From: a virus
Lineage: Duplodnaviria > Heunggongvirae > Uroviricota > Caudoviricetes
DNA length: 64,000 nt
Strand: one strand, 5' to 3'
IMG/VR virus record: IMGVR_UViG_3300035208_002606
Under the pieces are notes generated by a model, which saw nothing but the letters and a program-made list of their open reading frames with translations, ran no database searches and was not told the DNA's origin. Below, piece by piece: positions 1 through 64,000 of this stretch. Both the position numbers and the translations under genes were made by a program. How positions within the stretch are numbered: the first letter of the stretch is position 1; every line of letters starts with the position of its first letter.

Positions 1-1
1 G

Positions 2-1027
2 GGGATAACGGGGTCAGGAAAAAGTTACATTGCCCAAAAAATATCTGAAGAACTAAACATTCCTTATCTAGATTTTGATGCTATGTATGACTATTCTAAT
101 ATCAACACATCTTATGAAAAAGAATTTTTAGACACACTACCAAAACAATTTATTATCGATGGGATACCATATATCAATCAGTACGATTCATTTAATGAAT
201 ATAAAAATAATAACGAAGTAATTATTATTTGTTTGATTCAAAGTGATATAAACAAATGGATTAAAAATATCGTCAATAAATCTTATTTTATAAGTGCCAA
301 CGTCCATTTTGAAAAAGACCATCTGTATAATGCTTGGATATATCTATATACCAAAGGATTGCAAATATTATCCCCAATGTATTTTTATGATAATAGTATG
401 AATAAAGTTTTGGGTTTGGAAGAATTTAATAATATTAAAATACAAGCAATGGCAGAAATACAAAAACTCAAAGAAACCAATACACATATTTTAAAACACT
501 ATATTGAAAATCTACCTTATGTCCCCCTTCGTAATTTTCAAGATATCGAATGCATCAATTACGAAGGATTCTCAAAATCATGGAAAACGTGGGACACAAT
601 AAAATCATTCGTAGATTGGAAAGATAAAACCATTGTTGACGTTGGCCCCTTTCATGGATATTTCTCTTTCAAAGCAGAACAGGCAGGAGCAAAAAAAGTA
701 TATGGTTTAGAAATAGACCCCGCTATTCTAGAAACCGCCAACATCATAAAAAAAATAATACAAAGTAAGGCAGAGTTTTCCTTATGGGACGGAACAACAC
801 CTACCCCACAGGCAAACATCGCTTTGGTTTTAAATGTCTTTCACCATGTAAAGGACAAAGAACTCTTGCTCCAAAACATAAAGGCCAAAACTGCCATTTT
901 TGAAGTCAAAGAACAACAAATGGAATTGGTTAAAAAATATTTTAATATTTTAAAACAAGAAAAATCACATCGGATTGATTTGGACACGAACCTTTACAGA
1001 CACGTTATATTAGGAGAAAAAAAATGA
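2..1027 (+). CDS. P-loop kinase / class I SAM-methyltransferase fusion (5' end outside window)
   Basis: Frame is open from window start: GITGSGKSYIAQ Walker A precedes the listed M; C-terminal IVDVGPFHGYF...VYGLEIDP SAM-MTase motif I. Confidence 0.5.
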   Translation, partial: GITGSGKSYIAQKISEELNIPYLDFDAMYDYSNINTSYEKEFLDTLPKQFIIDGIPYINQYDSFNEYKNNNEVIIICLIQSDINKWIKNIVNKSYFISANVHFEKDHLYNAWIYLYTKGLQILSPMYFYDNSMNKVLGLEEFNNIKIQAMAEIQKLKETNTHILKHYIENLPYVPLRNFQDIECINYEGFSKSWKTWDTIKSFVDWKDKTIVDVGPFHGYFSFKAEQAGAKKVYGLEIDPAILETANIIKKIIQSKAEFSLWDGTTPTPQANIALVLNVFHHVKDKELLLQNIKAKTAIFEVKEQQMELVKKYFNILKQEKSHRIDLDTNLYRHVILGEKK

Positions 1028-2085
1028 ACGGAACATTCACGGACAAAACCATCGTAATTACAGGCGGCACGGGTTCACTAGGAAAAGTATTAGTTCGCCG
1101 TATTCTTGGTGAAGAAATGGGCCGGCCCAGAAAAATTATCGTATTTTCTAGGGACGAAGCCAAACAATATCAAATGCTTATGCATTACGAATCGTTAAAA
1201 AATTCAACAGAAGAAATAATATATCAGAATTATAAAAAAAGTTTACAATTTCGTATCGGAGATGTTAGGAATTATCATTCTTTAAGTTGTGTATTAAGAG
1301 ATGTTGATATTGTTATACACGCAGCCGCATTAAAAATAGTGCCAAATTTGGAAATTTTCCCTTATGAGGGAATTTTAACTAATTGTGAAGGAAGTCAGAA
1401 TATTATAACTGCCATACACGAAAATAAATTTGATATAGAAACTGTTATAGGAATTTCTACTGACAAAGCGGTTCACCCTGAAAATGCTTATGGTGCTATG
1501 AAATTATTAATGGAAAGGCTTTTAATTTCTGCTAATCTTTTTATACCAAATACAAAATTTGTTTTGTGTAGATATGGAAATGTCTTGGATTCTAGGGGTA
1601 GTGTTATCCCTCTTTTCCACGAACAAATTTTAAAAAATATACCGATAACAATTACAACAAAAAATATGACTAGATTTTTATTACCCCTTCTTAAAGGGGT
1701 TGATACCATTCACGAAACTATAAAAAATGGATTAAAAGGTGAAATAATTGTTCCGAAAGTTCCCGCTAGTAAAATACTTGACATAGCAGAACTTTTGATA
1801 GAACATAATAAAAAATTAGAGATAAAAGAAATAGGAATCAGACAAGGTGAAAAAATAAATGAAATTTTAATATCAGAAGAAGAAGCACCAAGAACATATG
1901 AAACCAATGGATACTATCATATACAACCGATGCTTCCAGAATTAACAGATAAGAAATTGTATACAAATATATTAAAACAAGAATATTCTTCTAAAGATTT
2001 TGTTATGAGTAAAAAAGATACGAAAAAATTATTAGAAGAGAATCACCTTTTATATAATAAAGATTATTATGAAAATAATAAATAA
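1024..2085 (+). CDS. UDP-GlcNAc 4,6-dehydratase-like SDR (PseB/FlaA1/CapE family)
   Basis: N-terminal KTIVITGGTGSLGK Rossmann motif typical of FlaA1/CapD/PseB; start overlaps stop of upstream gene (ATGA). Confidence 0.65.
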   Translation: MNGTFTDKTIVITGGTGSLGKVLVRRILGEEMGRPRKIIVFSRDEAKQYQMLMHYESLKNSTEEIIYQNYKKSLQFRIGDVRNYHSLSCVLRDVDIVIHAAALKIVPNLEIFPYEGILTNCEGSQNIITAIHENKFDIETVIGISTDKAVHPENAYGAMKLLMERLLISANLFIPNTKFVLCRYGNVLDSRGSVIPLFHEQILKNIPITITTKNMTRFLLPLLKGVDTIHETIKNGLKGEIIVPKVPASKILDIAELLIEHNKKLEIKEIGIRQGEKINEILISEEEAPRTYETNGYYHIQPMLPELTDKKLYTNILKQEYSSKDFVMSKKDTKKLLEENHLLYNKDYYENNK

Positions 2086-2147
2086 TAGTGAAGGACAGGG
2101 GATGCAACCCTTTCTAGAACACCTCGATTGTTCTAGATTACTTCACT
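2075..2147 (+). promoter_or_regulatory. conserved structured leader upstream of GIY-YIG gene (AATAATAGTG motif + nested hairpins)
   Basis: agtgaagg...cttcact outer helix, gggatgcaaccc palindrome, tctagaaca/tgttctaga hairpin. Confidence 0.5.
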
Positions 2148-2175
2148 TATATTTGGCTTATCGAGGAGGCTAAAG

Positions 2176-2895
2176 ATGAATCAAAAACTTGGAACAATTT
2201 ATATTGCTACCAATCTAGTCAATGGAAAGCAATATGTGGGGCAGACAACAAAAAATTTAAAAAGAAGAATACGAGGACATAAAAATAAACGAAATTATCC
2301 TATTTCTAATGCAATCAAAAAATATGGCATCGAAAATTTCAAATGGATTTCTTTTTCTTGCCCCGAAGAAGACTTGGATTGGCAAGAAAGTTTTTTGATA
2401 AAAGAGTTGAATACATTGGCTCCTTATGGGTATAATCTTGAAACGGGTGGAAATAAAAATAAACATTTACATAAATCAACAAGAGAAATAATGAGTATCA
2501 ATATGATAAAAAGATTGAGAAATAAAAAAAATCATCCTATGTTTGGAAGAAAAAGAAAAGAAGAAGAAAAACCATATAAATTAACATTAGAAATAGCCCA
2601 ATTAATAAGACAAAGAGTTAAAAATGGAGAAAAAGAAATAGATATAGCAAAAGAATATAATGTTCATAGGAAAACCATTTCTAAAATAAAAAACCATAAA
2701 ATTTATATTATTGATGGGGAAAATAAAATATTTAATAATTATGGTAATAGAAAATTAACCAATAACGAAATAACCACAATAAGAAAAAAGATTTCAAATA
2801 AAGAAAAACAGAAAAATATTGCTAAAGAATATAATGTTGGATTTTACACCATTTCTGCTATAAAAAATAATAAAAGTTATATAGGAGAAATATAA
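2176..2895 (+). CDS. GIY-YIG homing endonuclease with C-terminal repeated HTH modules
   Basis: GTIYIATNLVNGKQYVGQT...R..H...YGYNLETGG GIY-YIG core; two IAKEYNV...TISKIKN repeats. Confidence 0.8.
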   Translation: MNQKLGTIYIATNLVNGKQYVGQTTKNLKRRIRGHKNKRNYPISNAIKKYGIENFKWISFSCPEEDLDWQESFLIKELNTLAPYGYNLETGGNKNKHLHKSTREIMSINMIKRLRNKKNHPMFGRKRKEEEKPYKLTLEIAQLIRQRVKNGEKEIDIAKEYNVHRKTISKIKNHKIYIIDGENKIFNNYGNRKLTNNEITTIRKKISNKEKQKNIAKEYNVGFYTISAIKNNKSYIGEI

Positions 2896-3806
2896 TGAAT
2901 TCAAAAATCGCTATTCTTGGTAGTTCAGGAATGTTGGGCCACCAGGTTGCCAATTATTTTTACAGGCATTACTACCCTGCCGACCTGACATTTTTCGCAA
3001 GGAACATAGACAGCAAGAAATGGCAGGGAGTGGAGACAGTTGAATTGGACGATGATTGGTGTGCTTTGCACGATATCAACAAATACGATTATATTATCAA
3101 CTGTATCGGAGTTATTAATCGCCGTATTGACGAAAAAGACCCGTCAAGCAGAATTAATGCTTTTATCGGCAATGTTTCCCTACCGTATTATCTCGCACGA
3201 AAAGTGGAAGGCACGAACACACAAATCCTGCAAATTTCAACCGATTGCGTATTCAACGGCAAAGAACCTTTGGCACTTACGGAAGTGACCCCACATAACG
3301 CAACGGATTGGTACGGCAAAACAAAGAGTCTTGGGGAAGTCGTATCCAAAAATTTCCACCATATTCGCACTTCCATTATCGGCAGGGAAGAGCCGCCGAA
3401 TCGTAGGTCGCTGTTGGAGTGGTTCCTGCATTTGGAGCAGGGGGCCGAGGTCAATGGTTTTGTCAATCATTTATGGAACGGCACAACTACGCTAGAGTTC
3501 GCCAAACTTTGTTTCTCCATCATCACCAATAATATAGACATGCCCCTCGTTCACCACTTTGTCCACATCGATATCGTTACCAAATATGGAATGCTCAAAA
3601 CCTTTGCCAAAGTATTTGATAGGCCCGATATCAAGATAAATCCTTACGAGACTGAACCCGTATATAAGGCATTGACCACTCTAAGTCCGAACCTTAATGC
3701 CGAACTAGTAGCGTCAATAGGATATAAAAAACCGACATTTGAAAATTTATTATGGGAGTTAAAGAATGAAACAGAAAATTCTAGTGTGTTTGGGTACGAG
3801 ACCTGA
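2895..3806 (+). CDS. RmlD/CapF-like NAD(P)-dependent sugar-nucleotide reductase
   Basis: N-terminal KIAILGSSGMLG Rossmann motif; position after dehydratase in operon. Confidence 0.5.
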   Translation: MNSKIAILGSSGMLGHQVANYFYRHYYPADLTFFARNIDSKKWQGVETVELDDDWCALHDINKYDYIINCIGVINRRIDEKDPSSRINAFIGNVSLPYYLARKVEGTNTQILQISTDCVFNGKEPLALTEVTPHNATDWYGKTKSLGEVVSKNFHHIRTSIIGREEPPNRRSLLEWFLHLEQGAEVNGFVNHLWNGTTTLEFAKLCFSIITNNIDMPLVHHFVHIDIVTKYGMLKTFAKVFDRPDIKINPYETEPVYKALTTLSPNLNAELVASIGYKKPTFENLLWELKNETENSSVFGYET

Positions 3807-4830
3807 AATAATACGTTTATCTCAAATCATTTTCAAACTTAAACAAGTGGCTGATGTGGTGGTGGTCAATACTAACCAAAACTTTGACCCCAAATTGAAC
3901 GAAAACTTTTTACAAGAATTGGGTATACATATCGACCATAACCTGAACGCTAGAGGGACTTTTTCCGAACAATGTGCGGGAATTTTTATGGGGATGGAGC
4001 ATGTTATTACCCAAGAGAAGCCGCATAAGTTCCTTGTACTTGGGGACACCAATTCAGGACTTGGGGCCATCATTGCAAAGAAAATGGGAATACCCGTCTA
4101 TCATTTGGAAGCAGGAAACCGTTGTTTCGATGATGCTGTTCCCGAAGAAGTAAACCGCCGTGTTATTGACCATTGTTCCGATATTCTCATGCCGTATACC
4201 GAACGAGCAAAAGAGAATTTAGTTGTAGAAGGGATTCCCCGCCAACGTATTTATATTATTGGCAACCCCATCTTTGAGGTTATCAATCATTATACTTCCA
4301 AGGCTAGACAAGACAGAGTTTGGAAAAAACCATATTATCTTATTACCCTTCACCGTTCGGAAAATGTGGACAATGAAGAACGCTTCGCAAGATTCCTTCA
4401 TCTTTTCACAACCTTTGCGGAATTACACAAGGATACCGATGTAATTGTCAGCACTCACCCGCATACAAGGCTGAATATGACCAAGATGGGAATAGCAATG
4501 GATACAATGCCAAAAAATTTAATATTTTCTGAACCATTTGGGTTTACGGATTTTATTAATCTTGAATTGAACGCCAAAATGGTATTTACGGATTCAGGAA
4601 CAGTTCAAGAAGAATGTTCCATTCTTAAAGTTCCCAACATGACCCTTAGGACGACAACTGAACGCCCCGAAACAATTGAGAGCGGCTCCAATATTTTAAT
4701 GAATCAGGATTTTGACCTGATGAATAACGAATATTTCCAAATGGTGACAGGAAGCCCTCCATCAGGATATTTGGATGAAAATGTCAGCGATAAAGTCGTA
4801 CGAATAATTTTAGGGCATTATCAAAAGTAA
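3766..4830 (+). CDS. UDP-N-acetylglucosamine 2-epimerase (WecB/CapG family)
   Basis: MKQKILVCLGTRPEIIRLSQII matches WecB N-terminus (FGTRPEAIKMAP); HLEAG, DSGT motifs. Confidence 0.7.
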   Translation: MKQKILVCLGTRPEIIRLSQIIFKLKQVADVVVVNTNQNFDPKLNENFLQELGIHIDHNLNARGTFSEQCAGIFMGMEHVITQEKPHKFLVLGDTNSGLGAIIAKKMGIPVYHLEAGNRCFDDAVPEEVNRRVIDHCSDILMPYTERAKENLVVEGIPRQRIYIIGNPIFEVINHYTSKARQDRVWKKPYYLITLHRSENVDNEERFARFLHLFTTFAELHKDTDVIVSTHPHTRLNMTKMGIAMDTMPKNLIFSEPFGFTDFINLELNAKMVFTDSGTVQEECSILKVPNMTLRTTTERPETIESGSNILMNQDFDLMNNEYFQMVTGSPPSGYLDENVSDKVVRIILGHYQK

Positions 4831-4845
4831 TTTTTATTACACTCT

Positions 4846-4856
4846 GTGGTATAATA
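4846..4856 (+). promoter_or_regulatory. extended -10 promoter TGTGGTATAAT
   Basis: TGnTATAAT 18 nt upstream of RBS. Confidence 0.5.
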
Positions 4857-4873
4857 GATACTAGGAGGAAAAA

Positions 4874-5296
4874 ATGAATGTATACACCGACAACATGAAC
4901 TACTTTCAAAAGTTGATTCATGTATCCAAACAAAAACTTCAGAAGAAGTACGGTTGTTTCGCTGACTGCTCAGAAATGAGAGAGTACACCACATTGGTGT
5001 TCTACGACAAGGCAAGTAAAATTGCCCGTTTCGAAGTGGCAATCGTTCACCCCAAAAAGGACAGATTCAGCCGTGCGGGTGGTCGTGAGGAAGTACTGAA
5101 GCATCTCGCAAATGAAAAGGGATTTATGACTGTTGACCTGAGTGAGATGATGAAGGACGTAACCCCGGAATACGAGAAAAAAATCGTGTCCCACCTGTTG
5201 AGTGATTTCACCCATGAAATCATACCGAGGAGACTTTTCGGCAAACAGGTGAAACTTGTACCAACTTCTGAAGTAGCAGAACCCGAACAGAAGTAA
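4874..5296 (+). CDS. hypothetical protein
   Basis: ORF with RBS aggaggaaaaaATG downstream of extended -10 promoter. Confidence 0.5.
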   Translation: MNVYTDNMNYFQKLIHVSKQKLQKKYGCFADCSEMREYTTLVFYDKASKIARFEVAIVHPKKDRFSRAGGREEVLKHLANEKGFMTVDLSEMMKDVTPEYEKKIVSHLLSDFTHEIIPRRLFGKQVKLVPTSEVAEPEQK

Positions 5297-5883
5297 TGTT
5301 TACGGTAGGGTCTGTTCAATTTGAATGTGAGCGGGTATTCCCACCGGAATACCCTGCTCATGCTATTAATTCAGAAAGAGTTTTTGAAGTTCCTCTGTTG
5401 AAATATTATGTCAATAAGTTTAGTAATCATCCTAATTTCATAGAAGTTGGGGCTTGTTCCAAACACTTCATGCCCGTGTCTCACCCAATTTACGATGCTC
5501 AGGAAAAGGGTGCAATCAACGAGTTCGCAGAAAACCTGAAATACGAAGGCAAAAATGTACTCTGCATCTCTACGATTGAACACATCGGTGCTGGACACTT
5601 CGGACTCCCTTATCAACCCCTTCATGCCATCACCGTCCTGAACATGATTCTCGATGCGGAAACCTATCTCATCACCTTTCCCATTTTTCAGAATACTCTG
5701 CTAGATTACTATGTTCGCAACATTATCCAAAACCTAATTCCTTTAAATGTCAAGACCGCATCACGAGATGTGGACAACAATTGGAAAGTGGACGCTAAAA
5801 ATAATTTCGACTACAAGTACGGAACTCCTTATCCCTACGCAAACGGAGTCTGTATAATTACGAACCTTCCTGAGTTGGTTTAA
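5296..5883 (+). CDS. hypothetical protein
   Basis: ORF, stop/start overlap with upstream gene. Confidence 0.45.
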   Translation: MFTVGSVQFECERVFPPEYPAHAINSERVFEVPLLKYYVNKFSNHPNFIEVGACSKHFMPVSHPIYDAQEKGAINEFAENLKYEGKNVLCISTIEHIGAGHFGLPYQPLHAITVLNMILDAETYLITFPIFQNTLLDYYVRNIIQNLIPLNVKTASRDVDNNWKVDAKNNFDYKYGTPYPYANGVCIITNLPELV

Positions 5884-5895
5884 ATAAATAACAGT

Positions 5896-6102
5896 ATGAA
5901 GTTCAAAATAGTGGGTACAGGCTCGAACGCCAATTATGATTATCGTAAATATAAAAGACTAGCCCCACCAAAAAGAGAAAAATCTATCCCTGATAAAGAT
6001 TTAATAATAAACAAAGGCGCATCAAATACACAAGCAAATAAATCACAAGATGAATATTTTTATAAAGGGAAACCTTTCCAAAGCGATAAACCACATGTGT
6101 GA
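5896..6102 (+). CDS. hypothetical small protein (MKFK start)
   Basis: 68 aa ORF beginning MKFKIV. Confidence 0.3.
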   Translation: MKFKIVGTGSNANYDYRKYKRLAPPKREKSIPDKDLIINKGASNTQANKSQDEYFYKGKPFQSDKPHV

Positions 6103-6111
6103 TTCCAATAA

Positions 6112-6186
6112 AAACAATAAATAATAGTGAAGGACAGGGGTTGCAACCCTTTTTGAAATGCTCACTCCATTTCAAATCACTTCACT
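6112..6186 (+). promoter_or_regulatory. conserved structured leader upstream of HNH gene
   Basis: Same architecture: agtgaagg...cttcact, gggttgcaaccc, ttgaaatg/catttcaa. Confidence 0.5.
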
Positions 6187-6198
6187 TTAAAATTCAAT

Positions 6199-6948
6199 TT
6201 GAGTGAGGAGTTGAAGATGAACCAAAAATATTCCACAAAAGAAAGAAAAGAAGCAAGAAGAAAAAATCAAAAAAAATACAACCAGAAACATAGAGAAGAA
6301 AGAAAAAAATATAAAAAAGAATACGACCAAAAACATAAAGAAGAAAGAAAATTAAAGGGTAAAGAATATTATCAAAACAATAAAGAAAAAATATCATTAC
6401 AGCGAAAAGAATATCGTAAAAATCACAAAAAAGAAATAAAAGAACATTATCAAAAAAATAAAGAAAAAATATTACAAAAGAAAAAAGAATATCGTAAAAT
6501 ACATAAAGAAGAAATAGACACATATAATAAAAAATATAGTAAATGCCATAAAGAAGAAAGGAAAAAATACGATAAGGAATATCGAAAAAAACATAAAATA
6601 AAACGTAATAAAAATAGAAATGCGAAATTAAAAACTGACATTAATTTTAAAATTGCCTTTAATTTACGAACCAGATTACGTTCAGCAATCAAAAATAACC
6701 AAAAAGTAGGTTCCGCAGTCAGAGATTTAGGTTGTACTATTCCCGAACTTAAACTTTACTTAGAATCGAAATTTCAAGACGGAATGTCTTGGAAAAATTA
6801 TGGTTATTGGGGTTGGCATATAGACCACATAATTCCTTTATACTCCTTCAATCTTCAAAATAGAGAAGAATTCTTAAAGGCCTGTCATTATACAAACCTT
6901 CAACCGATGTGGGCCGAAGAAAATTTTAAAAAAGGAAAATACATATAA
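6199..6948 (+). CDS. HNH homing endonuclease with Lys/Arg-rich repeat N-terminus
   Basis: C-terminal GWHIDHIIPL...N....HYTNLQPMWAEENFKKG HNH motif; RBS gagtgaggagttgaagATG. Confidence 0.8.
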   Translation: MSEELKMNQKYSTKERKEARRKNQKKYNQKHREERKKYKKEYDQKHKEERKLKGKEYYQNNKEKISLQRKEYRKNHKKEIKEHYQKNKEKILQKKKEYRKIHKEEIDTYNKKYSKCHKEERKKYDKEYRKKHKIKRNKNRNAKLKTDINFKIAFNLRTRLRSAIKNNQKVGSAVRDLGCTIPELKLYLESKFQDGMSWKNYGYWGWHIDHIIPLYSFNLQNREEFLKACHYTNLQPMWAEENFKKGKYI

Positions 6949-6959
6949 TTCCCAACCCC

Positions 6960-6988
6960 TTGACAAACACTACCAAGTGTGATATAAT
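6960..6988 (+). promoter_or_regulatory. consensus sigma70-type promoter TTGACA-17-TATAAT with TGTG extension
   Basis: ttgacaaacactaccaagtgtgatataat. Confidence 0.6.
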
Positions 6989-6994
6989 ACTATC

Positions 6995-7699
6995 ATGGAA
7001 AAACTGAAAATGGAAAAACTGAATATCCCGGGCCTTGTTTGTCCCATTTGCAATAAAAGGCTGATAAAAACCTCCCACGTTGCCATTGTAGACAGGAATA
7101 CCATTATCCATTTCGGAGCCAAATGTTTCATCACTTATATTGCAAAAACCCAAGAGCATCTTCCTGAAAAAAAGAGGGACAGGGTCAGCAAGTACGATTA
7201 CCTTTATTACTTCACCGCAAATTATGAAAAATCCAACAAGGCCATCACCGAAGCCGAATATATCAATTACCAAAAGCAGTTCACCAATGTCTTTCTTATG
7301 TTGGAACCCGTGGCCCTAAGGAAACAAATCAGGGACAGGATTTGGGGTTTCGTAGGGAGAAAACTCGCCAAAAATCTTCAGTATCTTCACGCCCTGAATA
7401 AAATTTACAACGACAACAAGGAGCGTTGGAGACCCAACGGTTTTCAGCCGACATTCATTTCATCCGTTTCCAATCAGTTTAAAACCAAGGGGTATTTGAG
7501 CAAAAAGCAATGGCAACTCGTTCAAGACCTTGTCGAAAGGAATATTAAACAGGAAGATAGACATTATCTTTATACCTCTCTTTCAGATTCAGACGATATT
7601 GCCAACCTTATGCTCCCCGACAAACTCCGTTGGTTGCAGAGCAGGAAAAGTTTTTATGCCATGTACAATCGGGAGCATGGAATTCCCGAAGAGGAGTAA
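6995..7699 (+). CDS. hypothetical protein (CPIC zinc-binding N-terminus)
   Basis: 234 aa ORF downstream of consensus sigma70-like promoter at 6960-6988. Confidence 0.5.
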   Translation: MEKLKMEKLNIPGLVCPICNKRLIKTSHVAIVDRNTIIHFGAKCFITYIAKTQEHLPEKKRDRVSKYDYLYYFTANYEKSNKAITEAEYINYQKQFTNVFLMLEPVALRKQIRDRIWGFVGRKLAKNLQYLHALNKIYNDNKERWRPNGFQPTFISSVSNQFKTKGYLSKKQWQLVQDLVERNIKQEDRHYLYTSLSDSDDIANLMLPDKLRWLQSRKSFYAMYNREHGIPEEE

Positions 7700-7702
7700 A
7701 GA

Positions 7703-7975
7703 ATGAAAATAATTTGGTATGGTTTATTATTTATCCCTAGTAATCGTCTTTTGGGATTTTCTACAATGTCAAACCCCGAAGATGGAGAATGTATTGGGGT
7801 TATGTTTACTCTTGATTTATATTCCGATAATATTTGGTTAGTGTCAAAACAAGAAATTGCAGAAAGAGCAAGAACAACAAATACCTCATGGTATAATGCA
7901 GGATATGATAGCCCCGAAAATACTTTTAATTCTAAAGACTTAAAAGTCGTCCAAGTGGAGATAGAAGTCAAATAA
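7703..7975 (+). CDS. hypothetical protein
   Basis: 90 aa ORF, RBS gaggagtaaagaATG. Confidence 0.35.
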   Translation: MKIIWYGLLFIPSNRLLGFSTMSNPEDGECIGVMFTLDLYSDNIWLVSKQEIAERARTTNTSWYNAGYDSPENTFNSKDLKVVQVEIEVK

Positions 7976-8040
7976 AAAGCACTAAATAAAAGTAGATGAA
8001 ACTAGTAATTATTGAAAAACTTAAAACGCAGGACTAAAAT

Positions 8041-8670
8041 ATGGCCGAAAAAAAATATTTTACCAAGGAAGAAAAAAAATTAGCACAAAAAGAAAACTAT
8101 AAAAAGTGGTACGAAAATCATAAAACAGAAAGAAAAGCAAAAGATAATAAACGGCGCAGGGAATACTATCAAAATCATAAAGAAGAGCGATTATTATACG
8201 CAAAAGAATATCGTGAAAATCATAAAGAAAAAGGAAAAAAATACAATAAAAATTGGAGGACTGAACATAAACAAGAAATAAAAATAAAAAGAAAAGAATA
8301 TTATCAAAATCATAAAGAAGAGAGAAATAAATATACTCTTAATAAATTGAAAAATAATATTAATTTTAAAATAGCAAATAATTTACGAAATAGATTACGC
8401 CAAGCCTTAAAAGATAATCAAAAATCAGGTTCAGCAGTTAAAGATTTAGGATGTTCTATCCCCGAACTTAAAACCCATTTAGAATCCAAATTTCAAGACG
8501 GAATGACTTGGGATAATTGGTCTCCTACAGGTTGGCACATCGACCATATCAAACCTTTGGCTTCTTTTAATTTAATTAACAGAAAAGAGTTTTTAAAAGC
8601 AAATCATTACACAAATTTGCAACCAATGTGGGCTGAAGAAAACTTTAAAAAGGGGAAAAATGCAATTTGA
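8041..8670 (+). CDS. HNH homing endonuclease (paralog of 6199-6948)
   Basis: GWHIDHIKPLASFNL...HYTNLQPMWAEENFKKG; same Lys-rich N-terminal repeats. Confidence 0.8.
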   Translation: MAEKKYFTKEEKKLAQKENYKKWYENHKTERKAKDNKRRREYYQNHKEERLLYAKEYRENHKEKGKKYNKNWRTEHKQEIKIKRKEYYQNHKEERNKYTLNKLKNNINFKIANNLRNRLRQALKDNQKSGSAVKDLGCSIPELKTHLESKFQDGMTWDNWSPTGWHIDHIKPLASFNLINRKEFLKANHYTNLQPMWAEENFKKGKNAI

Positions 8671-9865
8671 AATTTTAGAAAAATTAGAAGTAAATTTAAA
8701 TAAAGAAATTTCTTTATTTGATTATATTAAAGACAAATCATTTGAGCAAATAAAAACAGATTTATCGCAAGACCCCCTTAATATTAAAACACAAGAAAAA
8801 GAAAATTTATATTTATTAAAGTACTCTCAAATCGACTCCGACTTTTCGTACAGAATCGTACGCCAATGCAGGGGGATTATTCTAGAGAAAGGTACGAACA
8901 AAATCGTGGCCTACCCCTTCGACAAATTCTTTAACATTCAGGAAGGACATGCCGACAAGGTGGACTTCGGGACGGCATCAATTCAGGAGAAAGTGGACGG
9001 CAGTATTATCAAGGTCTATTACTACGACAACAAGTGGAATATTGCGACCAACGGCACAATCGATGCGAAGGATGCTGAAGCCACGGACACGCTGACGGAT
9101 AAAAAGTACAACTTCCACGACTTGTTCTTGGACGGCATCGAAGAGCAGGGCATCACCTTTCCCGAACTGACGAAGAAGATGAACCCTGACTTGACTTATA
9201 TCTTTGAACTCGTTCACCCCGTCACCCGTATCGTTGTCAAATACGAAAAGCCGGGGATTTATCTCATCGGCATCCGCAACAACAAGACGGGAAAGGAAAT
9301 CGACACCTTTGACGAGTCGGATGAGACGGTTAAGGATATTACGGGCTTGGGAATCAAAAGACCCAAGACCTATCAGTTCGCTTCAACAGAGGAAATGATT
9401 GCGGCGGCAGAAAAACTCACGAAGGATGAAGAGGGATATGTCGTTCGAGACAAGGAATTCCGCAGGGTCAAGGTGAAGAGTCCCCTCTATCTTAAATTGC
9501 ATTATCTCAAGGCCAACAACGAATTGACCCCGAAGCACTTCATCGAACTCATTCAGCAGAATGAGACGGACGAGTTCTTGGGGAGTTTTCCTGAGTACAA
9601 GCCGAAGGTTGACGATATTCGCAACAGGATTTTTCGATACATCGAAACGGCGCAGAAAGATTGGCAAGACCTCTACAAACTCTTCGGGCCTGAGTTCAAA
9701 TCCCGCAGGGAATTTGCCGAAGTTGCGAAGAAGACCACGAACTCAGGAGCGATGTTTAAAGCGTTGGACGCTTTTCAGAAAGGTGAGACAGATATCAATA
9801 AATTTATCCATAAATACATTATGGAGATGCAAACGGACAGGCTGTTGACAGCAATAGGAGTGTGA
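8660..9865 (+). CDS. ATP-dependent RNA ligase (Rnl-type nucleotidyltransferase)
   Basis: IQEKVDGSIIKVYY KxDG motif I; size and context (next to CCA/Pnk genes). Confidence 0.6.
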   Translation: MQFEILEKLEVNLNKEISLFDYIKDKSFEQIKTDLSQDPLNIKTQEKENLYLLKYSQIDSDFSYRIVRQCRGIILEKGTNKIVAYPFDKFFNIQEGHADKVDFGTASIQEKVDGSIIKVYYYDNKWNIATNGTIDAKDAEATDTLTDKKYNFHDLFLDGIEEQGITFPELTKKMNPDLTYIFELVHPVTRIVVKYEKPGIYLIGIRNNKTGKEIDTFDESDETVKDITGLGIKRPKTYQFASTEEMIAAAEKLTKDEEGYVVRDKEFRRVKVKSPLYLKLHYLKANNELTPKHFIELIQQNETDEFLGSFPEYKPKVDDIRNRIFRYIETAQKDWQDLYKLFGPEFKSRREFAEVAKKTTNSGAMFKALDAFQKGETDINKFIHKYIMEMQTDRLLTAIGV

Positions 9866-9887
9866 ACATGGGAGAAGGTGGCAGTAA

Positions 9888-10148
9888 ATGGTATGGACAG
9901 CAGAGAAACAGAAACAACTTCGCGCTCTTGGGTTCGAATATGTCAAAGACTCCGACAAATGGATTAGGCATTGCCCCAATCACGATGAGTTCGTCAGGGC
10001 AACGGCAGAGTTCCTCTATTGGTTCGATACCGAAAACAAGAACGGCAGCTATGTCCGTGGGAGCAATCGATGGCCCATCATGCACTTTGATGCTTTGGTA
10101 ATTTTTTTGAGGGCATTGAGATATTTGGAGAAGGAGATAGGGGAATGA
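9888..10148 (+). CDS. hypothetical protein
   Basis: 86 aa ORF; its 3' end is part of a 48-bp segment duplicated at 10386. Confidence 0.4.
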   Translation: MVWTAEKQKQLRALGFEYVKDSDKWIRHCPNHDEFVRATAEFLYWFDTENKNGSYVRGSNRWPIMHFDALVIFLRALRYLEKEIGE

Positions 10149-10165
10149 AATTAAGAATAGTTGAA
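10118..10165 (+). repeat. 48-bp direct repeat copy 1 (gene 3' end plus RBS plus start of next gene)
   Basis: gagatatttggagaaggagataggggaatgaaattaagaatagttgaa identical at 10386-10433. Confidence 0.8.
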
Positions 10166-10387
10166 AAAGATTTTAAAGTAGGACAATGGGTGATTTATCG
10201 AAAAGGAAGCAAGTTGGGTGAAGAACAAATGGGCATGGTTAAAAGTTGGAATGATAAATTTATTTTTGTGGTTTTTCAATGTAATGGTGAATGGGATAGA
10301 TATTTTGATTATATGTCCCAAGCCTGTAACCCCGAAGATTTAACTATAGTTCCTGAAGGTGCTTTTAAATCTTATCCTGTAAAATGA
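10145..10387 (+). CDS. hypothetical protein (MKLRIVE start)
   Basis: ORF, ATGA overlap. Confidence 0.45.
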   Translation: MKLRIVEKDFKVGQWVIYRKGSKLGEEQMGMVKSWNDKFIFVVFQCNGEWDRYFDYMSQACNPEDLTIVPEGAFKSYPVK

Positions 10388-10433
10388 GATATTTGGAGAA
10401 GGAGATAGGGGAATGAAATTAAGAATAGTTGAA
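10386..10433 (+). repeat. 48-bp direct repeat copy 2
   Basis: Identical to 10118-10165. Confidence 0.8.
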
Positions 10434-10748
10434 TCTTCTTATGAGGAATTATTTAAAGACTTTGAAAAACAGATAGAAACTAAACCCTTTAAAAATATAG
10501 ATAAAGAAACATGGGCAACAATACAATTAGAGGGAATAGACGAAGAGAAAGAAAAATTTGAACCTGAAGAATATTCCTTTATCGAATTAGATATTCCCAA
10601 TACAGACAAAGAAGAATTGAAAATAATGAACGATAATGTTGTGGAAAAATACAATCAATTTGATATAATTTTGAAGGCCACTTTTTCCAATCTTATAGAC
10701 CTGATAGACTATGAAAAAGGCAATGTGAAAATTATAAAAATAAAATGA
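10413..10748 (+). CDS. hypothetical acidic protein (MKLRIVE start, duplicated initiation region)
   Basis: ORF begins inside second copy of the 48-bp repeat. Confidence 0.45.
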   Translation: MKLRIVESSYEELFKDFEKQIETKPFKNIDKETWATIQLEGIDEEKEKFEPEEYSFIELDIPNTDKEELKIMNDNVVEKYNQFDIILKATFSNLIDLIDYEKGNVKIIKIK

Positions 10749-11113
10749 AATTTAAACTCCTTCCAAAAAACTATCCCACCAAAGAAGGCGGCTCCTGCAT
10801 GCTTGCCGCAGAAATCATGACGGCTAAACTCTTGAAAAGGGGCATCAAGAATTTCAAGGTGAAGGAAGGTTGGGTTCTTGTTGGGCCTAACGAAGAGGAA
10901 CTAGCCCACACTTGGATAGAGTTTGATAACGGAGAAATTTTAGACCCCACAATAGAACAGTTCGGACATCCCCACGAAATAGAATACGGAGAAGTAAAGG
11001 AAGAATTTACCCCTGAAGAATATTTAGAGGCGTGTGATTTTTACGGTGCGGAAGAAGAGTGGAGTAAATGGGGATTTGACAGGTACGGGAAAAAATATAA
11101 GGGTGCGGAATGA
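10745..11113 (+). CDS. hypothetical protein (MKFKLL start)
   Basis: ORF, ATGA overlap. Confidence 0.5.
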   Translation: MKFKLLPKNYPTKEGGSCMLAAEIMTAKLLKRGIKNFKVKEGWVLVGPNEEELAHTWIEFDNGEILDPTIEQFGHPHEIEYGEVKEEFTPEEYLEACDFYGAEEEWSKWGFDRYGKKYKGAE

Positions 11114-11610
11114 AATTTAAACTTCTTGAATCTTTGGAACAGGATGCTTTGAAGTACAAAACACCTGAAGAATTTGCAAATAAACACGCCGACAATGTTT
11201 GGATTCATTCGACTGACGCTAAAAACTTTGATAAATTTAATACATCAGAAGTTTGGTTTGAATATGATGCCTTAGGGGGATACGGAGATAGAGAAATAGC
11301 CATCCATTACGAAATAAAAAAACCATTCGTAACTTCATCGGACGAATTTATCCATCAAGATTTTCACATAACGGCAGAAGAAGCAAGAAAAAATAAAGAA
11401 TTATATCATTCTTGGGGTGGAGAAGCAAATCCTGAATCCTTTGAAAAAATGAGAAAATTGGGGTATGAAACTTTGATAGACGATGAGGGATTTTGTGCGT
11501 TATATCCAAATAAAGTAACAATAATAGCACACAGGGCAAAATGGAAAAACGGAGACTTTGACAGGAAAGGCATGCTTATTAAGTTTTGGAAGAAAGCGCA
11601 TGCAAAATAA
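11110..11610 (+). CDS. hypothetical protein (MKFKLLE start)
   Basis: ORF, ATGA overlap. Confidence 0.5.
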   Translation: MKFKLLESLEQDALKYKTPEEFANKHADNVWIHSTDAKNFDKFNTSEVWFEYDALGGYGDREIAIHYEIKKPFVTSSDEFIHQDFHITAEEARKNKELYHSWGGEANPESFEKMRKLGYETLIDDEGFCALYPNKVTIIAHRAKWKNGDFDRKGMLIKFWKKAHAK

Positions 11611-11716
11611 AGAATTCACCCCAAATTGCCCCTAGAACACCCAAATTCCTTGCCAGAATCGTTTAAGAGGCGTTTTCTCCCCGCTTTCGCATAAAAACCC
11701 CAATTCCGTTACAAAG

Positions 11717-11727
11717 TGTGGTATAAT
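11717..11727 (+). promoter_or_regulatory. extended -10 promoter
   Basis: gtgtggtataat. Confidence 0.5.
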
Positions 11728-11745
11728 TGAAATGGAGAAGAAAAA

Positions 11746-11930
11746 TGAATTATATTTGCAATCATTCAGAAACCTGTGAAAACACAAATTGCATGCATCA
11801 CAGGATTCACGATTATTCGGACGATTATTGCCACCCCACATTCTGCCCTGTCATAGGGAAGAATGTCAGGTGCGTAACTTTACCTGAATTAGTAATTACT
11901 ACCCCTGACGATGTTGTCGTAGGGATGTAA
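11746..11930 (+). CDS. Cys/His-rich small protein
   Basis: MNYICNHSETCENTNCMHHRIH...; downstream of TGTGGTATAAT promoter at 11717-11727. Confidence 0.4.
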
Positions 11931-11949
11931 AAATAAAAAGGAGGATACA

Positions 11950-12147
11950 ATGCCAAGAGGAGACAAAACGGGTCCAGAAGGAAGAGGCCCAAGAACAGGA
12001 AGAGGGGCAGGAAACTGTTCACCCACTACAAGTGATGTTTCGGCTCCCCCACGCCCACGCAGGGGGCTTGGAATGGGGAGAGGAATGGGTCAAGGCCCAG
12101 GGCCGAATCGTTCAGGCAGAGGACTTGGACGAAGAAGCGGACGCTAA
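11950..12147 (+). CDS. Gly/Arg/Pro-rich small basic protein
   Basis: 65 aa RGRG/GRGxG-rich ORF with strong RBS aaaggaggatacaATG inside a short GC-rich island. Confidence 0.4.
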   Translation: MPRGDKTGPEGRGPRTGRGAGNCSPTTSDVSAPPRPRRGLGMGRGMGQGPGPNRSGRGLGRRSGR

Positions 12148-12159
12148 TTTGTAACAAGG

Positions 12160-12170
12160 TGTGGTATAAT
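12160..12170 (+). promoter_or_regulatory. extended -10 promoter
   Basis: gtgtggtataat. Confidence 0.5.
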
Positions 12171-12209
12171 AAGAGTGTAAAATTCATCATAGGAGGATGA
12201 ACGATAAAA

Positions 12210-12458
12210 ATGGCAAAAACGATTAAGGAAAAGGTAATCAACAGGATTACCAACGCAGAGAAGAAGAGAGTTGGGCGCAAGACGCTGTATGTCATGCCGC
12301 ACAAAGACCTTCTTCGGCTTTCGAAGGCTGAGGATTCCGCAACCCGCCGGCTTCGGGAGATGGCTGAGGAATTTCGAGGAAAGGGAAATCCACAGCCAAT
12401 CAATATCGTGGGTGAACACCTACATATTGAGCCTTCGTTCGTAAAGTGGTTGCAGTAA
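12210..12458 (+). CDS. hypothetical protein
   Basis: RBS taggaggatgaacgataaaaATG; followed by rho-independent terminator. Confidence 0.45.
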   Translation: MAKTIKEKVINRITNAEKKRVGRKTLYVMPHKDLLRLSKAEDSATRRLREMAEEFRGKGNPQPINIVGEHLHIEPSFVKWLQ

Positions 12459-12482
12459 CCCCCTAACGCAACCATGACTTCA

Positions 12483-12517
12483 GGGCGCACCTTCCAACGG
12501 TGCGCCCTTTTTATTTT
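12483..12517 (+). terminator. rho-independent terminator
   Basis: gggcgcacc-ttccaa-cggtgcgccc followed by tttttatttt. Confidence 0.65.
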
Positions 12518-12545
12518 AAAGTGATAAATAAAGGTAGAGGTTAAA

Positions 12546-12908
12546 ATGGAATTCACTTTACTTGAAACAACATACACAATGGGAATGTGTGATGCCTATG
12601 CAATTGCCCTGCATCAAATATATGGCTATCCATTATATGTAATTTATGGTGTATATAAAGATGAGGACGATGAAGAAAATATGGAGCCTTGTCATATTGT
12701 TGCTAAAAAAGGAAACAAATATCTTGATGTGAGAGGAGAACGCACTAAAGAAGAACTGCTAAAGAATTGTGTTTTTATGAATAAAGTATTTAAGGTGAAA
12801 TTCATTGAGACTAGCGAAGAAGAGGCTAGATATATTTTCACTTCAGAAGGTGTTTCTAGTGCCGATATCGTAAAAGCAAAAAAGGAAATATTAAAAAATG
12901 GAATTTAG
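12546..12908 (+). CDS. hypothetical protein (MEFTLLE start)
   Basis: ORF with RBS. Confidence 0.5.
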   Translation: MEFTLLETTYTMGMCDAYAIALHQIYGYPLYVIYGVYKDEDDEENMEPCHIVAKKGNKYLDVRGERTKEELLKNCVFMNKVFKVKFIETSEEEARYIFTSEGVSSADIVKAKKEILKNGI

Positions 12909-14286
12909 AAATTTCGGTGATGTACCGCCGCAAGCCTTGGAAATCGCACAAGTCCTGAATGACGCAGGATACGAAGCCTATTTGGTAGGCGGCTGTGTCA
13001 GGGATATTATGCTAGGCAAAGAACCTAAAGATTGGGATTTCGCAACAAGCGCAACCCCAAAGGAAACCGAACGAGTCCTAACGGAAGCGGAAATCAAGAA
13101 CTACGACAAGGGTGCGGAGTATGGAACTTGGGCGGCTATCATAGACGGCGAAGAATTTGAAATCACGACCTACCGTCTAGAGGCAGACTATTCCGATGCC
13201 CGTAGGCCAAAAGCCGTTTCTTTCTCCAAGGGCATCAAGGAAGACTTGGCCCGTAGGGACTTGACGGTGAACGCTATGGCATTTGACCCGCTGACGGGTG
13301 AGATTATCGACCCCTTCGGCGGTCAGGAAGATTTAGAACGGGGACTTATCAAGGCAGTCGGGAGGCCTGAGGAAAGATTTCATGAGGACGCTCTACGCCT
13401 GATGAGAGCCGTCCGCTTTGCCTCCCGTTACGGATTTGATATAGACGAAGACACGAAGAAAGCGATAAAGAGAAACGCAGAGAGGTTACGATATGTTTCA
13501 GCCGAAAGAATTCGTGATGAACTCAATGGGATTTTGCTGACAGAGAAACCGTCCGTGGGGTTACAACTCCTTCACGACTTGGGCTTGCTGAAAATTGCTT
13601 TGCCCGAAGTAGATATTTTGGATACGGTTCCACAGCAAAGCCCTTGGCATCACAAGAATGTTTTCGGACACACTCTCGATGTCGTAGATAATTCTCCCGC
13701 CCGTGCGGATGTCAGGTGGGCAACCCTCTTGCATGACACGGGAAAGGAGAAGGCTAGGGTCAGGGACGAGACGGGTCGAGACCGCTTTATCGGTCACGAC
13801 TTAATATCCGCAGAAATTGCGGAAGTCGTTCTCAAGCGTCTGAAGTTTGACAACTCTACGGCAAATAAAATTGTTAAGTTGATTGCCCTGCATCAAGCAG
13901 AGCCGAAGAAGCGCAACAAAATAAAACATTTTATTCGGCACTTGGGTGTTGAAAATCTAGAGGATTGGAAGGCCATGCGGCTTGCAGACATTACGGCCCA
14001 CAAGCCCGAGAAAGTTGAAGCAGGAATGGCAATCCACGGAGAACGGGTCAAGACCCTGGACGATATTCTTGCCAAGAACGAGCCGTATATGATTTCGCAG
14101 TTGGATATCAACGGAAACGAGTTGAAAGAAGTCGGGGTTCCTGCTGGACCCATAATGGGAAAAGTCCTGAGGGGATTATTGGACTTGGTGATTCAAAGCC
14201 CTGAAAAAAATCAAAAGGCTTTCCTGAGGAATTGGGCCAAAAATAATTGGCAGAGGATTCAGAAAGAGATAAATAGTGGTAGATGA
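12898..14286 (+). CDS. cca: CCA-adding tRNA nucleotidyltransferase with HD domain
   Basis: YLVGGCVRDIMLGKEPKDWDFATSATP head-domain signature; WHHKNVFGHTLDVVD...LLHDTGK HD motif. Confidence 0.8.
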   Translation: MEFRNFGDVPPQALEIAQVLNDAGYEAYLVGGCVRDIMLGKEPKDWDFATSATPKETERVLTEAEIKNYDKGAEYGTWAAIIDGEEFEITTYRLEADYSDARRPKAVSFSKGIKEDLARRDLTVNAMAFDPLTGEIIDPFGGQEDLERGLIKAVGRPEERFHEDALRLMRAVRFASRYGFDIDEDTKKAIKRNAERLRYVSAERIRDELNGILLTEKPSVGLQLLHDLGLLKIALPEVDILDTVPQQSPWHHKNVFGHTLDVVDNSPARADVRWATLLHDTGKEKARVRDETGRDRFIGHDLISAEIAEVVLKRLKFDNSTANKIVKLIALHQAEPKKRNKIKHFIRHLGVENLEDWKAMRLADITAHKPEKVEAGMAIHGERVKTLDDILAKNEPYMISQLDINGNELKEVGVPAGPIMGKVLRGLLDLVIQSPEKNQKAFLRNWAKNNWQRIQKEINSGR

Positions 14287-15374
14287 AATTTAAGGTCGTA
14301 GATTTACCCCAAGGCGTTCAGACAATCGGTAACGTGCTGAACAAGAACGGATTCAAAGCCTATGTCGTAGGCGGGGCCGTACGAGACTATTTGCTTGGCA
14401 GACCCCCTAAGGATTGGGACATTGCGACCTCCGCAAAACCTGAAGATGTCATGCGAATCTTCGAAGGCATGGACTTCAAGATTTGGCCTATGGGACAAAA
14501 GTACGGCATCGTAAAAGTTCAAGCCGGCACGGACGATTACGATATCACAACCCTTCGCAAGCGCATATCTTTCGAGGGCGGGAAATCGCAAGTTGCCGAA
14601 TATTCAGACAGCATTGAAGAAGACTTGGCGTTCAGGGACTTGACCATCAACGCCCTGGCCATCGACATTCAGACAGGAGAAATTATCGACCCTCACGGCG
14701 GTCAGGAAGATTTAAAAAATGGTATCGTTCGGGCAATTGGAGACCCTGACGAACGCCTGAAGGAAGGGCCGATTCGTTCCCTTCGTGCGATTCGCTTCGC
14801 AGTCAAGTACAATTTCAAGTTAGACCAAGAAACGGCAAACACCATCAAGCGGCATGCTTCCGAATTAAAGATGGTCGCAGGGGGGCGCATCAAGCGGGAA
14901 CTTAATACGATGCTCCTGCTTGACGATGCATCGAGAGCGTTGCGGATGTTGCGGGATACGGGCGTTGCAAGAGCATTGTTTCCCGAAGTAAATTTGGACG
15001 AAGCGATAGAAAAAATCAACGACCTTCCGAAGAATCTTGAAGAGCGGTGGGCTGAAATTTTAAAGGACACGGGAAAGGGTGAAAAAATCTCCACCGCAAT
15101 CGCAAGGCAAATCATGCGCCGTCTTGGATTCGTGCTTGCGGAAATCGAAAAGGTCAACAGGCTGATTTATTCCAAGGGCGAACAGAAATTGACGGCAGAC
15201 GATTTGGATATCACGGAGAAGGAACTTCAAAAATTGGGAATTACGCCTGAAGAAATGGAGACGATAAAAACCCAACTCATCAATCTGATTGTATTCCGGC
15301 CTGAGAAGAACAAGAACTCCATCCTGAAGAACAGGGTGAAGAAGTGGAAGCAAGGGGTTGCGATAGAAAAATGA
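14283..15374 (+). CDS. tRNA nucleotidyltransferase / poly(A) polymerase head-domain paralog (no HD domain)
   Basis: YVVGGAVRDYLLGRPPKDWDIATSAKP; RDLTINALAID; paralog of upstream gene. Confidence 0.75.
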   Translation: MKFKVVDLPQGVQTIGNVLNKNGFKAYVVGGAVRDYLLGRPPKDWDIATSAKPEDVMRIFEGMDFKIWPMGQKYGIVKVQAGTDDYDITTLRKRISFEGGKSQVAEYSDSIEEDLAFRDLTINALAIDIQTGEIIDPHGGQEDLKNGIVRAIGDPDERLKEGPIRSLRAIRFAVKYNFKLDQETANTIKRHASELKMVAGGRIKRELNTMLLLDDASRALRMLRDTGVARALFPEVNLDEAIEKINDLPKNLEERWAEILKDTGKGEKISTAIARQIMRRLGFVLAEIEKVNRLIYSKGEQKLTADDLDITEKELQKLGITPEEMETIKTQLINLIVFRPEKNKNSILKNRVKKWKQGVAIEK

Positions 15375-15937
15375 AATTCACAATAGCAGAAGACAAGGGC
15401 GACAAAATCTTTTATATGGCAGTCGGCATCAGCGGGTCGGGGAAGTCAACTTATCTCAACAAGATTTTTACACCTGATATCATTGTCGAACCTGACGCAA
15501 TTCGCAGGGAAATGACGGGTTCCGTATCTGACCAAAGTCAAGACGCTTTCGTATGGCGTGAGGCGGCAAAAAGAATAAATGAAAAATTACAGGAAGAACC
15601 TTATACAGCAATTCTTGACGCTACTAACACGGTGAGTAGATATCGTAAAGATTTTTTAAAGCAACTCCCCGAAGGCACTCATACTGTTGCCTTAGTATTC
15701 ATGCCGCAAGGGACGGACGAGGAAATCGTGGACAAACTCTACAAGAGAATCCAACGAGACCTAAAAAATAAAAAAGATAGAAGCGCAGTTCCAAAGGAAG
15801 TAATCGAACGGCAATTAAGACAATTCAGGAACGGACTGCAAAATATTCAAAACCAATTTGATATGGTCGAAGAAATTCCTGTGGAATTAACAGACGAAGA
15901 CGAAATCAAGTGGTTCAACAGTACATCTTACGCATAA
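15372..15937 (+). CDS. P-loop polynucleotide-kinase-like protein (kinase domain only)
   Basis: FYMAVGISGSGKSTYL Walker A resembling T4 Pnk kinase domain; no DxDxT phosphatase domain. Confidence 0.55.
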
Positions 15938-15942
15938 CTGAA

Positions 15943-15953
15943 TGTGGTATAAT
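15943..15953 (+). promoter_or_regulatory. extended -10 promoter
   Basis: atgtggtataat. Confidence 0.5.
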
Positions 15954-15970
15954 ATTCTTAGGAGGAAAGA

Positions 15971-16297
15971 ATGAAATGGATTAGCATAAAAGACAGAATG
16001 CCAAAGGATTACCAACGAGTCTTGGCAACAGATGGAAAGGGTTATGATTTCCTGCACCTGAGTAATGAGTTCGGATTTATGGAACAACCCACAGGAGTTA
16101 AATTTTGGTGTCCTGACAACATTCATTGTTCTCCCAAGGTTAATGTTAATAAAATCACTCATTGGATGGAAGTCGAACTTCCCGAAAAGCCACCGAAACC
16201 CCTAACGGCTAAACAATTAACTAGTCTTAGAAAAAGTATGGAACAGTCTACTAAAATCGCTCATAGAATTTTAAATAAGGAGAAAAAGAAAAAGTAA
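15971..16297 (+). CDS. hypothetical protein
   Basis: Downstream of TGTGGTATAAT promoter (15948-15953) and RBS aggaggaaagaATG. Confidence 0.45.
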   Translation: MKWISIKDRMPKDYQRVLATDGKGYDFLHLSNEFGFMEQPTGVKFWCPDNIHCSPKVNVNKITHWMEVELPEKPPKPLTAKQLTSLRKSMEQSTKIAHRILNKEKKKK

Positions 16298-16701
16298 TGG
16301 ACGGCAGGATTACACCTGATAAGGTTGTGTCATTAGGAGAGAATGAGATTTTTGTGTTTGGGTCGAATCGTTCGGGAAGGCACTCCAAAGGGGCGGCGAA
16401 AACAGCGATGTACAAGTTCGGGGCCAAGTGGGGTCAAGCGGATGGATTGCAAGGTAGAAGTTATGGCATCCCCACCAAGGACCGAAATTTAAATGTGTTA
16501 AATATCGATGAAATTGAACACTATGTTCGCAAGTTCATTTCCGTTGCCAAGAAGAACCCCCAACTTACTTTCCTTGTCACAGAAATAGGTTGCGGACTCG
16601 CAAAATTCTCTCCTAAGCAAATCGCACCCCTTTTCGAAAAGGCAAAAGATGTTCCAAACATTCACTTGCCGAAAAGATTTTGGGACCAACTTACCAAATA
16701 A
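16297..16701 (+). CDS. conserved hypothetical protein, possible Rossmann-like nucleotide-binding fold
   Basis: IFVFGSNRSGRHSKGAAKTA ... GIPTKD motif; family not confidently recalled. Confidence 0.4.
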   Translation: MDGRITPDKVVSLGENEIFVFGSNRSGRHSKGAAKTAMYKFGAKWGQADGLQGRSYGIPTKDRNLNVLNIDEIEHYVRKFISVAKKNPQLTFLVTEIGCGLAKFSPKQIAPLFEKAKDVPNIHLPKRFWDQLTK

Positions 16702-16753
16702 TTTAACTTTTTCACCCCTTCAAAACCCCTAAATATCTTTAGAGGTAATCATT

Positions 16754-17191
16754 ATGCAAGAAAACTTCGACAAAATTATGGAATTTATTTTCCGTTGGGA
16801 AGGTTGGAAATCCGATGACCCTGATGATGCGGGTGGAAGAACTGTGTGGGGAATCTGTGAGAAATATTATCCCGATGATGTAGAGGCAATGTGGACCATG
16901 ACCAAAGAAGACGCTCAGGAATATGCCAAGACCATTTATCGCAGGGATTATTGGAACCGTATTCGCGGCGATGACCTTCCTGCAAAAACGGACGCTGTCG
17001 TAATGGACACTTGCGTTAATATGGGTCACATCTTTGCAGAAAAAATCAGCCATTATGATACCTTTACCGCAATTGTCGAGCGAATCAAACGGTACACGGA
17101 AATTGCGAAGGTCGGGAATAATATCAAGTTCCTGAGGGGCTGGATTCGTAGGGTTATTGATTTATATTATTTTATTAAACAGAATTTTTAG
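16754..17191 (+). CDS. GH108-like lysozyme domain protein
   Basis: WEGWKSDDPDDAGGRTVWGICEKYYP matches GH108 EGG...D.GG.T..GI signature. Confidence 0.55.
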   Translation: MQENFDKIMEFIFRWEGWKSDDPDDAGGRTVWGICEKYYPDDVEAMWTMTKEDAQEYAKTIYRRDYWNRIRGDDLPAKTDAVVMDTCVNMGHIFAEKISHYDTFTAIVERIKRYTEIAKVGNNIKFLRGWIRRVIDLYYFIKQNF

Positions 17192-17322
17192 ATTTGCATA
17201 AAAAATACAATTTTTCATTCATTGTAAAAAAACTGCAATTTTTCATTTTAAATAAAATAAAATCATAAATAGCAGTACGAAAGAAAAAACGACACACGAA
17301 AAGTTACGAAATAAAAACGGAG

Positions 17323-17333
17323 TGTGGTATAAT
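17323..17333 (+). promoter_or_regulatory. extended -10 promoter driving tRNA cluster start
   Basis: gtgtggtataat ends 17 nt before tRNA-Pro. Confidence 0.55.
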
Positions 17334-17350
17334 ATCGGTGTGAGTAATTA

Positions 17351-17426
17351 TCGGGGTGTAGCGCAGTTGGTAGCGTATCTGCTTTGGGAGCAGAGAGTCG
17401 GAGGTTCGAACCCTCTCACCCCGACC
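17351..17426 (+). tRNA. tRNA-Pro(TGG), CCA encoded
   Basis: Acceptor cggggtg/caccccg, anticodon loop tttggga, T-arm ggaggttcgaaccctct; 10 nt downstream of extended -10 promoter. Confidence 0.7.
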
Positions 17427-17448
17427 ATTTTTAAAAAGTTCGCAAAGG

Positions 17449-17478
17449 ACTTGACAAGTAGAAATTAGCATGTTATAC
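17449..17478 (+). promoter_or_regulatory. sigma70-type promoter TTGACA-18-TATACT
   Basis: cttgacaagtagaaattagcatgttatact. Confidence 0.45.
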
Positions 17479-17675
17479 TTGTCACGGATGATATGACCTA
17501 GCAGGATGCGGGTCTTAGGTTGTTTGACATTTTGGTTTTGTGGTTTTTGTGAAGTGGGGCCGGTAGTTTCCCGGTCTTGTATCGGGATGGTATCGCCCCC
17601 GCTTCTTTTTCCTGAAGAGGGTCGATACTCTTTTCGGTGCAGTTAGATGCATCGGGAGTATCGCCCCTCTTCATA

Positions 17676-17935
17676 ATTCAGCGGCGGTGTGGAAGGACAC
17701 ACTAGGAGAGTGAGTGAGGACAGGCCTGACTACGGGTTAGCGGAACAACCGCTCCTTCGGGTTCTCCTGAAATGGAGATTGAATGTCTGAAGATATCCCA
17801 ATAAGAAATGCTCAAAGCGTGAGTGGTGTTAGAAAAAAGTAGGTTTACCGCTCTAAGGCACGGCAATTTAATATTTGCATGCTTACATACGCAACGGAAG
17901 TCCCACAAGTAGGTATCAAGTCCTACCCGCTGAAT
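17676..17935 (+). ncRNA. family-E tRNA-like structured RNA element
   Basis: Terminal helix attcagcgg/ccgctgaat; 5' hairpin gtgtg-GAAGGA-cacac; 3' hairpin gtagg-tatcaagt-cctac; U-tail. Confidence 0.4.
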
Positions 17936-18029
17936 TTTTAATCTAACCGCTTCGCCGTTGTGCGGCCTCCTGAAACATGGAAAAACAACGGCACTTGCAA
18001 TATTACTTCTTAATACTTTACTTTTATAT

Positions 18030-18105
18030 GGGGCCGTGGCAGACAAGTAGGTGCGTCTCGTTGTCAGCGAGGAATATGGGGGTGCGATTCCCCTCGACCC
18101 CGCCA
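18030..18105 (+). tRNA. tRNA-Asp(GTC), CCA encoded, non-canonical D/T loops
   Basis: Acceptor ggggccg/cgacccc, anticodon stem tctcg/cgagg, loop ttgtcag, T-loop tgcgatt, D-loop lacks GG. Confidence 0.45.
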
Positions 18106-18304
18106 AGCATTATTACGATGGGTTTTACAGCGTTAGGGCCATCATAAAAACAAGAAACTGTACTGAGGAGGGTTTTTCCGTGTTGTGCCTCAATAAAAAG
18201 AAACGGACTTTGCACTTTTTGTTCGTTACCAAGTGTAACGAACCCACAGAGGTTTCGTTCGCCTGAACCCGTCTGACGAATCAGGCGAAGATTATATCTC
18301 ACCT

Positions 18305-18456
18305 ATCAGCAGGTGGAAGGACACCGCATCGTGGAAGAGGAACTACTTTCCAACATCGGAGAGAAGCCCCTGGCCTCAAGACTAGGCAGTAGAATTCATG
18401 GGTCCATCACGATGGCTACATCTGAAGGAGTCAGCGGGTGTCGAGTCCCGCCTGAT
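18305..18456 (+). ncRNA. family-E element
   Basis: atcagc.../...cctgat termini; ggtg-GAAGGA-cacc hairpin; 3' hairpin gcggg-tgtcgagt-cccgc. Confidence 0.35.
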
Positions 18457-19111
18457 TGGTTATTAGTTAAGGTTTTCGGTGAACCTCCTAAGGTCGTACA
18501 GCGACCAAGGGTTATCGTACGTAAAAACCGAATTGGAATAGAGTAGGTTGGGGAAAGACGCCTAGGGTCTCCTGACCGAATTGGCTTTTGTGTCGTTGTG
18601 CCGCACCCACTTGATATCGTGGGCAGAGAAAACAACGGCTTGGAGTTCTTTGCCGTTATCCACCAATTCCATCGGCAGATAGGGTTGGTATTAAAAAATC
18701 AACGGCTTCCAATTTGATTTTACTGATTCTTTAAAAGAATCGGAAAACATAAAATGAGGCTTTCCGTTGTGCCATCCATCACCAAGTACCTAGAGTCGGG
18801 TTAATGGGAAAACAACGGGTTTCATTTTATTATCCTTGTTGTCCTTTATTGAGGTTAGCGGTGAGCCGCAAGAAGTGGTACTCGGAACTCCAATCCTAGC
18901 ACCTATGCTTGAAAAACCGCTGAGGTCAATGGCATTAATTTAGCAATGTATATATTGAGGCGAGAACGGGAGTAGAAATTGGGTTCTCCCTAATTCTGAC
19001 CTATTCCCATTCTCACTTCAAGCATTACTATCGCAGGAGGGAGGTCAATATCTCAGGTGGTTTCATATGCCATCTTAAAGTCGTGTAACTCGGCTTCCTG
19101 CTAGAAAATTA

Positions 19112-19188
19112 TCGCAGAGTATCCTAGTGGCTAAGGAATGAGTTTCATAAACTCGGAGCCGAAGGTTCGAATCCTTCCTCTGCGACCA
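19112..19188 (+). tRNA. tRNA-Met(CAT), CCA encoded
   Basis: Acceptor tcgcaga/tctgcga, loop ttcataa, T-arm gaaggttcgaatccttc. Confidence 0.7.
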
Positions 19189-19198
19189 AAGCAATTTT

Positions 19199-19287
19199 AC
19201 CGAAGGACGGTAGCCCCGTTTCCGCAAGAATAGGCATCGGCTAGCAAAACTATTCCATAGGAATGAGAGTAGCCTCTCATCTTCGGT
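19199..19287 (+). ncRNA. family-E-like element (divergent)
   Basis: accgaag/cttcggt termini, 3' hairpin tgaga-gtagcc-tctca, T-tract. Confidence 0.3.
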
Positions 19288-19294
19288 TTTTTAT

Positions 19295-19365
19295 GGCCCT
19301 ATCGGCTAATAGTAGGCCGCTTCCCTTTCAAGGAAGAAACGTCGGAGCGTAACCGGCTAGGGCTA
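19295..19365 (+). tRNA. tRNA-Glu(TTC)-like, non-canonical T-loop agcgtaa
   Basis: Acceptor ggcccta/tagggct, anticodon stem cttcc/ggaag, loop ctttcaa. Confidence 0.45.
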
Positions 19366-19378
19366 CTTAATTTTTTTC

Positions 19379-19449
19379 GTCCCTATCGGCTAATAGTAGG
19401 CCACTTCACTCTCAATGAAGAAACCTCAGAGCGTAACTGAGTAGGGATA
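19379..19449 (+). tRNA. tRNA-Glu(CTC)-like, tandem paralog of preceding
   Basis: Acceptor gtcccta/tagggat, loop ctctcaa, T-arm ctcag-agcgtaa-ctgag. Confidence 0.45.
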
Positions 19450-19466
19450 CTTAGCAATTTTATGTA

Positions 19467-19610
19467 TGGAGCGGGTCTTGAAAAACACAAGAACGTCTCG
19501 GAAAATAGGGGTTGAAGGCACCCCAACGATACGGGTAACGAAAAAAGGAGCAGTAGCCCTTTACAACCTATAAAGGGGACTTCCTTATGGGTGAAATTCC
19601 CATCGCTCCA
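19467..19610 (+). ncRNA. family-E-like element (divergent)
   Basis: tggagcg/cgctcca termini, 3' hairpin atggg-tgaaatt-cccat. Confidence 0.3.
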
Positions 19611-19623
19611 CTTGCAATTTTAT

Positions 19624-19751
19624 GCGCGGGGTCCGATTGGGTGACATTCCCACGAACTAGTTTCGCCATCAGGGAGTGATGCCCCAAAGTGGTGCAACGA
19701 AAAAGGTGAGGAAATCGCATCCCTTTAGACGGTGGAACTCCGTCCCTGCGC
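19624..19751 (+). ncRNA. family-E-like element (divergent)
   Basis: gcgcgggg/ccctgcgc termini, 3' hairpin gacgg-tggaact-ccgtc. Confidence 0.3.
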
Positions 19752-19765
19752 TTTTAAATTTTTAA

Positions 19766-19836
19766 GCCCGATTAGTTTAAAAGTAAAACGCAATCCTGAT
19801 AAGGTTGATACGGTGGAGCGTTACCATCATCGGGCA
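19766..19836 (+). tRNA. tRNA-Ile(GAT), non-canonical class
   Basis: Acceptor gcccgat/atcgggc, AC stem caatc/ggttg, loop ctgataa, T-loop agcgtta. Confidence 0.45.
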
Positions 19837-19840
19837 TTTA

Positions 19841-19925
19841 TGCCGTAGTAGTCTAGCAGCAATGACAGCAGACTGTAAATCTGCCCCTCGTAAGAGGTTC
19901 GTAGGTGCGAGTCCTTCCTGCGGCA
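19841..19925 (+). tRNA. tRNA-Tyr(GTA), class II, non-canonical T-loop
   Basis: AC arm gcaga-ctgtaaa-tctgc, variable hairpin cctc-gtaa-gagg, acceptor gccgtag/ctgcggc. Confidence 0.5.
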
Positions 19926-20253
19926 CTTTGTTTTGTTCTTTAGTCAGTCCACCTTGAGAGAGATACGCTTCAGCGGCTCTCTAAGTTTTGTCCGTCTTTA
20001 TTAGACAGATGGGCTTGTGGACGCTTTAGAATTCGTTGGCGGTGTGTAGGGCGTGTAGTTTTGAATGCGACTAGACAAACGGATGCCCTATGTCAGCGAA
20101 GATAAATTATAATTAGATATTAATTAGAATGGGAACCTTAGGGCGTTGAATTGTGTCGCAGGGTCAATTGCTCTAAGGGGATGAGTTTGGATTAACGGGC
20201 GGTGGAGCCGACCATTGTTTAGGCGTTGAAGCCGCCCGAAATTTTTGTCGTGT

Positions 20254-20324
20254 AGCCGCATAAGTTAAAGGCAAACTGGTTCACTTATAATGGACTCATC
20301 CTAGTTCGATTCTAGGTGCGGCTA
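20254..20324 (+). tRNA. tRNA with anticodon TAT (Ile-like)
   Basis: Acceptor agccgca/tgcggct, D-arm agtt-aaaggca-aact, loop cttataa, T-arm cctag-ttcgatt-ctagg. Confidence 0.4.
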
Positions 20325-20574
20325 GTTTTGTATTATCCAAAGGGAATGAATGGACGGAGTAATTAACCGAAAGTTTATTTTCCTTTGAATGAGATAAAGG
20401 GAGTCTAGATTCCCTTTTGAAGAGGATACCCTTTCGTCTAGTGGTTAGGACGGCGGCGCATTGCCGTTAACTTGGGTTCGAATCCCAACAGGGTTTTAGG
20501 ATGGCGGTTTGGGAGTTCATCTGTCTAGACAGAAGAATGTAAGTCCGTCTCCCCTCTTCTTTTTTATTTCAAAG

Positions 20575-20585
20575 TGTGGTATAAT
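20575..20585 (+). promoter_or_regulatory. extended -10 promoter upstream of tRNA-Ala
   Basis: gtgtggtataat. Confidence 0.55.
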
Positions 20586-20593
20586 AGAAGTAT

Positions 20594-20669
20594 GGGCGAT
20601 GGGACTGCTTGGGGTGGTCGCCTCACTTGCAATGAGGATATCAGGCGAGTTCGAATCTCGCATCGTCCA
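20594..20669 (+). tRNA. tRNA-Ala(TGC)
   Basis: Acceptor gggcgat/atcgtcc, AC arm cctca-cttgcaa-tgagg, T-arm gcgag-ttcgaat-ctcgc; extended -10 promoter 9 nt upstream. Confidence 0.65.
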
Positions 20670-20721
20670 CATTTTGAACCTAAATATTTTTCAAAACACT
20701 AAATAATAGTAAAGGTTCAAA

Positions 20722-21783
20722 ATGAAACAACGGCAAGGGATGAGTTATTCTGAGGCGGGGAAATTAGGAGCAAAAATAGGTTGTGAAATTGTTCAAAACA
20801 AATGGCAAAAAATTATCAAGGAATATGATAAAAACCCAAATCATTGTATAGTTTGTAATAAATCATTATCTTATTACAAACGTAATAAACAATTTTGCGG
20901 TTCTTCTTGTTCAGCAACTTATAATAACCAACATAGATTTTTTAAACCATCGGAAGATAAAAGAACAAAAATAATAAAATGTGCTAAATGTGGGAAAGAA
21001 ATAGAAGAAAATATTAGAGCAGGAAAAAATACAAAGTGCAGTAATTGTAAAACACAAATAAAAACAATAAAAATTATCAAAATAAATGGCAAAGAAACAA
21101 AAATTATAAGAAAAATAAGAAATCCTAAAATTCCAAAATTATGTAAATATTGTGGTCAGGAAAAATGCTTACGTCCTGATATATGTAGAAAACATCAATT
21201 ATTTCCAGCATTGATAAATTATTTCGGACTTAATAAATCTAAAATAGGAACAATTGATTTTTATGAAGAATTTGATAGAATACGAAATAAACTCATTGAG
21301 GAATATATAAATCAAAAAAGGAGTCTTGTTGAATTAAAGGAAAAATATAACCACCACGATATAAGAAATTTTAACAAACTTTTTGATAGTTTAAAAATTC
21401 CTAAACGAAATAATTCTGATTCCGTAAGAAATGCGGTTTTTAATGGTCGATATAAATTACCATCAGCACAATATCCATATAAACACGGTTGGCATACAAC
21501 TTGGGATAACAAAAAAGTTTTTTATCGTAGTTCTTACGAATTAGATTATGCAAAAGAACTAGATAAACAACAAATAGAATACGAAATGGAAAAATTAAGG
21601 ATACTTTATTGGGACAGCCAAAGACAAATACAACGAGTGGCAATTCCCGACTTTTATTTACCCAAGCAAAATAAAATAGTAGAAATAAAAAGTCCGTGGA
21701 CTTTGGACAAACAAAATATGAAGGATAAGGAAAAAGCATATAAAGAACACGGATATGTATTTGAATTAATTGTTGGAAAATAA
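20722..21783 (+). CDS. PD-(D/E)XK-family endonuclease with N-terminal Cys-rich zinc-finger region
   Basis: C-terminal ...IPDFYLPKQNKIVEIKS (PD...E-x-K); multiple CxxC pairs N-terminally; paralog at 23883. Confidence 0.5.
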   Translation: MKQRQGMSYSEAGKLGAKIGCEIVQNKWQKIIKEYDKNPNHCIVCNKSLSYYKRNKQFCGSSCSATYNNQHRFFKPSEDKRTKIIKCAKCGKEIEENIRAGKNTKCSNCKTQIKTIKIIKINGKETKIIRKIRNPKIPKLCKYCGQEKCLRPDICRKHQLFPALINYFGLNKSKIGTIDFYEEFDRIRNKLIEEYINQKRSLVELKEKYNHHDIRNFNKLFDSLKIPKRNNSDSVRNAVFNGRYKLPSAQYPYKHGWHTTWDNKKVFYRSSYELDYAKELDKQQIEYEMEKLRILYWDSQRQIQRVAIPDFYLPKQNKIVEIKSPWTLDKQNMKDKEKAYKEHGYVFELIVGK

Positions 21784-21787
21784 TCGC

Positions 21788-21858
21788 GCCCCACTAGTTC
21801 AATAGCAGAACGCATCACCTGTAATGATGATATGCGGGTGCAATTCCTGCGTGGGGCT
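21788..21858 (+). tRNA. tRNA-Thr(TGT), C33, non-canonical T-loop tgcaatt
   Basis: Acceptor gccccac/gtggggc, D-arm gttc-aatagca-gaac, AC arm catca-cctgtaa-tgatg. Confidence 0.45.
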
Positions 21859-21863
21859 TTTTT

Positions 21864-21935
21864 GCACACTTAGTTCAATCAGTAGAACATGACCCTCGTA
21901 AAGTCGAAACAGCGGAGCATAACCGTTAGTGTGCT
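21864..21935 (+). tRNA. tRNA-Thr(CGT), non-canonical T-loop agcataa
   Basis: Acceptor gcacact/agtgtgc, D-arm gttc-aatcagta-gaac, loop ctcgtaa. Confidence 0.45.
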
Positions 21936-21947
21936 TTGAAATTTCAT

Positions 21948-22018
21948 GCCGCCGTAGTTCAATGGCAGAACGCTTGTTCGGTAAACAAGAGACAATTGTT
22001 CGATTCAATTCTGCGGCT
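21948..22018 (+). tRNA. tRNA-Thr(GGT)
   Basis: Acceptor gccgccg/ctgcggc, AC arm cttgt-tcggtaa-acaag, T-arm aattg-ttcgatt-caatt. Confidence 0.55.
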
Positions 22019-22112
22019 CCACATTTACATCTATCTCATCTACCATAATCGTGTGTGGCGATTACTGAGAGTAGAAAGAGTTGGGCCATCGTTATGCGTT
22101 GGCCTTTCTGAT

Positions 22113-22207
22113 ATCGACAGAGGCATAAACAATTCAAAATTTATGTCGCATCCTTCGTTTGGGTGCAAGCGTGGTACGTTAGTGTCGGGTTACGCCGACC
22201 TGTCGAT
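22113..22207 (+). ncRNA. family-E element (short)
   Basis: atcgacag/ctgtcgat termini; 3' hairpin gtcgg-gttacg-ccgac. Confidence 0.35.
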
Positions 22208-22220
22208 TTTAATTATGATA

Positions 22221-22417
22221 ACCGACAGCGGCGTGGAAGGACACGCAAGACGAGGTTGTGAATGCTAGGAACTGCGGAATTGTCCACCGCTATCCTTGGC
22301 CTCTTGGTGATGCCCTATTTAATCGGGATGAACTCCGTAGAGAAGCATCATAAGCCCATGAAATGACATGGAACCAAGTGAGAGCATTCTAGTGGGTGTC
22401 GAACCCCACCTGTCGGT
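22221..22417 (+). ncRNA. family-E element
   Basis: accgacag/ctgtcggt; gcgtg-GAAGGA-cacgc; 3' hairpin gtggg-tgtcgaac-cccac; tttttta tail. Confidence 0.4.
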
Positions 22418-22435
22418 TTTTAGCATTTCATAATA

Positions 22436-22603
22436 ACCGCTAGCGGCGTGGAAGGACACGCCCATTATCTAATGAACATCTTAGGCCTAGCCCTTACAGG
22501 TTCGGGATGCGGTTGACGACCACATTGGCTGTGAGTAGGGAAGCAAATGGCAGGGGTAATTACCTGAAAATCTAGGAGTAGGTGTCGAATCCTACCTAGC
22601 GGT
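22436..22603 (+). ncRNA. family-E element
   Basis: accgctag/ctagcggt (compensatory change vs neighbours); gcgtg-GAAGGA-cacgc; gtagg-tgtcgaat-cctac. Confidence 0.4.
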
Positions 22604-22621
22604 TTTTAATTTGATTTTACA

Positions 22622-22801
22622 CTTGACAGCGGCGTGGAAAGCAGACACGCAGTTCATAGTGTGGGAAAAACTTTGGGTTGCAAATGAAAGCATCCTCCCG
22701 AGGACAAGCCCACATGGAAAGGAATGGAAACATTCTGGAATGCGAGGAGTAAGGCAGTAATAAGGGCATCGTAGAGTCGGAGTAGCGTCCGAACTGTCAA
22801 G
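22622..22801 (+). ncRNA. family-E element
   Basis: cttgacag/ctgtcaag; gcgtg-gaaagcaga-cacgc; 3' hairpin tcgga-gtagcg-tccga. Confidence 0.4.
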
Positions 22802-22832
22802 TTTATTTTGCAATTTTAAGAAGGAGGAAAAA

Positions 22833-23258
22833 ATGAATTATCGAAAAAAAGCATTTGAAGCATATCCCCATAAATGCGCTGTATGTGGATATGATAAATA
22901 CCCAGTACTTTTAGAAGTTCACCATAAAGATAAAAATAGGATGAACAATAATTTGGAAAATTTAGTAATTTTATGTATAACACATCACATGGAATTCCAT
23001 CTAGACCGTTTATGGTTAAATAGGAATAAACAGCGCATAGGTATTAATAAAGCAAAAAAACAAGGAAAATATAAAGGTAGGAAAAAGAAATTAACACATG
23101 AAGATTTAATGATAATAAAAGAAAGACTTCTAAATGGAGTAAAAAAAGCAAAAATTGCTAGAGAATTTAAAATTTCTAGAGCAACTTTATATTCATATAT
23201 TGGGTCTTGGGAAGTTACTGTAACTAGGACTATTACTGAAAAAAACATGCTCCCATGA
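22833..23258 (+). CDS. HNH endonuclease with C-terminal resolvase-type HTH
   Basis: CAVCGYD...EVHHKDKNRMNNNLENLVILCITHHMEFH; C-terminal GVKKAKIAREFKISRATLYSY HTH. Confidence 0.7.
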   Translation: MNYRKKAFEAYPHKCAVCGYDKYPVLLEVHHKDKNRMNNNLENLVILCITHHMEFHLDRLWLNRNKQRIGINKAKKQGKYKGRKKKLTHEDLMIIKERLLNGVKKAKIAREFKISRATLYSYIGSWEVTVTRTITEKNMLP

Positions 23259-23420
23259 TGTAATAGACAGCAACATACGCTTCGAACGTATGAGTTCGGG
23301 TGCAAATCCTGATGGGAGTGCTAGCATTATTAGATGGTGATAGGGGGCAACACCAACAAGTGCAGAACAGTCCGCTTCGAAAGAAGAAAGGAACATGACG
23401 GCTTGCTAAAGTCCCCTTTA

Positions 23421-23493
23421 AGCGAATTTGATGTAACAGTTAGCATCTGACCTTGCCAAGGTTAGCGTAAGGGTGCGAATCCCTTAATTCGCT
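23421..23493 (+). tRNA. tRNA-Gly(GCC), non-canonical T-loop tgcgaat
   Basis: Acceptor gcgaatt/aattcgc, D-arm gatg-taacagttag-catc, loop ttgccaa. Confidence 0.5.
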
Positions 23494-23499
23494 CTTTAT

Positions 23500-23584
23500 G
23501 ACAAGATGGCAGAGCGGTTTATTGTGGCAGTCTCGAAAACTGTTGGGTGTAACAGCCCCGAAAGTTCGAATCTTTCTCTTGTCG
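23500..23584 (+). tRNA. tRNA-Ser(CGA), class II
   Basis: Acceptor gacaaga/tcttgtc+G73, AC arm gcagt-ctcgaaa-actgt, long variable arm, T-arm gaaag-ttcgaat-ctttc. Confidence 0.65.
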
Positions 23585-23590
23585 AAGTAT

Positions 23591-23664
23591 GCACTCGTAC
23601 CGCAGAGGTTTAACGGGGCGGTCTGCAAAACCGTTATTCATTGGTTCGAATCCAATCGAGTGCT
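23591..23664 (+). tRNA. tRNA-Cys(GCA)
   Basis: Acceptor gcactcg/cgagtgc, loop ctgcaaa, T-arm attgg-ttcgaat-ccaat. Confidence 0.65.
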
Positions 23665-23678
23665 TTTTGAAATTTTAT

Positions 23679-23746
23679 GCGGGTATCGTCCAATAGTAGG
23701 ACTTCAGATTTCCACTCTGAAAATCTCGGCGCACATCCGGGTATCC
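23679..23746 (+). tRNA. tRNA-Gly(TCC), non-canonical T-loop
   Basis: Acceptor gcgggta/tatccgc, D-arm gtcc-aatagta-ggac, AC arm tcaga-tttccac-tctga. Confidence 0.45.
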
Positions 23747-23763
23747 GCTCTTTTATTATTTTA

Positions 23764-23838
23764 TGGCCTTGTGGCGCAACTGGATAACGCGTTGACCTGT
23801 TAAGTCAAGGATTGGTCGTTCAAATCGACTCAAGGCCG
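23764..23838 (+). tRNA. tRNA-Asn(GTT)
   Basis: Acceptor ggccttg/caaggcc, AC arm ttgac-ctgttaa-gtcaa, T-loop ttcaaat; followed by T9 run. Confidence 0.65.
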
Positions 23839-23882
23839 TTTTTTTTTGACTTGAACCTTTATCAAAAACAATAAATATAGTT

Positions 23883-24875
23883 ATGAGAAAGGTTCGAAAC
23901 AAACATATATGTAAAAACTGTCAAAAAGAATTTATTCCCAAACAAGAAGCATTTTATAAATTTTGTTGTCAATCGTGTGCGGCTACTTATAATAATCAAC
24001 ATAGAATTTTTAAACCATCAGAAGACAAAAGAACAAAAATAATAAAATGCGCTAAATGTGGTAAAGAAATAGAAGTAAATATTAGGTCTGGTAAAAATAC
24101 AAAATGTGCCGATTGCAAAGAATATGTAAAAATTATCATCCCATCTACTAAAGGAAAAAGGTGGATAAAAAAGAAAACAATAAGAAATCGTAAAATTTAT
24201 CCATGTAAATATTGTGGGCAAGAAAAATGTTTACGGCCTGATATTTGTAAAAGATATCGTTTATTTCCTCGGCTTATAAAATATTTTGGATTGGACGAAA
24301 CCAAAATAGGAACAATTGAAATTTATGAAGAATTTGACCGCATAAGAAATAAACTCATTGAGGAATATTGGGACAAATTAACACCAATGGGTGATATTTG
24401 TAAACAATATAATTATTATGATAATGTTAGTAATTTTGCCTTTATTTTTAAATACCTAGACATCCCAAAAAGAACCCTTTCCGAAGCAGTAAGATTAAAT
24501 ATCAAAAATGGCAAATGCGTATCAACCCAAATAAACAACCAACGACCATATAAACACGGTTGGCACACTACTTGGGATAACAAACAGGTTTTTTACAGAA
24601 GTTCTTACGAATTAGATTATGCAAAAGAACTAGACGAACAAAAAATAGAATACAAAATGGAAAATCTTCGAATCCTTTATTGGGATAGCCAAAGACAAAT
24701 ACAACGAGTGGCAATTCCCGACTTTTATTTACCCAAGCAAAATAAAATAGTAGAAATAAAAAGTAAATTTACTTATAACGAACAAAATATGAAAGATAAA
24801 TTTAAATTTTATAAAGAACATGGATATAAAGTTAAACTAATTTTAGAACATAAAGAAATATTTATAGATTCATAA
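23883..24875 (+). CDS. PD-(D/E)XK-family endonuclease with N-terminal zinc-finger region (paralog of 20722-21783)
   Basis: Same C-terminal block ...YKHGWHTTWDNK...RVAIPDFYLPKQNKIVEIKS; CxxC pairs. Confidence 0.5.
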   Translation: MRKVRNKHICKNCQKEFIPKQEAFYKFCCQSCAATYNNQHRIFKPSEDKRTKIIKCAKCGKEIEVNIRSGKNTKCADCKEYVKIIIPSTKGKRWIKKKTIRNRKIYPCKYCGQEKCLRPDICKRYRLFPRLIKYFGLDETKIGTIEIYEEFDRIRNKLIEEYWDKLTPMGDICKQYNYYDNVSNFAFIFKYLDIPKRTLSEAVRLNIKNGKCVSTQINNQRPYKHGWHTTWDNKQVFYRSSYELDYAKELDEQKIEYKMENLRILYWDSQRQIQRVAIPDFYLPKQNKIVEIKSKFTYNEQNMKDKFKFYKEHGYKVKLILEHKEIFIDS

Positions 24876-24889
24876 TATGTTTTTATGTC

Positions 24890-24973
24890 GCTGAAGTGGT
24901 GGAAAGGTTTACACGCCGTCTTGAGGTGGCGGTGTCGAAAGGCATGAGCGTTCGAATCGCTCCTTCAGCACCA
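24890..24973 (+). tRNA. tRNA-Leu(GAG), class II, CCA encoded
   Basis: Acceptor gctgaag/cttcagc, loop ttgaggt, T-arm gagcg-ttcgaat-cgctc. Confidence 0.65.
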
Positions 24974-25096
24974 ATGTAATATTAATGAATGGTGATAAGC
25001 GAATGGTCGCCAGGTCGCACCTGAGTAGGTTCGATTCCTACGATTGCCGTGGTCGGTGCGGGGTTCGATTCCCCAATCGCCATTCATTCTTTTTAT

Positions 25097-25169
25097 GGCA
25101 AGGTCGCTTACGTGGTCATAGCGTCCCGCTGAAGACGGGAAAATGGGTGTTCGATTCACCCCCTTGCCA
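25097..25169 (+). tRNA. tRNA-Phe(GAA)
   Basis: Acceptor ggcaagg/ccttgcc, AC arm tcccg-ctgaaga-cggga, T-arm gggtg-ttcgatt-caccc. Confidence 0.65.
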
Positions 25170-25203
25170 TCGTCTATTTTACTAAATACTGTTAGAGGAC
25201 GAT

Positions 25204-25704
25204 ATGAAATTTAGAAAAGTAGAAGAATTATCCGATATCGAAATGATGAATAAAACTTCACGCCCTGATGATTATACATCGGTAACGACAAAGTTTATTC
25301 TTAGCACATTCAAACCCGAACAAGGTTTGACTTTCTTGGATTACGGAGCAGGAAAGAAGGCTACCCAAACAAAAAAATTATTGGAAGCAGGATACGATGT
25401 TACTGCTTATGAAATGGGTGGCAACGTAACTGAATTACATGATAAAAACGCATTAAATAAAAAATACGATGTCGCCTTCGCCTCTAATGTTTTGAATGTT
25501 CAACCAACAATGACATTAATCCGTCAAATGCTTGTAGAAATGAGCCTATCTTCAAAAAAATATATCATTATGAACTACCCAAGTTCACCTAGAAAGTTTA
25601 GAGACCATTTTATCAACAACAAAGAAATGAAAAAAATTATCGAAGATAACCTTGAGGGGGAAGTTAAAGTTTACCCCAACACAATTTTCGTTTATCAAAA
25701 GTAA
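25204..25704 (+). CDS. small class I SAM-dependent methyltransferase-like protein
   Basis: LTFLDYGAGKK motif I, acidic YE post-I, DVAFASNVLN motif; embedded in tRNA cluster. Confidence 0.5.
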   Translation: MKFRKVEELSDIEMMNKTSRPDDYTSVTTKFILSTFKPEQGLTFLDYGAGKKATQTKKLLEAGYDVTAYEMGGNVTELHDKNALNKKYDVAFASNVLNVQPTMTLIRQMLVEMSLSSKKYIIMNYPSSPRKFRDHFINNKEMKKIIEDNLEGEVKVYPNTIFVYQK

Positions 25705-25716
25705 TTCAAATTTTTT

Positions 25717-25799
25717 GCCGGGGTGGTGTAATGGCAGACACAGCAGACTCAAAATCTGCCGCTCGTATGGGCGTGTGGGTTCAACTCCCTCTCCCGGCA
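25717..25799 (+). tRNA. tRNA-Leu(CAA), class II
   Basis: Acceptor gccgggg/tcccggc, D-arm gtgt-aatggcag-acac, loop ctcaaaa; paralog of tRNA at 29184. Confidence 0.6.
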
Positions 25800-25806
25800 T
25801 TTTCAT

Positions 25807-25877
25807 GGAGTCGTATTTCAACGGAAGAAGGGCTGACTCTTAATCAGTAGATGTGGGTTCGATTCCCGCCGACTTCA
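25807..25877 (+). tRNA. tRNA-Lys(CTT)
   Basis: Acceptor ggagtcg/cgacttc, AC arm gctga-ctcttaa-tcagt, T-arm gtggg-ttcgatt-cccgc. Confidence 0.5.
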
Positions 25878-25892
25878 TTTGCAATTTTATAT

Positions 25893-25963
25893 GGGTCTAT
25901 ATGTCAACGGTAGACGAGTGGGCCTTTAACCCAAAGATGGGGGTTCGATTCCCTCTAGACTCA
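25893..25963 (+). tRNA. tRNA-Lys(TTT)
   Basis: Acceptor gggtcta/tagactc, loop cctttaa, T-arm ggggg-ttcgatt-ccctc. Confidence 0.5.
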
Positions 25964-25971
25964 TTTTTTAT

Positions 25972-26044
25972 GCCCTGTTAGTTCAATTGGACAGAACACA
26001 TCCCTACGAAGGATAAAATGGGGATTCAAATTCCTCACGGGGTA
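25972..26044 (+). tRNA. tRNA-Arg(ACG)
   Basis: Acceptor gccctgt/acggggt, D-arm gttc-aattggaca-gaac, loop ctacgaa, T-loop ttcaaat. Confidence 0.6.
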
Positions 26045-26067
26045 CTTTCTAAAAAATAAATAATAGT

Positions 26068-26385
26068 ATGCAAAAGAAGGTATATCTATTATGGTGGATT
26101 TTATTCGTCAATATCTTGGATATAATCGTAACCTATTATGCATTTCATAACGAATTGCCCGTAAAAGAAATAGGCCCATTGGGGGCAAGCAACTCCGCAC
26201 TCATCTTCGGGTCATTGTTTAATTTGTTTGTTATTTCCCTTTGTTATTATATTGTTAAAACATACAAAAAAACAAAGGCACTAATGTTCAGAATTTTTTC
26301 AGGATTGATTCTTTTTTGGGCAGTATTCGATACCGCCGTAATCATCAATAATTTTTGGGTGATTCTTCAAGTCCTGCGGGGTTAA
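26068..26385 (+). CDS. small integral membrane protein
   Basis: 105 aa, three hydrophobic segments. Confidence 0.4.
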   Translation: MQKKVYLLWWILFVNILDIIVTYYAFHNELPVKEIGPLGASNSALIFGSLFNLFVISLCYYIVKTYKKTKALMFRIFSGLILFWAVFDTAVIINNFWVILQVLRG

Positions 26386-26451
26386 TTCAGCGGCTAGAAT
26401 GTCGGTCCTACAAACCGAACATCGGGGGTTCGAGTCCCTCACCCCGCACCA
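26376..26451 (+). tRNA. tRNA-Val(TAC), CCA encoded
   Basis: Acceptor gcggggt/accccgc, AC arm tcggt-cctacaa-accga, T-arm ggggg-ttcgagt-ccctc. Confidence 0.6.
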
Positions 26452-26469
26452 TTTTTCACTAAATAACAG

Positions 26470-27049
26470 TATGAAGTTCAAAATCATGGAATACAACAAA
26501 GACATTTACAATCAGCGTCCCGACACTTCGGGAAAGTTCAACAGGGGTGCTTATCGTGAGCCTACATTCAACAGGGAGAAGGATTACAAAGAATCGAAAG
26601 CATCTGAATTGGAAGTGCGTGAGTATTTTATTTCCAAGGGGTTCGAGTTCGTGAAGGAAGGCGGCATCATGTACGATGCCATGTTCAAGTGTACGAAGGA
26701 GCCTTTTAATCTTGAAGGTTGGGAAGTCAAGAAATATTGGACTGCCGAAGTCAAGGAAAGTTTCAAATCGCAACTCACGGGAAATGTCCCGATAGAATAT
26801 CAACAGCACGGGCATCCGACAGGAGTGGCGCAGACACAGGCAGATTTTTGGGTTGAAAAAATTCACGAGCCTAGCGGAAAAATATCGTTCGTGATAATGT
26901 GGACGAAAGACCTGAGAAAAATGATAGCAGAGAAAAAATATTTCAGGACTGCCTCAGGCGGCGACCCCGGAAGCGAAAGTTTGGTCTATCTTTTTAAAGT
27001 AGATGTGTTCAAACAACACGGAAAAATCCTAGACATTAAGACTTATTAG
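26470..27049 (+). CDS. hypothetical protein (MKFKIME start)
   Basis: ORF; first in-frame ATG at 26399 overlaps the tRNA, so start placed at MKFK ATG. Confidence 0.45.
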
Positions 27050-27143
27050 GGAAGATGGCAGAGCGGTTTAATGCATCTGCCTTGAAAGCAGACAAGGGTG
27101 CTAATACCATCCTTCAGGGGTTCGAATCCCTTTCTTCCCGCCA
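27049..27143 (+). tRNA. tRNA-Ser(TGA), class II, CCA encoded
   Basis: Acceptor gggaaga/tcttccc+G, AC arm tctgc-cttgaaa-gcaga. Confidence 0.65.
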
Positions 27144-27146
27144 TAT

Positions 27147-27231
27147 GAAAAGATGGCAGAGTGGACGATTGCATCCGCTTGGAAAGCGGAAGGGCATAAC
27201 AGCCTCAGAGGTTCGAATCCTCTTCTTTTCG
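27147..27231 (+). tRNA. tRNA-Ser(GGA), class II
   Basis: Acceptor gaaaaga/tcttttc+G, AC arm tccgc-ttggaaa-gcgga, T-arm agagg-ttcgaat-cctct. Confidence 0.65.
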
Positions 27232-27237
27232 TTTTAC

Positions 27238-27325
27238 GGTGAGTTGGCAGAGCGGTTGAATGCGGCATCCTGCTAAGATGTTGGGTGTAACAGCCCCGCA
27301 AGTTCGAATCTTGCACTCGCCGCCA
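27238..27325 (+). tRNA. tRNA-Ser(GCT), class II, CCA encoded
   Basis: Acceptor ggtgagt/actcgcc+G, loop ctgctaa, T-arm gcaag-ttcgaat-cttgc. Confidence 0.65.
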
Positions 27326-27329
27326 TTAC

Positions 27330-27403
27330 GCCCGTGTAGCCTAAGGGATGAGGCAACTGACTTCTAATCAGTTCTTATGGGAGTTCGAGTCTCTCCACGG
27401 GTG
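27330..27403 (+). tRNA. tRNA-Arg(TCT)
   Basis: Acceptor gcccgtg/cacgggt, D-arm gcct-aagggatg-aggc, AC arm actga-cttctaa-tcagt. Confidence 0.6.
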
Positions 27404-27411
27404 CTTGTATA

Positions 27412-27481
27412 GGGCCGTAACCCAATGGTTAGGGTCGTGGGCTTTGAACCCATTTATCTTCGTTCGAGTCGAAGCGGCCCT
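27412..27481 (+). tRNA. tRNA-Gln(TTG)
   Basis: Acceptor gggccgt/gcggccc, loop ctttgaa, T-arm cttcg-ttcgagt-cgaag. Confidence 0.55.
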
Positions 27482-27491
27482 GCATTATTTT

Positions 27492-27664
27492 ATCGACAGC
27501 GGCGTGGAAGGACACGCGAACCGAATCATGGGGGCAACGGACACCTGGCATGCCCCGATATCGCCCAGGATGTTTACTCCTAAATCGGGTAGGGCGAAGC
27601 ATAACACGCGGCGTTGCGGGACGCCGACCCATGATGTAGCCGGTATCAAGCCCGACCTGTCGAT
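27492..27664 (+). ncRNA. family-E element
   Basis: atcgacag/ctgtcgat; gcgtg-GAAGGA-cacgc; internal atcatgggg/ccccatgat helix; abuts tRNA-Arg(CCT). Confidence 0.4.
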
Positions 27665-27671
27665 TTTATTA

Positions 27672-27742
27672 AGCCCCTGTAGCGTAATGATAGCGCACAG
27701 GTTTCCTAAACCTACGGTCTAAGTTCGATTCTTAGCAGGGGT
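27672..27742 (+). tRNA. tRNA-Arg(CCT)
   Basis: Acceptor gcccctg/caggggt, loop ttcctaa, T-arm ctaag-ttcgatt-cttag; abuts 3' end of an E element. Confidence 0.45.
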
Positions 27743-27753
27743 ACGAATTATTT

Positions 27754-27826
27754 TAGCCGTTTGGTGAAATAGTTATCACATCTGCCTCTGAAGCAGATAT
27801 TCTTAGTGCGAATCTAGGAGCGGCTG
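27754..27826 (+). tRNA. tRNA-Gln(CTG), non-canonical T-loop tgcgaat
   Basis: Acceptor agccgtt/agcggct, D-arm gtga-aatagtta-tcac, AC arm tctgc-ctctgaa-gcaga. Confidence 0.5.
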
Positions 27827-27832
27827 TTTATA

Positions 27833-27906
27833 TTGGGTGGTAAGTCAATAGAAGACGCGTAGTATCGGAAACTACGAGTTGCGAGTGCAAGTCTCGCTCA
27901 CCCAAT
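27833..27906 (+). tRNA. tRNA-Pro(CGG), non-canonical T-loop tgcaagt
   Basis: Acceptor ttgggtg/cacccaa, AC arm gtagt-atcggaa-actac, T-arm gcgag-tgcaagt-ctcgc. Confidence 0.5.
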
Positions 27907-27989
27907 TTTTATGTTGACCGTAGCCAAGACAGCGAACGGCGATGCAGAACGCATCAGTTTAGGGGTGCAACCCCCTTCGGTCAACTCAT

Positions 27990-28061
27990 GGTGAGTGTAG
28001 TTCAACAGTAGAACGCCCGACTGTGAATCGGGGAATGCAAGGGCAGCACTTGTCACTCACC
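27990..28061 (+). tRNA. tRNA-His(GTG) with encoded G-1
   Basis: g|gtgagtg...cactcac|c (G-1:C73), D-arm gttc-aacagta-gaac, AC arm cccga-ctgtgaa-tcggg; unusual T-loop. Confidence 0.55.
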
Positions 28062-28067
28062 CCAAAT

Positions 28068-28150
28068 GCTGATATGGTGTAATTTGGTAGCCACGCTAGT
28101 CTTAGGAACTAGTCCTTAATTGGGTGTGGGTTCGAGTCCCTCTATCAGCA
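28068..28150 (+). tRNA. tRNA-Leu(TAG), class II
   Basis: Acceptor gctgata/tatcagc, AC arm ctagt-cttagga-actag. Confidence 0.6.
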
Positions 28151-28157
28151 CATTTAT

Positions 28158-28244
28158 GTCGATATGGCGCAAAGGGAGACGCAACGGTTTCAGAAACCGT
28201 CCGTTGGTCAACAGCGGCTATAGGTTCAAATCCTATTATCGGCA
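28158..28244 (+). tRNA. tRNA-Leu(CAG), class II
   Basis: Acceptor gtcgata/tatcggc, AC arm acggt-ttcagaa-accgt, T-arm atagg-ttcaaat-cctat. Confidence 0.65.
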
Positions 28245-28451
28245 CTTGTATTTTAATTTTTAAGGGAGGATATATGAAATGAAAATGAAAATCGAAACTC
28301 GTGGGACTCTTCCAAAGCGGAGTAGGAGACATTGGATTTTTACAATTTTTCCATCAATCTCATTATGTTATATTAAGCATGATAGTTTCAACATAGATAT
28401 GCGTTGGTTATTTTGGTCGTTAGAAATTCTTTTATTTTTTAAGGAGCAAGA

Positions 28452-29198
28452 ATGAAGAAAGATGACATCGGTAACAGAATGAAATCTGCATACGAGAACA
28501 GGACACGAATCTGTCTTCCCCGTAGGACAAACATCATCATCCGTATTGACGGCAAGGCGTTCCACTCTTATACCCGTGGAATGAAGAGGCCGTTTGATGA
28601 TGGGTTCATGGGAGACATGGATACAACTGCGGCCTACCTCTGCAAGAACATTCAGGGGGCTAAATTTGCGTTCGTGCAGTCAGACGAAATTTCAATCCTT
28701 CTGACCGACTACGACAAAATCACAACGGACGCATGGTTCGACAACAACGTGCAAAAGATGGCAAGTGTGTCAGCAAGTATGGCAACGAGAGCCTTCAATG
28801 AGGCAAGAATGAATAGAATTATTCGAACAGGAGAGGGGGAAATGAAGTGGGCAGAGTTCGACAGCAGGGTATTCCAAATTCCTGAGTGGCACGAAGTCGA
28901 GAACTACTTCATTTGGAGACAGCAGGACTGCGTTCGCAACAGTATTCAATCTGTTGCTCAATCCCTCTACTCTCACAAGCAACTCAACGGCAAAAATACG
29001 AACGAGATGCAGGAAATGATTTTCCAAAAGGGAATCAATTGGAACGATTACGACCCCAAGTACAAGAGGGGTCGAGCAATTGTGAAAGAGGAATACATTG
29101 GCGATTCGGCAGTTCCGCGCCATCGTTGGAAGTCTCAAGGTTGCCCTGTTCTTACGCAAGCAAGAGACTTCATTAAGTTTACAGCCGGGATGGTGTAA
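28452..29198 (+). CDS. Thg1-like protein (tRNA-His guanylyltransferase family; 3'-5' nucleotide addition / tRNA 5'-end repair)
   Basis: TNIIIRIDGKAFHSYTRGMKRPFDDGFMGDMDTTA...FAFVQSDEISILL matches the Thg1/TLP catalytic core; 3' end overlaps tRNA-Leu(TAA) by ~15 nt. Confidence 0.7.
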   Translation: MKKDDIGNRMKSAYENRTRICLPRRTNIIIRIDGKAFHSYTRGMKRPFDDGFMGDMDTTAAYLCKNIQGAKFAFVQSDEISILLTDYDKITTDAWFDNNVQKMASVSASMATRAFNEARMNRIIRTGEGEMKWAEFDSRVFQIPEWHEVENYFIWRQQDCVRNSIQSVAQSLYSHKQLNGKNTNEMQEMIFQKGINWNDYDPKYKRGRAIVKEEYIGDSAVPRHRWKSQGCPVLTQARDFIKFTAGMV

Positions 29199-29269
29199 TG
29201 GTAGCCACAGCAGACTTAAAATTTGCCGCTCGTATGGGCGTGTGGGTTCAAGTCCCTCTCCCGGCACCA
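29184..29269 (+). tRNA. tRNA-Leu(TAA), class II, CCA encoded
   Basis: Acceptor gccggga/tcccggc, loop cttaaaa; near-duplicate of tRNA-Leu(CAA) at 25717. Confidence 0.65.
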
Positions 29270-29270
29270 C

Positions 29271-29345
29271 GGGTCAGTCCGTTAATGGTTAAACGGTTGG
29301 TCTCCAAAACCAATCCTGGAGGTTCGAATCCTTCCTGACCCGCCA
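29271..29345 (+). tRNA. tRNA-Trp(CCA), CCA encoded
   Basis: Acceptor gggtcag/ctgaccc, D-arm ccgt-taatggttaa-acgg, AC arm ttggt-ctccaaa-accaa. Confidence 0.7.
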
Positions 29346-29393
29346 TTGTCTTATCAACCACAAAACCAAAATGTGAAGCAATCTGCTTCAAAG

Positions 29394-29404
29394 TGTGATA
29401 TAAT
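29394..29404 (+). promoter_or_regulatory. extended -10 promoter
   Basis: gtgtgatataat. Confidence 0.5.
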
Positions 29405-29439
29405 AAGTATGAAGGAAAATTTAATAAGGAGAAGAAAGA

Positions 29440-30024
29440 ATGAAAGAATTAAACAACGAAACAATTATAGTAACAAGTAAAAAATTAACAAGAGATATTC
29501 GTAGACTTATCAGAAATGCACAAAAACAACACGATGAAAATATAAAAGAATGGAAAACCTCTCCATTTTATAAATTAAAGGCAGGATTACCCATAAAAGT
29601 AATAGGTGAAACAATAGGAGAAGGAATATTCAAATTAATGCTTAACCAATTAAAGATTAAATATAAAAAGAATCCAAATAATGATTTAATTATATATGAA
29701 GGCAACAAAGAAGAGTCTACAGAAATTAAATTTAGCACTAGGGGTAAAAAAAATAAAAACGGAAACTTCTGCATTTTATATAATCAATGTAGACTAGAGG
29801 AAAATGTTGACACTTTTCATTTTATGAATGTTTTTCCAGAAAATTATATTGATATTTGGAAAATTTCTAAACAAGAATTCGAAAAATATTTAGAATCACA
29901 CCCCAAAGAAAAAATTATTCCAAAAAGTTCAAAAATAAAAAATGAAAAATTTATTCAATTTAAAAATTTTAATGATACATGGGATTCTTCTGTTTTTCAT
30001 CATAAATATCGGATTATACTTTAA
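29440..30024 (+). CDS. hypothetical protein
   Basis: 194 aa ORF downstream of extended -10 promoter (29399-29404); ATGA-coupled to radical SAM gene. Confidence 0.45.
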   Translation: MKELNNETIIVTSKKLTRDIRRLIRNAQKQHDENIKEWKTSPFYKLKAGLPIKVIGETIGEGIFKLMLNQLKIKYKKNPNNDLIIYEGNKEESTEIKFSTRGKKNKNGNFCILYNQCRLEENVDTFHFMNVFPENYIDIWKISKQEFEKYLESHPKEKIIPKSSKIKNEKFIQFKNFNDTWDSSVFHHKYRIIL

Positions 30025-31250
30025 TGCACCTTCTTCTAATTGAACCTGATATTGATGTAATTTTGAAGCAGAAGAGTTTATTCAAAACAGAAAAGAAAAA
30101 GATTAGAGAATCAAAAGTTATTAAATACATCGCCCCAAATTTGGCAATGCTCAAATGGGCAACTTGGGCAGAAAATAACGGACATACTTATCAATATGTA
30201 ATAGGGAAAAAACATATTTTCCAAAAAGAACCCGACCTTATTTTGATAAGTTGCATATTTTCTTTTTACTCGAAAGAATATACAGACATCATTAATTATT
30301 ACAGAGAGACCTTTAGAAATGCCAAATTTATAATTGGCGGGGCATTTCCAACCCTCAATCCCGAATGGTTTAAAGCCAAATTTCCTTATGCCGAAATTCA
30401 TCAGGGTATTCGTCCCGAAATAGAAGACTTAGTTCCAAATTATGCAGTCACCCCTTGGTCAAAAAAAATCATCGGCTACGCAAGCCGTGGGTGTGTCAAC
30501 GCTTGCAAATACTGTGCCGTTTCCAAATTGGAAGGCAAAATGCGCTCTTTCCCGACAATCAGACCGATGATAGAAAAGGGAATAAAAGAAATCGGCAATC
30601 CCACAGGCATTGTTCTTTACGACAATAATTTTACCGCCCACGAATACTTCGACAATATTTGTGACGAGTTGGAAGAGTTTGGATTGCCCGTCGATATTCA
30701 CGGATTGCACGTTTCCGCTTTCAACGAACACCACGCCGAAAGATTTGCAAGGTTGAAATGGGGCGCACAGCACGAAGCAGGAACGGCATACATGCGATTC
30801 TCGTTCGACTTCGTGGGATATCAACCCCACATTCACAGGGCGTTAAAATTGGTGGAGAAACACAAAATCAAGGCGGCATTTTTTTGTTATATGCTCTTCA
30901 ATTGGGTTGACAGTCCCGATGATTTTTGGAAGCGCATCGTACAGGCACAGGAAATGACGGACGATGTCAGCAGAACCATTTTCCTGTTCCCCCAACGCTT
31001 TGAACCTCTCGACTCCCTAGAACGCAACAAGTTCGTAGGAACCAAATGGGACAAGGAGTTAGTCGCAGGGGTTGTTAAACTTTACACTTTCATGCACGGG
31101 TTCCTGCCCGTCACGACCTCTCACAATATCTTTAATTGGATTGGATATACGAAGGAAGAGTTCTTCGACAACGCAAGGAAATTCGCAACGGATAAAACCT
31201 TTAAACTTGTCAAGAAAAATGGGGACCCACCGAAGACCTTTAAATTGTAA
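30024..31250 (+). CDS. B12-binding-domain radical SAM protein
   Basis: CVNACKYC (Cx3Cx2C) radical SAM cluster motif after an N-terminal B12-binding-like domain. Confidence 0.65.
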   Translation: MHLLLIEPDIDVILKQKSLFKTEKKKIRESKVIKYIAPNLAMLKWATWAENNGHTYQYVIGKKHIFQKEPDLILISCIFSFYSKEYTDIINYYRETFRNAKFIIGGAFPTLNPEWFKAKFPYAEIHQGIRPEIEDLVPNYAVTPWSKKIIGYASRGCVNACKYCAVSKLEGKMRSFPTIRPMIEKGIKEIGNPTGIVLYDNNFTAHEYFDNICDELEEFGLPVDIHGLHVSAFNEHHAERFARLKWGAQHEAGTAYMRFSFDFVGYQPHIHRALKLVEKHKIKAAFFCYMLFNWVDSPDDFWKRIVQAQEMTDDVSRTIFLFPQRFEPLDSLERNKFVGTKWDKELVAGVVKLYTFMHGFLPVTTSHNIFNWIGYTKEEFFDNARKFATDKTFKLVKKNGDPPKTFKL

Positions 31251-31498
31251 AATGGTCAGAAGATTGACAGAGGACGAACGAGAGTGGTTGAGAAAAAAGC
31301 AGAATTGTGGATGATTCTCCACCCCGAATATCAAGAAAGCCAATTGCGAGAACCCCCGCCGACTTGCGAAGAGTTGGGTTGTAAATATTACAAACATTGT
31401 TCAGGAGAACTTTTGGCAGAATTTACTCTTCCTTCTGTTGCTCCTGCGTGTTTCGGGTTTCTTTGGCCCAAAGATAAAGACATTAGATTGTAACAACT

Positions 31499-31509
31499 TG
31501 TGGTATAAT
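31499..31509 (+). promoter_or_regulatory. extended -10 promoter
   Basis: cttgtggtataat. Confidence 0.5.
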
Positions 31510-31537
31510 ATAAGCAAGAGCGAAGGAGGCTCAAAGA

Positions 31538-32491
31538 ATGATTGGAATTTGGTTATTGGGACTTACAGTAATCGGTCTTATTGTGGCAGTTATCGGTGGG
31601 ATAGTCTACAAGGTTAATTCCGACTCCGAAGGCGCAATGGGGACTATGGTAGTGGGAATTATTATGTTCCTGCTTTTCGGCATCCTCTTCGGATTGCGGT
31701 GCTTCACCGTTATCGATGCGGGAGAAACTGGCGTTCAGGTGATGTTCGGCAAGGTTCTTGATAAGACGCTGACGGAAGGCCTGAGTAGCAAGAACCCGTT
31801 CGCATCCGTGGATAAGTACAATATTCAGTTACGTGAAACCACGATGGATATCAAGGACGGAAATCATCTTCAGGCATTGACCGCCGACAAGTTAGCCGTC
31901 AAGATTGAAGCAACGATTTGGTGGAAGATTATCAAAGAAGATGTTAAAATGATTCGGCGGGAAATCTCTGATGATGCCGATGATATTGCCGACATGATTA
32001 CTTTCCCCTCTATACGTTCAGCAGTTAGGGACGCATCGGTTTATTACACCTTTGAGGAGATTACCTCTGTCAAGGGCCGTACTGAATTGACTGCCAAAAT
32101 TGACGAAATCCTGATTCGTCTGACCAAGGGTAAGGGAGTAGTCATCGACAATGTACTAATTCGTAATGTTGTTCCTGAAGATAAGCGAGTAACTCAGGCT
32201 ATCGGTAGAAAACTTGAACAGCAACAGCAACTTCAGGCAAAGGAATACGAATTGAGCAAGGCTCAAATGGATGCCAAGATTCGTATTCAGAACGCTGAAG
32301 GTATTGCTTCAGCACAGCACATTATTGACAAGACCCTCACGCCTGAATATCTTCAGTTCGAGGCCATTCAAATGATGAAGGAAGTGGCACACAGCCCCAA
32401 TTCCACCTTCGTCTTTGTCCCCACCCATCAGGGTGAAATAGGGATGCCGATGGTGTACAGTCTGAAGGATTTCCAAAAAACCAAAAAGTAA
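31538..32491 (+). CDS. SPFH/band-7 (stomatin/prohibitin-like) membrane protein
   Basis: N-terminal TM helix then FTVIDAGETGVQVMFGKV SPFH signature; promoter at 31504-31509; terminator after. Confidence 0.7.
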   Translation: MIGIWLLGLTVIGLIVAVIGGIVYKVNSDSEGAMGTMVVGIIMFLLFGILFGLRCFTVIDAGETGVQVMFGKVLDKTLTEGLSSKNPFASVDKYNIQLRETTMDIKDGNHLQALTADKLAVKIEATIWWKIIKEDVKMIRREISDDADDIADMITFPSIRSAVRDASVYYTFEEITSVKGRTELTAKIDEILIRLTKGKGVVIDNVLIRNVVPEDKRVTQAIGRKLEQQQQLQAKEYELSKAQMDAKIRIQNAEGIASAQHIIDKTLTPEYLQFEAIQMMKEVAHSPNSTFVFVPTHQGEIGMPMVYSLKDFQKTKK

Positions 32492-32492
32492 A

Positions 32493-32531
32493 AGGGGGTG
32501 ATTATCCATCACCAAGGGGTTCTTCGGAACC
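32493..32531 (+). terminator. rho-independent terminator (double hairpin)
   Basis: ggtgat-tatcc-atcacc then ggggttc-ttcg-gaacccc-ttttt. Confidence 0.6.
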
Positions 32532-32560
32532 CCCTTTTTATTTGACAAGTAAATAATGAT
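32532..32560 (+). promoter_or_regulatory. TTGACA-17-TATAAT promoter
   Basis: ttgacaagtaaataatgatgtggtataat. Confidence 0.55.
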
Positions 32561-32576
32561 GTGGTATAATTAAGGC

Positions 32577-32768
32577 ATGAAAAGAGTAATTAAATTTGTT
32601 TGGGGTTGGGCATTATTTGCGGAAGGGTTTATGTGGCAATATATCGTTAATAGTAATATTATTAAAAACAAAAAACTTCAAGAAAAAATGGGTTTTCGTT
32701 CTTTGTGTGTATCAATTGTAGCGGCTAATTTACTGACAGATGGTTGGGCGTTTCCTTGGGCTAGATAA
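32577..32768 (+). CDS. small hydrophobic protein
   Basis: 63 aa ORF after TTGACA-17-TATAAT promoter. Confidence 0.3.
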   Translation: MKRVIKFVWGWALFAEGFMWQYIVNSNIIKNKKLQEKMGFRSLCVSIVAANLLTDGWAFPWAR

Positions 32769-33342
32769 TCATTTCGGGCATATCGGGAACTTTTAAAACT
32801 TTTAAATCCGCTCCCTTTCTCAAAAGACCCACCATATTAATAAAATCATTAACCTCTTTCGAATGATTCATGACATATTGATTAAGTATTTTCGCTTTTT
32901 CCATAAAACTAAGTTCTTTAGTATCTATTTTTTTTAATGTGGTTAATATTTTTTTGAATCGTTCATCTTGTGCAACTGCCGGTCTACCATTCATGATATC
33001 TTTAAATTGAGTTAATGCCGCAGGAAAAGATGCCTGAATACTTTCCAAAAGAAATTCAATCTCTTCCCTTGTGCCGTACTTCTGAATATCTTCCCAAGCC
33101 CCGCTTCTTGTTTTTTTCATCCCCATATCACGCATCATTTGATTACGAATACGAGACTCTTTATTTTTTTTTCTTGACCGTCTCCTATCTCGACATTCAG
33201 GACAATTGGGAGATTCTTCCAAGTGATTTCGTACGGCTTCAGCCCATTCTTCATATTCTTCTGCGAAAGCCAACACTTTTTTTCCAGGATAAGAAACGCC
33301 TGTTACATCAGTAATATGTTTTTGCCATTCAAGTTTAGTCAT
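32761..33342 (-). CDS. hypothetical protein
   Basis: 193 aa ORF in minus-strand block next to terminase. Confidence 0.45.
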   Translation of the reverse strand: MTKLEWQKHITDVTGVSYPGKKVLAFAEEYEEWAEAVRNHLEESPNCPECRDRRRSRKKNKESRIRNQMMRDMGMKKTRSGAWEDIQKYGTREEIEFLLESIQASFPAALTQFKDIMNGRPAVAQDERFKKILTTLKKIDTKELSFMEKAKILNQYVMNHSKEVNDFINMVGLLRKGADLKVLKVPDMPEMII

Positions 33343-33361
33343 CTTCTGCTCCTATCCTTAT

Positions 33362-35284
33362 TTATCTTTTCCTGACGAACCCTTTAAATGAATTCCACAT
33401 GCTCGTCACATCACCCATATCTTTCATCTTTATTTCATCGTATTGCAACGGAACATCGTCACCCGACTTCAACTCTTCCATATTCTCTTTTTCCAACTGT
33501 TGACGAAAGGCTTCTCTGCCTGTTCGTGCGGAGTTAGCGGCGAGAACCGCCTCCAAATATTGTTGCTCCCTTGTTTTCCCCGTTTCCAACAAAGGAGTAA
33601 TGGCGAGAACATCGTCCATTCGGTTTCTGTCCGACAGCATCCACGAAGCAAATTTCAAAGCCGCCACAAGGTCGAAATGACTCGTACCGTCATATTGGTC
33701 ATGCTTAATATTTTCCTTACCCTTCTTGTCCTCAAACAGCCGCATCTCTTCCAAAAGATAAGGGTCGAAAACTCTGAGGTCGCTTTTGTCCACAAGCGTC
33801 TTGAGATTGTTCTTCAACTCGGCATTGTTACGCCTGTCAGTTTTCATTCCCCACGGAATATATCCCCTCTTCTTTGCCCCTGAGACCGAACGATAAGTCC
33901 TACGCTTCAAGTAGGCTAACATCTTCTCGTTATTCCCCGAAAATTTGTCCACCAAAATCTGCTTGAAGAATTCATTCTTCCTAGAAAACTCATTATTCAT
34001 GACCTCTTCGATAAGGTTCTCGAATCGTACGGAAAAAATCCTGCCAACTTCGTTGATTTCAAAAATCAGGAACCACTTGTCGTTCAGTTGCGTTATCAAA
34101 AACTTAAAAACAAAAGTAAAAAAATCATCGGGCAAAGTCTTGGAGTGCATCCATTGAAAGGCTTGGCGCACGACATATTTGTTAAGGTCTAACTCCGTGT
34201 CAGCATGTTCCTTGTAAACCGACAGCCCCACAACCGTTGAGAAGTTCTCACCCTTACCTTCCGACATATCAATACCAACAAGGAAGGATTGGTCTCCCAC
34301 TTGGTCGTAAATCTTTATTGGCTCCCCTTCCCAACCCTTAGGACTCCATTCCCAAAGCGGAGGTTGCCAAGTCATTCTCGCAATAATATCCTGATTGAAG
34401 AATCGGGCCACACCCGCCTGAATCTCAAATGAGTTGTCGAACTCTTGGGCGAAACGCTCCCGCCCGTTCTTACCGCCTACGGAGAGGTCACGAATCGTCT
34501 GTTCCTTCCACTTCTCGTCCCTGCCGATGCCACGAGGGTCAACATCCCGCCAATTAATTTTCTCCAACAGCCACTTCGGGTCGTAATCGGGGTTCTTCTC
34601 CCCGTTAATCGTCTTCTGTGTCTTGCGCCACAAATCGTAAAATAAATCTTTACCTTGTGGTGTAGATGAAACAATCAAGCCGCCGTCCATCGACTGCATG
34701 ATGGGATAGTTGGAGGTCCAGAACTCGGATTGAACTTCCTGTGTAGGCAACCACGCAAACTCGTCCAAATAGAGAAGCGTCAAAGATTCTGAACGCAATC
34801 CTGACTTGCTCGTGGCGGCGCAGAAAACGATACTGCCGTCTTCCAATTCCAACTCGAATTTGCTGTCGCTGACTGCGGACGAAAGACGAAACATTGCGGG
34901 AAGTTTTTCGTACATCCCCGAAAATCTACGGAAAATCTTACGAGCATTATCCTTCTTGTTTGCAAGGATGCCGACATTAGCGGAGTTCGTGAAGGTGATA
35001 AGCCACAAAATAAAAACAAGAACTAGAGTGGTCTTGGAGGACTGTCGGGGCGAAAGCAGAACGATGAAATGCTTGCGCCAATTGTCCTGAAGGTCTCTCA
35101 GGATTTTTTTCTGCTTGGGGTATATAACCTCTCCGAAGTTTAGCCAACCTTTGCCAGGTTCAGGGTTAAAAATCTTGACGTACTTGACAAACTCTAAAAT
35201 GTCATCGGCACACTTTGCAAAAATCTCCAACTCTTCCTGGGTCAGAGTCGGCAGAGGTGCGCGAGTTACTGTTCTTCCTGCCAT
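33362..35284 (-). CDS. terL: terminase large subunit
   Basis: IVLLSPRQSSKTT Walker A typical of terminase ATPases, LYLDEFAW Walker B, 640 aa. Confidence 0.65.
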   Translation of the reverse strand: MAGRTVTRAPLPTLTQEELEIFAKCADDILEFVKYVKIFNPEPGKGWLNFGEVIYPKQKKILRDLQDNWRKHFIVLLSPRQSSKTTLVLVFILWLITFTNSANVGILANKKDNARKIFRRFSGMYEKLPAMFRLSSAVSDSKFELELEDGSIVFCAATSKSGLRSESLTLLYLDEFAWLPTQEVQSEFWTSNYPIMQSMDGGLIVSSTPQGKDLFYDLWRKTQKTINGEKNPDYDPKWLLEKINWRDVDPRGIGRDEKWKEQTIRDLSVGGKNGRERFAQEFDNSFEIQAGVARFFNQDIIARMTWQPPLWEWSPKGWEGEPIKIYDQVGDQSFLVGIDMSEGKGENFSTVVGLSVYKEHADTELDLNKYVVRQAFQWMHSKTLPDDFFTFVFKFLITQLNDKWFLIFEINEVGRIFSVRFENLIEEVMNNEFSRKNEFFKQILVDKFSGNNEKMLAYLKRRTYRSVSGAKKRGYIPWGMKTDRRNNAELKNNLKTLVDKSDLRVFDPYLLEEMRLFEDKKGKENIKHDQYDGTSHFDLVAALKFASWMLSDRNRMDDVLAITPLLETGKTREQQYLEAVLAANSARTGREAFRQQLEKENMEELKSGDDVPLQYDEIKMKDMGDVTSMWNSFKGFVRKR

Positions 35285-35287
35285 TGT

Positions 35288-35620
35288 TTATTTCCTAGCC
35301 CCTTTCACCAAAGTCAGAATCGATTCCTTCGAGCCTTTGATTTCGTTGGGATTTGTTTGCCCCTGCTCGTCCAATTCCAACAGAGCATTGATTTCATTTT
35401 CGATATCATTGCGAGTCCTGAGCATCGTATTGATTTTATCCAACAAGGACGCAATTCCCGCCAAAGTTTGTCTGCCTTCTACTTTGCCTTTGTTTTCCTT
35501 AAACAATGCACCGAACTCTGAAGTCGTGATGTCATACAACAATGCGGATTTCTCTAAAGTATCATTGATTTCGTCAAGTGTCTTTTTCTTTTCGGCTATC
35601 TTTTCGTCAAGAGTCTTCAT
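35288..35620 (-). CDS. coiled-coil protein
   Basis: 110 aa, heptad-like LDE/LEK repeats. Confidence 0.45.
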   Translation of the reverse strand: MKTLDEKIAEKKKTLDEINDTLEKSALLYDITTSEFGALFKENKGKVEGRQTLAGIASLLDKINTMLRTRNDIENEINALLELDEQGQTNPNEIKGSKESILTLVKGARK

Positions 35621-36096
35621 TATCTCTCCTCATACATATTCTCTATATTGACTTCATGAAAATTTAAACTAGGGTTTTTCTTTTTAGCCAATAAAAACAT
35701 CTTTTTAACAAGTTCATCCACTTCTTCAGTACCTTCTAATTCGTACGACTCTGCCAAATAAAAATCTAGGGACTTCCCAAATCTTTGAACAGCAAGCCCA
35801 TGATAAAGATTCTTTGGATTGACATGCCAATCATATCCCAAATTACTAAACAATCCCCTATCTTGTAAAACGCCTAACAAAGTATCGTGAATCCATTCTG
35901 AATAAACAACCCCTTCTCCATCTTCCTGCCATTTTGCTTCCACATAAAGGTTTCCTTTGGGGTCGATAATTCCACGATTCCCCCTTGACTCATCTTTCCC
36001 ACGAAGTTCCTGAGGGGTCGGATTTATATAGATATAATAAGTCCCGTTACCCTCTTTGAAGGCATCAAGAACTTTTTCTAATATTTTAAACTTCAT
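35620..36096 (-). CDS. hypothetical protein, paralog family A (MKFKILE start)
   Basis: Alignable with 36102-36632 product (NPT.QEL..K..S..NR.IID..G.LYVEAKW..., LAKKKNP). Confidence 0.5.
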   Translation of the reverse strand: MKFKILEKVLDAFKEGNGTYYIYINPTPQELRGKDESRGNRGIIDPKGNLYVEAKWQEDGEGVVYSEWIHDTLLGVLQDRGLFSNLGYDWHVNPKNLYHGLAVQRFGKSLDFYLAESYELEGTEEVDELVKKMFLLAKKKNPSLNFHEVNIENMYEER

Positions 36097-36101
36097 TTAA
36101 T

Positions 36102-36632
36102 CTAAAACTCCCAATGGATTTGATTTTGATGGAATCTTAAAAATGGGTTCTTCTTTTTTGCCAATTTGTATAAAGCGTCAATCTGCTTTTCAACATCTTC
36201 AAAAGATACTCCCTCTATATCAGTATCTTCCCAACCGCCATAAGACTCGCTTAAATAAAAATCAAAAGTATCTCCCTTTCTTTGAATACACACGCCTTCT
36301 TTTAAAGAATTGAAATTGACATGCCATTCATCGGTCATTTTTTCACAAATTCCCAACTTTTGAAGTTCTGTCAATAAGTGTTCGTGAATAATATCAGATT
36401 CGTCAGCAACAGATTTATTTATATTACTGACATAATCGGCCCCCAACCATTTTGCTTCCACATATAAGTCTCCGTGTTTATCGATTATGGCCCGATTCCA
36501 TTTGGAGTCTTCTTTGGATTTTAATTCTTGGGATGTTGGATTTTTGTAAATGAAGTAGTGTCCCTGCTCATTGGCTGTCCAAGGAGTAAAAGTAAAACTG
36601 CTTAACACACTTTCTAAAACTTTAAACTTCAT
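36102..36632 (-). CDS. hypothetical protein, paralog family A (MKFKVLE start)
   Basis: Paralog of 35620-36096. Confidence 0.5.
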   Translation of the reverse strand: MKFKVLESVLSSFTFTPWTANEQGHYFIYKNPTSQELKSKEDSKWNRAIIDKHGDLYVEAKWLGADYVSNINKSVADESDIIHEHLLTELQKLGICEKMTDEWHVNFNSLKEGVCIQRKGDTFDFYLSESYGGWEDTDIEGVSFEDVEKQIDALYKLAKKKNPFLRFHQNQIHWEF

Positions 36633-36970
36633 TTACCTAAGTGATAATCTTCCCAATCGTCCTTCGACCAAAAATCCTGCTCGGTCCATCTCCCAATCGG
36701 GCATTCTCCTATGTCATCAGGACAGACAGTAATATTTCCATCACCATCTTCATAAGACTGTTCTATTTCTTCCTGATTTTTTCCTTTTGAGGGTAAGCCA
36801 TATGTACAAAAATAATCCCCTTTATAAAATTTTCGATATTTACATCCTTCAGCGGCATCTTCCTTAATTGCGAACTCGTCTATATCTCCACCTTCTCCCC
36901 ATTCGCCAGGAAGGTCTACCATATGATTGCCATGATAAATATTTTTTTCCTCTGATATTTTAAATTTCAT
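36629..36970 (-). CDS. hypothetical protein (MKFKISE start)
   Basis: 113 aa ORF, overlap-coupled. Confidence 0.45.
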   Translation of the reverse strand: MKFKISEEKNIYHGNHMVDLPGEWGEGGDIDEFAIKEDAAEGCKYRKFYKGDYFCTYGLPSKGKNQEEIEQSYEDGDGNITVCPDDIGECPIGRWTEQDFWSKDDWEDYHLGK

Positions 36971-36971
36971 T

Positions 36972-37391
36972 TTACACCTTCATAGAAGCCCCCGACTCCT
37001 TGCTTTTTTCATCTTCATCATCATCCTTCTCAGAAGCATCATCTCCACTTTTATCCTCATCCTCTTTATCTTCCTTCGAATCTTTGTCAGCATCTTCACC
37101 CCCTTTTACTTCCGCTCCTTCCTTCTTTCCTTCCTTCTCTCCTCCCTTTTCCATTTTGGCTAGACGGGTATAATAATCAGATATGCCTTCACTTAAATGG
37201 TCTAAAGCAATACGTTTAGCAATATCTTTATTTGTAGTATGTTCCATCTCTACCGCAATACCCATTTCTAATTCTTTTGGGTCTACGTCAGATTCTGATA
37301 TTTTTTTTTCATACGCCTTACCCGCATTAATAAAAACTTTTTCAAAATCAAGGTCTTTTAAATTAAAGGATTCTACTATTTGAAATTTCAT
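36972..37391 (-). CDS. hypothetical protein with highly acidic C-terminal tail (MKFQIVE start)
   Basis: C-terminal D/E/K-rich low-complexity tail. Confidence 0.45.
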   Translation of the reverse strand: MKFQIVESFNLKDLDFEKVFINAGKAYEKKISESDVDPKELEMGIAVEMEHTTNKDIAKRIALDHLSEGISDYYTRLAKMEKGGEKEGKKEGAEVKGGEDADKDSKEDKEDEDKSGDDASEKDDDEDEKSKESGASMKV

Positions 37392-37394
37392 TTT

Positions 37395-37883
37395 TCATTC
37401 TCCTGTATATTTATAAGGCTTATCCCATTCCCCAATATTCACATCCACATACCAACCGACATCAAAATAATCAGTCTGTATATCACTATTATCATGATTA
37501 CCCATATTCATAGCCGGAATTACTTCCGTCAAAAAATCTTTCGCTTCATCAGTAAAATGGTCTTTAAAATGATAAACATTTACTTGAATATATCCCCTCT
37601 TTTTATCATTCTCTATTGCATTCTTTTCTATATCTTGATATCGGGTATTCCATGTAGAAGGAGAATAATTACTCATAAAATCAATTTTACCCTCACGAAC
37701 GGTCAACACAAGGGTAAAATGATGGCGTATACGAAGTGTTCCCTTTACCCCATATTTGTTACAAATTTTTTTTACATTTTCTGCAATTTTCTTTTTTTCT
37801 TCTTGCCCAATATATGCTTCTATCAAAAAATCAAATTCATCTTCCGTTGCGTATTTTTTAACATCTTCTTTTGTTAATTTCAT
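37395..37883 (-). CDS. hypothetical protein
   Basis: Start set at MKLTKED (second Met of track ORF 37395-37916) which carries the MK(F/L) pattern. Confidence 0.4.
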   Translation of the reverse strand: MKLTKEDVKKYATEDEFDFLIEAYIGQEEKKKIAENVKKICNKYGVKGTLRIRHHFTLVLTVREGKIDFMSNYSPSTWNTRYQDIEKNAIENDKKRGYIQVNVYHFKDHFTDEAKDFLTEVIPAMNMGNHDNSDIQTDYFDVGWYVDVNIGEWDKPYKYTGE

Positions 37884-37894
37884 TTTCTCATCTC

Positions 37895-38503
37895 CTATAA
37901 ATATTTGCCCGTCCAACCTTTATGATGGTTTCTTTGTCCCCGAAGAACTTTACATATATTTTCTTTCGTCAAATCGTATTTTTTACAAAAAGGAACATAA
38001 CAAGATAATAAATATTCTTTTCCTTCGGGGGAAATTAAAAGAACAGGTTTTGCTGATGGATTTTTCTCGCCTTTCATTCTTATGCTCATTTCAGGACGAT
38101 TTTTACCATAATATCTATGTTGTTTTCCTTTTTTAAATTCTGTATTTGGTGATAAATGTTTCCCTTGTTTTTTCTCACTCATTACTTTTTTACTTTTATC
38201 AGAAAAACTATAACCATTTATTCCTTCTCCACCATTTGTAAGATTATATCCATTGGGGTGCTTACTATTTTTTTCTTTTATCCATAAAACTTCTAAATAA
38301 TTAATTTTATTAATATCTGAAATATTTTCAACAAGAACACTTCGTTCAAAATTTTCTACTCCGTATTTTTTAATTGCTCGTTTAATATAAATTCCCGACC
38401 CCCAATAGTTTGTCTGTTGGAATTCTTCTTTAGTATCACATTTAGAATATTGTCCTACATAGGGTTTATTATTGATTTTGTTTTTAATTTCGTATATAAT
38501 CAT
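37895..38503 (-). CDS. GIY-YIG homing endonuclease
   Basis: IIYEIKNKINNKPYVGQ ... R ... YNLTNGGEG. Confidence 0.75.
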   Translation of the reverse strand: MIIYEIKNKINNKPYVGQYSKCDTKEEFQQTNYWGSGIYIKRAIKKYGVENFERSVLVENISDINKINYLEVLWIKEKNSKHPNGYNLTNGGEGINGYSFSDKSKKVMSEKKQGKHLSPNTEFKKGKQHRYYGKNRPEMSIRMKGEKNPSAKPVLLISPEGKEYLLSCYVPFCKKYDLTKENICKVLRGQRNHHKGWTGKYL

Positions 38504-39204
38504 CAGAAGTTTCCGAAAGGATTTTGGTCAGGTGTATAAGTATGCAATTCCTCACACTTATCTTCAACTCCACCCGCCACATTTCCTGCATTAGCCGTTC
38601 CATCAGGATTAAGTCCAGGATTCGGTTCCCCAGGAATTGGGTCTTGGGGCAACTGCTGTTCATCAGGCAACCACCCCGGCTCGACAATATCCTTAGCCAC
38701 GGTTTCGTCTTCATTGCCAAGTTGAAATATCTTAGCCGTAATTTTCCAAGTCAGTTTTTTCCCCCAAAAGTTAGCATCCGTATCAACCTTATTCACAACC
38801 TCAAACATCAAGCCGATGTGTTCAATATAAAACAAGTCACCAATCTGCGGGGCATCAACCTTCGTAGTTTCCGTCCAATAAGTTTTTTCAATGATAAGAT
38901 TAACTTCGTCAAGAACCTGAATACCGTACTTTTGGTTCTCAATGACTTCGTCCAAATACTGAAAAACTGCTTTAATGGAAACTGGGCGGCTCCACTTCTT
39001 GTCCCCCTTTTCCAAGAAAATAGGGTCCATGCCAATGGAGGAATCCTGCAATCTGTACCAATTAACATATAGGCCACCCACCTTGTTGAACTCTTGAAGA
39101 TAACTTATGATGGTCTTCGTATCCTGCTTTTCATCCTTATGGAAATAGTCAAAGTCTAACGGCCTTTCCGTGTCGAAAGAATCAGGATGGTCTATGAATG
39201 ACAT
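38503..39204 (-). CDS. hypothetical protein
   Basis: 233 aa ORF. Confidence 0.45.
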   Translation of the reverse strand: MSFIDHPDSFDTERPLDFDYFHKDEKQDTKTIISYLQEFNKVGGLYVNWYRLQDSSIGMDPIFLEKGDKKWSRPVSIKAVFQYLDEVIENQKYGIQVLDEVNLIIEKTYWTETTKVDAPQIGDLFYIEHIGLMFEVVNKVDTDANFWGKKLTWKITAKIFQLGNEDETVAKDIVEPGWLPDEQQLPQDPIPGEPNPGLNPDGTANAGNVAGGVEDKCEELHTYTPDQNPFGNF

Positions 39205-39214
39205 GCTTCACTCC

Positions 39215-39853
39215 TTACATATGGTCATCACACCTACGATATTTTTGTTTTGTTTCATCTAAAAGTTCCTGACCATTATTAAGACAAATCATTTCCGTCA
39301 TAAATAATTGTAAAAAATCCACCGCCGCGGCGATAATTTTTTGTCGCTTGCAATTATCAGTAGTAAAAAAAATTTTTTGTATAATTTTATTAAATCTATT
39401 GGTATTGTGTTCGTGAATGTTATAATATTTACTTGTTAATTCTTCACCAATTAATTGAGCCATTCGTATTTTACAATATTTTGCTCCGCTAAATAAATGG
39501 TCTTGGAAATTTTTATAATCATTAATATCATCAAAATCTAAACCCAATAAAAAATCTACAATAAGTTGAATATAGGAATCACTTTTCATAATAGCAACGG
39601 GTTTTAAAAAATCACCCATAAGATTTACATAATAAGATTGAATATTTTTCATTTTTTTTCTTACTTCTTCATCATCTTTTTCATTTTTTACGTAAGCCGA
39701 TAAATCGTCTACTTTTACTCCTACATTCTTTACTGTTTTTTGTAATGACCCTATCGCTTTTTTAGATTTCCATCCAGGAATAGAGGAAAGAGCAGCAACA
39801 AGAACAGAAGAACCACCTGTAATCAAAGCAACCAATGCAGTTTCGGGCAACAT
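39215..39853 (-). CDS. hypothetical protein with N-terminal TM anchor
   Basis: 212 aa ORF; first gene of minus-strand block. Confidence 0.45.
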   Translation of the reverse strand: MLPETALVALITGGSSVLVAALSSIPGWKSKKAIGSLQKTVKNVGVKVDDLSAYVKNEKDDEEVRKKMKNIQSYYVNLMGDFLKPVAIMKSDSYIQLIVDFLLGLDFDDINDYKNFQDHLFSGAKYCKIRMAQLIGEELTSKYYNIHEHNTNRFNKIIQKIFFTTDNCKRQKIIAAAVDFLQLFMTEMICLNNGQELLDETKQKYRRCDDHM

Positions 39854-40162
39854 CGAAATCCTCCTTTTTAATAAAACACCCTCAATAGTATTTATGGATT
39901 TTATCGCATCTTATGATATAATTAAGGTAGAAGGATAAAATGGCAAAATCACAAACGCTCACCCGCAATATTCAAATAAAACGCACACCCCGCTTATACA
40001 AATACAACGCTAGAATGATACAGAAAGTCAAGCCCAACACGAAAAAGGAATACAGGCGCAAGCACGACAAACAAAACCTGTCCCGAAATTGGGACAAATA
40101 GGGGCCAAATAGGGGTTAAAATCTTGGCAACGAAAATGCTTTCCTATTCATAGGAGGTAAAG

Positions 40163-40810
40163 ATGAAAAAACTTCTTTTAACAATTATTTTAAGTGTGTT
40201 TGCTCTGAGCGGGTGTTCGATGGTATATTCAACTCCGCAATATGGCGAACCTTATGAGGCAGACTTCGCCTATTTGGACAGGTACGAACTAGTGAATTGG
40301 AATGCCGCAGAATATGGGGCCATTCAATATTCCTATTACGATTACGACAGAGTGTTCATCGTCATTTACGGAAATCGTATCTACATCATACCCTACGAAT
40401 ATTTTTACCGTTACATCGAACCGTATTTCAGGGGTCGCATCATTTGGCGTTCGTACGATTACCTAGCAAATTATTGGGGTTATCATTACTACAATAATCT
40501 GTGGAACTATTGGTACTATCGCCATCATCGTCCGCATTGGAGACCGCATCGGGATTGGTACTTCCACCACAAACGCACCAACAGGAACGATAGAATCGTC
40601 ATCCGCAAAAATGAGATTGATGGGCATCGTCCCGTTCGTCCCCCTGTTTACACCCCCAAACCCAATTCGACAAGCGGAGAAAGAAGGGTCTATACCCCAA
40701 GACACAATTCGACAAGCGGAGAGAGAAGGGTTTATACCCCAAATTCTTCCGCTAGAAGCCGTTCATCGTCAGGCACACAAAATAACAGAGCGGTTAGAAA
40801 GAAAAAGTAA
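40163..40810 (+). CDS. lipoprotein, Tyr/Trp/His/Arg-rich with C-terminal tandem repeat
   Basis: Signal peptide plus lipobox LSGC; aromatic-rich core; tandem repeat STSGERRVYTP x2. Confidence 0.55.
   Translation: MKKLLLTIILSVFALSGCSMVYSTPQYGEPYEADFAYLDRYELVNWNAAEYGAIQYSYYDYDRVFIVIYGNRIYIIPYEYFYRYIEPYFRGRIIWRSYDYLANYWGYHYYNNLWNYWYYRHHRPHWRPHRDWYFHHKRTNRNDRIVIRKNEIDGHRPVRPPVYTPKPNSTSGERRVYTPRHNSTSGERRVYTPNSSARSRSSSGTQNNRAVRKKK
40655..40745 (+). repeat. tandem ~45-bp coding repeat inside lipoprotein gene
   Basis: caattcgacaagcggaga(a/g)agaagggt(c/t)tatacccc twice. Confidence 0.6.
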
Positions 40811-40877
40811 AATTCACTACAGAGTATGGTATAATGGAAGCGGAGGCAATCTCCGCTTCTTTTTTAAAGAGCGGGGC

Positions 40878-40906
40878 TTGACAGGTGTGAAAAAGTGTGC
40901 TAAAAT
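40878..40906 (+). promoter_or_regulatory. TTGACA-17-TAAAAT promoter (second TGGTATAAT at 40827-40835)
   Basis: cttgacaggtgtgaaaaagtgtgctaaaat. Confidence 0.45.
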
Positions 40907-40912
40907 GGGGTT

Positions 40913-41164
40913 GTGAACAAAAAGAATAATAAGATGTCCCTGCGCCCGTCCTACAAAATCAAGAGAATCAGCGAGACCAAGTTCGAGGTCTACAACTACG
41001 AAAACGACAGCACCTACACCGTAGAGCGCAAACCCAAGACCTTTAAGTCAGGCAAAACCTACCTGATTTGGCAATGCACCTGTCCTTCCTATCAAAAGTG
41101 GTCATGGAAGACCCATTCCTGCAAGCATCTCGATATGCTGAGAGATACGGGGGATATTAAATAA
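40913..41164 (+). CDS. hypothetical protein
   Basis: 83 aa ORF after promoter 40878-40906. Confidence 0.4.
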   Translation: MNKKNNKMSLRPSYKIKRISETKFEVYNYENDSTYTVERKPKTFKSGKTYLIWQCTCPSYQKWSWKTHSCKHLDMLRDTGDIK

Positions 41165-41174
41165 GGAGAACATA

Positions 41175-41372
41175 ATGATTAGAAAGGTCAAGAGAATCGA
41201 GATTACGAAGTGTTGGGACTGCCCTTTCGCCAACAAGAAGAGTTGCGCCGCCAACTACGAAATTATCCTGAAGAACAAGGAAACCATGCACGAAGATTGC
41301 CCCCTGAAGAGAATGAGTTTTATTATTCAGGAGAAGGAAAATAAAAAGGAGAAAAAGAATGAAAATCGCTAG
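41175..41372 (+). CDS. small Cys-containing protein
   Basis: 65 aa, CWDCPF...CPLK. Confidence 0.35.
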   Translation: MIRKVKRIEITKCWDCPFANKKSCAANYEIILKNKETMHEDCPLKRMSFIIQEKENKKEKKNENR

Positions 41373-42039
41373 TTTCGATGTTGATGCACAGAAAGGATTT
41401 ACGCCTCTCAGTCCTGACGAACTGCCCGTGCAGGGCGGGGATGAAATTGTCGAAGAACTAAACGCTCAGGCAAAACTTGCCGATTATCGTGTGGGGTCGA
41501 AAGACTGCCACCCGCCGAAAGCGTTGTGGACTGCCGATGCGGAGCATCCTCAGTTCAGCCCTGTGGAAAATGGGGGGCCGAATGTTGACATTCATTGGAA
41601 CGCTCATTGCGTTGTCGGCACGAAGGGAAACGAACTGCTTGACGGACTCCCGAAGGTCAGCGAGTATGATTACTTCGTGTTCAAGGGCATTGAGCCTGAC
41701 CTTCATCCTTACGGGGCTTGTTATCACGACATGGAGGAGAAACTTTCCACAGGCGTGATTGAGTGGCTGAAAAGCAGAGAGGTTAAGATTGTAATCGTGG
41801 GTGGTCTCGCTTACGATTACTGCGTCAAGACCACGGCAATTCAGTTGCGAAAGGCGGGATTTATCGTTATCATCAATGGTAATGCCACTCGTGCCATTTC
41901 CCCCGAATCGGAAAAAGAGGCTCTTGCCGAAACGCACCGACTCGGCGTCGGAACGATTTACGGCGGGTCGGAAAATGTTAAGAATTGGCTGAAGTCGATG
42001 GGACATTTTTTTGAAGCGATGGAAGAGTGGAGGGGATAA
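41359..42039 (+). CDS. pncA: nicotinamidase / isochorismatase-family hydrolase
   Basis: DVDAQKGF...GGDEIV...WNAHCVVGTKG...VIVGGLAYDYCVKTTA nicotinamidase pattern. Confidence 0.7.
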   Translation: MKIASFDVDAQKGFTPLSPDELPVQGGDEIVEELNAQAKLADYRVGSKDCHPPKALWTADAEHPQFSPVENGGPNVDIHWNAHCVVGTKGNELLDGLPKVSEYDYFVFKGIEPDLHPYGACYHDMEEKLSTGVIEWLKSREVKIVIVGGLAYDYCVKTTAIQLRKAGFIVIINGNATRAISPESEKEALAETHRLGVGTIYGGSENVKNWLKSMGHFFEAMEEWRG

Positions 42040-43226
42040 TGTATCATATCATCGAAAGCCTACTTGATACGGACACCTATAAATTTTCGATGCAACAAGC
42101 CGTTCTGCATCAGTTCCCTACGGTGAATGTTCGCTACAAGTTCAAGTGCCGTAACAAAGGTGTTAAGTTCACTATGGAACAGTACAGAAAGATTGAACAG
42201 GAAATCAATCACCTTTGCACCCTGCGCTTCTCCGAAGACGAACTGCGTTATCTCGGAAGCATCTATTTTTTCAAGACTGACTTCATCGACTTTCTGCGGA
42301 ATTTTCAGTTGCAAAGAAAATACATTGCCGCTCTGCTGATGGACAATGGTGAATTATGCATTGTTATTGAAGGCCCGTGGCTTCACACGATTCTGTTCGA
42401 GACCCCTGTTCTCGCAATCGTGAATGAGGTCTACTTCGACAACGGACACGGAATACAGGAAATGGTCGCGGGAACAAATAAATTTTTTAAGAAAGTGGAA
42501 ATCGTCCGCAACAATTTCGGCAACAATGCCAACACTTTCCAATTTGCCGACTTCGGCACTCGGCGTAGATACAGCACAGGTTGGCATCGAACCATCGTCC
42601 AAACCTTTGTTGAAAAAATCCCGAACCAATTCATCGGCACTAGCAATGTCCTGTTTGCGAAAATGTTTAACACCAAGCCGATAGGAACGATGGCGCACGA
42701 GTGGATTCAGGCAGGACAGGCCTTGACGGATATCAGGAACAGTCAGAAGTTCATGCTCCAAAAGTGGGCTGACGAATACAGGGGAGACCTTGGAATTGCC
42801 CTGAGCGACACGCTAGGCCTTGATGTATTCCTGCGGGACTTTGACGGCTACTTTGCCAAACTCTTTGACGGCGTTCGACAGGACAGCGGAGACTCCTTTG
42901 AAGCGGGTGATAAAATCATCAAGCATTACGAGAAACTCCGCATCGACCCCCGCACAAAAACCATCGTCTTCAGCGACAGTCTCGACATTCCCACGGCAAT
43001 TTCCCTTTATAACCACTTCAGTTACCGCATCAAGGTGTCCTTCGGCATCGGCACGAACCTGACGAATGACTTGGTACGGGAGCCGCTTAACATCGTTATT
43101 AAAATGACACATTGCAACGGTCAGCCTGTCGCCAAAATTTCTGACAACGAAGGCAAGGGGATGTGCGAGAACGAAACCTACTTGAAGTTCTTGAAGAGTG
43201 TTATTAACAAGCCTCTTGACAGGTAA
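42027..43226 (+). CDS. pncB: nicotinate phosphoribosyltransferase
   Basis: N-terminus IIESLLDTDTYKFSMQQAV closely resembles E. coli PncB; 399 aa. Confidence 0.75.
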   Translation: MEGIMYHIIESLLDTDTYKFSMQQAVLHQFPTVNVRYKFKCRNKGVKFTMEQYRKIEQEINHLCTLRFSEDELRYLGSIYFFKTDFIDFLRNFQLQRKYIAALLMDNGELCIVIEGPWLHTILFETPVLAIVNEVYFDNGHGIQEMVAGTNKFFKKVEIVRNNFGNNANTFQFADFGTRRRYSTGWHRTIVQTFVEKIPNQFIGTSNVLFAKMFNTKPIGTMAHEWIQAGQALTDIRNSQKFMLQKWADEYRGDLGIALSDTLGLDVFLRDFDGYFAKLFDGVRQDSGDSFEAGDKIIKHYEKLRIDPRTKTIVFSDSLDIPTAISLYNHFSYRIKVSFGIGTNLTNDLVREPLNIVIKMTHCNGQPVAKISDNEGKGMCENETYLKFLKSVINKPLDR

Positions 43227-43244
43227 ATTTATTTGTGATATAAT
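43216..43244 (+). promoter_or_regulatory. TTGACA-17-TATAAT promoter
   Basis: ttgacaggtaaatttatttgtgatataat. Confidence 0.55.
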
Positions 43245-43264
43245 ACAGGATAAGGAGTATAAGA

Positions 43265-43471
43265 ATGATTGATATGACTTTAAAGGGTGTTTGGTGGTGG
43301 GGTTATCTCCACTCCAACGGCACGATTCAGGTCAAGCGGTGGTGGGGAGACCACGCCGATTATACAAGGGACTGCGAAGGAAATCCCTTCGTTCGTGCAG
43401 TAATCAAGCCGTTTCCCGCTGAAAGTTGGGACGCCGCCTACAAAATCATTTCGATGCAATTGAGAGGTTAA
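43265..43471 (+). CDS. hypothetical protein
   Basis: 68 aa ORF after promoter 43216-43244. Confidence 0.35.
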   Translation: MIDMTLKGVWWWGYLHSNGTIQVKRWWGDHADYTRDCEGNPFVRAVIKPFPAESWDAAYKIISMQLRG

Positions 43472-43473
43472 AA

Positions 43474-43725
43474 ATGACTGATAGGGAATGGAATAAAATC
43501 AGGCTTCTCAGCATAATCAATCCTGATATTGACCCCGATAAACTGAGCAAGTATTTCTGCTCGAATTGCAAAAAGTATTTTGATTGTGATATCATCAGGG
43601 GTTACGCAACAGAAACAATGGTAAAAGGAAGAAAAGAGAACACAATCAAGTTTAAGCAGAAAGGGAGAGAATATCACATCTACAAATGTTTTAAGGAGAA
43701 GGAAGATGAGAACAAAAAAAATTAA
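43474..43725 (+). CDS. hypothetical Cys-containing protein
   Basis: Start at MTDREW with RBS gagaggttaaaaATG. Confidence 0.35.
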   Translation: MTDREWNKIRLLSIINPDIDPDKLSKYFCSNCKKYFDCDIIRGYATETMVKGRKENTIKFKQKGREYHIYKCFKEKEDENKKN

Positions 43726-44371
43726 AACGGAGGAAACGATGGACGAGACCCCGAAGCGCAAGCGTGGCAGACCCCGCAAGGTGGTAGAAACCAAGAAAGA
43801 GGCCGTAGTAGTGGTTACGCCGAAAAAGCGTGGCAGACCCCGCAAGGAAGAGGCCATGGCAGTTGCACCGAAGAAACGTGGCAGACCCCGCAAGGTGAAA
43901 GAAACCAAGGAAGAAACCAAGGAAGAAACCCTTCACAAGGTTGCCAAACTCGGCAAGCGCAAACGCAATCAGGCAATCGAGCAGATGGCAATCGAAAAGA
44001 TTAACAAGAAGGTTCGTCGCAAGAACGGAAGTCTCGGCAACGGCGAGTCCCACGGAGAAGTTGTTTCGGTTACAACCTTCGGATTCCGTGACGAAGACAT
44101 TATTGCAGGGCCGAACAAAATGCCCGAAGGTCGCCGCATCTTTTTGGAGAATGAGGCCAAGCGTCTTGCGGAGCCGAAGCCGAAAGTAAAAATTCCCAAC
44201 CTTCCCAAAACCGAACTGAACCGCTACATCAGGCGGCTGAAGGAACGGGGCATCAAGCCGATGAACATCAAAGTCATCGAGAACACTCCGCAGTACTTCC
44301 GCATCGAGTTTAACGACGGCGCGAATGGGCCACTCACGACTTGCGGTCATGTCAAGGGGTGGGACCTATGA
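43706..44371 (+). CDS. AT-hook DNA-binding protein
   Basis: Three KRGRPRK AT-hook motifs in N-terminal third. Confidence 0.5.
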   Translation: MRTKKIKTEETMDETPKRKRGRPRKVVETKKEAVVVVTPKKRGRPRKEEAMAVAPKKRGRPRKVKETKEETKEETLHKVAKLGKRKRNQAIEQMAIEKINKKVRRKNGSLGNGESHGEVVSVTTFGFRDEDIIAGPNKMPEGRRIFLENEAKRLAEPKPKVKIPNLPKTELNRYIRRLKERGIKPMNIKVIENTPQYFRIEFNDGANGPLTTCGHVKGWDL

Positions 44372-44679
44372 AATTTTCCTTCGTTGATTTTGTCTTGAAT
44401 AAATTTGAAGCAGAGGCCGAAGGTGCTGACAAAGGCAAAGTAAATTTGTTGACAGCAATGAATATGGGGTGGCTTGTACCCACTTCTTCTTATGGAATTG
44501 CTCACCTTTTTGAAATCGACCCCTCTTCCATCTTTGGTTTTGCCCTGTTGCTTTTTATGGCTTTGCTTTTATTTCACCCTATTAAATTTTGGCATGTCTG
44601 CCGTTTTTTGAATGAAGTCGAAGAGGAAGAGAACCCCAAATCACGTAAGCATGAAACACAAAACCATAAAGAGGGCTAA
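44368..44679 (+). CDS. small membrane protein
   Basis: MKFSFVDF start with RBS; two hydrophobic segments. Confidence 0.4.
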   Translation: MKFSFVDFVLNKFEAEAEGADKGKVNLLTAMNMGWLVPTSSYGIAHLFEIDPSSIFGFALLLFMALLLFHPIKFWHVCRFLNEVEEEENPKSRKHETQNHKEG

Positions 44680-44789
44680 ATGGTGGTGTAGTGGGTGTGA
44701 CGGGGCCATCGTTCCCGTAGGTAAGAAATGCCCCCGATGCGGCAGGAAAAATAGGCAAATAGGAAATGTTGGAAAAACCAAGAAAAGGC

Positions 44790-44818
44790 TTGACAAGTTC
44801 GAAAAAATTTGGTATGAT
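44790..44818 (+). promoter_or_regulatory. TTGACA-17-TATGAT promoter
   Basis: ttgacaagttcgaaaaaatttggtatgat. Confidence 0.5.
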
Positions 44819-44835
44819 TAAAGTGAGGAGAACGA

Positions 44836-45435
44836 ATGAACATAATGATTTCCAACATCTGTGATGCCTTCAAGAGCAAGGCCGTGGGTTCCAAGGTCAG
44901 GCGGCAGTATCATAAGGCCTTCATGAAGGAATTGGAGAAGGCCATCCGTAATCACGATTGGGACTCTGACCTTGTGAAGGGTCAGACGGTTCTCGACCTT
45001 CCGCACAATGTCGCTTCGATGGTTTCCCCCGGAACTTGGTTTCGTCCTAGTGGCATGGCCCGTGTCGAAGATTATGTCCTGCGGGTGTATCGCAACAGGG
45101 CGGGTGTAAGCCTGAAGCGTAAGGCCAAGATGAAGTCCGACAATGTTTCCGTTGTTGTGTACACGAAGGACGGATATCGCAACGACCCCGACTTTGACGA
45201 ACACGATATTGAGGGTGTGCGCTTCAACAAGTTCTTCGGCAAGAGAGACGGTTATGTCCTTGTTGCAGTTCTTGGGAATCCTTCGTGGAGTAAGTCAACC
45301 GTTTCGTATTCCCGCTTCGTCAAGAATCTTGCGGGTGCGAACAATTCGTACAAGGTCATGACCAAGGACGAACTCGTTGACCTTGCGAAGAAAGTGGTCG
45401 AGCATAACGACAATTTCATGGGAGTGGCTGACTAA
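44836..45435 (+). CDS. hypothetical protein
   Basis: Promoter 44790-44818 and RBS gaggagaacgaATG. Confidence 0.5.
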   Translation: MNIMISNICDAFKSKAVGSKVRRQYHKAFMKELEKAIRNHDWDSDLVKGQTVLDLPHNVASMVSPGTWFRPSGMARVEDYVLRVYRNRAGVSLKRKAKMKSDNVSVVVYTKDGYRNDPDFDEHDIEGVRFNKFFGKRDGYVLVAVLGNPSWSKSTVSYSRFVKNLAGANNSYKVMTKDELVDLAKKVVEHNDNFMGVAD

Positions 45436-45436
45436 A

Positions 45437-45510
45437 AACACTAAATAATAGTGTAGGGACAAGGTTCGCAACCCTTTTGAAAAGCCACGCCTTTTCAAAT
45501 TACCTACACT
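45437..45510 (+). promoter_or_regulatory. conserved structured leader upstream of HNH gene (covarying copy)
   Basis: agtgtagg...cctacact outer helix (compensatory to copies 1-2), ggttcgcaacc, ttttgaaaag/cttttcaaa. Confidence 0.5.
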
Positions 45511-45536
45511 AAAATTTGACTTGCGTGGGGGTTAAA

Positions 45537-46073
45537 ATGTCAAAGAAAAAGTATTTTACGGAAGAAGAAAAAAAGAAAGCCAAACAAGAATATGATAAAA
45601 TATATTGTAAAAAATATAAAGAAATAAGAAACAAAAAAGCAAAAGAATATTATCAAAAACATAGAGAAAGATATTTAGAAGAAAAAAGAAAGTATCGTAA
45701 AACACATTCAAAAGAAATAAAAGATTATCGTAATAAAAGAATGAAAACTGATATTAAATTCAAACTTATTTGTTATTTACGAAGCAGATTAAGTGTTGCT
45801 GTTAGAAATAATCAAAAATCAGGTTCCGCAGTCAAAGATTTAGGTTGTTCTATCCCTGAACTTAAAATTTACTTAGAATCTAAATTCCAAGTAGGAATGA
45901 CTTGGGAAAATTGGGGAATCAATGGCTGGCATATAGACCATATTATTCCTTTGGATTCCTTCAATCTACAAAACAAGGACGAATTTCTAAAAGCCTCTCA
46001 TTATACCAATCTCCAACCAATGTGGGCTGAAGAGAATTGGGAAAAAGGTAATAAAATAATACTTGACAAATGA
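45537..46073 (+). CDS. HNH homing endonuclease (third paralog)
   Basis: GWHIDHIIPLDSFNL...HYTNLQPMWAEENWEKG; preceded by structured leader. Confidence 0.75.
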   Translation: MSKKKYFTEEEKKKAKQEYDKIYCKKYKEIRNKKAKEYYQKHRERYLEEKRKYRKTHSKEIKDYRNKRMKTDIKFKLICYLRSRLSVAVRNNQKSGSAVKDLGCSIPELKIYLESKFQVGMTWENWGINGWHIDHIIPLDSFNLQNKDEFLKASHYTNLQPMWAEENWEKGNKIILDK

Positions 46074-46097
46074 AAATAAAAGGAGTATAATATAAAT

Positions 46098-47306
46098 ATG
46101 GTTAAATTAATCAAGTCCCTAGAGAACGAGCCTAGCACCAACAAGAAAATTGAACTGCTGAAAAACTTCAAGGATAAAAAACTCTTGAAGGAAGTCCTGT
46201 TCTATACTCTCAACCCCGAATTCAACTACTACATCAAGAAACTGCCGAAAATGGTAACGGGTGTTGGAGCGTTCGATGCGGGTTGGAATTTATTTAAGGC
46301 GCATCTTAATAAACTGAACGCTAGAAAAGTTACAGGCAATGAAGCAATTGAGCAGACGGTGAAATGGTTTGAAGCGTTTAATCCCGAAGCCCAAGACCTC
46401 TGCAAGCGCATCCTGTTTCGTGACTTGCGTTGCAATGTCTCCGACAAGATTGCGAACAAGGTTTTTCCGAAACTGATTCCTGAGTTCAAGGTGCAGTTGG
46501 CGAACAAGTACGACCCCAATAAAAAGTACAAGAACGAAAAGTGGGCGGCGAATAGAAAACTTGATGGATTAAGGGCCGTCTTCAAAAATGAAAAACTATG
46601 GACAAGAAACGGCAAAGAAATTTTTGGGTTTAACCACATTATTAAGGAATTAAAAACTCTTGGTAAATTTGATTTGGTGGATGGGGAACTTTATAGCCAC
46701 GATTTAGGATTCCAAACTATTCAAGGATATGTTCTTTCTCACAAAAATATCAATGAAAATGAAAAAAAGAAAATATTCTATAATATTTTTGTCCTTCTTG
46801 ATAAAAATACAACTACTCAAAAAATGATTGAAAAAATCAATTCACTTGACAAGAAGAATTCCTTCAATTATCTTAAATTCGTACAGTATGAAATCATTGA
46901 TAATGATTTTGAAAAAATCAAAGAACTTGATAAGAAATATGTAGAAGAAAAATTTGAAGGTGTAATGTTGCGCTCTATGGATACTGTTTATGATTTTAAG
47001 AGAAGCGATGCCTTATTGAAATACAAATCATTCAAAGAAGAATCGCTAAAAATTATTAATATTGTTGAAGGAGTAGGAAAATATAAAGGAAAACTCGGAG
47101 CCTTTGTTTGTGAAGGTAAAGTTGAAAAACACAATATCAAAACTGAAGTTGGAAGCGGATTCTCTGACGAACAACGAGAAGAGTTTTGGAACGATAGGAA
47201 ATCGTTAATTGGTAAATTAATTTCTGTGAAATATCAAAATTTATCAGACGATAACTCTTCTTTAAGATTTCCAATCTTTCTTGGTTTTCAATTAGACCGC
47301 CAATGA
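46098..47306 (+). CDS. ATP-dependent DNA ligase
   Basis: NRKLDGLRAVF KxDGxR motif I; ~400 aa phage-type ligase. Confidence 0.7.
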   Translation: MVKLIKSLENEPSTNKKIELLKNFKDKKLLKEVLFYTLNPEFNYYIKKLPKMVTGVGAFDAGWNLFKAHLNKLNARKVTGNEAIEQTVKWFEAFNPEAQDLCKRILFRDLRCNVSDKIANKVFPKLIPEFKVQLANKYDPNKKYKNEKWAANRKLDGLRAVFKNEKLWTRNGKEIFGFNHIIKELKTLGKFDLVDGELYSHDLGFQTIQGYVLSHKNINENEKKKIFYNIFVLLDKNTTTQKMIEKINSLDKKNSFNYLKFVQYEIIDNDFEKIKELDKKYVEEKFEGVMLRSMDTVYDFKRSDALLKYKSFKEESLKIINIVEGVGKYKGKLGAFVCEGKVEKHNIKTEVGSGFSDEQREEFWNDRKSLIGKLISVKYQNLSDDNSSLRFPIFLGFQLDRQ

Positions 47307-47320
47307 AAATAAGGACAGAT

Positions 47321-47493
47321 GAAAAATAAATTAGCACCCTGCCCCAAATGCGGAGGCGAGGTTAGTATCGAAATCGAAGATGCCGACTATCCCTGCTACG
47401 AATATGTCGTGTGTAAAAAATGCGGGTTCCAAAAAATGTATCATTTTGGTAACGGCATGTTTCGGTGGAACAAGGAATTTGAGGATAAATAAA
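47321..47493 (+). CDS. zinc-ribbon small protein
   Basis: CPKCGG...CKKCG, 57 aa, not in ORF track. Confidence 0.35.
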
Positions 47494-47702
47494 TGCTTAT
47501 CGTTAAAGTGTTCGTGAATGAGGAACAGATTGACGAATTGTACATCCACAATGTTACAGGAGACATCCGCAAGACAATTCACGAATACGAAATCTGCAAG
47601 CCCGACTTGAGAAAGGAAACAACCATCAAGCACCGCCGTTCTGATGGGTGGATGCCGTTGGTTCGCAAAGTGTTGGGGTATCTTATCAAGAGGGAGAAGT
47701 GA
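47493..47702 (+). CDS. hypothetical small protein
   Basis: 69 aa ORF, ATGA-type coupling. Confidence 0.35.
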   Translation: MLIVKVFVNEEQIDELYIHNVTGDIRKTIHEYEICKPDLRKETTIKHRRSDGWMPLVRKVLGYLIKREK

Positions 47703-47918
47703 AACCCTTAACCTTTGACGAAAGATTGAAATTGATACGCAAGGTAAACTTGTGGATAAAACTTCATACGGGAATAAAATGGGGACTTCGGAGGCGAGGA
47801 AGAGTGGGTTGTCTCTCTTGTCATCATGCACCGCCATGTCTCTATGACCCCACTTGGGGTCAAAAAATGGGATTTGTTTTTAATGGCATTTGCTTCGGAT
47901 TCCTGTGGCCCAAAGACA

Positions 47919-48341
47919 ATGAATAAACAAATAAAAACTGCCAAGAGAAGGCGCAAGTATTACACGATGAAAAAGAAAAAGGAAGACCGCACCAAACTTT
48001 ATGACCGCATTCGTTTTCTAAAAACTTTTAACAAGGTTGATGAAAAGGGAAATGTCCTGATTCCTAGCAGATATTATCTCCCTTTTGTCAAAGCAATCAA
48101 CTGTTATTCCTGCAAATATTTTATTAAAAACACAATGCCAAAAGATTGTGAGCATTACGACCCTATCTATCTTCGTTTAGAGGATGTAGAAAAAGACAAT
48201 TCTAAAAAAATCAACCCTATTTGGGAACTCAGATGGTTTTGTAAAGGTCACGAGTTCAGGAAACGCTTGGTTCGTAGAAAATACAGACCCTTTGAAACGC
48301 CCTTGACAAGTCCCAAAAGGTGTGATATAATCAAACCATGA
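47919..48341 (+). CDS. hypothetical basic protein
   Basis: Start placed at MNKQIKTAKRRRK. Confidence 0.35.
   Translation: MNKQIKTAKRRRKYYTMKKKKEDRTKLYDRIRFLKTFNKVDEKGNVLIPSRYYLPFVKAINCYSCKYFIKNTMPKDCEHYDPIYLRLEDVEKDNSKKINPIWELRWFCKGHEFRKRLVRRKYRPFETPLTSPKRCDIIKP
48303..48331 (+). promoter_or_regulatory. repeated consensus promoter CTTGACAAGTCC-N-GTGATATAAT (copy 1)
   Basis: ttgacaagtcccaaaaggtgtgatataat. Confidence 0.6.
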
Positions 48342-49288
48342 ACGAAAAACTATTTGCTGAACAGGGAAAAGTGCTTGAGTACCGTGTGGGTTCGCACCTG
48401 TACGGAACCAATACTCCGACCTCTGACGAAGATTACAGCGGCGTGTTTGTCGCTCCTGAAGAGTACTACCTTGGGCTTAACAGCGTGGAAGAGGTTGACC
48501 TCTCCGTTGTTTCCAAGCGTGAGGACGGCAAGAACAATCCCGATGCTGTTGACCGCAAACTCTACGAGTTCCGCAAGTTCGTGAGGCTCTCTCTAGAGAA
48601 TAATCCGAATGTCGTGGAGCAGTTGTTCGTAAACGAGCCGAACCTGTTGTTCGCTAACGATTTCGGGCGGGAACTGCTCTCACACCGTCATATGTTCCTG
48701 CACCGTGGATTGAAGCACAAGTTTCTCGGCTACGGATTCTCGCAGAAGCACAAGATGATAATTAGGACGGACAAGTTCTACGAACTCAAGAACGCTTTGG
48801 ATTGGATGAAGGAATTTAACAAGCCCGAACTCTACATGGTGGAGTTAAAGGACAAGCAACTGCCGTTCATGATGTTCAAGCAGAAGCATGTTACGATAGG
48901 AGACCTTGACTTCGAACTCACCCGTCAAATGCGGTGGGTGCAGAAGAAGGTTGAAGAGAGGCTCTCCAAAGTCGGCAACCGCAAGGAACTTTACCTGAGC
49001 AAGGGTTACGATACCAAGTTCGCTTCGCACTTCCTTCGCTTGCTGATGGAAGGAATGGAACTGCTTGAGACGGGAGACCTTCAGTTCCCGCTTCGGGACA
49101 GGGAACTCGTTCTTGAAGTTAAGGAAGGCAAGTGGAATCTGAACGAAGTTCTTAAACTTGGAGACGAAGTCGAGAAATGGGTTGAAAAACTCAGCGAGAA
49201 AAGTCCGCTTCCGTCTCGGCCCCGATTTGATGAGGTCAATCGTCTTGTCGTGGGAATGCTCAAAAGGCATTTTCATTACGAAGTGTGA
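48338..49288 (+). CDS. Pol-beta-superfamily nucleotidyltransferase
   Basis: RVGSHLYGTNTPTSDEDYSGVFVAP (GS..G...SD.D) nucleotidyltransferase fold signature. Confidence 0.55.
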   Translation: MNEKLFAEQGKVLEYRVGSHLYGTNTPTSDEDYSGVFVAPEEYYLGLNSVEEVDLSVVSKREDGKNNPDAVDRKLYEFRKFVRLSLENNPNVVEQLFVNEPNLLFANDFGRELLSHRHMFLHRGLKHKFLGYGFSQKHKMIIRTDKFYELKNALDWMKEFNKPELYMVELKDKQLPFMMFKQKHVTIGDLDFELTRQMRWVQKKVEERLSKVGNRKELYLSKGYDTKFASHFLRLLMEGMELLETGDLQFPLRDRELVLEVKEGKWNLNEVLKLGDEVEKWVEKLSEKSPLPSRPRFDEVNRLVVGMLKRHFHYEV

Positions 49289-49294
49289 TATAAT
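49284..49294 (+). promoter_or_regulatory. extended -10 promoter
   Basis: gtgtgatataat. Confidence 0.45.
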
Positions 49295-49309
49295 AGAAGG
49301 AGAGGAAAA

Positions 49310-49519
49310 ATGCACGAAACAAAAAAGAAAGCCCCAAAGGGTAAATATCGGGTAATCGGCGTGGATATGTTTAGTCACGAAGATTATTTGGTAGGAGATT
49401 ATGCAACCCGACTGAAAGCCATTCATGTCGTTGACGAGAAAAAAAAGAAAGCACAAAGTCAAGGGAGTCTGCCCGACAGGTATTACGCGTACAACGACAA
49501 AGGCGAGTGGATTGGATAA
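49310..49519 (+). CDS. hypothetical protein
   Basis: Promoter 49289-49294, RBS aggagaggaaaaATG. Confidence 0.4.
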   Translation: MHETKKKAPKGKYRVIGVDMFSHEDYLVGDYATRLKAIHVVDEKKKKAQSQGSLPDRYYAYNDKGEWIG

Positions 49520-49803
49520 TGGATAAATTCAAGAAAGTCAAAACGGCAAAAAGAACAAGAGTTAAATTTGCCCGTCTGCAAGTTACGAATACTTATGTCG
49601 GATATCAATGCCCCCATTGCGGGGTGTTATATTGCAACGGTGGCCCAAAGTTAAATGTCACCCGATTTCGTTGTGAAAGGTGTGATAATGAAATTATTGT
49701 AGACGGTCAGGATGAGTTATCTTACGATGATTTAATGGACGGGAACTTTCACAAAGTAATCCCACAACAGGCACAAATGTGGAAAGTTGTTAAAGGAGAA
49801 TAA
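49507..49803 (+). CDS. zinc-ribbon protein
   Basis: CPHCG...CERCDNE. Confidence 0.4.
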   Translation: MDWIMDKFKKVKTAKRTRVKFARLQVTNTYVGYQCPHCGVLYCNGGPKLNVTRFRCERCDNEIIVDGQDELSYDDLMDGNFHKVIPQQAQMWKVVKGE

Positions 49804-49806
49804 AAA

Positions 49807-50118
49807 ATGATTAACAGCGAAATTTATTATCCAAATGATGCACTACATCGGGTGGAACAAATGCCTGATGGAATAAACCGACATGATGTTTTAATGGGGC
49901 GGCTGTTAATCAAAAATGCGAGGAAAAAAATGAGGCAAATTGAAATTAAAAAATCTGATAGTCTTGGATACGATGAATGGTGGGTTGAATCTTGGGCTTG
50001 CCCAAACCCTAAGTGTGATTACGGCAGTATTCTTCCCGATGATAAGTACTGTGGTGGATGCGGAAAAAAAATAAAATGGATTGAAGATAAAGAGGAGAAG
50101 AAAAATGAAAACCGTTAA
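49807..50118 (+). CDS. zinc-ribbon protein
   Basis: CPNPKCDYG...CGGCGKK. Confidence 0.4.
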   Translation: MINSEIYYPNDALHRVEQMPDGINRHDVLMGRLLIKNARKKMRQIEIKKSDSLGYDEWWVESWACPNPKCDYGSILPDDKYCGGCGKKIKWIEDKEEKKNENR

Positions 50119-50266
50119 GAAGGGTAAAGAAATTCGGCGTGTGCGTGAGAAGATGGCTAGCAAGATGGTGTTCGCTGAAGGATGGGCTTACTGTCCCAAG
50201 TCGGAGTATAAGGACAAGGTTGTCCCCGTTAGTGTTGAACCTGAAGAGGAAAAGGAGAAGAAATAA
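50105..50266 (+). CDS. hypothetical small protein
   Basis: 53 aa, RBS aggagaagaaaaATG. Confidence 0.3.
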   Translation: MKTVKKGKEIRRVREKMASKMVFAEGWAYCPKSEYKDKVVPVSVEPEEEKEKK

Positions 50267-50267
50267 A

Positions 50268-50537
50268 ATGCAAGAATCTAAATCCGACCCTTGGTTTCCT
50301 GTAGAGGGACACTCAGGAGTTAAACCTGTAATGGACGAGGAAACTGCCCTCTCCAAAATGACCCCTGCTCAAAAGGAGCAGTTGGAAAAACTGAAAAAGG
50401 CTTACGAAGATAAGATTGCCAATCTTCGTAGAAACGCCAACCTAAAATTGATGGCGCAGGAAAAAGCCGCCGCCAAGCGCAAAAAGGCCGAAAAGGTTGC
50501 CAAGAAACAGAGGAAGATTAACAGGAGAAAGAAATGA
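50268..50537 (+). CDS. hypothetical Lys-rich protein
   Basis: ORF. Confidence 0.4.
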   Translation: MQESKSDPWFPVEGHSGVKPVMDEETALSKMTPAQKEQLEKLKKAYEDKIANLRRNANLKLMAQEKAAAKRKKAEKVAKKQRKINRRKK

Positions 50538-50706
50538 TAGATTTTGGATACAGTAATTATTTAACCAAACGGAAACAGGGTGAGTGTTGGCAACTTTCAA
50601 CACCTTATTTTTATTTTTTCCGTTTCCCAAAAAGTTGTTTCTTTCTTGGACTGTCTTTCTTTTTCTTTGAGGCATATATAAAAATTAATAAAAAGGAGAA
50701 AGGGGA

Positions 50707-50901
50707 ATGATGACTCTAAATGATATTGAAACTAAGCAGTCCGAACTGCTGAAGAAAGTAGAAGCCCTCTTTGCAAACAAAAACAGGACGCAGAGGGAAA
50801 TGGACGAACTGCACGATGAAATTCGTAAGTTCGAGAAGGAGAAGGCTTCAATTGTTTACAAAACCCTGATGGATGAAACCATCGATTCCAATATTAAATA
50901 A
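50707..50901 (+). CDS. hypothetical coiled-coil small protein
   Basis: RBS aaaggagaaaggggaATG. Confidence 0.4.
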   Translation: MMTLNDIETKQSELLKKVEALFANKNRTQREMDELHDEIRKFEKEKASIVYKTLMDETIDSNIK

Positions 50902-50909
50902 GGAGAAAG

Positions 50910-51461
50910 ATGTCCGACAAGAAAGACAAACTGAAGGAAATTGAAGAGGCTCGGCGCAAGGCTTGGAAAGCGTTTCAAAAACTCAACTTCGACAAACTGA
51001 CAAACGCACAGAGAGTGGAACAAATTCAGGAACTCTACGGCGTAATGTCGCTCTCTGAACCTGTTGACGAAACTGAAGTCCCGTTTGACTTTTGGACGGA
51101 ATACGAGAACACGGAAGAAATCAAGGATATCAAGAAATTTAAGGACTATGTCGCCAACACCCTTAAAAATCTTCCTACCAATCCTACGAAGGAATCGTGG
51201 CTTGACAGGGAACGGGGAATCATCTCCAACATGAAGAGGGAATGGAAAGCCAAGGTCGAGCCGTTCAAGGACGAGCGCAAGTTGAAAAAGTTGATGGAAG
51301 AGAAGATTAACGAACTGCTCCAAGGCGGCAAGAACAATTTCTCTGTCAACTACAACAAGACGATAAAAAAGATGGTTGAAAATATTGAGGAGACCCTTTA
51401 TCAACCCACTCGCAAGGAGATTGAGAAGATTGAAACGGAGATTAAAAAGAGGACAGCATGA
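50910..51461 (+). CDS. hypothetical protein
   Basis: 183 aa ORF with RBS. Confidence 0.45.
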   Translation: MSDKKDKLKEIEEARRKAWKAFQKLNFDKLTNAQRVEQIQELYGVMSLSEPVDETEVPFDFWTEYENTEEIKDIKKFKDYVANTLKNLPTNPTKESWLDRERGIISNMKREWKAKVEPFKDERKLKKLMEEKINELLQGGKNNFSVNYNKTIKKMVENIEETLYQPTRKEIEKIETEIKKRTA

Positions 51462-51621
51462 AAAAAATTAATAAGCAATGGGGTATTATTGGTTTTTATT
51501 TGAGTTTTATTTTGATAGGAACGGCTATGCAATATAGTTGGACTATGAATGGTTGGAATCTTCTGCTTGTCTTGTTTCCCGCCTTTCTCGGAACATTCAT
51601 CATAACAACAGGAAAATAATA

Positions 51622-52119
51622 ATGGAAATTGCAACCCTGTATAACCTAGACGATATTTTTTATAGGGTCAAAAATAATCAAACGGCTTTTTGGGTAGTAC
51701 ACAATATTCTAATTTCAGGCGCAGGGCAAAAAATTATTTACGAAGTCATAAATCCTGAGAAACAAACAACCGACACCATAGAAGAAAAAAAATTACAAGA
51801 AATGGTGAATAGAGGGGAATTATACAGGAGCATTGAGGGGGTTCGAGAGGCACTAAACAAGTCTGTAGAAAAAACGATTGAAGGTTTGGAAAACGCTAAG
51901 AAAAAGTTTTTAAAGGCAAAACTAAAGCGAACCCTTCATGGCAAACCACGCAAGGTAAATGAATCCGCAGATTCTATACAGAAAAAAATATCTCCCCCTG
52001 AAGAGGACGCTATTGACCCTGACCCCAATCCTATCCTTTTGAATAGAAAATGGACAAAAAAACTAATAAATGAATTTTACAAACGAGAAAAAGAGGAAGA
52101 GGATTTTCCTAATTTCTGA
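51622..52119 (+). CDS. hypothetical protein
   Basis: Start MEIATLYNL. Confidence 0.45.
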   Translation: MEIATLYNLDDIFYRVKNNQTAFWVVHNILISGAGQKIIYEVINPEKQTTDTIEEKKLQEMVNRGELYRSIEGVREALNKSVEKTIEGLENAKKKFLKAKLKRTLHGKPRKVNESADSIQKKISPPEEDAIDPDPNPILLNRKWTKKLINEFYKREKEEEDFPNF

Positions 52120-52128
52120 TAAATAAAG

Positions 52129-52830
52129 ATGATGGAAGAAGAAGTTAATTACGGTTGGATTTATTTGTTTACGGTCAGTAACAGGGGATATGTTGGTCAG
52201 GCTGTGAACTTAAAACAAAGGTTTAGAGTACATTTTAGACTTAAAAAACCCAATCCCTATTTTCACAACTCTTTACGAAAACACTTTTCTAACCCCGAAA
52301 GTTCCTTCAAAATTTTAGAGTGTTGGAAAAGAAACGGCAGGACTTTAGAAGAATTTAAAAATTTATTGGATACTAGGGAAATTTTTTGGATTAATGATTT
52401 AAACACCTTCGACCTTAAACAGAAGAATGGCTGGAATTTAACAAAGGGCGGGGGTGGAAGTTTAGGATACATACCAACAGAAGAAACTAGAAATTTAATG
52501 GGCGAAAAACGGATAAAATATTTACAAGAACATCCTGAAAAAATGAAAGGGGAGTATCACCCGTGGTGGAAAAGGAGACATCTTGAAAAAACCAAAAAAT
52601 TACAATCAGAAAAACGAATAAAATATTTACAAGAACACCCAAAAGCAAAAGAAAAATTGGAAGGGGAAAATAACCCAAATGCCAAATTAACAAAACAAAA
52701 TGTAATTGAAATTAGAAAATTAATAAATGAAAACAAACTAACTAGGAAAGAAATTTTTACTCATTTTAATATTTCTAAAAAACAGTTTTACAGAATAAAA
52801 AATTATGAAAGTTGGGAAAATTTAAAGTGA
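52129..52830 (+). CDS. GIY-YIG homing endonuclease with NUMOD-like repeats
   Basis: GWIYLFTVSNRGYVGQA...R..H; repeated EKRIKYLQEHPE modules. Confidence 0.75.
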   Translation: MMEEEVNYGWIYLFTVSNRGYVGQAVNLKQRFRVHFRLKKPNPYFHNSLRKHFSNPESSFKILECWKRNGRTLEEFKNLLDTREIFWINDLNTFDLKQKNGWNLTKGGGGSLGYIPTEETRNLMGEKRIKYLQEHPEKMKGEYHPWWKRRHLEKTKKLQSEKRIKYLQEHPKAKEKLEGENNPNAKLTKQNVIEIRKLINENKLTRKEIFTHFNISKKQFYRIKNYESWENLK

Positions 52831-53339
52831 AATTTAAGAAAATAAGAATTTTAATAGTAGCCGATTTTGATGATACACTAGCGACTACTGATGCTAAAAT
52901 CAAAATTCCAAACAAAGGCCTAGCCCTATCAACGCAGGAATTTGCCGATTATCAAATCAAACCCGATGATAAACTCGACCTGTCTGATTTTGAGAAAGGG
53001 GGATTGATTAATCCGAAACCTACTAATTTTTTAAAAACTGCCTTCCGCAAAATTGTGGGAGGCGAGTCGGATATTATGATTTTAACCGCAAGGCCCAACA
53101 CAAACGGAATCCGTGACTTCCTATCAAAATGGGTAGACCCCGAACGCTTGATTATTGTAGGTGGGAAAGAGGGAGCCACGGGAGAGGAATTGGCAGCACT
53201 AAAAAGAAATGCAATCCTTTCCCGATTAGATGATTACGATGATGTTCGTTTTTACGATGACTCCGAAAGAAATATCGAAGCCGTTAAATCTTTAAACCAT
53301 CCGAAAATTAAAACCCAACTCGTTAAAATCAAACGATAA
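52827..53339 (+). CDS. HAD-superfamily phosphatase-like protein
   Basis: ILIVADFDDTLATT DxDxT motif; GTG start would give MKFKKIRIL. Confidence 0.5.
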   Translation: MKFKKIRILIVADFDDTLATTDAKIKIPNKGLALSTQEFADYQIKPDDKLDLSDFEKGGLINPKPTNFLKTAFRKIVGGESDIMILTARPNTNGIRDFLSKWVDPERLIIVGGKEGATGEELAALKRNAILSRLDDYDDVRFYDDSERNIEAVKSLNHPKIKTQLVKIKR

Positions 53340-53678
53340 TTAAGCCTTTGGCGGTGTTCCTTTTGCAGGAGCCGTAGGAGCGGGTTGTGCTGACTTCTGT
53401 GCAGGAGCCGCAGGAGCCGCAGGAGCCGCCTGAGCGGGTTGTTCCTTGGGTGCTTGTTGCCCTTTCATAGCGTCCTGAATAGTTTTCGTTATAGTTGGAA
53501 CTATTTTTTCATTCACCATTTTTTCCAAAATGGAATATGCGGCTTGAGCCATTTGTTCAGGGCTTTGAGCCGCTTCTGCCTGTTGTGGTGCGGCCTGTTG
53601 GGGCGCGGCCTGTTGTTGTGGTGCGGCAAGCGGGTCAGGGCGTTGAACTAGTTCTCTTAATATTTTTGCTTTTAACAT
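53340..53678 (-). CDS. Ala/Gln/Pro-rich low-complexity protein
   Basis: Minus-strand ORF with RBS ggtaggag; convergent with flanking plus genes. Confidence 0.4.
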   Translation of the reverse strand: MLKAKILRELVQRPDPLAAPQQQAAPQQAAPQQAEAAQSPEQMAQAAYSILEKMVNEKIVPTITKTIQDAMKGQQAPKEQPAQAAPAAPAAPAQKSAQPAPTAPAKGTPPKA

Positions 53679-53723
53679 ATTTCGACTCCTACCACTATTT
53701 ATTATTTTCCTCTCATTCTGTGT

Positions 53724-53768
53724 TATAATTATAAGGGGCTTGACAAGTCCAAAAAATTATGTTATCAT
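53724..53768 (+). promoter_or_regulatory. tandem promoters: TGTGTTATAAT then CTTGACAAGTCC-17-TATCAT (copy 2)
   Basis: tgtgttataat...gggcttgacaagtccaaaaaattatgttatcat. Confidence 0.5.
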
Positions 53769-53785
53769 GGTCTTGAGGTAATAAG

Positions 53786-54241
53786 ATGTCAAAAAGACTT
53801 TTGAGTGAAGAGACGGCTCTGAGGAAGATTGAACTCTCCCTGAAGTTGCAGGGTAAGACATTCAAGCCCGATTTTATCGGTTGCCAACATTGCAAGTTCT
53901 GTTGGGGGAATCGGAATGACCAACCCCGATGGGTTCGTAAGTATAGATATCCTTGGGACCAAAAACCCGGAGACCCGCCCGAAAATCCCAAGCCTGAGAA
54001 ATACGGTTGGAACTGCGCTTTATATAAAAATACTCCCTACCATGCTTACTTGCGTTTCAAGGTGGTTCGTTATAATGCCGAAGGGGTACAAATTCCTAGA
54101 AAGCCTTGGTACGATGAAAAAGCGGGTCATTGGACTTATAGCCCCACCAACGGCGAGTACGATAAAATGGTTCTCGTGTCCTCAGGGTCTAATTGGAGAT
54201 ACAGCATTTGTAAGCGGTTTGAGGCTTGCCCCCCTAGATAA
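53786..54241 (+). CDS. hypothetical Cys-containing protein
   Basis: After tandem promoters 53724-53729 and 53740-53768. Confidence 0.45.
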   Translation: MSKRLLSEETALRKIELSLKLQGKTFKPDFIGCQHCKFCWGNRNDQPRWVRKYRYPWDQKPGDPPENPKPEKYGWNCALYKNTPYHAYLRFKVVRYNAEGVQIPRKPWYDEKAGHWTYSPTNGEYDKMVLVSSGSNWRYSICKRFEACPPR

Positions 54242-54243
54242 AA

Positions 54244-54620
54244 TGAGCGAAGAGAAAAAGGAAATCCCGCACTACAAAGCCGATAGAGAGACCATCGAAC
54301 TCTACAAGGAAATGAAAAAGATAGGGGTGCAGAAATTCCGTGAAATGTGGGGTCAGGGGATGCTTGACCAATTTAAGGAACTGATGGCTGAAGAGCGAAG
54401 ACTCTTCCCCATCAAAAATAAAATCCTGCTTCAGGGTAAGTTAAAGTACGATTACCCGATGTGTGAAAAGTGCGTTCATTGGGGCGGGGCAAGTGCAGGG
54501 TCAACCCGTTGCCCCTACGATGATTTGGAGAAAAATATATTGTTTGAAAAAAACGAAATATCGCAGAACCAATTCCCTATTGAACTCTGCGAAAAATTTG
54601 CTTGGAAAAAAGATGAGTAG
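54244..54620 (+). CDS. hypothetical protein
   Basis: ORF within larger track ORF; start at MSEEKKEI. Confidence 0.4.
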
Positions 54621-54624
54621 GGGC

Positions 54625-54653
54625 TTGACAAGTCCGTTTTGGCGTGATATAAT
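54625..54653 (+). promoter_or_regulatory. repeated consensus promoter (copy 3)
   Basis: gggcttgacaagtccgttttggcgtgatataat. Confidence 0.6.
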
Positions 54654-54680
54654 TAAGGTATGAAAGGTAAGGAGGAAACA

Positions 54681-54998
54681 ATGATAACTGACGAACGCAA
54701 GAAAGAGATTGATATGATGTTTGAGAAGTACGTTGGGCCTTTGCTGAATAGCACCAAGTTCGTTGAAGACCTTGCTTATCTTTGGGTCAGATGGCAGGAC
54801 GAAGGGAAGTACGAAGGTTGGGCGGGTTATGAAGAGGTACTCAAACGCCATGTTCCCAAAGACTGTACGTTCGTCCGCTCTACGAAAAGGCCAATGGGTC
54901 TTGTGTATCGTGTGCCGAAAATTTCTCGCCCTATTCATATTTTCGGAAAGGCCCGTGGCAATGACTTGCAACTTATAGTTAAGGTATTGAACGCCTAG
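54681..54998 (+). CDS. hypothetical protein
   Basis: After promoter 54625-54653; RBS aaggaggaaacaATG. Confidence 0.4.
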   Translation: MITDERKKEIDMMFEKYVGPLLNSTKFVEDLAYLWVRWQDEGKYEGWAGYEEVLKRHVPKDCTFVRSTKRPMGLVYRVPKISRPIHIFGKARGNDLQLIVKVLNA

Positions 54999-55001
54999 GG
55001 C

Positions 55002-55030
55002 TTGACAAGTCCTTTTTGGCGTGATATAAT
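55002..55030 (+). promoter_or_regulatory. repeated consensus promoter (copy 4)
   Basis: gggcttgacaagtcctttttggcgtgatataat, identical core to copy 3. Confidence 0.6.
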
Positions 55031-55053
55031 TAAGGTATGAATAAGGAGAACAA

Positions 55054-56358
55054 ATGAGCGACAAAGCAATGACGGTTCAGGACAAGATGACTTATGCGAA
55101 GGTCAGGTTGCTGATTCGCCACAAACTGTTCGGACTGCTTCTGCTTGACTTCCCCCTGAGGGAAGCCGTTGCAAATAGCGGTATCGACACGATGGCAACT
55201 GACAATGTCAACATCTTTTATCATTCCCCTTGGGTTAAGAAACTGACCAAGAATCAGACCATGACCGTTGTTCTGCACGAAATTCTCCATATCATGCTCA
55301 AGCACTTCATGCGCTTCGACCTGAAGAATATCAAAACGCAGGAAGAGAGAATGATGGTCAACTACGCTCTCGACTATGCCGTCAACTCCATCATCATCAA
55401 CGAAATGATGCCCCATGACAACCTGTTGGAACTGCCGACCCCTCACCTGTACGATGAAAAGTTCAAGGGCATGAATGCCGAGAAAATTCTCGAAATCCTG
55501 AAGAAAGAGAAGAAAGAAAATCCTGAACAGCACAAAGAGCGTTTCGGTGGTGCGGGTTCAGGTGAGGGTCAGGAACAGTTCGACAATCACGATATTTCTT
55601 CGGAAGGGACTCAGGAAAATGTAAAGGCCAAGAAAGCGTCTACGGGCAAGTCGCTGAAAGACCAAATGGGCGACATCGACAAGAAAATCTTTAAGGCCTC
55701 TTCGGGCCTGTCCGCAAAAGAGAAGGGTGAAGTTCCTGCCGACATGCAGAGGCTCATTGACGAATACCTTGAGGAACTTGAGGGTCATGTCGATTGGCGG
55801 CGTTTCATTCGCCGCAAGTTGCAGGAAATTGGCAAGGGTCAGTACACGACCTCTCGTTGCAATCGTGCCTACATGCCGTACGGGTTCTATTTTCCGGGTC
55901 AGACGGGTGCAAAGGCTAAGGTCGCTCTCGCCCTTGATACCTCAGGCTCCATCAGCAACGAAGACATCACGGAGTTCTTGGTTGAACTGCGTTCGATGCT
56001 CCGCATGATGCCCGGGCTTGAAATCGTTCTGTACGGTTGCGACTCCGACATTCACGGCATGGCCCGTATCAAGGGGCTGAAGAATTTCCGCAAGAGCGTG
56101 GGAAATGTCCTGACGGGCGGCGGCGGCACTTCGTTCATCCCCGTCTTCAAGGACTTGGCTGAGAACAAGGACAGGGACATCAAAGCCCTGTTCTACTTCA
56201 CGGACGGCTACGGCGACCAAAATCAGATTCAGGATGCCGTTCCGAATTTCAAGTGGGAAACCTTTTGGGTTTTGCAGAAGGAGAACCGCAGAATGGATTT
56301 CCCGTTCGGCAAGAAGGTCATCATTTGGGACGAGAAAGGGAAGCAGGAAGAGGAGTAA
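55054..56358 (+). CDS. metallopeptidase-like (HExxH) plus von Willebrand A domain protein
   Basis: VVLHEILHIML HExxH; C-terminal ALALDTSGSISNED MIDAS-like motif of VWA. Confidence 0.6.
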   Translation: MSDKAMTVQDKMTYAKVRLLIRHKLFGLLLLDFPLREAVANSGIDTMATDNVNIFYHSPWVKKLTKNQTMTVVLHEILHIMLKHFMRFDLKNIKTQEERMMVNYALDYAVNSIIINEMMPHDNLLELPTPHLYDEKFKGMNAEKILEILKKEKKENPEQHKERFGGAGSGEGQEQFDNHDISSEGTQENVKAKKASTGKSLKDQMGDIDKKIFKASSGLSAKEKGEVPADMQRLIDEYLEELEGHVDWRRFIRRKLQEIGKGQYTTSRCNRAYMPYGFYFPGQTGAKAKVALALDTSGSISNEDITEFLVELRSMLRMMPGLEIVLYGCDSDIHGMARIKGLKNFRKSVGNVLTGGGGTSFIPVFKDLAENKDRDIKALFYFTDGYGDQNQIQDAVPNFKWETFWVLQKENRRMDFPFGKKVIIWDEKGKQEEE

Positions 56359-56360
56359 GC

Positions 56361-56630
56361 ATGAACATCGAAAATTTGACCGAAAAAGACAAAGGGCGTG
56401 AAGTTATCTACACTCACCCCAAAGTCAAGAAAGGTAAAATTGAATTTGAAAAGAAAGAAGTCGGGCGGCTCATGGGTTGGAACGATACGACCCTCTTCAT
56501 CCGCTTCGGGATTGAAAACCTTGACGATATTTCTTTGAAGGCCTTTTTTCATCGTCATGGCGCTCAAGAACATTTCACGGGTTGCCCTGTTGACCCTGTT
56601 CGTGTGGAATTTAAAAACGAGGAGGAATAA
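56361..56630 (+). CDS. hypothetical protein
   Basis: 89 aa ORF. Confidence 0.4.
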   Translation: MNIENLTEKDKGREVIYTHPKVKKGKIEFEKKEVGRLMGWNDTTLFIRFGIENLDDISLKAFFHRHGAQEHFTGCPVDPVRVEFKNEEE

Positions 56631-56632
56631 AT

Positions 56633-57079
56633 ATGGGACTTGATATGTATTTGAAGGCTAACCGTTTTATGTGGAGTTCGTCTGATGAGGACGAAAAACT
56701 TAATGCCAAACTTACAAAGGTCTTGGGTCTTAAAGATGTCCGAGTCAGCGATATCAATTGTGATGCCGCATATTGGCGAAAGGCCAACGCCATCCACAAG
56801 TGGTTCGTTGATAACTGTCAGGACGGCAAAGACGAGTGTCAAGAGACCGAAATCACTAGGGAACAGTTGGTCGAACTCCGAGACCTTTGTGTAAAGGTTC
56901 GGGATAATCACGACCTTGCGCCGAAACTGCTTCCCACGCAAGGGGGATTTTTCTTCGGGGATACATCGTATGGTGACGATTATTTTGAAGATGTCGAAAG
57001 CACCATCAAGCAAATTGATGAGGCTCTTGAAAAATTCCCCGAAAAGAATTGGTACTTCCGTTATCATTCAAGTTGGTAA
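56633..57079 (+). CDS. hypothetical protein
   Basis: 148 aa ORF with RBS. Confidence 0.45.
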   Translation: MGLDMYLKANRFMWSSSDEDEKLNAKLTKVLGLKDVRVSDINCDAAYWRKANAIHKWFVDNCQDGKDECQETEITREQLVELRDLCVKVRDNHDLAPKLLPTQGGFFFGDTSYGDDYFEDVESTIKQIDEALEKFPEKNWYFRYHSSW

Positions 57080-57106
57080 AAGCATAGAAAAGCACAAAGA
57101 GAAGAA

Positions 57107-57307
57107 ATGAACGAGAATCTGACTTTACGAGAAAAGAAAATGTTAAGAATCATCGAAGGGGTCATCAACGGCTTCTACGATGCGAAAATGGGCAGAGAGT
57201 TCCGCAAAACCATTCATGCGATTGACGAGGCTCTTGCGGAAGTCGGAATTGAGAGGACGGATAAAGACAAGAAGGTGGAGGCCGATAATGAAAATAGCAT
57301 TAGTTAG
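57107..57307 (+). CDS. hypothetical protein
   Basis: 66 aa ORF. Confidence 0.4.
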   Translation: MNENLTLREKKMLRIIEGVINGFYDAKMGREFRKTIHAIDEALAEVGIERTDKDKKVEADNENSIS

Positions 57308-57710
57308 AGTTCACACCGAGGAGCGGTACGATAATGGCGGGTTTGATGAAGTCTCATTGAGCAATTACATCACGGATTTTACTGAAGTCACTCAGGAAGA
57401 GTATCAGGCTCTCAGAGAGTTCACCTTCGAATGGAATCACAAAGCCAAACGGGGAGACGGGCAACGCCTTATCTTAGTCGAGGACGAATCAGAAAAACTC
57501 CCAAAGACGATTGCCGAAGCGATGGAGTTCGCCGTCAAGAAAAAGGCAGAATGGGCAGCAGAACAAAAACGGTTGGAGAAAGAACGCCTAAAGCGTCAGC
57601 GCAAGGCCGAAGAAAAGAAAATGAAAAAGAAGGATAGCGAAGTTGCCGCTCTCGCCGCCAAGGTGGAATTCTACAAGGCCAAGATTAAGGAACTGAAAGG
57701 AGAGAAGTAA
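57288..57710 (+). CDS. hypothetical protein with Lys/Glu-rich C-terminus
   Basis: Start MKIALVRVH. Confidence 0.4.
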   Translation: MKIALVRVHTEERYDNGGFDEVSLSNYITDFTEVTQEEYQALREFTFEWNHKAKRGDGQRLILVEDESEKLPKTIAEAMEFAVKKKAEWAAEQKRLEKERLKRQRKAEEKKMKKKDSEVAALAAKVEFYKAKIKELKGEK

Positions 57711-57892
57711 TGAAAATTTTAGCCTGTCCGTTCTGCGGATGCGAAGAGGGAGAAATTGTTATCATCGATTGCGCTGACCGTGAAGGAACTCCGCAAGTTG
57801 TCAAGTGTGTTGAATGCGGAGCGCAGGGGCCGTTTGGGTACACAATGGAAAAGGCAATTGCATATTGGGAAGAGAGATTTAAGGAGAAATAA
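57710..57892 (+). CDS. Lar-family-like zinc-ribbon protein (possible restriction alleviation)
   Basis: LACPFCGCEEGEIV...VKCVECG pattern resembling Lar family. Confidence 0.4.
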   Translation: MKILACPFCGCEEGEIVIIDCADREGTPQVVKCVECGAQGPFGYTMEKAIAYWEERFKEK

Positions 57893-58231
57893 ATGATAAT
57901 CTTTTCGGGGATACTTGCAATAGTGGCATGGTTCGGTTTCATTATTACCGATACTTCCAAAGAGTTTAATCTCCTTTATGGAATGCTGTTGGCTATATGG
58001 TTCGCTCTGATGGCGATTCATCAAAAGATTGAAAATAAAAAGGAGGAATAAAATGATGAAACTACAATCAATTGACGAAGTGCTTAAAGGGATTATGAAC
58101 AGTAAGCCCGTAAAAAAAACGAAGGAAGAGCAGGAGGAGATTGAAGATATTCTTCGGCAGTTGCGGGAGATGGGCGGGTTCATGGAGATTGAGATTCCGT
58201 ACGCTAAAAAGAAAACAAAGGAGAAATAAAA

Positions 58232-58483
58232 ATGACAGGCATCGCTATTTTTTTTATGGTTGTTAATCTTCTAGTGGGTATATATTGTGGTCTGTTGCTA
58301 TTGAATCATTCACGGATTCGCAAGCACCTGAAGGTTATGATGAAAAACGGAATAGAATATTTTCCAAAGCACATTGCAACCTTCATCCATGAACATCCAA
58401 ACTATCATTGGTTTTTATGGGAACTTGTTGAACTTAAAGGTATGCTAGAAGACTTTGTCAACACCCATCTCAAGGAGAACTAA
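58232..58483 (+). CDS. small membrane protein
   Basis: 83 aa with N-terminal TM helix. Confidence 0.4.
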   Translation: MTGIAIFFMVVNLLVGIYCGLLLLNHSRIRKHLKVMMKNGIEYFPKHIATFIHEHPNYHWFLWELVELKGMLEDFVNTHLKEN

Positions 58484-58834
58484 ATGAATTGTGCAAGATG
58501 CGGTCAATCAGATGAAACCCAAATGGTTATGTGGCAAGAAATAAGGTCAGAAAAATGGCAAAGAATTATGGATAAACTTTGCAACTACTGTATTTGGGAA
58601 TTAAGACATAATAAAAATTATAAAAATATACGCATTGTTAAAAAAGAAACAAAAGAGATTTTAATTCGTGAAATTGATAAACTATGGACGGGTCTTTGTA
58701 AAACGCATAAGAAAACGGAAAGAGAAAAATTTATTTCAAGAGTACTTCGTATTGTCGAGCGACCATATACCCTAACTGTTTCTTTTCTTGTTGAATTGCG
58801 AAACGATTTAAAAAAGGAGATTACTAAATGCTAG
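58484..58834 (+). CDS. zinc-binding protein
   Basis: CARCGQ...CNYC. Confidence 0.4.
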   Translation: MNCARCGQSDETQMVMWQEIRSEKWQRIMDKLCNYCIWELRHNKNYKNIRIVKKETKEILIREIDKLWTGLCKTHKKTEREKFISRVLRIVERPYTLTVSFLVELRNDLKKEITKC

Positions 58835-59190
58835 CATCAATTCAAAGAATTCTTGAAGTCAAACCTGTCGAGAACGCTGACTCGCTCGACAAGGTTTATG
58901 TTTTGGGTTGGCAAGTGGTGGTGAAGAGGGGAGAATTTAAGCCAAATGACCTGTGCGTATATATCGGTATCGATACTATCGTACCCGCCAGACCTGAGTT
59001 CGCATTTCTTGCGAAGGAAAAATTTCGAATTCGTACCAAAAAATTTAGAGGGGCATTATCACAAGGATTGTGTTTACCTTTAACTGTGTTGAAAAATTAT
59101 GGACAATTTTTAAATGAAAATGGGGATTTATTTTTTATCCCCAATCAAGATATTGAAAAATTAGTAGTACAACACATAGAAAAACCATAA
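58828..59190 (+). CDS. hypothetical protein, possibly N-terminal module of the downstream ligase-like enzyme
   Basis: 120 aa ORF immediately upstream of nucleotidyltransferase ORF. Confidence 0.4.
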   Translation: MLASIQRILEVKPVENADSLDKVYVLGWQVVVKRGEFKPNDLCVYIGIDTIVPARPEFAFLAKEKFRIRTKKFRGALSQGLCLPLTVLKNYGQFLNENGDLFFIPNQDIEKLVVQHIEKP

Positions 59191-59202
59191 ATAGAGGAAT
59201 AA

Positions 59203-59931
59203 ATGAAAATAAAAATTAAAGAAGGATTATCTTTAGATATTATACTTAACACCAAACACTACGAGAAGCCTGTTCCTAACGAAGGATTTAATCAGGGAGA
59301 CACGAAGGGCAATTGGCCCCCGTACTTCCCGCACACGGACGAAGAGCGGATTCAGAATGTTCCTGAGATTCTTGACGAACTGAGGGGCAAGTCCTACATC
59401 ATCACCGAAAAGTGTGACGGAACTTCCTGCACGATTTTCTACAACCGTGGTGAGTTCGGGGTCTGCTCCCGCAATTTCGAGAAGAAGGATTCCGAAGGGT
59501 CGGCATATTGGCAAGTCGTTCGCAAGTACGACTTGGAGAACAAACTTAAAAAATTCGGCCCGAATATTGCGATTCAGGGGGAATTGTGCGGTCCAGGGAT
59601 TCAGAAGAACAAGTTGGGATTGAAGGAACTCGACCTGTTCGTGTTCGACATTTACGATATTGACGATGGAAAGTACATGGCATGGCCCAAGCAGAACAGT
59701 TACATTCTTTCCCTAGGGCTTACCAAAGTTCCCATTGTTGAGTTCGGAGAGGGGTTCCATTACACCTTGGAAGAACTCTTGGAGAAAGCGAAAGGTCAGT
59801 ACGCAGGAACGAACAACCACCGAGAGGGGATTGTTGTTCGGGCAATGTACGGAGACTTTTCCGAAAAGATGCGGAGCCGTATTAGTTTCAAGGTTCTTAA
59901 CAATGAATTTCTGCTGAAGGAAGGGGAGTAA
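59203..59931 (+). CDS. RNA-ligase-like covalent nucleotidyltransferase (second ligase)
   Basis: ITEKCDGTS motif I (KxDG), GELCG motif III, REGIVVRA motif IV, SFKVLN motif V. Confidence 0.55.
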   Translation: MKIKIKEGLSLDIILNTKHYEKPVPNEGFNQGDTKGNWPPYFPHTDEERIQNVPEILDELRGKSYIITEKCDGTSCTIFYNRGEFGVCSRNFEKKDSEGSAYWQVVRKYDLENKLKKFGPNIAIQGELCGPGIQKNKLGLKELDLFVFDIYDIDDGKYMAWPKQNSYILSLGLTKVPIVEFGEGFHYTLEELLEKAKGQYAGTNNHREGIVVRAMYGDFSEKMRSRISFKVLNNEFLLKEGE

Positions 59932-60177
59932 ACGATAAATAATATCGGAGCAAGACAATGATGATAATCAGGCATATGCTTTACAAAGAGGTCGAGGATT
60001 ACGATGCTTACGACTTCTACCTGATGAAATCCCGTTGTACTTGCGAGAAAACTTTTAAGACCATCGGCATCGAAAAGGGAGCGAACAGTCAGGAGATTCG
60101 CAAGCAGTTCAAGCAGACAATTCCAACAAACAACATCCACCCGAAACAAGTGGTATCGTTGTACTCAGGAGGCTGAA

Positions 60178-60465
60178 ATGGGAACCTATCAAGAGCGCGG
60201 CGAAGAACGGAAACCGATGTGGATTGTGTACACGACAGAGGGCATCGAAGAGTTCAGCAAGTCGATTCTCAAGGCCGCTGAAATGGAAGGCATCAGTCCA
60301 ATACTGACTAGGGAACTAGTTGCAGTCAAGCACTATCCTAGCACCTTCTATCTTATCAACCTGAGCATCGACCAAGTTTTGAAGAGCCTAGGGGAGACCA
60401 TGCCCCATCTGCTTCCCCCTATCAGGGAAAGCAAACCTAGAGAGAAGAAGATAGCAAAGAAATAA
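60178..60465 (+). CDS. hypothetical protein
   Basis: 95 aa ORF. Confidence 0.4.
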   Translation: MGTYQERGEERKPMWIVYTTEGIEEFSKSILKAAEMEGISPILTRELVAVKHYPSTFYLINLSIDQVLKSLGETMPHLLPPIRESKPREKKIAKK

Positions 60466-60667
60466 AAGAAGGAGAGTTAAGAATGATACGAACAATAATA
60501 GGTGCAATGTTTAAAGTCTTCCCGTTCGTTTTGGTATTATCTTTATACCTTGACACATTTAATCTTCCATGTTGGTTAGAACTAATAATCTTTCTTGGTA
60601 TGATTCTTTTCAATGCTGTAATTATGAGCATTGGTGAATATATAGAATCAAATTAGGAGAGTGAAAA

Positions 60668-60919
60668 ATGAAAGATAAAAAACCTGTATTCTGTGTAAAA
60701 TGTAAGTATTCAAGGGGCATACGGTTCGGAGGCGCGGGCATAGAAGAATGTCACCATCCCGAAAATTGTGATACGTATAACAACTATGCTAGGCCGTATA
60801 AGCAATATCTAAATGACCCTAGAGACTTGAATAAGAATAACGATTGTAAATGGTACACCCCTAGGCTGAAAATACTTACCACGATTGTTAAATTTTTTAA
60901 AACAAGGAGTCAAGAATGA
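60668..60919 (+). CDS. Cys-rich small protein
   Basis: CVKCKYS...CHHPENCD. Confidence 0.4.
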   Translation: MKDKKPVFCVKCKYSRGIRFGGAGIEECHHPENCDTYNNYARPYKQYLNDPRDLNKNNDCKWYTPRLKILTTIVKFFKTRSQE

Positions 60920-61218
60920 GCAAAGAAATGGTAAAGAGGATTTTCAGAATTTTCCTGATGGTGGTATTCGTCTTTTTCTTTTTCGGTTGTGACGAAATCG
61001 AAAGGATGGAAAAGGAACAGGAACAGGAAAAGATTCAGATGGAGAAGAACGCCTCATGGCTTTCCGTCCAAATCCTTTTAAAAAAAGACGGCATAAAATT
61101 TTATCTTGTCAAGGATACTAGAGAAAATGTAGACTATCTTCTCGTTTATTCTCCCGATAACGACACCATGTCCCTCACCAAAATGGAGAAGAACGAAAAG
61201 GAAGAATACGGGTACTAA
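60916..61218 (+). CDS. secreted/membrane small protein
   Basis: N-terminal hydrophobic segment. Confidence 0.4.
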   Translation: MSKEMVKRIFRIFLMVVFVFFFFGCDEIERMEKEQEQEKIQMEKNASWLSVQILLKKDGIKFYLVKDTRENVDYLLVYSPDNDTMSLTKMEKNEKEEYGY

Positions 61219-61427
61219 GGTTATCCCAAGAACCCAACCATGAGCAGTATCAACCCTAGAATGAACTGCAAGAACTTAACTTCTATATCTTCAAGCGTGA
61301 AAAGTCTGTCCCTTATCAGCAGGGTGAATATCGAGGACTTGCACAGCACCGCCCCCGTCAAAACCAAAATACCCTTAACTAACAATATTGAAATGTCCAT
61401 ATTACTATTTATCCCTAGGAGCAAGGT

Positions 61428-61973
61428 ATGAGTTGCATTTGGGTCAATTTTGACAGCCAAAAATACTTGGAATATTTCCCCCGTACGAGTTCGTGGGTGA
61501 ACTCCTACCGCCCTTATCTCCTGCAAGCGTTGGAGTTGACAGGGGGCGGGAATGTCCTTGAAATGGGAGTCGGGAATAATTCCTCACCCTTTCTAAGGCG
61601 ATACTGCAAGGAGCATGGTCGTGCGCTTTATTCCTACGATAATGACAGAGAGTGGGCGCATAAGTTCGATGCCTGTTGTGTTGGAGAACAGGCCGAAGAT
61701 TGGGAACGTAGCGATTACGCCATGCGTAACTACACCGTGGCATTCATCGACCACTCGCCACCCTTCCACCGTCCGATTGCAGTCCGAAACCTCTTGAACA
61801 AGGCTAGCATCTTTGTCATTCACGACACTCAGCCCTCACACAATTTTGTCTACAATCTCGACACCATCTTTTCGCTGTTTAAATATGTTGACCATTACTG
61901 CGAAGAAGAATCTTGGGCAACTATATGCTCCAACTTCTATGATGTAACGAGGCCTCCACATGAAAGACGATAA
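61428..61973 (+). CDS. putative SAM-dependent methyltransferase-like protein
   Basis: VLEMGVGNNSSPF Gly-rich motif I-like; RBS aggagcaaggtATG. Confidence 0.4.
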   Translation: MSCIWVNFDSQKYLEYFPRTSSWVNSYRPYLLQALELTGGGNVLEMGVGNNSSPFLRRYCKEHGRALYSYDNDREWAHKFDACCVGEQAEDWERSDYAMRNYTVAFIDHSPPFHRPIAVRNLLNKASIFVIHDTQPSHNFVYNLDTIFSLFKYVDHYCEEESWATICSNFYDVTRPPHERR

Positions 61974-62220
61974 GTACAAATTGTGGAAGGTGCTACATCC
62001 TCAAGAATTCCATTGTCATTACTGCCGCAAGTCTACAACATTGCCGGGTTGTCCTTTATTAGTAAAGGGGGTGGTTACTCGTTATAAAGACATTGATTAT
62101 AAGAATTGCAGGGAGTTTTTAAAACCCGAAAATTATAGAGTGCCTGATGTCATGCCCCGTTTGGGCGATGCGGGAATTTTTTACACTCCATATATTCCTG
62201 TGCAAATAATAAAGAAATGA
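61960..62220 (+). CDS. hypothetical protein
   Basis: 86 aa, CHYC. Confidence 0.4.
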   Translation: MKDDKYKLWKVLHPQEFHCHYCRKSTTLPGCPLLVKGVVTRYKDIDYKNCREFLKPENYRVPDVMPRLGDAGIFYTPYIPVQIIKK

Positions 62221-62450
62221 TACCCGAATCCTGTCCCCTTTCCAATAAAGAAAGATTCAAGGTGGTGATGAACCTGAAATGTAAACTGCAAGGGCAAAGT
62301 GCTGTGGAGTTCCAAACAGAGTGTAAGAACTGCTCTTTTAATTATTACAATTACCAAAAAAAAATAATAGAAAGATTAATAAGTGAGTTGGCTAAGAATG
62401 ATAAAGCCCCTAAAAAGATTGTGAGCCTTAGTAAAGCGAGAAAGAAATGA
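62217..62450 (+). CDS. MIPxSCPL zinc-ribbon paralog 1
   Basis: MIPESCPLSNKE...C..C...C..C. Confidence 0.5.
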   Translation: MIPESCPLSNKERFKVVMNLKCKLQGQSAVEFQTECKNCSFNYYNYQKKIIERLISELAKNDKAPKKIVSLSKARKK

Positions 62451-62710
62451 TACCCCAATCCTGCCCCCTAAACGACAAAAGCAAGTTGTACGTCACCCTG
62501 CACACGGAGTGTAAGTTTACAAAAGAGGGAGAGGAACCCTTCACCGAAATGTGCAAGGGCTGCCCCTTCAACCCCGAAGTCATAGAGGAAAAACGAATGT
62601 CAGGACTGACAGTTAAAGACTATAAAAGTATTTTTGATGATTATCTAGGCCTTCTTTTCACACAAGAAGAAAAGAAACTCATAAAAGCAATAGCGGATAT
62701 GGACGAATGA
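62447..62710 (+). CDS. MIPxSCPL zinc-ribbon paralog 2
   Basis: MIPQSCPLNDKS. Confidence 0.5.
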   Translation: MIPQSCPLNDKSKLYVTLHTECKFTKEGEEPFTEMCKGCPFNPEVIEEKRMSGLTVKDYKSIFDDYLGLLFTQEEKKLIKAIADMDE

Positions 62711-62922
62711 TACCGAAAAACTGTAGCCTCACGAACAAGGAGAAACTCTATGTCATTCTCCATGCCGAGTGCAACTTTTATTTTGACAGCGACATGAACA
62801 CCGAAGCCTGTATAAAATGCCCCTTCAACGGGGCATTTTATTCAAAGATAGAAAGGCTAGCAAATCAGGGAGTAACCTTTGATGCCGAGACTCAATTCTA
62901 CCTGAAGGGGAGAAAGAAGTGA
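62707..62922 (+). CDS. MIPxSCPL zinc-ribbon paralog 3
   Basis: MIPKNCSLTNKE. Confidence 0.5.
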   Translation: MIPKNCSLTNKEKLYVILHAECNFYFDSDMNTEACIKCPFNGAFYSKIERLANQGVTFDAETQFYLKGRKK

Positions 62923-63167
62923 TACCCCAATCCTGCCCCCTGAGCGACAAAGATAAACTCAAAGTGGTGCTAAATTTAAAATGTTATTTTGCCCTTTCCA
63001 CCGATAAGCCTCTTAATGAATACGAAACTTGGTCTTGCAGGGGTTGTTCCTTTACTCGTACTTTTCAAGAATGGATGTTGGATAGATATAACGAAGGTAA
63101 GGTTTTTGACCACCAAACCACCAACTACATCAAAGAGTATCTTATTTTTAAAGGGAGAAAGAAGTGA
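62919..63167 (+). CDS. MIPxSCPL zinc-ribbon paralog 4
   Basis: MIPQSCPLSDKD. Confidence 0.5.
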   Translation: MIPQSCPLSDKDKLKVVLNLKCYFALSTDKPLNEYETWSCRGCSFTRTFQEWMLDRYNEGKVFDHQTTNYIKEYLIFKGRKK

Positions 63168-63415
63168 TACCCAAATCCTGCCCCCTGAACGACAAGTATA
63201 AGTTAAGGGCCAAACTTCATCAGGAGTGTATATTCGCAGGAACTCGTCTGCTAGACGGAGTAAATCTCTGTCAAGACTGCTACTATTACAAAAAGATGCA
63301 AGAAAGGTGTTATGAAGTAAATCCCGACAACATAAGAAAGACCCTAGAGGAACTGCGGAAAGACCGGGGGCTTCCCAACATTCCTATATATCCGCACCAC
63401 ACAAACAATAAATAA
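63164..63415 (+). CDS. MIPxSCPL zinc-ribbon paralog 5
   Basis: MIPKSCPLNDKY. Confidence 0.5.
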   Translation: MIPKSCPLNDKYKLRAKLHQECIFAGTRLLDGVNLCQDCYYYKKMQERCYEVNPDNIRKTLEELRKDRGLPNIPIYPHHTNNK

Positions 63416-63423
63416 GAGTAGGA

Positions 63424-64000
63424 TGAAATTTAAACTTGTAGAAGGCGTGTCCAATTTTAATAACTCCCTGCGGCAGGATGTCGTAGAGTTCTTCGAAGAG
63501 AAGTGGAAGGAGTGCAAACGAAAAAGAAAAGCGGGAACATGGGTATTCGACAAAACATACAAAGACGACAAAACAGGAAAAAATGTAGAGGTTGTCGTTA
63601 TTCTCCAAGCCAAAAGAGACCGATACACAAAGAACTCCCATGTTAAGTCGATGGTAAATGCCAATCAATACGGCAGTCTTGTCATGGCGTATATCTTTCT
63701 GAACCTGACGCAATTAGAAGACTTCAAGGCCAAATACGAAAGATACTATTCCATGCTGTCGTACCTTGAACACGAACTCACTCACATCAGCCAAAAAATA
63801 AACAAGTCGCTTCAGAACAGAAAAACCTCCTTTAAGTCATACATAAACACTCATGCCGATTGGCCCGTGGAAAAGGAAGCCGAATTGGTCTCGCTCTTCA
63901 GCCTGATAAAAAGATACACTCCCGTTTTTGCGTCACGATTTTTCTTCAGCCATGTTCCCTATTGGAACAACATAGGATTCGGGTATAAGACCTTCCTGAA
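63424..64000 (+). CDS. hypothetical protein (MKFKLVE start), 3' end outside window
   Basis: Open frame to window end; absent from ORF track because no stop. Confidence 0.45.

Follow-up and report, generated by a model that had tools for sequence, protein, structure and literature searches.

Covarying tRNA-like elements in phages and prophages as candidate genes for a small RNA with a variable body

In tmRNA (SsrA), the paired ends form an acceptor-like helix on a T-arm and a large insert replaces the anticodon arm, a layout shared by the phage elements described here. The P1/P7 C4 antisense RNA and the P4 CI RNA are phage sRNAs excised by RNase P via a tRNA-like acceptor/T part, and their variable loops act on targets. 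Phage T4 encodes rnaC and rnaD (species 1 and 2), small stable RNAs with no annotated function, inside its tRNA cluster, which adjoins a homing-endonuclease gene; rnaC ends in a canonical T-arm. YrlA is a non-coding RNA of bacteria and some phages with a tRNA-like D/T module; its parts are permuted relative to tRNA (5' stem, V, T, acceptor-like hairpin, D, 3' stem), it carries the Ro-binding motif GNCGAA(N)G, a Ro60/TROVE gene is found within 4 kb, and RNase P cleaves some members, which also receive CCA (Chen et al. 2014, PMC4201824). In the engineered "tRNA scaffold" (Ponchon and Dardel; see PMC3753655), a structured RNA replaces the tRNA anticodon arm and the chimera is processed and protected like tRNA.

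The family analyzed here is not tRNA, tmRNA or YrlA/Y RNA. The sequence-only reading had compared it to tmRNA-like and Y-RNA-like tRNA mimics, and both resemblances fail. ARAGORN called none of 197 elements tmRNA, no Rfam tmRNA-clan match was found at the elements, and only 8 of 195 members encode CCA. Unlike tmRNA, the family has a full D-like hairpin, its acceptor sequence is unconstrained, so that no conserved G3-U70 is apparent, and several copies are possible per genome; an unsystematic look detected neither a conserved reading frame for a tag nor a series of pseudoknots of the tmRNA type. In contrast to the permuted, Ro60-linked YrlA, these elements run helix, D, body, T, helix, and TROVE was found in only 1 of 124 upstream neighbors. 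The likeness to T4 rnaC and rnaD is positional and homology is not established: neither has the GAWGGA hairpin or the 8-nt loop, and the covariance model R1 (see below) matched neither even at E<=10. The Rfam C4 family gave no match at the elements; no antisense targets were found in the 64-kb window, and the taxonomic spread of the family is far wider than that of C4. The "tRNA scaffold" is a laboratory construct on a real tRNA, whereas this family is natural and has its own non-canonical chassis.

We detected six copies in the window (the whole 64-kb stretch of phage DNA that was analyzed), all on the + strand and in the tRNA array (Table 1). Model R1 was built from 68 IMG/VR elements of unrelated viral contigs, with the window excluded, and is thus independent of the copies that it recovers: exactly six full-length matches (E 3e-12 to 1e-4), with nothing further above 10 bits in a filter-off scan of 17200-29500. 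The 12-mer GTGGAAGGACAC occurs exactly five times in the window, on the + strand inside the tRNA array (17689, 18313, 22233, 22448, and 27504), and all its remaining matches there have two mismatches. The claim that at least 10 elements share the architecture therefore holds for six. The other four (22113-22207, 19199-19287, 19467-19610, and 19624-19751) gave no R1 match and have neither the GAWGGA hairpin nor the NNUCRARY loop; their stable cloverleaf-like folds with a closing helix (z -2.2 to -4.2) mark them as other tRNA-shaped elements, with homology to the family not established. The terminal helices (attcagcgg/ccgctgaat, accgctag/ctagcggt, cttgacag/ctgtcaag, and atcgacag/ctgtcgat), 5' hairpin stems (gcgtg/cacgc, gtgtg/cacac, and ggtg/cacc) and 8-nt 3' loops (tgtcgaat, tgtcgagt, and tatcaagt) quoted earlier are present as written.

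Table 1. Coordinates of the six elements, their parts and RNA-related phage genes in the window.
Feature	Position	Strand	Description
E1	17676-17935	+	260 nt; R1 52.9 bits, E 1.8e-9
E1 5' strand	17676-17684	+	ATTCAGCGG; linker CG
E1 5' hairpin	17687-17702	+	GTGTG-GAAGGA-CACAC
E1 3' hairpin	17909-17926	+	GTAGG-TATCAAGT-CCTAC
E1 3' strand	17927-17935	+	CCGCTGAAT
E2	18301-18460	+	160 nt, divergent member; R1 38.2 bits, E 2.2e-6
E2 5' strand	18301-18309	+	ACCTATCAG, one U-U mismatch; linker CA
E2 5' hairpin	18312-18325	+	4-bp, GGTG-GAAGGA-CACC
E2 3' hairpin	18434-18451	+	GCGGG-TGTCGAGT-CCCGC
E2 3' strand	18452-18460	+	
E4	22220-22418	+	199 nt; R1 57.0 bits, E 2.3e-10
E4 5' strand	22220-22228	+	AACCGACAG
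E4 5' hairpin	22231-22246	+	GCGTG-GAAGGA-CACGC
E4 3' hairpin	22392-22409	+	GTGGG-TGTCGAAC-CCCAC
E4 3' strand	22410-22418	+	CTGTCGGTT
E5	22435-22604	+	170 nt; R1 57.7 bits, E 1.7e-10
E5 5' strand	22435-22443	+	AACCGCTAG
E5 5' hairpin	22446-22461	+	
E5 3' hairpin	22578-22595	+	GTAGG-TGTCGAAT-CCTAC
E5 3' strand	22596-22604	+	CTAGCGGTT
E6	22621-22802	+	182 nt, atypical, both loops changed; R1 29.8 bits, E 1.4e-4
E6 5' strand	22621-22629	+	ACTTGACAG
E6 5' hairpin	22632-22650	+	GCGTG-GAAAGCAGA-CACGC, loop without GG
E6 3' hairpin	22776-22793	+	loop AGTAGCGT, without UC
E6 3' strand	22794-22802	+	
E7	27491-27665	+	175 nt; R1 66.2 bits, E 2.6e-12
E7 5' strand	27491-27499	+	
E7 5' hairpin	27502-27517	+	GCGTG-GAAGGA-CACGC
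E7 3' hairpin	27639-27656	+	GCCGG-TATCAAGC-CCGAC
E7 3' strand	27657-27665	+	
Rnl1-type ligase	8660-9865		beside/within array
Two CCA-adding-type nucleotidyltransferases	12898-15374		beside/within array
P-loop kinase-domain protein (AAA_33)	15344-15937		beside/within array
Thg1-like enzyme	28452-29198		beside/within array

The signature of the family is, in order, a terminal helix (7-bp core, frequently 8-9 bp or longer), a C-G/A linker (CG in 185 and CA in 11 of 197 members), a 5-bp GAWGGA hairpin (loop GAAGGA or GATGGA in 190/197), the body, an A (194/197), a 5-bp hairpin with the 8-nt NNUCRARY loop and, directly abutting it, the 3' strand of the helix. The proposed tRNA-like layout, namely an acceptor-like helix, a GG-containing hairpin 2 nt on and a hairpin abutting the 3' strand, is supported. 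The three helices of E4 and of E5 are recovered in their MFE folds. In E6 the GG and the UC of the two loops are lost together, a single case hinting that the 5' and 3' loops may interact.

All three helices covary far above controls, in agreement with the co-variation noted earlier for the terminal helix and the 5' stem. The samples come from two GC-rich exact-match anchors and are biased accordingly, so that in either set the anchored hairpin is conserved by construction. In the 5'-hairpin-anchored set, 99.5% of cells are paired, with double changes at 15 of 19 pairs; none of 500 shuffles reached the observed values, and slid controls paired at 30-44%. In the independent 3'-hairpin-anchored set, the inner seven positions of the terminal helix pair in about 96-100% of the scored sequences (eighth ~83%, ninth ~61%), and covariation is seen at each of the five pairs of the 5' hairpin (e.g., UA 57 / CG 29; GC 66 / UA 22). 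The stem of the 3' hairpin includes 16 G-U but no A-C pairs, which fits an RNA read from the element's own strand.

The chassis is tRNA-like in topology only. When a canonical anticodon arm was grafted on, ARAGORN accepted 14 of 197 constructs vs 30 of 197 loop-shuffled controls. Compared with the top half of a canonical tRNA, the 3' loop has 8 nt and not 7, position 8 is C and not U, and the 5' hairpin, of 5 bp with a 6-nt loop, is not canonical. Under tRNA numbering, 46% of the members have G at +1, 37% have U at -1 and 41% have A at 73; these members come from mostly GC-rich genomes.

The family is not confined to this phage but is very widespread among phages and prophages. Each of two independent sequence anchors matches at least 120 IMG/VR contigs, and R1 yielded 93 matches across 95 new 3'-hairpin-anchored loci. 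At least 35 bacterial genome loci, from many phyla, score 48 bits or more. Matches of 59-78 bits also occur in four cultured phages, Caulobacter phage DMCA, Acidovorax phage AP1, Pseudanabaena phage Pan3 and Komagataeibacter phage phiKX1, where the regions displayed have nothing annotated over the element. The chassis is conserved from Proteobacteria to Patescibacteria phages. Judged from these matches, the same predicted RNA occurs without annotation in hundreds of phages and prophages, which together span many bacterial phyla. Rfam 15 was empty even at E<=10 in focused searches, we found no GenBank annotation of the family and a literature search found no paper describing it, so the statement that it matches no named family stands. 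The elements form a genuine family of structured RNAs whose layout resembles that of a tRNA.

The body takes the place of the anticodon arm and has 41-250 nt (median ~90 nt) and one to three hairpins; the largest in the window, about 205 nt, is that of E1. No detectable relative was found for 171 of 197 bodies. In the related pairs E1/L023, L027/L119, L062/L303 and L101/L225, the bodies are still recognizably alike, whereas most of the terminal helix has changed in a compensated way; E1 and L023:1226-1520 have 84% mean column identity over the element and short flanks, and their rewritten helix is fully compensated. This handful of pairs, on which the cargo idea is based, suggests a lineage-specific body whose sequence is probably kept within a lineage. 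The bodies have no motif in common (strongest k-mer enrichment ~2-fold) and no conserved anticodon stem-loop, and a search of the window turned up no antisense target of any body.

The tRNAs near the elements are co-oriented with them: 21 of the 22 within 3 kb, among them all 17 within 1 kb, share the strand of the element, and eight are 3-62 nt from it. E7 lies between tRNA-Gln (27411-27483) and tRNA-Arg (27673-27744) with a 7-nt gap on each side, and E4, E5 and E6 are three tandem copies, E4 first, with 16-nt spacers. The window phage has seven tRNAs with non-standard T-loops, detected by Rfam and missed by ARAGORN, and its large terminase is distantly T4-like. Most members are found in phages without a tRNA in the retrieved flanks of a few kb, so punctuation of tRNA transcripts, as proposed earlier, cannot be their general role. 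There is no consistent protein neighbor: the nearest neighbors span 47 and 57 Pfam and 112 and 97 PHROG families, each of which occurs at 3 loci at most out of about 123, and about a third of the nearest neighbors are on the opposite strand.

We consider it on balance probable that the elements encode a small RNA that stands alone and acts in trans, composed of a tRNA-like chassis and a lineage-specific cargo. It is rather unlikely that the chassis alone matters, as a decoy whose acceptor/elbow end soaks up a host tRNA-end factor with the body as a tolerated spacer. Candidate targets would be acceptor-end toxins, e.g., MenT/AbiE-type nucleotidyltransferases and CapRel-type pyrophosphokinases, or RNase P and the CCA-adding enzyme; a decoy for anticodon nucleases, suggested earlier, is unlikely since there is no conserved anticodon-like arm. 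In favor of a decoy, only the chassis is conserved across phyla, as if its host partner were universal, no protein of the phages is linked to it as a partner, six copies in the window fit a dosage effect and the bodies are without a common motif. However, the bodies kept in related pairs despite rewritten terminal helices are thereby constrained, a pure decoy should have shrunk to a minimum size whereas the bodies have a median of about 90 nt and reach 250 nt, and the chassis deviates from tRNA at positions read by many tRNA-binding factors. A cis-acting signal with no free RNA, i.e., RNase P punctuation or an intrinsic terminator made up of closing helix and U-tract, is improbable. The tRNA-like spacing of E7 and of the tandem E4-E6 would agree with it, as would an operon boundary with the terminase large subunit gene 1-2 kb downstream on the same strand (about 15-23 loci) and an antiterminator gene upstream (2 loci). 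The U-tract described earlier holds for the window, where a T-rich run follows every copy, but it is missing from about 90% of members (present in 19/195) and is thus a trait of this AT-rich phage and not of the family. The varied neighbors, often on the opposite strand, also argue against a cis signal; a cut site would not require a body of 90-250 nt conserved within lineages, and three copies in tandem are difficult to account for on this reading.

The Rfam tRNA model and ARAGORN do not accept the elements as canonical tRNA. Aberrant or intron-bearing tRNA genes or pseudogenes missed by tRNA finders are very improbable, although the layout has acceptor-like helix, D-like and T-like arms, elements lie inside tRNA clusters and ARAGORN also missed the seven unusual tRNAs of this phage. 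ARAGORN with introns up to 300 nt calls only 1 of 197 elements, the Rfam tRNA model gives no match even in focused scans, and no anticodon stem-loop is conserved. The CG linker, GAWGGA loop, 8-nt loop and invariant A are kept across phyla while the "acceptor" sequence is free, a pattern opposite to that of a tRNA isoacceptor family or decaying pseudogenes. We give hardly any credence to a DNA-level element (miniature transposon, recombination/attachment site or packaging signal) with the helix as an inverted repeat. The copy of Caulobacter phage DMCA is flanked by a transposase gene and an integrase gene, and many copies are upstream of terminase genes, but such integrase/transposase neighbors are rare (2/124), orientation follows nearby tRNAs and the G-U bias of the 3' stem is strand-specific, RNA-type pairing. 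Moreover, variation is at the ends and conservation in the interior, whereas transposon inverted repeats show the opposite pattern.

For the small RNA with its cargo, we infer co-transcription with tRNAs where a cluster exists and probably transcription from its own promoter elsewhere. The RNA ends would be set by the tRNA-maturation machinery, by RNase P at the 5' end and then by 3' trimming, possibly followed by CCA addition; the two CCA-adding-type enzymes of the phage adjoin the array. A terminal helix of 8-9 bp or more would not be ideal for RNase P. The tRNA-like corner would provide RNA stability and recognition by a universal host factor, and the variable body would carry the lineage-specific activity. 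If this is true, nature would have in this family its own version of the engineered "tRNA scaffold" with which RNAs are expressed in E. coli.

We detected six full-length copies of family E, the tRNA-shaped structured RNA, in the window with R1, a covariance model built from other phages only, which avoids circularity. A CGGYGTGGAAGGACACRC pattern scan yielded 68 non-redundant elements, each of at most 165 nt, which were aligned on the 5' hairpin (set A1) and converted to the model; its E-values are rough, the calibration having been shortened. The matches (30-66 bits) have the family-E signature and were the only ones in the window; with the filters off, the scan of the tRNA array gave nothing further above 10 bits. 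The exact 12-mer GTGGAAGGACAC occurs five times in the window, always on the + strand and inside the array. The helices, hairpins and 8-nt loops quoted by the sequence-only reading are present as written, and its count of at least 10 copies came down to six, four other elements being undetected by R1.

Family-E copies and protein-coding features in and around the tRNA array of the window
Feature	Position	Strand	R1 score (bits)	Remark
E1	17676-17935	+	52.9	
E2	18301-18460	+	38.2	edge case: 4-bp stem, CA linker
E4	22220-22418	+	57.0	
E5	22435-22604	+	57.7	
E6	22621-22802	+	29.8	edge case: both loops altered
E7	27491-27665	+	66.2	
Rnl1-type RNA ligase	8660-9865			beside/within array
CCA-adding/poly(A)-polymerase-family nucleotidyltransferase	12898-14286			beside/within array
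Second CCA-adding/poly(A)-polymerase-family nucleotidyltransferase	14283-15374			adjoins the preceding enzyme gene
P-loop kinase-domain protein (AAA_33)	15344-15937			beside/within array
Paralogous ORF, 353 aa	20722-21783			inside array; weak DUF7487 and endonuclease I matches
HNH and resolvase-HTH ORF, 141 aa	22833-23258			directly after the E4-E6 triplet
Paralogous ORF, 330 aa	23883-24875			inside array; weak DUF7487 and endonuclease I matches
Thg1-like 3'-5' polymerase	28452-29198			beside/within array

R1 gave no match on 22113-22207, 19199-19287, 19467-19610 and 19624-19751 (+ strand, default filters or filters off, E<=10), and these elements are therefore not family-E members. They have stable cloverleaf-like folds with a closing helix around several hairpins, and they belong with the other odd tRNA-shaped objects of the array. 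The elements at 22112-22209 (fold z = -4.2), 19197-19289, 19466-19611, 19623-19752 and 27914-27988 are tRNA-shaped, with a closing helix and 3-4 internal hairpins, and have neither family-E loops nor canonical tRNA loops; the last is a cloverleaf of 75 nt whose 'anticodon' loop has 5 nt. The element at 24984-25093, also not family E, has a 13-bp closing helix around five hairpins (fold z = -3.4), two of them canonical T-arms (GTAGG-TTCGATT-CCTAC and GGGG-TTCGATT-CCCC), and looks like a fused or doubled tRNA-like element.

Family-E features were counted in 197 unique members with a rule-based detector. The order of the parts is terminal helix, 2-nt linker, 5' hairpin, body, A, 3' hairpin and 3' helix strand, and the 3' hairpin runs into that strand without an intervening base. 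The terminal helix is mostly 7-9 bp (at least 7 bp in the defining core), and the linker is CG in 185/197 members and CA in 11/197. The 5' hairpin consists of a 5-bp stem (4-5 bp in the definition) and the loop GAAGGA (161/197) or GATGGA (29/197). The body, 41 to about 250 nt long, is followed by the A in 194/197 members, and the 3' hairpin has a 5-bp stem and the 8-nt loop NNUCRARY, of which TATCAAGC is the commonest form and TGTCGAAT, TTTCGAGT and AATCAAGC were also found. The total length is 92 to about 270 nt. The GG of the 5' loop and the UC(R)A of the 3' loop are each nearly invariant in the 197 members, so that covariation between the two loops cannot be scored.

Since each exact-match anchor fixes one hairpin, two anchored sets were used, and the sampling is biased by these two GC-rich anchors. 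The CGGYGTGGAAGGACACRC pattern is present in at least 120 IMG/VR contigs; 115 of the 121 occurrences among the matches listed have a downstream complement to the bases just 5' of the motif, nearly always directly after a hairpin of the AGCCGG-TATCAAGC-CCGGC type. In A1, where the detector partly selected the terminal helix, 99.5% of cells pair and double changes occur in 15/19 pairs; none of 500 shuffles reached the observed values and slid controls paired at 30-44%. The 3' hairpin stem, not selected in A1, covaries as well (third pair CG 47, AU 13, GC 4, UA 2). The second scan, with AGCCGGTATCAAGCCCGGCC, gave the 3'-hairpin-anchored set A6 from at least 120 contigs, and R1 had 93 matches in 95 new A6 loci. 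This set was fitted to the model and is thereby weighted towards the modelled structure. Among its scored sequences, pairing is about 96-100% at the seven helix positions closest to the junction, about 83% at the eighth and about 61% at the ninth, and all five pairs of the 5' hairpin covary (e.g., UA 57 / CG 29; GC 66 / UA 22), as was also counted independently; the slid controls (28-42%) and counts made on the raw sequences speak against an artefact. The covariation proposed from the window sequence was therefore borne out, helix pairing being well above the shuffled (500) and slid controls. The 3' hairpin stem contains 16 G-U pairs and no A-C pairs, an asymmetry indicating that the structure is selected in RNA read from this strand.

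Family E is tRNA-like in topology, and it is not a tRNA. Seven base pairs of the closing helix form its universally paired core; this core adjoins a 5-bp hairpin, and the two, when stacked, give the 12-bp acceptor/T geometry of tRNA. As in tRNA, the 5' strand leads to a hairpin after two bases. GG and UC(R)A-type residues lock the tRNA elbow, and the conserved family-E loops contain both. Numbered as in tRNA, the members, which come mostly from GC-rich genomes, have G at +1 in 46%, U at -1 in 37% and A at 73 in 41% of cases. Unlike tRNA, family E has an 8-nt rather than a 7-nt loop in the 3' hairpin, a 5-bp 5' hairpin with a 6-nt loop and C at position 8, and CCA is encoded at positions 74-76 in only 8/195 members. 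Rfam gave no tRNA match (RF00005) on the elements at the gathering score or at E<=10; ARAGORN with introns called 1/197 elements, and with a grafted anticodon arm it accepted 14/197, compared with 30/197 loop-shuffled controls, so an intron-bearing tRNA and a canonical tRNA top half were both rejected. The likeness is one of topology only, given the loop and stem departures, the rare CCA and these negative results. The tRNA-mimic layout suggested earlier thus holds for the topology (helix, D-like and T-like hairpins) and fails for the canonical tRNA features; tRNA models reject the elements. Family E may adopt an L-shaped fold.

A loop-loop contact is hinted at by the joint loss of GG and UC in E6, a single case, and by the loops of a sister family, GCUGA and UCAGC, which are Watson-Crick complementary and occupy the same two positions as in family E. 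Simple Watson-Crick kissing of the GAWGGA loop with NNUCRARY was rejected, since the variable loop positions do not fit. The sister family was seen at five loci: L014:12931-13026, L016 (reverse strand, approximately 322-402 of the reverse complement), L220:6763-6860, L243:3082-3209 (Acidovorax phage AP1) and L297:4713-4810. Its parts are a covarying 7-8 bp closing helix, AAU, GCGCA-GGCUGA-UGCGC, a body and GCCGG-AGAUCAGCA-CCGGC abutting the 3' strand. It is often directly beside a family-E copy, and a regex search of the window found none. With its putative kissing loops, the sister family hints at a wider superfamily.

Among known RNAs, tmRNA has the idea of a top half plus insert in common with family E. 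The tmRNA-like character proposed earlier was not supported: ARAGORN -m called 0/197 elements, the Rfam search gave no tmRNA-clan match on them, and encoded CCA is rare. YrlA RNA has a permuted order (T, acceptor-like hairpin, D) inside a Ro-binding stem and is encoded within about 4 kb of a same-strand Ro60 (TROVE) gene (PMC4201824). In family E the order is helix, D, body, T, helix, and the Ro60 linkage is missing, so the proposed Y-RNA likeness and the search for a Ro60/TROVE partner both failed: a TROVE domain was found in 1/124 upstream neighbours, in none of the top downstream families and in none of 20 window ORFs scanned near the array. T4 rnaC and rnaD are analogues by position only, R1 matching neither. 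An intrinsic terminator was rejected, the helix closing a 90-260 nt multibranch domain instead of a simple hairpin; the U-tract reported after the element is seen as a T-rich tail in the window copies and in only 19/195 members overall. C4 and CI RNAs are functional analogies to family E; neither was detected here.

Family E spans phages and prophages of Proteobacteria, Acidobacteriota, Planctomycetota, Chloroflexota, Verrucomicrobiota, Elusimicrobiota, Patescibacteria and others, as well as a cyanophage. The same motif was scanned in one genome per bacterial species, and of the 100 loci scored by R1 among the matches listed, 45 were matched at E<=1e-3 and 35 reached 48 bits or more. The supported genomes include Methylobacterium, Bordetella, Chromobacterium, Mesorhizobium, Ancylobacter and Acetobacter, and the supported MAGs Acidobacteriota, Planctomycetota, Verrucomicrobiota, Anaerolineales, Elusimicrobiota, Micavibrio, Peribacteria and Patescibacteria; where checked, their family-E neighbours are phage-like (e.g., antiterminator, other PHROG families). 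About half of the bacterial-genome motif matches listed are chance and rejected by R1, many of them from actinomycetes; those examined are within or beside arginine-biosynthesis genes. Copies scoring 59-78 bits with R1 are present in four cultured phages (Caulobacter phage DMCA, Pseudanabaena phage Pan3, Acidovorax phage AP1 and Komagataeibacter phage phiKX1), where the regions shown have nothing annotated on the element. The earlier statement that the elements match no named family agrees with Rfam 15, which gave only tRNAs and none on the elements (whole window at the gathering score, array at E<=10, and two focused stretches). Searching the literature by topic and by sequence string turned up no published description, and family E may be among the 10,006 candidate viral RNAs catalogued in 2023 (PMC10690425) or other unnamed computational candidates.

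The window comes from an uncultured large phage, whose large terminase is a distant relative (<30% identity) of T4-type terminases from 140-170 kb myoviruses; a megablast search with the 12-kb array found no match among 50,697 phage records. The array (17352-29345, + strand) contains 32 tRNAs by ARAGORN and 36 by Rfam. Seven Rfam tRNAs (42-51 bits) missed by ARAGORN (19295-19365, 19379-19449, 19766-19836, 21864-21935, 23679-23749, 27834-27905 and 27991-28061) have non-standard T-loops, e.g., AGCGTAA, AGCATAA and GTGCAAG, and GG is missing from the D-loops of at least the first two; the window phage seems to use a second tRNA elbow type. The ligase, the two nucleotidyltransferases, one with an HD domain, the kinase-domain protein and the Thg1-like enzyme form a tRNA maturation/repair kit around the array. 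Homing-endonuclease-like ORFs are scattered among the tRNAs; the two paralogous ORFs, with blocks of 81-86% nucleotide identity, and the HNH ORF are probably homing endonucleases. A near-consensus promoter follows tRNA-Pro at 17451-17479 (TTGACA, 17 nt, TATACT, with TG; 11/12 matches), and a putative long inverted repeat, GAAGAGGG...CCCTCTTC, was read at approximately 17600-17675, just upstream of E1.

No protein gene travelling with family E was found by all-against-all flanking-ORF clustering, Pfam or PHROGs. The top ORF cluster is a terminase large subunit, encoded on the element's strand about 2 kb downstream of it; this cluster accounts for only 15/241 loci, and two further terminase clusters for 4 loci each. 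The nearest upstream and downstream ORFs represent 47-112 different Pfam/PHROG families, none in more than 3 loci, including regulators, integrases, helicases, homing endonucleases, terminase subunits and holins. In DMCA (L241, 2570-5626; element at approximately 25552-25688 of PQ480021.1), the element is about 100 nt downstream of a same-strand 439-aa 'transposase' gene and about 300 nt from an integrase gene of opposite orientation, an arrangement not seen at other loci. The one consistent genomic association is with tRNA genes. For most elements, the few kb of flanking sequence retrieved contain no tRNA; where tRNAs are present, 17/17 within 1 kb and 21/22 within 3 kb are on the same strand, and eight are only 3-62 nt from the element. 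E7 is 7 nt from tRNA-Gln and 7 nt from tRNA-Arg, and E4, E5 and E6 are in tandem with 16-nt spacers. The related pair L027/L119 has a TGTATAAT box that stops about 6 nt short of the helix, and a T-rich tail after it, suggesting that some copies are self-contained genes.

The bodies fold as one to three hairpins and have no common motif or fold, k-mer enrichment being at most about 2-fold; 171/197 have no detectable relative among the other bodies. The six window bodies are not related to one another, and their antisense targets within the window are not above shuffled controls. In the related pairs (E1/L023, L027/L119, L062/L303 and L101/L225), the body is visibly conserved and the terminal helix is largely rewritten with full compensation, indicating that the helix needs only pairing and that the body is sequence-constrained within a lineage. 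Between E1 and L023, identity averages 84% across the aligned element with its short flanks. L071 and L083 are a single G-U to A-U step apart. A search for further E1 relatives, aimed at cargo covariation, yielded only one other lineage (L023, L342, L343) and, in L341, a truncated fragment. The fragment (approximately 10350-10410, reverse strand) has an E1-like 5' end with the hairpin GTGTGGAAAGGACACAC, then CTAGGAGAGTGAGTGAGGA and unrelated sequence; its contig has no tRNAs, R1 gave no full-element match, and it is possibly a recombination remnant.

We suggest, with slightly better than even confidence, that family E is a stand-alone, trans-acting small RNA, in which a conserved tRNA-like chassis (closing helix, both hairpins and the A) carries a lineage-specific cargo, the body. 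The tRNA-processing machinery would mature and stabilise this RNA, which would then act in trans. Cleavage by RNase P at +1 of a 12-bp acceptor/T coaxial stack is a predicted step, supported indirectly by the 7-bp core with its 5-bp stem, by the leanings towards G at +1, U at -1 and A at 73, and by the spacing to tRNAs. The conserved chassis together with the lack of a linked protein gene argues for a universal host partner. A broader version is held more tentatively: family E could be a hitherto unrecognised, pan-bacterial, phage-borne RNA class whose non-canonical chassis gets diverse, fast-evolving cargoes processed, stabilised and presented, a universal host factor reading the chassis and the cargoes serving as lineage-specific effectors, e.g., sponges or aptamers against host defence or regulatory proteins.

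Other explanations were considered less probable. It is rather doubtful that the chassis alone acts, as a decoy for factors binding the acceptor or elbow end. A purely cis-acting cut site or terminator is less likely still; 90% of members lack the U-tract, and this explanation would not account for the conserved bodies. An aberrant tRNA gene is very improbable, and a DNA-level element hardly credible, with the G-U asymmetry speaking against it; family E also has variable ends and a conserved interior, opposite to the inverted repeats of transposons.

Little of the non-coding RNA repertoire of phages has been mapped. The wide distribution of family E and its invariant core point to an interaction with something universal in bacterial cells. 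The family has no Rfam 15 entry and no annotation in the deposited genomes of at least four cultured phages, which makes it immediately accessible to experiments. For annotation, family-E loci fill 'empty' intergenic space beside tRNAs, terminase genes and regulators. If the chassis-plus-cargo organisation is true, family E would represent a new class of viral tRNA mimicry in DNA phages and a natural 'tRNA scaffold' system, giving a design rule for stable RNA expression, and its members would provide hundreds of structured RNA cargo domains still to be explored, which may include anti-defence effectors.

Follow-up and report, generated by a model that had tools for sequence, protein, structure and literature searches.

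A predicted repair-type Thg1-like protein gene inside the tRNA island of an uncultured large phage

The window, by which the whole analysed stretch of 64,000 nucleotides is meant, represents 64 kb of a phage sequence of 239,128 bp. The large terminase encoded in the window is distantly T4-like. Within the window lies a long tRNA island, and a Thg1-like protein (TLP) gene is placed near its 3' end, with tRNA genes before and after it. The features at this locus are as follows.

17352 to 29345, + strand: tRNA island of 39 to 40 tRNA genes covering all 20 amino acids, with homing-endonuclease genes interspersed
27990 to 28064, + strand: tRNA-His(GTG) (Rfam, 49.2 bits; read by hand and by script)
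28068 to 28245, + strand: tRNA-Leu(TAG) and tRNA-Leu(CAG), directly 5' of a variable slot (ARAGORN, Rfam)
28262 to 28269, + strand: ribosome-binding site (RBS) AAGGGAGG, in a region with 82% identity over 38 nt to the relative L022
28274 to 28282, + strand: two-codon ORF ATGAAATGA (Met-Lys-stop), read from the sequence
28279 to 28455, + strand: 58-codon orphan ORF in the variable slot (ORF list)
28441 to 28446, + strand: Shine-Dalgarno (SD) sequence AAGGAG of the TLP gene, 5 nt 5' of the ATG at 28452, read from the sequence
28452 to 29198, + strand: TLP gene, 248 amino acids (ORF list; Pfam, PHROG and PDB matches; AF2 model)
29184 to 29345, + strand: tRNA-Leu(TAA) at 29184-29269, then tRNA-Trp(CCA) (ARAGORN, Rfam)

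The initial annotation had assigned the 28452-29198 product to the Thg1/TLP family on the basis of the motifs RIDGKAFH, DDGFMGDMDTTA and FVQSDEISILL. All three motifs are present in the ORF, and profile searches bore out the assignment. The Pfam Thg1 model (PF04446) matched residues 9-144 (99 bits, cutoff 29.2, E 2.6e-28), and PHROG 4717, 'tRNA-His guanylyltransferase', matched at E 5e-87. The Thg1C domain scored 24.5 bits, slightly below its cutoff of 26.3, and a search of NCBIfam models returned no match. The closest structural entry by sequence was the Bacillus thuringiensis TLP (BtTLP; PDB 4KGK), at E 8.7e-65 and 221.6 bits with about 50% identity over 239 residues, whereas eukaryotic Thg1 and the archaeal MaTLP were matched only at E 1e-8 to 1e-12, with 36-51 bits for eukaryotic Thg1. 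An AlphaFold model of the protein, for which 20 relatives were used as input, was of moderate confidence (pLDDT 69.8, pTM 0.70). A Foldseek search with this model gave 32 PDB matches at E<=0.001, every one of them a Thg1/TLP chain. The top match was 4KGM (2.5e-19, TM 0.70-0.80), with 4KGK and 4KGM both at about 1e-19, and the model is predicted to contain the polymerase-like palm fold of the solved Thg1/TLP structures.

The active site was mapped by alignment with PDB 4KGK, using the BtTLP residue numbering of PMC3701042. Three carboxylates, two metal-binding Asp and one Glu, are found in Thg1/TLP enzymes, as D30/D75/E76 in BtTLP and D29/D76/E77 in hTHG1 (PMC3701042). Retention of the conserved carboxylates had been singled out as the point to check by alignment, and D33, D78 and E79 of the window protein were found to align with the BtTLP triad. 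The further aligned pairs, window TLP first, are E15=E12, R31=R28, H38=H35, S77=S74, R139=R131 and R156=R147, and none of the nine positions varies among 20 clade members of 63-85% identity. The protein is a member of the Thg1 family with an intact active site. One residue of interest differs: K43 of BtTLP, which positions the activating ATP and whose K43A substitution lowers adenylylation about 10-fold but not guanylylation (PMC3701042), is replaced by Arg (R46) in the window TLP and in 18 of the 20 clade members. This change is conservative and does not exclude the protein from the repair-type TLPs. BtTLP M158 corresponds to Ser (S167).

At the position where Candida Thg1 carries the eukaryotic motif HINNLYN, the window TLP has VRNSIQS, and HINNLYN is likewise absent from BtTLP. 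Towards the C-terminus, MaTLP has a flexible beta-hairpin (R198-R215) with a conserved Arg that touches the tRNA elbow; a beta-hairpin is modelled at residues 208-229 of the window TLP, with R223 and W226 invariant, the comparison with MaTLP being made at hairpin level only. The C-terminal tail past residue ~240 is not conserved among the 20 clade members. Because it is far nearer to BtTLP than to eukaryotic Thg1 and HINNLYN is missing, the protein is classed, as judged from its sequence, as a repair-type bacterial TLP and not a eukaryotic-type G-1 enzyme.

Seven metagenomic relatives with TLPs 74-85% identical to that of the window (L001, L002, L003, L015-17, L018-20, L021 and L022) preserve the order tRNA-His / tRNA-Leu(TAG) / TLP / tRNA-Leu / tRNA-Trp. 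The tRNA context and the synteny are conserved, and what varies is the slot immediately 5' of the TLP gene.

L002, L003 and L022: slot empty, the RBS region homologous to window positions 28246-28273 abutting the TLP ATG
L001 and L021: a 120-aa RF-1/GGQ-domain gene, preceded by the homologous RBS region
L015: the 3' remnant of the RF-1 gene only
L018: an HNH endonuclease gene

The 178-nt filler of the window adds a further variant. The initial annotation had proposed that the filler holds a leader-peptide or coupling arrangement, in which the Met-Lys-stop mini-ORF, the 58-codon ORF or both would act as a leader peptide or a translational coupling device for the TLP. Much of the description behind this idea stands. 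ATGAAATGA does lie behind AAGGGAGG, a strong SD sequence precedes the 58-codon ORF, the gene calls of JGI, ENA and Logan include that ORF, and its TGA and the TLP start codon share the four letters ATGA, although the coordinates given for it, 28278-28454, were off by one. The mini-ORF is, however, a chance-level motif. Its ATG at 28274 is merely 4 nt from the SD core, and the window holds 57 ORFs of the form ATG-NNN-stop on the + strand and 53 on the - strand, 5 and 4 of which respectively have an SD-like 4-mer upstream, so that the motif is equally frequent on the non-coding strand.

Among 5.8 billion proteins the product of the 58-codon ORF matched only itself, no relatives were found in IMG/VR, and the ORF was absent from the seven syntenic relatives and fetched loci in tblastn, blastn and tblastx searches. 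Its GC content is 31.6%, against 46.9% for the TLP gene. Codon usage was compared with same-length pieces of the long genes of the window and with a spurious-ORF distribution; the score of -0.026 per codon, against 0.188+-0.084 for real genes, is lower than 99.4% of real-gene segments and falls inside the spurious-ORF distribution. Descent from a decayed RF-1/GGQ gene as in L001/L021, or from an HNH gene as in L018, was considered and found no support, blastn, tblastn and tblastx giving only a 13-nt low-complexity match. The 28246-28451 spacer was also considered as a structured RNA or riboswitch and rejected, since its fold was not significant (MFE z -0.09) and an Rfam search returned no match; terminator-like sites were absent from the same interval. 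A promoter and terminator scan of 26000-31500 gave counts near the shuffle expectation and was uninformative. The 58-codon ORF probably does not code for protein, or else is an AT-rich insert of recent date, and neither it nor the Met-Lys-stop ORF is part of the TLP system. The TLP gene has an SD sequence of its own. A leader or coupling function is largely refuted already by the lack of conservation, and we regard it as extremely improbable.

The reported overlap of the 3' end of the gene with tRNA-Leu(TAA) is real and measures 15 nt. The TLP stop codon occupies 29196-29198, and the final 15 nt of the gene, its last four codons and the stop, are the first 15 nt of the tRNA. In the relatives the junction between TLP and tRNA is 1 nt (L015, L021), 6 nt (L022) or 12 nt (L018); for L002 and L003 it is 1 nt by ORF reading and about 38 nt by the tRNA start that ARAGORN gives, and in L001 no tRNA follows directly. 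The TLP of L018 ends in FTAGMV* as in the window, on a 19-nt relic of the 5' end of a window-type tRNA-Leu, after which comes a different tRNA-Leu. The overlap results from chance packing; it is one variant of a tight junction and not a conserved device.

The tRNA genes of the island were scored for features that a 5'-end enzyme might address. Default ARAGORN detected 32 tRNAs in 17352-29345, and Rfam added seven beyond this set. Relaxed ARAGORN detected 39, among which tRNA-Ser(cga) at ~25003-25085 is a doubtful addition, and missed tRNA-His, which was found by Rfam only. Acceptor pairs 1-7 of 40 tRNA candidates were well paired, with 3 isolated mismatches. Pairs 1-3 were matched in 39 of the 40, the exception being an odd tRNA at 20426-20497 with U2.U71. 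Editing of tRNA 5' ends in mitochondria needs tRNA genes mismatched in the first three acceptor pairs; with 1/40 tRNAs mismatched within pairs 1:72 to 3:70, editing of this type was rejected. Since the acceptor stems are well paired, the island has no built-in need for 5' editing.

The tRNA-His gene lies 390 nt upstream of the TLP gene. Its acceptor stem is 8 bp long, with G-1 (27990) paired to C73 (28061) and an encoded CCA following, which agrees with the earlier statement that G-1 is already encoded. Bacteria encode the G-1:C73 pair in the same way, and their RNase P leaves G-1 on the tRNA. An enzyme dedicated to adding or restoring G-1 on the tRNA-His of the phage, or on that of the host, for example after RNase P miscleavage of an unusual phage tRNA-His, would nevertheless explain why the two genes adjoin, and the His-Leu-TLP order is conserved in the relatives. 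The T loop of the tRNA (GGCAGCA) and its D loop are both non-canonical, which might disturb the choice of RNase P site. The tRNA-His genes of L001 and L021 encode no G-1 (-1 is T or A, 73 is U, and the stem has two mismatches), and in L015, L017 and L018 G-1 faces U73; both variants speak for a role in G-1 supply. Those of L002, L007 and L022 encode G-1:C73, as does the window, and speak against it, and templated addition opposite U73 in L001/L021 would yield A-1, not G-1. Caulobacter phages carry TLPs as well, and Caulobacter tRNA-His is without G-1, a further point against this function. TLPs do have a second, anticodon-dependent mode of binding tRNA-His, in which G-1 is placed opposite C73 (PMC4820378), but the window protein belongs to the repair-type TLP class and not to the Thg1 class. 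Dedication to tRNA-His is in our judgement unlikely. BtTLP and MaTLP repair tRNA 5' ends independently of the anticodon and are also able to add G-1 (PMC3701042, PMC4820378). The preference of the initial annotation for general 5'-end repair over G-1 addition seems, at the sequence level, the better reading, because the protein is BtTLP-like (221 bits) and G-1 is already encoded.

The island also contains six unannotated structured elements, namely one 73-nt cloverleaf-like fold and five copies of one repeat family, with compensatory changes in the closing stem. Acceptor-like closing stems in the same island raise the idea that the enzyme acts on a non-canonical substrate, perhaps these tRNA-like elements or a different small RNA from the island, or that it serves in 5'-end activation, capping or a similar reaction. 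Among eukaryotic TLPs, some have substrates other than tRNA. The structured RNAs are, however, without a direct link to the TLP, the relatives L022 and L015 keep the TLP without the cloverleaf-like element, and the characterised bacterial and archaeal TLPs all act on tRNA (PMC3701042, PMC4820378). Such a substrate is very unlikely, and repair of tRNA 5' ends is retained as the preferred function.

Further genes with predicted functions in RNA repair are present in the window.

8660 to 9865, + strand: T4 Rnl1-type RNA ligase (PF09511, E 1.4e-26; phrog_562, E 2.6e-57)
12898 to 15374, + strand: two tandem class-II CCA-adding-type tRNA nucleotidyltransferases, at 12898-14286 (with an HD domain) and 14283-15374 (phrog_2244, E 2e-80 and 3e-58; PF01743, PF12627)
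15344 to 15937, + strand: P-loop kinase, polynucleotide-kinase-like (AAA_33, E 7.6e-18; phrog_505 'polynucleotide kinase', E 1.6e-11)
48338 to 49288, + strand: RlaP, a Pol-beta family nucleotidyltransferase of the RNA-repair pathway (PF10127, E 2.5e-21)

The ligase, the CCA-type enzymes, the kinase and RlaP strengthen the 5'-repair reading. Among the ORFs scanned, which cover 64 kb of the 239-kb genome, no 2',3'-phosphatase domain was found. At seven non-syntenic TLP loci from IMG/VR, HAD_SAK_2, Metallophos and GIY-YIG each occurred as a neighbouring family at 2; in L008/L012 a metallophosphoesterase gene lies directly downstream of the TLP gene, and in mycobacteriophage Pound a polynucleotide kinase gene lies 3 genes downstream. 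These neighbours are suggestive of RNA repair, although their recurrence is weak and thin.

We consider it probable that the gene encodes an active bacterial-type TLP that forms the 5'-end arm of a phage kit for tRNA maintenance and repair. For this kit, enzyme activity, tRNA substrates, co-transcription and any role against host nucleases are inferred. The TLP would add nucleotides in the 3'-to-5' direction to the shortened 5' end of a tRNA, with the 3' strand of the acceptor as a Watson-Crick template, and could also restore G-1 on tRNA-His opposite C73. The 3' end would be served by the two CCA-adding-type enzymes, and broken anticodon loops by the Rnl1 ligase, the Pnk-like kinase and RlaP. 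Placed within the tRNA operon, the TLP would probably be co-expressed with its own substrates, and the kit as a whole may keep the ~40 phage tRNAs and the host tRNAs usable during infection by this ~239-kb T4-superfamily-like phage. The 5'-end damage to be repaired is itself hypothetical, no known host defence nuclease that removes tRNA 5' nucleotides having been identified.

A more far-reaching proposal, which we hold to be doubtful, makes the TLP a counter-defence enzyme in a three-site tRNA repair system co-expressed from the tRNA operon. During infection the 5' acceptor strand of tRNAs would come under attack from a host nuclease, or from exonucleases that nibble at it after cuts made independently of RNase P, and the phage would rebuild it by templated 3'-5' synthesis. 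The three sites would be the 5' end (TLP), the 3' end (the CCA-type pair) and the anticodon loop (Rnl1, Pnk-like kinase and RlaP), and in relatives such as L001 and L021, whose tRNA-His genes have lost the encoded G-1, the TLP would also provide this nucleotide.

TLP genes had been called rare in phages, which proved to be overstated. A tblastn search found homologues in 162 of 50,697 GenBank phage records, all from large and usually tRNA-rich phages; the main hosts were Bacillus (46), Caulobacter (13) and Mycobacterium (11), together with Prevotella for 15 Lak phages, and many jumbo phages were among them. Most of these homologues are already annotated as tRNA-His guanylyltransferase, and all are less than 60% identical to the window TLP. 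At least 7,997 homologues at E<=1e-20 were present in a large protein database. Positions 27000-30500 had no nucleotide match among GenBank phages, and the phage therefore has no cultured close relative there. In six GenBank phages that were inspected the TLP gene was not within 6 kb of tRNA genes, and at 10 of 14 IMG/VR loci it was likewise not near them, so embedding in a tRNA array is a feature of the clade of the window. A TLP gene in a caudovirus was noted in 2010 and a tRNA-repair role proposed (PMC2904730), that of Bacillus phage Bc431v3 was termed unusual in 2013 (PMC3601020), and phage Thg1 was placed among the RNA-repair enzymes of jumbo phages by Iyer et al. in 2021 (PMC7824862). 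No phage TLP with an experimental characterisation came up in the literature searched. The identification is correct; it concerns a known gene family, here carried by an uncultured large phage, and is not a discovery.

The family itself is already known in phages, and it is the tRNA-operon setting that is informative. The clade sets a TLP beside tRNA-His genes of which some encode G-1 and some do not, in a genome that also has genes for ligase, kinase, CCA-adding-type and RlaP enzymes. It thus offers a natural setting well suited to the question of which 5'-end damage is repaired by TLPs in vivo, and could show whether phages defend both ends of tRNAs against host nucleases.

Several known systems can be compared with this locus. 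The TLPs of mitochondrial 5' editing (Acanthamoeba, Dictyostelium) are likewise encoded beside a compact set of tRNA genes, but the tRNAs of the window, in contrast to theirs, are almost all paired at positions 1-3 (39/40). With eukaryotic Thg1 (yeast, human and Candida; 3OTB, 3WBZ, 5XOX, 7CV1) the window protein shares the fold and the two-metal active site, and its chemistry is predicted to be the same, 5' activation followed by 3'-5' nucleotidyl transfer. It is, however, only 20-23% identical to these enzymes and is without HINNLYN. Eukaryotic Thg1 reads the anticodon of tRNA-His and places G-1 opposite A73 in an untemplated reaction.

The repair genes recall T4 Pnkp and Rnl1 and the sets found in jumbo phages, the window having an Rnl1-type ligase, a Pnk-like kinase, RlaP, CCA-type enzymes and Thg1; the same set is listed for group 2/3 jumbo phages (PMC7824862, section 3.4.9). 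The genes of the window are dispersed (8.6-16 kb, 28 kb and 48 kb) instead of forming one operon, and a 2',3'-phosphatase domain was not identified in the window. BtTLP (4KGK/4KGM), a template-dependent tRNA 5'-end repair enzyme (PMC3701042), is of the same length class (245 aa, against 248 in the window), has the same three carboxylates and NTP-binding arginines, shares the absence of HINNLYN and is the top structural match. The window TLP differs from it in being encoded by a phage inside a tRNA operon, in having R46 for K43 and S167 for M158, and in a variable C-terminal tail of which the last four codons are tRNA-derived. The phage genes of PHROG 4717, among them Bc431v3 gp143 and those of Bcp1, phage G, Cronobacter GAP32, Caulobacter CcrColossus and the Prevotella Lak phages, belong to the same family; unlike the six GenBank phages inspected, the window and its seven metagenomic relatives hold the TLP gene inside the tRNA array.

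The window holds, as judged from the sequence, a predicted RNA-repair gene set.

Window 8660-9865, Rnl1-type RNA ligase
Window 12898-15374, two tandem CCA-adding-type nucleotidyltransferases
Window 15344-15937, Pnk-like kinase
Window 48338-49288, RlaP

The two nucleotidyltransferases are possibly a split pair, one CC-adding and the other A-adding. In metagenomic relatives in which the gene for the Thg1-like protein (TLP) is syntenic, a gene for a 120-aa RF-1/GGQ-domain protein was found directly upstream of TLP in two loci, and its decayed remnant in a third.

L001 5635-5997 and L021 3635-3997, RF-1/GGQ-domain protein gene
L015 about 3930-4000, decayed remnant of this gene

The top NCBIfam matches of the protein were PrfH, RF1/RF2 and ArfB, and it may act as a ribosome-rescue partner of tRNA repair. 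A search of the window for the RF-1/GGQ gene did not find it.

Some relatives, these three among them, carry unusual variants of tRNA-His.

L001 5445-5519, tRNA-His variant
L021 2987-3061, tRNA-His variant
L015 about 3702-3776, tRNA-His variant

In L001 and L021, G-1 is not encoded, position 73 is U, the CCA end is absent and the acceptor region contains two mismatches, 4:69 and 5:68. The tRNA-His of L015, L017 and L018 has a G-1 that faces U73, together with a U4.U69 mismatch. TLP could be needed for the tRNA-His of these phages.

Within the window, seven tRNAs with a non-canonical T loop were found by Rfam and missed by default ARAGORN, and one odd tRNA was called by ARAGORN only.

Window 19295-19365 and 19379-19449, tRNA-Glu, non-canonical T loop
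Window 19766-19836, tRNA-Ile(GAT), non-canonical T loop
Window 21864-21935, tRNA-Thr(CGT), non-canonical T loop
Window 23679-23749, tRNA-Gly(TCC), non-canonical T loop
Window 27834-27905, tRNA-Pro(CGG), non-canonical T loop
Window 27991-28061, tRNA-His, non-canonical T loop
Window 20426-20497, odd "tRNA-Met(CAT)"
Window 27913-27985, 73-nt cloverleaf-like element

In the seven, sequences such as AGCGUAA or GGCAGCA replace UUCRANY in the T loop, and the D loops lack the GG pair; this altered elbow might allow evasion of host tRNA-targeting factors. The "tRNA-Met(CAT)", which Rfam did not report at the gathering threshold, has G at position 33 and a U2.U71 mismatch, making it the only tRNA of the window with a mismatch within the first three acceptor pairs. 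Flanked by tRNA-Pro(CGG) and tRNA-His, the cloverleaf-like element folds into an 8-bp closing stem with three hairpins (MFE -28.5, z -2.9), its "anticodon" loop having just 5 nt. It was called by neither ARAGORN nor Rfam, was not found in the relatives, and may be a degenerate tRNA or else a tRNA-like RNA.

The tRNA island also contains a family of GC-rich repeats of 95-200 nt, for which an Rfam search returned no family.

Window 22113-22207, 22221-22417, 22437-22603 and 22623-22790, four tandem copies
Window 27492-27664, copy between tRNA-Gln and tRNA-Arg
L002 5347-5472, copy in a relative, likewise between tRNA-Gln and tRNA-Arg

Every copy has the closing stem (A)CCGACAG...CUGUCGG(U), with compensatory changes; the 5' motif AGCGGCGUGGAAGGACACGC is common to most, and a T-arm-like hairpin forms the 3' end of some. 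These elements are probably stable small RNAs that are processed together with the tRNAs.

Protein-coding genes are also packed among the tRNAs, several of them of homing-endonuclease type, which fits the variable gene slots between tRNAs in relatives.

Window 20722-21783, 22833-23258 and 23883-24875, also 2176-2895 and 55054-56358, homing-endonuclease-type genes (HNH, endonuclease-I-like, GIY-YIG)
Window 26399-27049, 216-aa ORF (phrog_13596)

This ORF begins within tRNA-Val (26376-26451), and the first base of tRNA-Ser(TGA) is its last. Since tRNA sequence makes up the initial ~18 codons, translation probably begins further in, at the Met of MKFKIMEYNK (codon 25). The same arrangement was also called in L015, and the overlap is a further product of tight packing.

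A radical SAM gene and an orphan lie just past the tRNA island, and a Band_7/SPFH gene recurs downstream of TLP.

Window 29440-30024, 194-aa orphan preceding the radical SAM gene
Window 30024-31250, B12-binding radical SAM protein (phrog_9298, E 2.8e-34)
Window 31538-32491, L015 7713-8690, L021 5367-6227, L022 4751-5701 and L028 7395-8204, Band_7/SPFH (prohibitin-like) gene

The radical SAM protein, which might be an RNA-modifying enzyme, is also encoded downstream of TLP in L018, and an unannotated gene of similar size takes its place in L015. In this clade (the window and its relatives), the Band_7/SPFH gene follows TLP at a distance of one to four genes. Its recurrence near TLP may be coincidence; the distant Fusobacterium phage FNU2 likewise carries a Band_7/SPFH gene downstream of TLP.

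Follow-up and report, generated by a model that had tools for sequence, protein, structure and literature searches.

Six small, translationally coupled genes are arranged in tandem on the + strand of the window, the 64,000-nucleotide stretch of viral DNA analysed here. Five of them (A to E) encode intact members of a single protein family and the sixth, ORF0, is a degenerate member. About 42 residues at the N-terminus, among them four near-invariant cysteines, form a module common to the proteins, and behind it each member has a C-terminal tail of its own. The copies are products of old tandem duplication, and each of them, its tail included, is under purifying selection. Elsewhere in the family, this module carries tails of widely differing kinds. 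The reading that we tentatively prefer, with a probability of about 0.4, is that these are co-expressed modular adaptor or bait proteins in which one shared cysteine module carries member-specific tails. The array and its surroundings contain the following features.

61428..61973, + strand, upstream neighbor, 181 aa, without a family match
61960..62220, + strand, ORF0, 86 aa, degenerate sixth family member upstream of A
62202..62283, + strand, junction repeat copy 1 (ORF0/A), repeat family D1, 14-mer match
62217..62450, + strand, member A, 77 aa, ATG start, ATGA overlap with ORF0
62432..62513, + strand, junction repeat copy 2 (A/B), repeat family D1, 14-mer match
62447..62710, + strand, member B, 87 aa, ATG start, ATGA overlap with A
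62707..62922, + strand, member C, 71 aa, ATG start, ATGA overlap with B
62904..62985, + strand, junction repeat copy 3 (C/D), repeat family D1, 14-mer match
62919..63167, + strand, member D, 82 aa, GTG start, GTGA overlap with C
63149..63230, + strand, junction repeat copy 4 (D/E), repeat family D1, 14-mer match
63164..63415, + strand, member E, 83 aa, GTG start, GTGA overlap with D
63423..64000, + strand, downstream neighbor, 241-aa protein with a HELTH (HExxH) motif, continuing past the window end

The original prediction described an array of five consecutive genes for proteins of 71-87 aa at 62217-63415. Their coordinates and common N-terminus were confirmed, and the five members are intact, but the degenerate sixth was missed. 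A profile of the module, searched against the 64-kb window, matches exactly A to E, with E-values from 1e-16 to 1e-20. All five open with (M/V)IP(E/Q/K)(S/N)C(P/S)L. They fit the family pattern, in which the module begins right at the N-terminus and the whole protein has about 55-155 aa. Residues M1, I2, P3, C6, L8, K11, C22, C36 and C39 are invariant in their alignment. They are true tandem paralogs, as had been proposed, and the identity of the other members to A is 27-36%. The tail of A is long, helical and lysine-rich, whereas that of B, the most widespread subtype, is acidic and helical. The tail of C is GVTFDAETQFYLKGRKK, that of D is weakly similar to it, and that of E ends in RGLPNIPIYPHHTNNK. 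ORF0 has lost the MIPxxCPL start but has kept DKYKLWKVLH; its ortholog in the related locus L019 begins MIPDKY. ORF0 is similar to family member P0050 (BLASTP E=1e-9; tblastn 2.5e-6), but it matches the module profile only with E=0.14 and therefore shows the family characters only in part. The C-terminal tail of ORF0, DAGIFYTPYIPVQIIKK, is reminiscent of the conserved C-terminal strand in the major capsid protein of T4-type phages, although the matches are weak (Pfam Gp23, E=0.09; phrog_138, E=0.6).

The same contig of 239,127-239,128 bp is present in the JGI, Logan and ENA collections. The array genes were called in all three, and member B is annotated by NCBI. Tandem Repeats Finder reports nothing at the array: the copies are so divergent at the DNA level that they cannot result from collapse or expansion during assembly. 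Nothing except the small size of the ORFs would favor an assembly artefact or chance non-coding ORFs, and this explanation is refuted by the three sources, the gene calls and the orthologs in more than 15 other contigs, which have dN/dS values below 1.

The family consensus is M-I-P-K-x-C-P-L-x-D-K-x-K-L-x3-L-H-x2-C-(8-25)-C-x2-C-[SP]-[YF]. The spaced Cys pairs of the earlier description turned out to be a C-x15-C-x13/17-C-x2-C arrangement in the array, in which C6 and C22 stand singly and C36-x2-C39 is the single CxxC. The AlphaFold2 model of member A is all-helical (helices 10-19, 23-26 and 43-76) and contains no strands. Its pLDDT of 86 was obtained with an input alignment of 64 sequences, an alignment of 14 sequences having given an unusable model (pLDDT 59). 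Thus neither the two knuckles nor the β-hairpin and three-stranded sheet of a zinc ribbon are present, and A to E match no zinc-ribbon family by sequence or structure. The zinc-ribbon assignment is therefore not supported, and the module is predicted to be helical. The tails are likewise mostly helical in the predictions. Judging by their conservation alone, the four cysteines most likely hold one metal ion. In size (about 60-90 aa), in having four cysteines and in being encoded by phage accessory genes, the array members resemble small zinc-ribbon proteins of phages, such as the Lar-type restriction-alleviation proteins (PF14354). However, Lar-type proteins have two CxxC knuckles (CPFC...CVEC), whereas the array members have two single cysteines and one CxxC, are predicted to be all-helical and match no zinc-ribbon model.

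The family is rare. It comprises 63 clusters at E<=1e-3 among 1.84 billion representatives, all of them small proteins with the module at or near the annotated start, and a repeat search with the 64-sequence alignment found only five further members. It is seen only in uncultured large phage-like contigs, several of which carry T4-type genes. The DNA pattern of the family does not occur in 185,579 bacterial and archaeal genomes, nor does the module occur in 50,697 GenBank phage records. Against GenBank phages, tblastn of E, B and D gave only noise (E of at least 2) and megablast of positions 60000-64000 gave no match; a search of IMG/VR for related loci with the five-member alignment yielded none that could be confirmed. 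Searches of A to E and their neighbors against Pfam, PHROG and NCBIfam returned nothing credible, and the module has no match, by structure or sequence, in the PDB or BFVD. The literature search gave no relevant report of such a family or of capsid-fragment decoys. This is an orphan, undescribed, phage-only family with no detectable relative in curated libraries or among solved structures.

All five junctions, from ORF0/A to D/E, are 4-nt overlaps of a stop and a start codon. The sequence ATGA, thought to occur at every junction, is found at ORF0/A, A/B and B/C, but GTGA stands at C/D and D/E, GTG being the start codon of D and E. In the same way, the 14-mer said to precede the junctions, AAGAARTGATACCC, is found at four of the five, whereas the B/C junction reads GACGAATGATACCG; the number of 14-mers at the junctions was reached by none of 100 shuffles. 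Repeat copy 1 consists of a Shine-Dalgarno-like stretch, the overlapping stop and start and conserved first codons. More generally, a junction block of about 45 nt, composed of a Shine-Dalgarno-like GGAG/GAGAAAG, the overlapping stop and start and the first 11 codons, is conserved at the nucleotide level in A, B, D and E, which bears out the proposal that the repeated unit takes in the coupling signal. Within the first 11 codons of B, D and E 22 of 26 codons are identical, compared to 14 of 41 elsewhere. For all pairs codon identity is 43/71 in the first 11 codons and 69/156 in the rest (p=0.03, with the pairs being non-independent). Codon usage bias is insufficient to explain this excess. The codons of Pro3, Cys6 and Pro7 vary synonymously among 38 family members, so that selection on the module acts on the protein. 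The codons for the RKK C-termini coincide with the following gene's ribosome-binding site, and these ends may therefore be a by-product. Scans for sigma-70 promoters, intrinsic terminators and T4 late promoters (TATAAATA) gave nothing informative.

A comparison of copy numbers, suggested in the original prediction, showed that the number of members differs between related phages, from two to six per related locus. The order is (0)-A-B-C in L001/2, 0-C-E in L009, B-C/D-E in L010 and B-C in L012, and two related genomes each carry two arrays. These loci differ by whole genes, and the breakpoints are mostly at boundaries with the junction repeat of about 45 nt. Recombination between the junction repeats may be the cause of the gain and loss of genes. 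The repeat clearly exemplifies a signal for translational coupling with a possible second role as a site of recombination.

Members A, B, C and E have orthologs in other contigs, with identities of 55-80% and recognizable tails. The A ortholog, found in L001-L008, is 63-64% identical (dN/dS 0.21). The B orthologs in L001, L010, L012 and L015 are 55-80% identical (dN/dS 0.23-0.32), the C orthologs in L001, L009 and L012 have dN/dS values of 0.18-0.34, and E has orthologs in L009 (75%) and L010 (57%). Member D has no clear ortholog elsewhere, its nearest relative being L010_CD with 45% identity. The dN/dS values, which are pairwise Nei-Gojobori estimates from few sequences, are 0.15-0.5 for whole genes and reach at most 0.86 for a region; there is neither a dN/dS of at least 1 nor a nonsynonymous excess in the variable part. 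Pooled over the orthologs, the module has a value of 0.16 and the tails one of 0.43. Synonymous sites between the paralogs are saturated. Hence the duplications are old, and so is the divergence, which was not fast. With orthologs for four of the five paralogs, low dN/dS and saturated dS, the description as 'rapidly diversifying' is not supported.

The tails of some relatives have a recognizable origin. Eight of the 64 family representatives match Gp23 (PF07068), the major head protein, and seven or eight match the tail sheath (Phage_sheath_1C, PF17482). About one quarter of the representatives have tails copied from conserved segments of T4-type virion proteins. In tblastn searches the capsid-type tails are placed within the capsid gene in 2094 phage records, and those of the sheath type map to the 3' end of the sheath gene in 1504. 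The capsid-derived tails correspond to positions 8-48 of Pfam Gp23, only about 35-40 aa, and presumably to residues about 98-131 of T4 gp23. Six of the eight Gp23-matching representatives were checked singly, and in each the tail is a conserved N-terminal segment of gp23 that includes the Gol region. The Gol region triggers the Lit abortive-infection protease. Nearly all of the C-terminal domain (Pfam positions 14-101 of 104) is present in the sheath-derived tails; this domain mediates strand exchange between subunits in contractile sheaths.

The fusion genes are positioned away from the capsid and sheath genes, among genes for a gp55-like sigma factor, a gp47-like nuclease and a primase, functions that were read from sequence motifs. 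Their location among replication genes suggests that the fusion proteins are probably made before the late proteins. We rejected the idea that interrupted capsid or sheath genes had left the fusions as their 3' halves, because the fusions lie between replication genes and the capsid fragments are so short. The dN/dS values of the virion fragments are 0.18-0.31 at long range and 0.5-0.8 at short range. In L025 the capsid-fragment member has a 17-aa deletion and the sheath-fragment member is truncated at its C-terminal end. The virion-derived tails are decaying in some lineages, which fits dispensable relics as well as function. The tails of A to E match none of the Gp23 or sheath models of Pfam and PHROGs, have no copies in 84 kb of their own contig apart from the weak resemblance between C and D, and do not contain the Gol region; ORF0 weakly matches only the other, C-terminal gp23 motif. 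As the tails of A to E match nothing, virion mimicry is for them an analogy.

If the proteins are adaptors or baits, the array would provide a panel of them, made together and, as the gene neighborhood suggests, before or independently of the late structural genes. The cysteine module would contribute one common activity or bind one common partner, and each tail would have its own binding specificity. By analogy with the tails of the relatives, the targets would probably be factors that bind structural or other conserved proteins of the phage, namely assembly partners or host sensors. Recombination at the junction repeats would add and remove members of the panel.

The original prediction regarded the genes as rapidly diversifying effectors for host takeover or anti-defence, engaged in an arms race against variable host targets. 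This is rather unlikely. The genes are indeed accessory, their presence varies between close relatives and the tails evolve faster than the module, and the array belongs to a block of small accessory genes that contains a Lar-type gene (57710-57892). However, every scorable ortholog pair has a dN/dS below 1, the orthologs of four members are recognizable with their tails, the divergence of the paralogs is old, and no known anti-defence protein is matched. A precedent for such effectors is found in the T-even internal proteins, which have a common N-terminal signal but are otherwise highly diverse, belong to a variable set of genes and include the anti-restriction protein IPI* (PMC3012670). The array resembles the T-even loci in that small genes have a common N-terminal part and a variable rest, but the common part in the array is a module of about 42 residues with four cysteines, is predicted to be folded and is not directly followed by an L/I-x-E site. 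[quoted passage not shown] Array members have no similarity to the PHROG internal-protein families. It is doubtful, too, that the proteins are small metal-finger regulators that bind nucleic acids to control transcription or translation and use their tails for oligomerization. The conserved basic residues K4, K11 and K13 next to the cysteines, the lysine- and arginine-rich C-termini of A, C and D, the small size, the coupled expression and a long helix able to form a coiled coil all fit such a role, but the tail of B is acidic, the RKK ends may have the trivial origin mentioned above, and the module has no similarity to DNA- or RNA-binding folds. Rows of RiPP precursor peptides, such as the prochlorosins, also consist of small tandem ORFs with a conserved N-terminal leader and a variable C-terminal core, and the window contains a radical SAM gene (30024-31250). 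That gene is 31 kb from the array, however, and no modifying enzyme lies beside the array or varies together with the family across loci. It is the conserved part, and not the variable one, that holds the cysteines, and the tails form long, charged helices that purifying selection has maintained among orthologs. The RiPP reading is highly improbable and was rejected on these grounds.

Two other explanations proceed from the virion-derived tails. The proteins could be decoys or sponges for host immune sensors of virion epitopes, with the tail mimicking the epitope and the cysteine module inactivating the sensor; the tails of A to E would then imitate triggers that have yet to be described. The most conserved part of gp23 overlaps the Gol region (PMC3012670), and it is this segment that was captured. 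The probable early expression of the fusion genes and the low long-range dN/dS of the fragments agree with a decoy function. On the other hand, only tails from highly conserved proteins can be recognized, which biases detection; the fragments decay in some lineages, no sensor is known for the C-terminal domain of the sheath, and A to E have no similarity to virion proteins. We consider such a function improbable. Its extended form, an early-made arsenal of epitope mimics in which copied conserved pieces of the phage bait host sensors and are swapped by junction-repeat recombination, is equally so; the baits would be the Gol region of the capsid protein, its C-terminal strand, the C-terminal domain of the sheath and unrecognized pieces in the tails of A to E. 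A role in morphogenesis, as assembly caps or modulators, decoration proteins or packaged internal proteins, would have the tail imitate a subunit interface and so dock on capsid or tail subunits, while the displayed or targeting part would be the cysteine module. In its favor, the sheath-derived tails cover almost the entire domain and the capsid-derived tails are conserved strands, and the T4 internal-protein loci, with a conserved N-terminal signal and a variable body, set a precedent. Nevertheless, it too has a low probability, as the genes are outside the structural modules, the tails in the window are not virion-like, the module is not followed by a site of the prohead-protease type (L/I-x-E) and such fragments would disturb the assembly of the phage itself.

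Large phages often have small accessory genes in tandem, and the array alone is unsurprising. Like the hyperplastic regions of T4-like phages, it contains small, overlapping, co-directional ORFs of unknown function that vary between close relatives, but the block described here is a single multigene family, with 4-6 or more members in an array and with a recombination-prone junction repeat. What is unusual is the use of a phage-only module as a portable head for very different tails, and the presence in relatives, among replication genes, of in-frame conserved copies of the Lit-triggering capsid segment and of the sheath C-terminal domain. If the tails are functional mimics, they would offer a handle on how phages manage the recognition of their structural proteins by host sensors or assembly partners, and the array would be a natural library of swappable baits.

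No conserved partner gene common to the family loci was found, and the neighbors differ between loci. Some of them nevertheless recur: the 181-aa upstream neighbor flanks the array in the window, in L001-L006 and in L012-L014, and the downstream neighbor with the HELTH motif flanks it in the window, L001, L009 and L010. In L016, the related array is adjoined by a homing endonuclease gene (4670-5356), whose GIY-YIG motif was identified by eye.

The five small-protein genes A to E form an old, conserved and translationally coupled set belonging to a new modular family, and relatives of this phage differ by gene units at the junction repeats. In the region read and listed for open reading frames (61500-64000), A to E lie back-to-back and each overlaps its neighbor by 4 nt.

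The array and its immediate surroundings
61960-62220, plus strand: ORF0, degenerate family member, 86 aa, ATGA overlap with A
62217-62450, plus strand: member A, 77 aa
62447-62710, plus strand: member B, 87 aa
62707-62922, plus strand: member C, 71 aa
62919-63167, plus strand: member D, 82 aa, GTG start
63164-63415, plus strand: member E, 83 aa, GTG start
63423-64000, ending about 148 nt beyond the window: HExxH gene (HELTH motif), 241 aa, no family match

All five proteins share the start (M/V)IPxxC(P/S)L, and their alignment contains the invariant residues M1, I2, P3, C6, L8, K11, C22, C36 and C39 at an overall identity of only 27-36%. The listing and alignment thus bear out the original prediction of five consecutive MIP-start paralogs. 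It had also described every junction as ATGA. The 4-nt overlap is present at all of them, but its sequence is ATGA at three and GTGA at two, because D and E have GTG starts. Similarly, the predicted shared junction signal holds in part: AAGAARTGATACCC is confined, within the window, to four junctions, a count matched in none of 100 shuffles, whereas the B/C junction deviates from it. A direct-repeat family of 82 nt, centered on the gene starts, is found at four junctions. Tandem Repeats Finder detected no DNA-level tandem array, and the phage-like contig of ~239 kb to which the window belongs (ENA ERZ27247350 k141_2421955; 239,127-239,128 bp) is present in the JGI, ENA and Logan collections. 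An assembly artefact is therefore excluded.

Gene content at this locus changes between relatives, as a copy-number comparison with related contigs demonstrates.

Members present at the locus in the window and in related contigs (0, ORF0)
Window: 0-A-B-C-D-E
L002: 0-A-B-C
L001: A-B-C
L009: 0-C-E
L010: B-C/D-E
L012: B-C, immediately after the 181-aa gene

The 181-aa gene, which has no family match, is the upstream neighbor of the array, and the 241-aa HExxH gene is the kept downstream neighbor in L001, L009 and L010. Alignment breakpoints fall at gene boundaries, mostly at gene starts, that is, within the junction repeat. Among B, D and E, codons for the same residue are identical in 22 of 26 cases within the first 11 codons, compared to 14 of 41 in the remainder. 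For all pairs, which are not independent, the values are 43/71 and 69/156 (Fisher p=0.03). The codon usage of the genome (ATA 0.27, CCC 0.31, TCC 0.19) fails to explain this excess. Furthermore, B and its ortholog in L015 are mosaic, with a dS of 0.71 in the module and 0.12 in the tail. Together, these data support nucleotide-level homogenization or constraint of the coupling and initiation region, as well as gain and loss of gene units by recombination there. The breakpoints and codon identity also uphold the proposal that the duplicated unit includes the coupling signal.

Orthologs of A, B, C and E in other contigs (L001-L015) are 55-80% identical. Their dN/dS ratios, estimated by the Nei-Gojobori method, are 0.15-0.50 for whole genes and, when pooled, 0.16 for the module and 0.43 for the tails. 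Synonymous sites are saturated among the window paralogs. This makes the array copies old and each of them conserved in its own right, the tails under weaker constraint; they are not rapidly diversifying as originally described. A positively selected effector family fails on at least one of the defining features tested. AlphaFold was uninformative with 14 sequences (pLDDT 59) and reached a pLDDT of 86 with 64. The predicted model consists of an N-terminal loop with C6, a helix (residues 10-19), C22, a short helix (23-26), a loop with C36 and C39, and one long helix (43-76); strands are absent. The zinc-ribbon label given to the proteins originally is not supported, as at least one tested defining feature of that fold fails.

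Searching 5.8 billion proteins by word index returned only 14 members, five of them from the window contig, and an exhaustive profile scan over 1.84 billion cluster representatives gave 63 matches at E<=1e-3, nearly all 57-153 aa long. The module begins at residue 1 in most proteins and 3-35 residues in for P0035, P0052, P0065 and P0066. Its consensus, MI[PN]KxCPLxDKxKL-x3-LH-x2-C-(8-25)-CxxC[SP][YF], is followed by unrelated tails. The Pro3, Cys6 and Pro7 codons vary synonymously across 38 members; selection therefore acts on the protein. The module was not found in 50,697 GenBank phage records, nor its DNA pattern in 185,579 species-representative bacterial and archaeal genomes. Three IMG/VR contigs contain the pattern, those of 168,828 and 222,974 bp carry two arrays each, with 4-6 or more members, and a metagenome scan gave 18 further loci. 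The family is undescribed and phage-only. NCBI lists protein B (MFA5031305.1) under a 'Patescibacteria group bacterium' MAG, probably through a binning error that placed a phage contig in a bacterial MAG, because the contig includes a terminase, 32 tRNAs and further genes of phage type. Directly beside the six-member array of the 168-kb contig is an ORF (L016 4670-5356) in which a GIY-YIG-type homing-endonuclease motif was read by eye.

ORF0 matches family member P0050 (BLASTP E=1e-9; tblastn 2.5e-6), with which it has in common DKxKLWxxLH as well as the tail DAGIFYTPYIPVQI. In a syntenic IMG/VR contig, the ORF0 ortholog (L019 7036-7323) retains a MIPDKY start. ORF0 is a degenerate sixth member in which the first cysteine has been lost. 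The ORF0 tail echoes a capsid C-terminal motif, and perhaps the E tail does too (GLPNIPIYP versus GIFYTPYIP, read by eye).

The tails of A to E have no match in any library searched or in the 84 kb of contig read. In relatives, some tails derive from virion proteins. Six members checked singly carry a Gp23 tail (33-43 bits versus the Pfam gathering score of 24.4; profile positions 8-48). Other tails span nearly all of the tail-sheath C-terminal domain (Phage_sheath_1C positions 14-101 of 104), scoring 20-24 bits in three members scanned individually, slightly under the cut-off of 26.9; tail-sheath PHROG families match at up to 2.9e-14. Capsid is matched by 8 of 64 representatives and sheath by 7-8. 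By tblastn, capsid-type tails map within the capsid gene in 2094 phage records and sheath-type tails to the sheath gene's 3' end in 1504, and the N-terminal module has no match in these records. The capsid fragment aligns with residues 68-131 of T4 gp23, and the Gol region, residues 93-122, is inside this stretch. [quoted passage not shown]

The fusions are not split structural genes because, with neighbors called from sequence motifs, a capsid-fragment member comes after a gp55-like sigma gene (L038) and a sheath-fragment member is positioned between gp47-like nuclease and primase genes (L038 and L036). The two fusion types adjoin each other in L033 and L025. Fragment dN/dS is 0.18-0.31 over long distances; in some lineages the fragments are decaying, as seen from a 17-aa deletion, truncation at one end and short-range ratios of 0.5-0.8.

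The structural and evolutionary part of this interpretation carries high confidence, the functional part low confidence. The shared cysteine module would provide all members with one activity or partner, and specificity would come from the tails. Virion-protein copies as tails in relatives suggest targets that themselves bind conserved phage proteins, bearing in mind that a tail can be recognized only if it was copied from a very conserved protein. Such targets might be host sensors, with family members as decoys, or assembly partners, with members serving as a modulator, cap or packaged protein, or something else; each of these readings is tentative. The closest analogy is with the T-even internal-protein loci, which combine a conserved N-terminal targeting signal with a diverse body and have an anti-restriction role (PMC3012670). 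The array module is different in kind from that signal, and the features tested do not place the family among these loci. A RiPP precursor likewise fails on at least one tested defining feature. The array is real and well defined and, in kind, an ordinary accessory multigene family; the module and swappable-tail design and the virion-derived tails of relatives are what is unusual.

The array is part of a long stretch of small genes that all run in one direction, and no plus-strand terminator-like sites were found within 57-64 kb. A second small HExxH protein (130-141 aa) follows the downstream HExxH neighbor in L001, L009 and L019. A 13-nt perfect inverted repeat (ATACCCGAATCCT / AGGATTCGGGTAT, at 62220-62232 and 63974-63986) joins the start of A with the downstream HExxH gene, probably by chance. 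The Lar restriction-alleviation family (PF14354, precomputed annotation) is represented by a 60-aa protein with a classic two-knuckle zinc ribbon (57710-57892), a hint that the surrounding block contains anti-restriction-type accessory genes. About 410 bp (60486-60898) are missing from the otherwise collinear L001 and L002; they contain a 57-aa hydrophobic ORF (60483-60656) together with the greater part of an 83-aa cysteine-rich ORF (60668-60919) not related to the array family. On the same contig, about 6-9 kb past the window end, L011 16547-20252 contains at least nine small ORFs (68-101 aa), several overlapping and some matching the cysteine-module profile weakly (E 0.015-0.5), which may be a second, distant multigene family.

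The window also encodes a large terminase, RNA ligase, two CCA-adding enzymes, DNA ligase and a radical SAM protein. Thirty-two plus-strand tRNA genes with small ORFs between them (17352-29345) read codons of 20 amino acids, and beside them are two overlapping tRNA nucleotidyltransferase (CCA-adding) paralogs (12898-14286 and 14283-15374). The RNA ligase occupies two ORFs, 58828-59190 (N-terminal PHA02142-type domain) and 59203-59931 (RNA_ligase domain), perhaps through gene splitting or a frameshift, or as a pseudogene; in L002 a single 333-aa ORF carries both domains.
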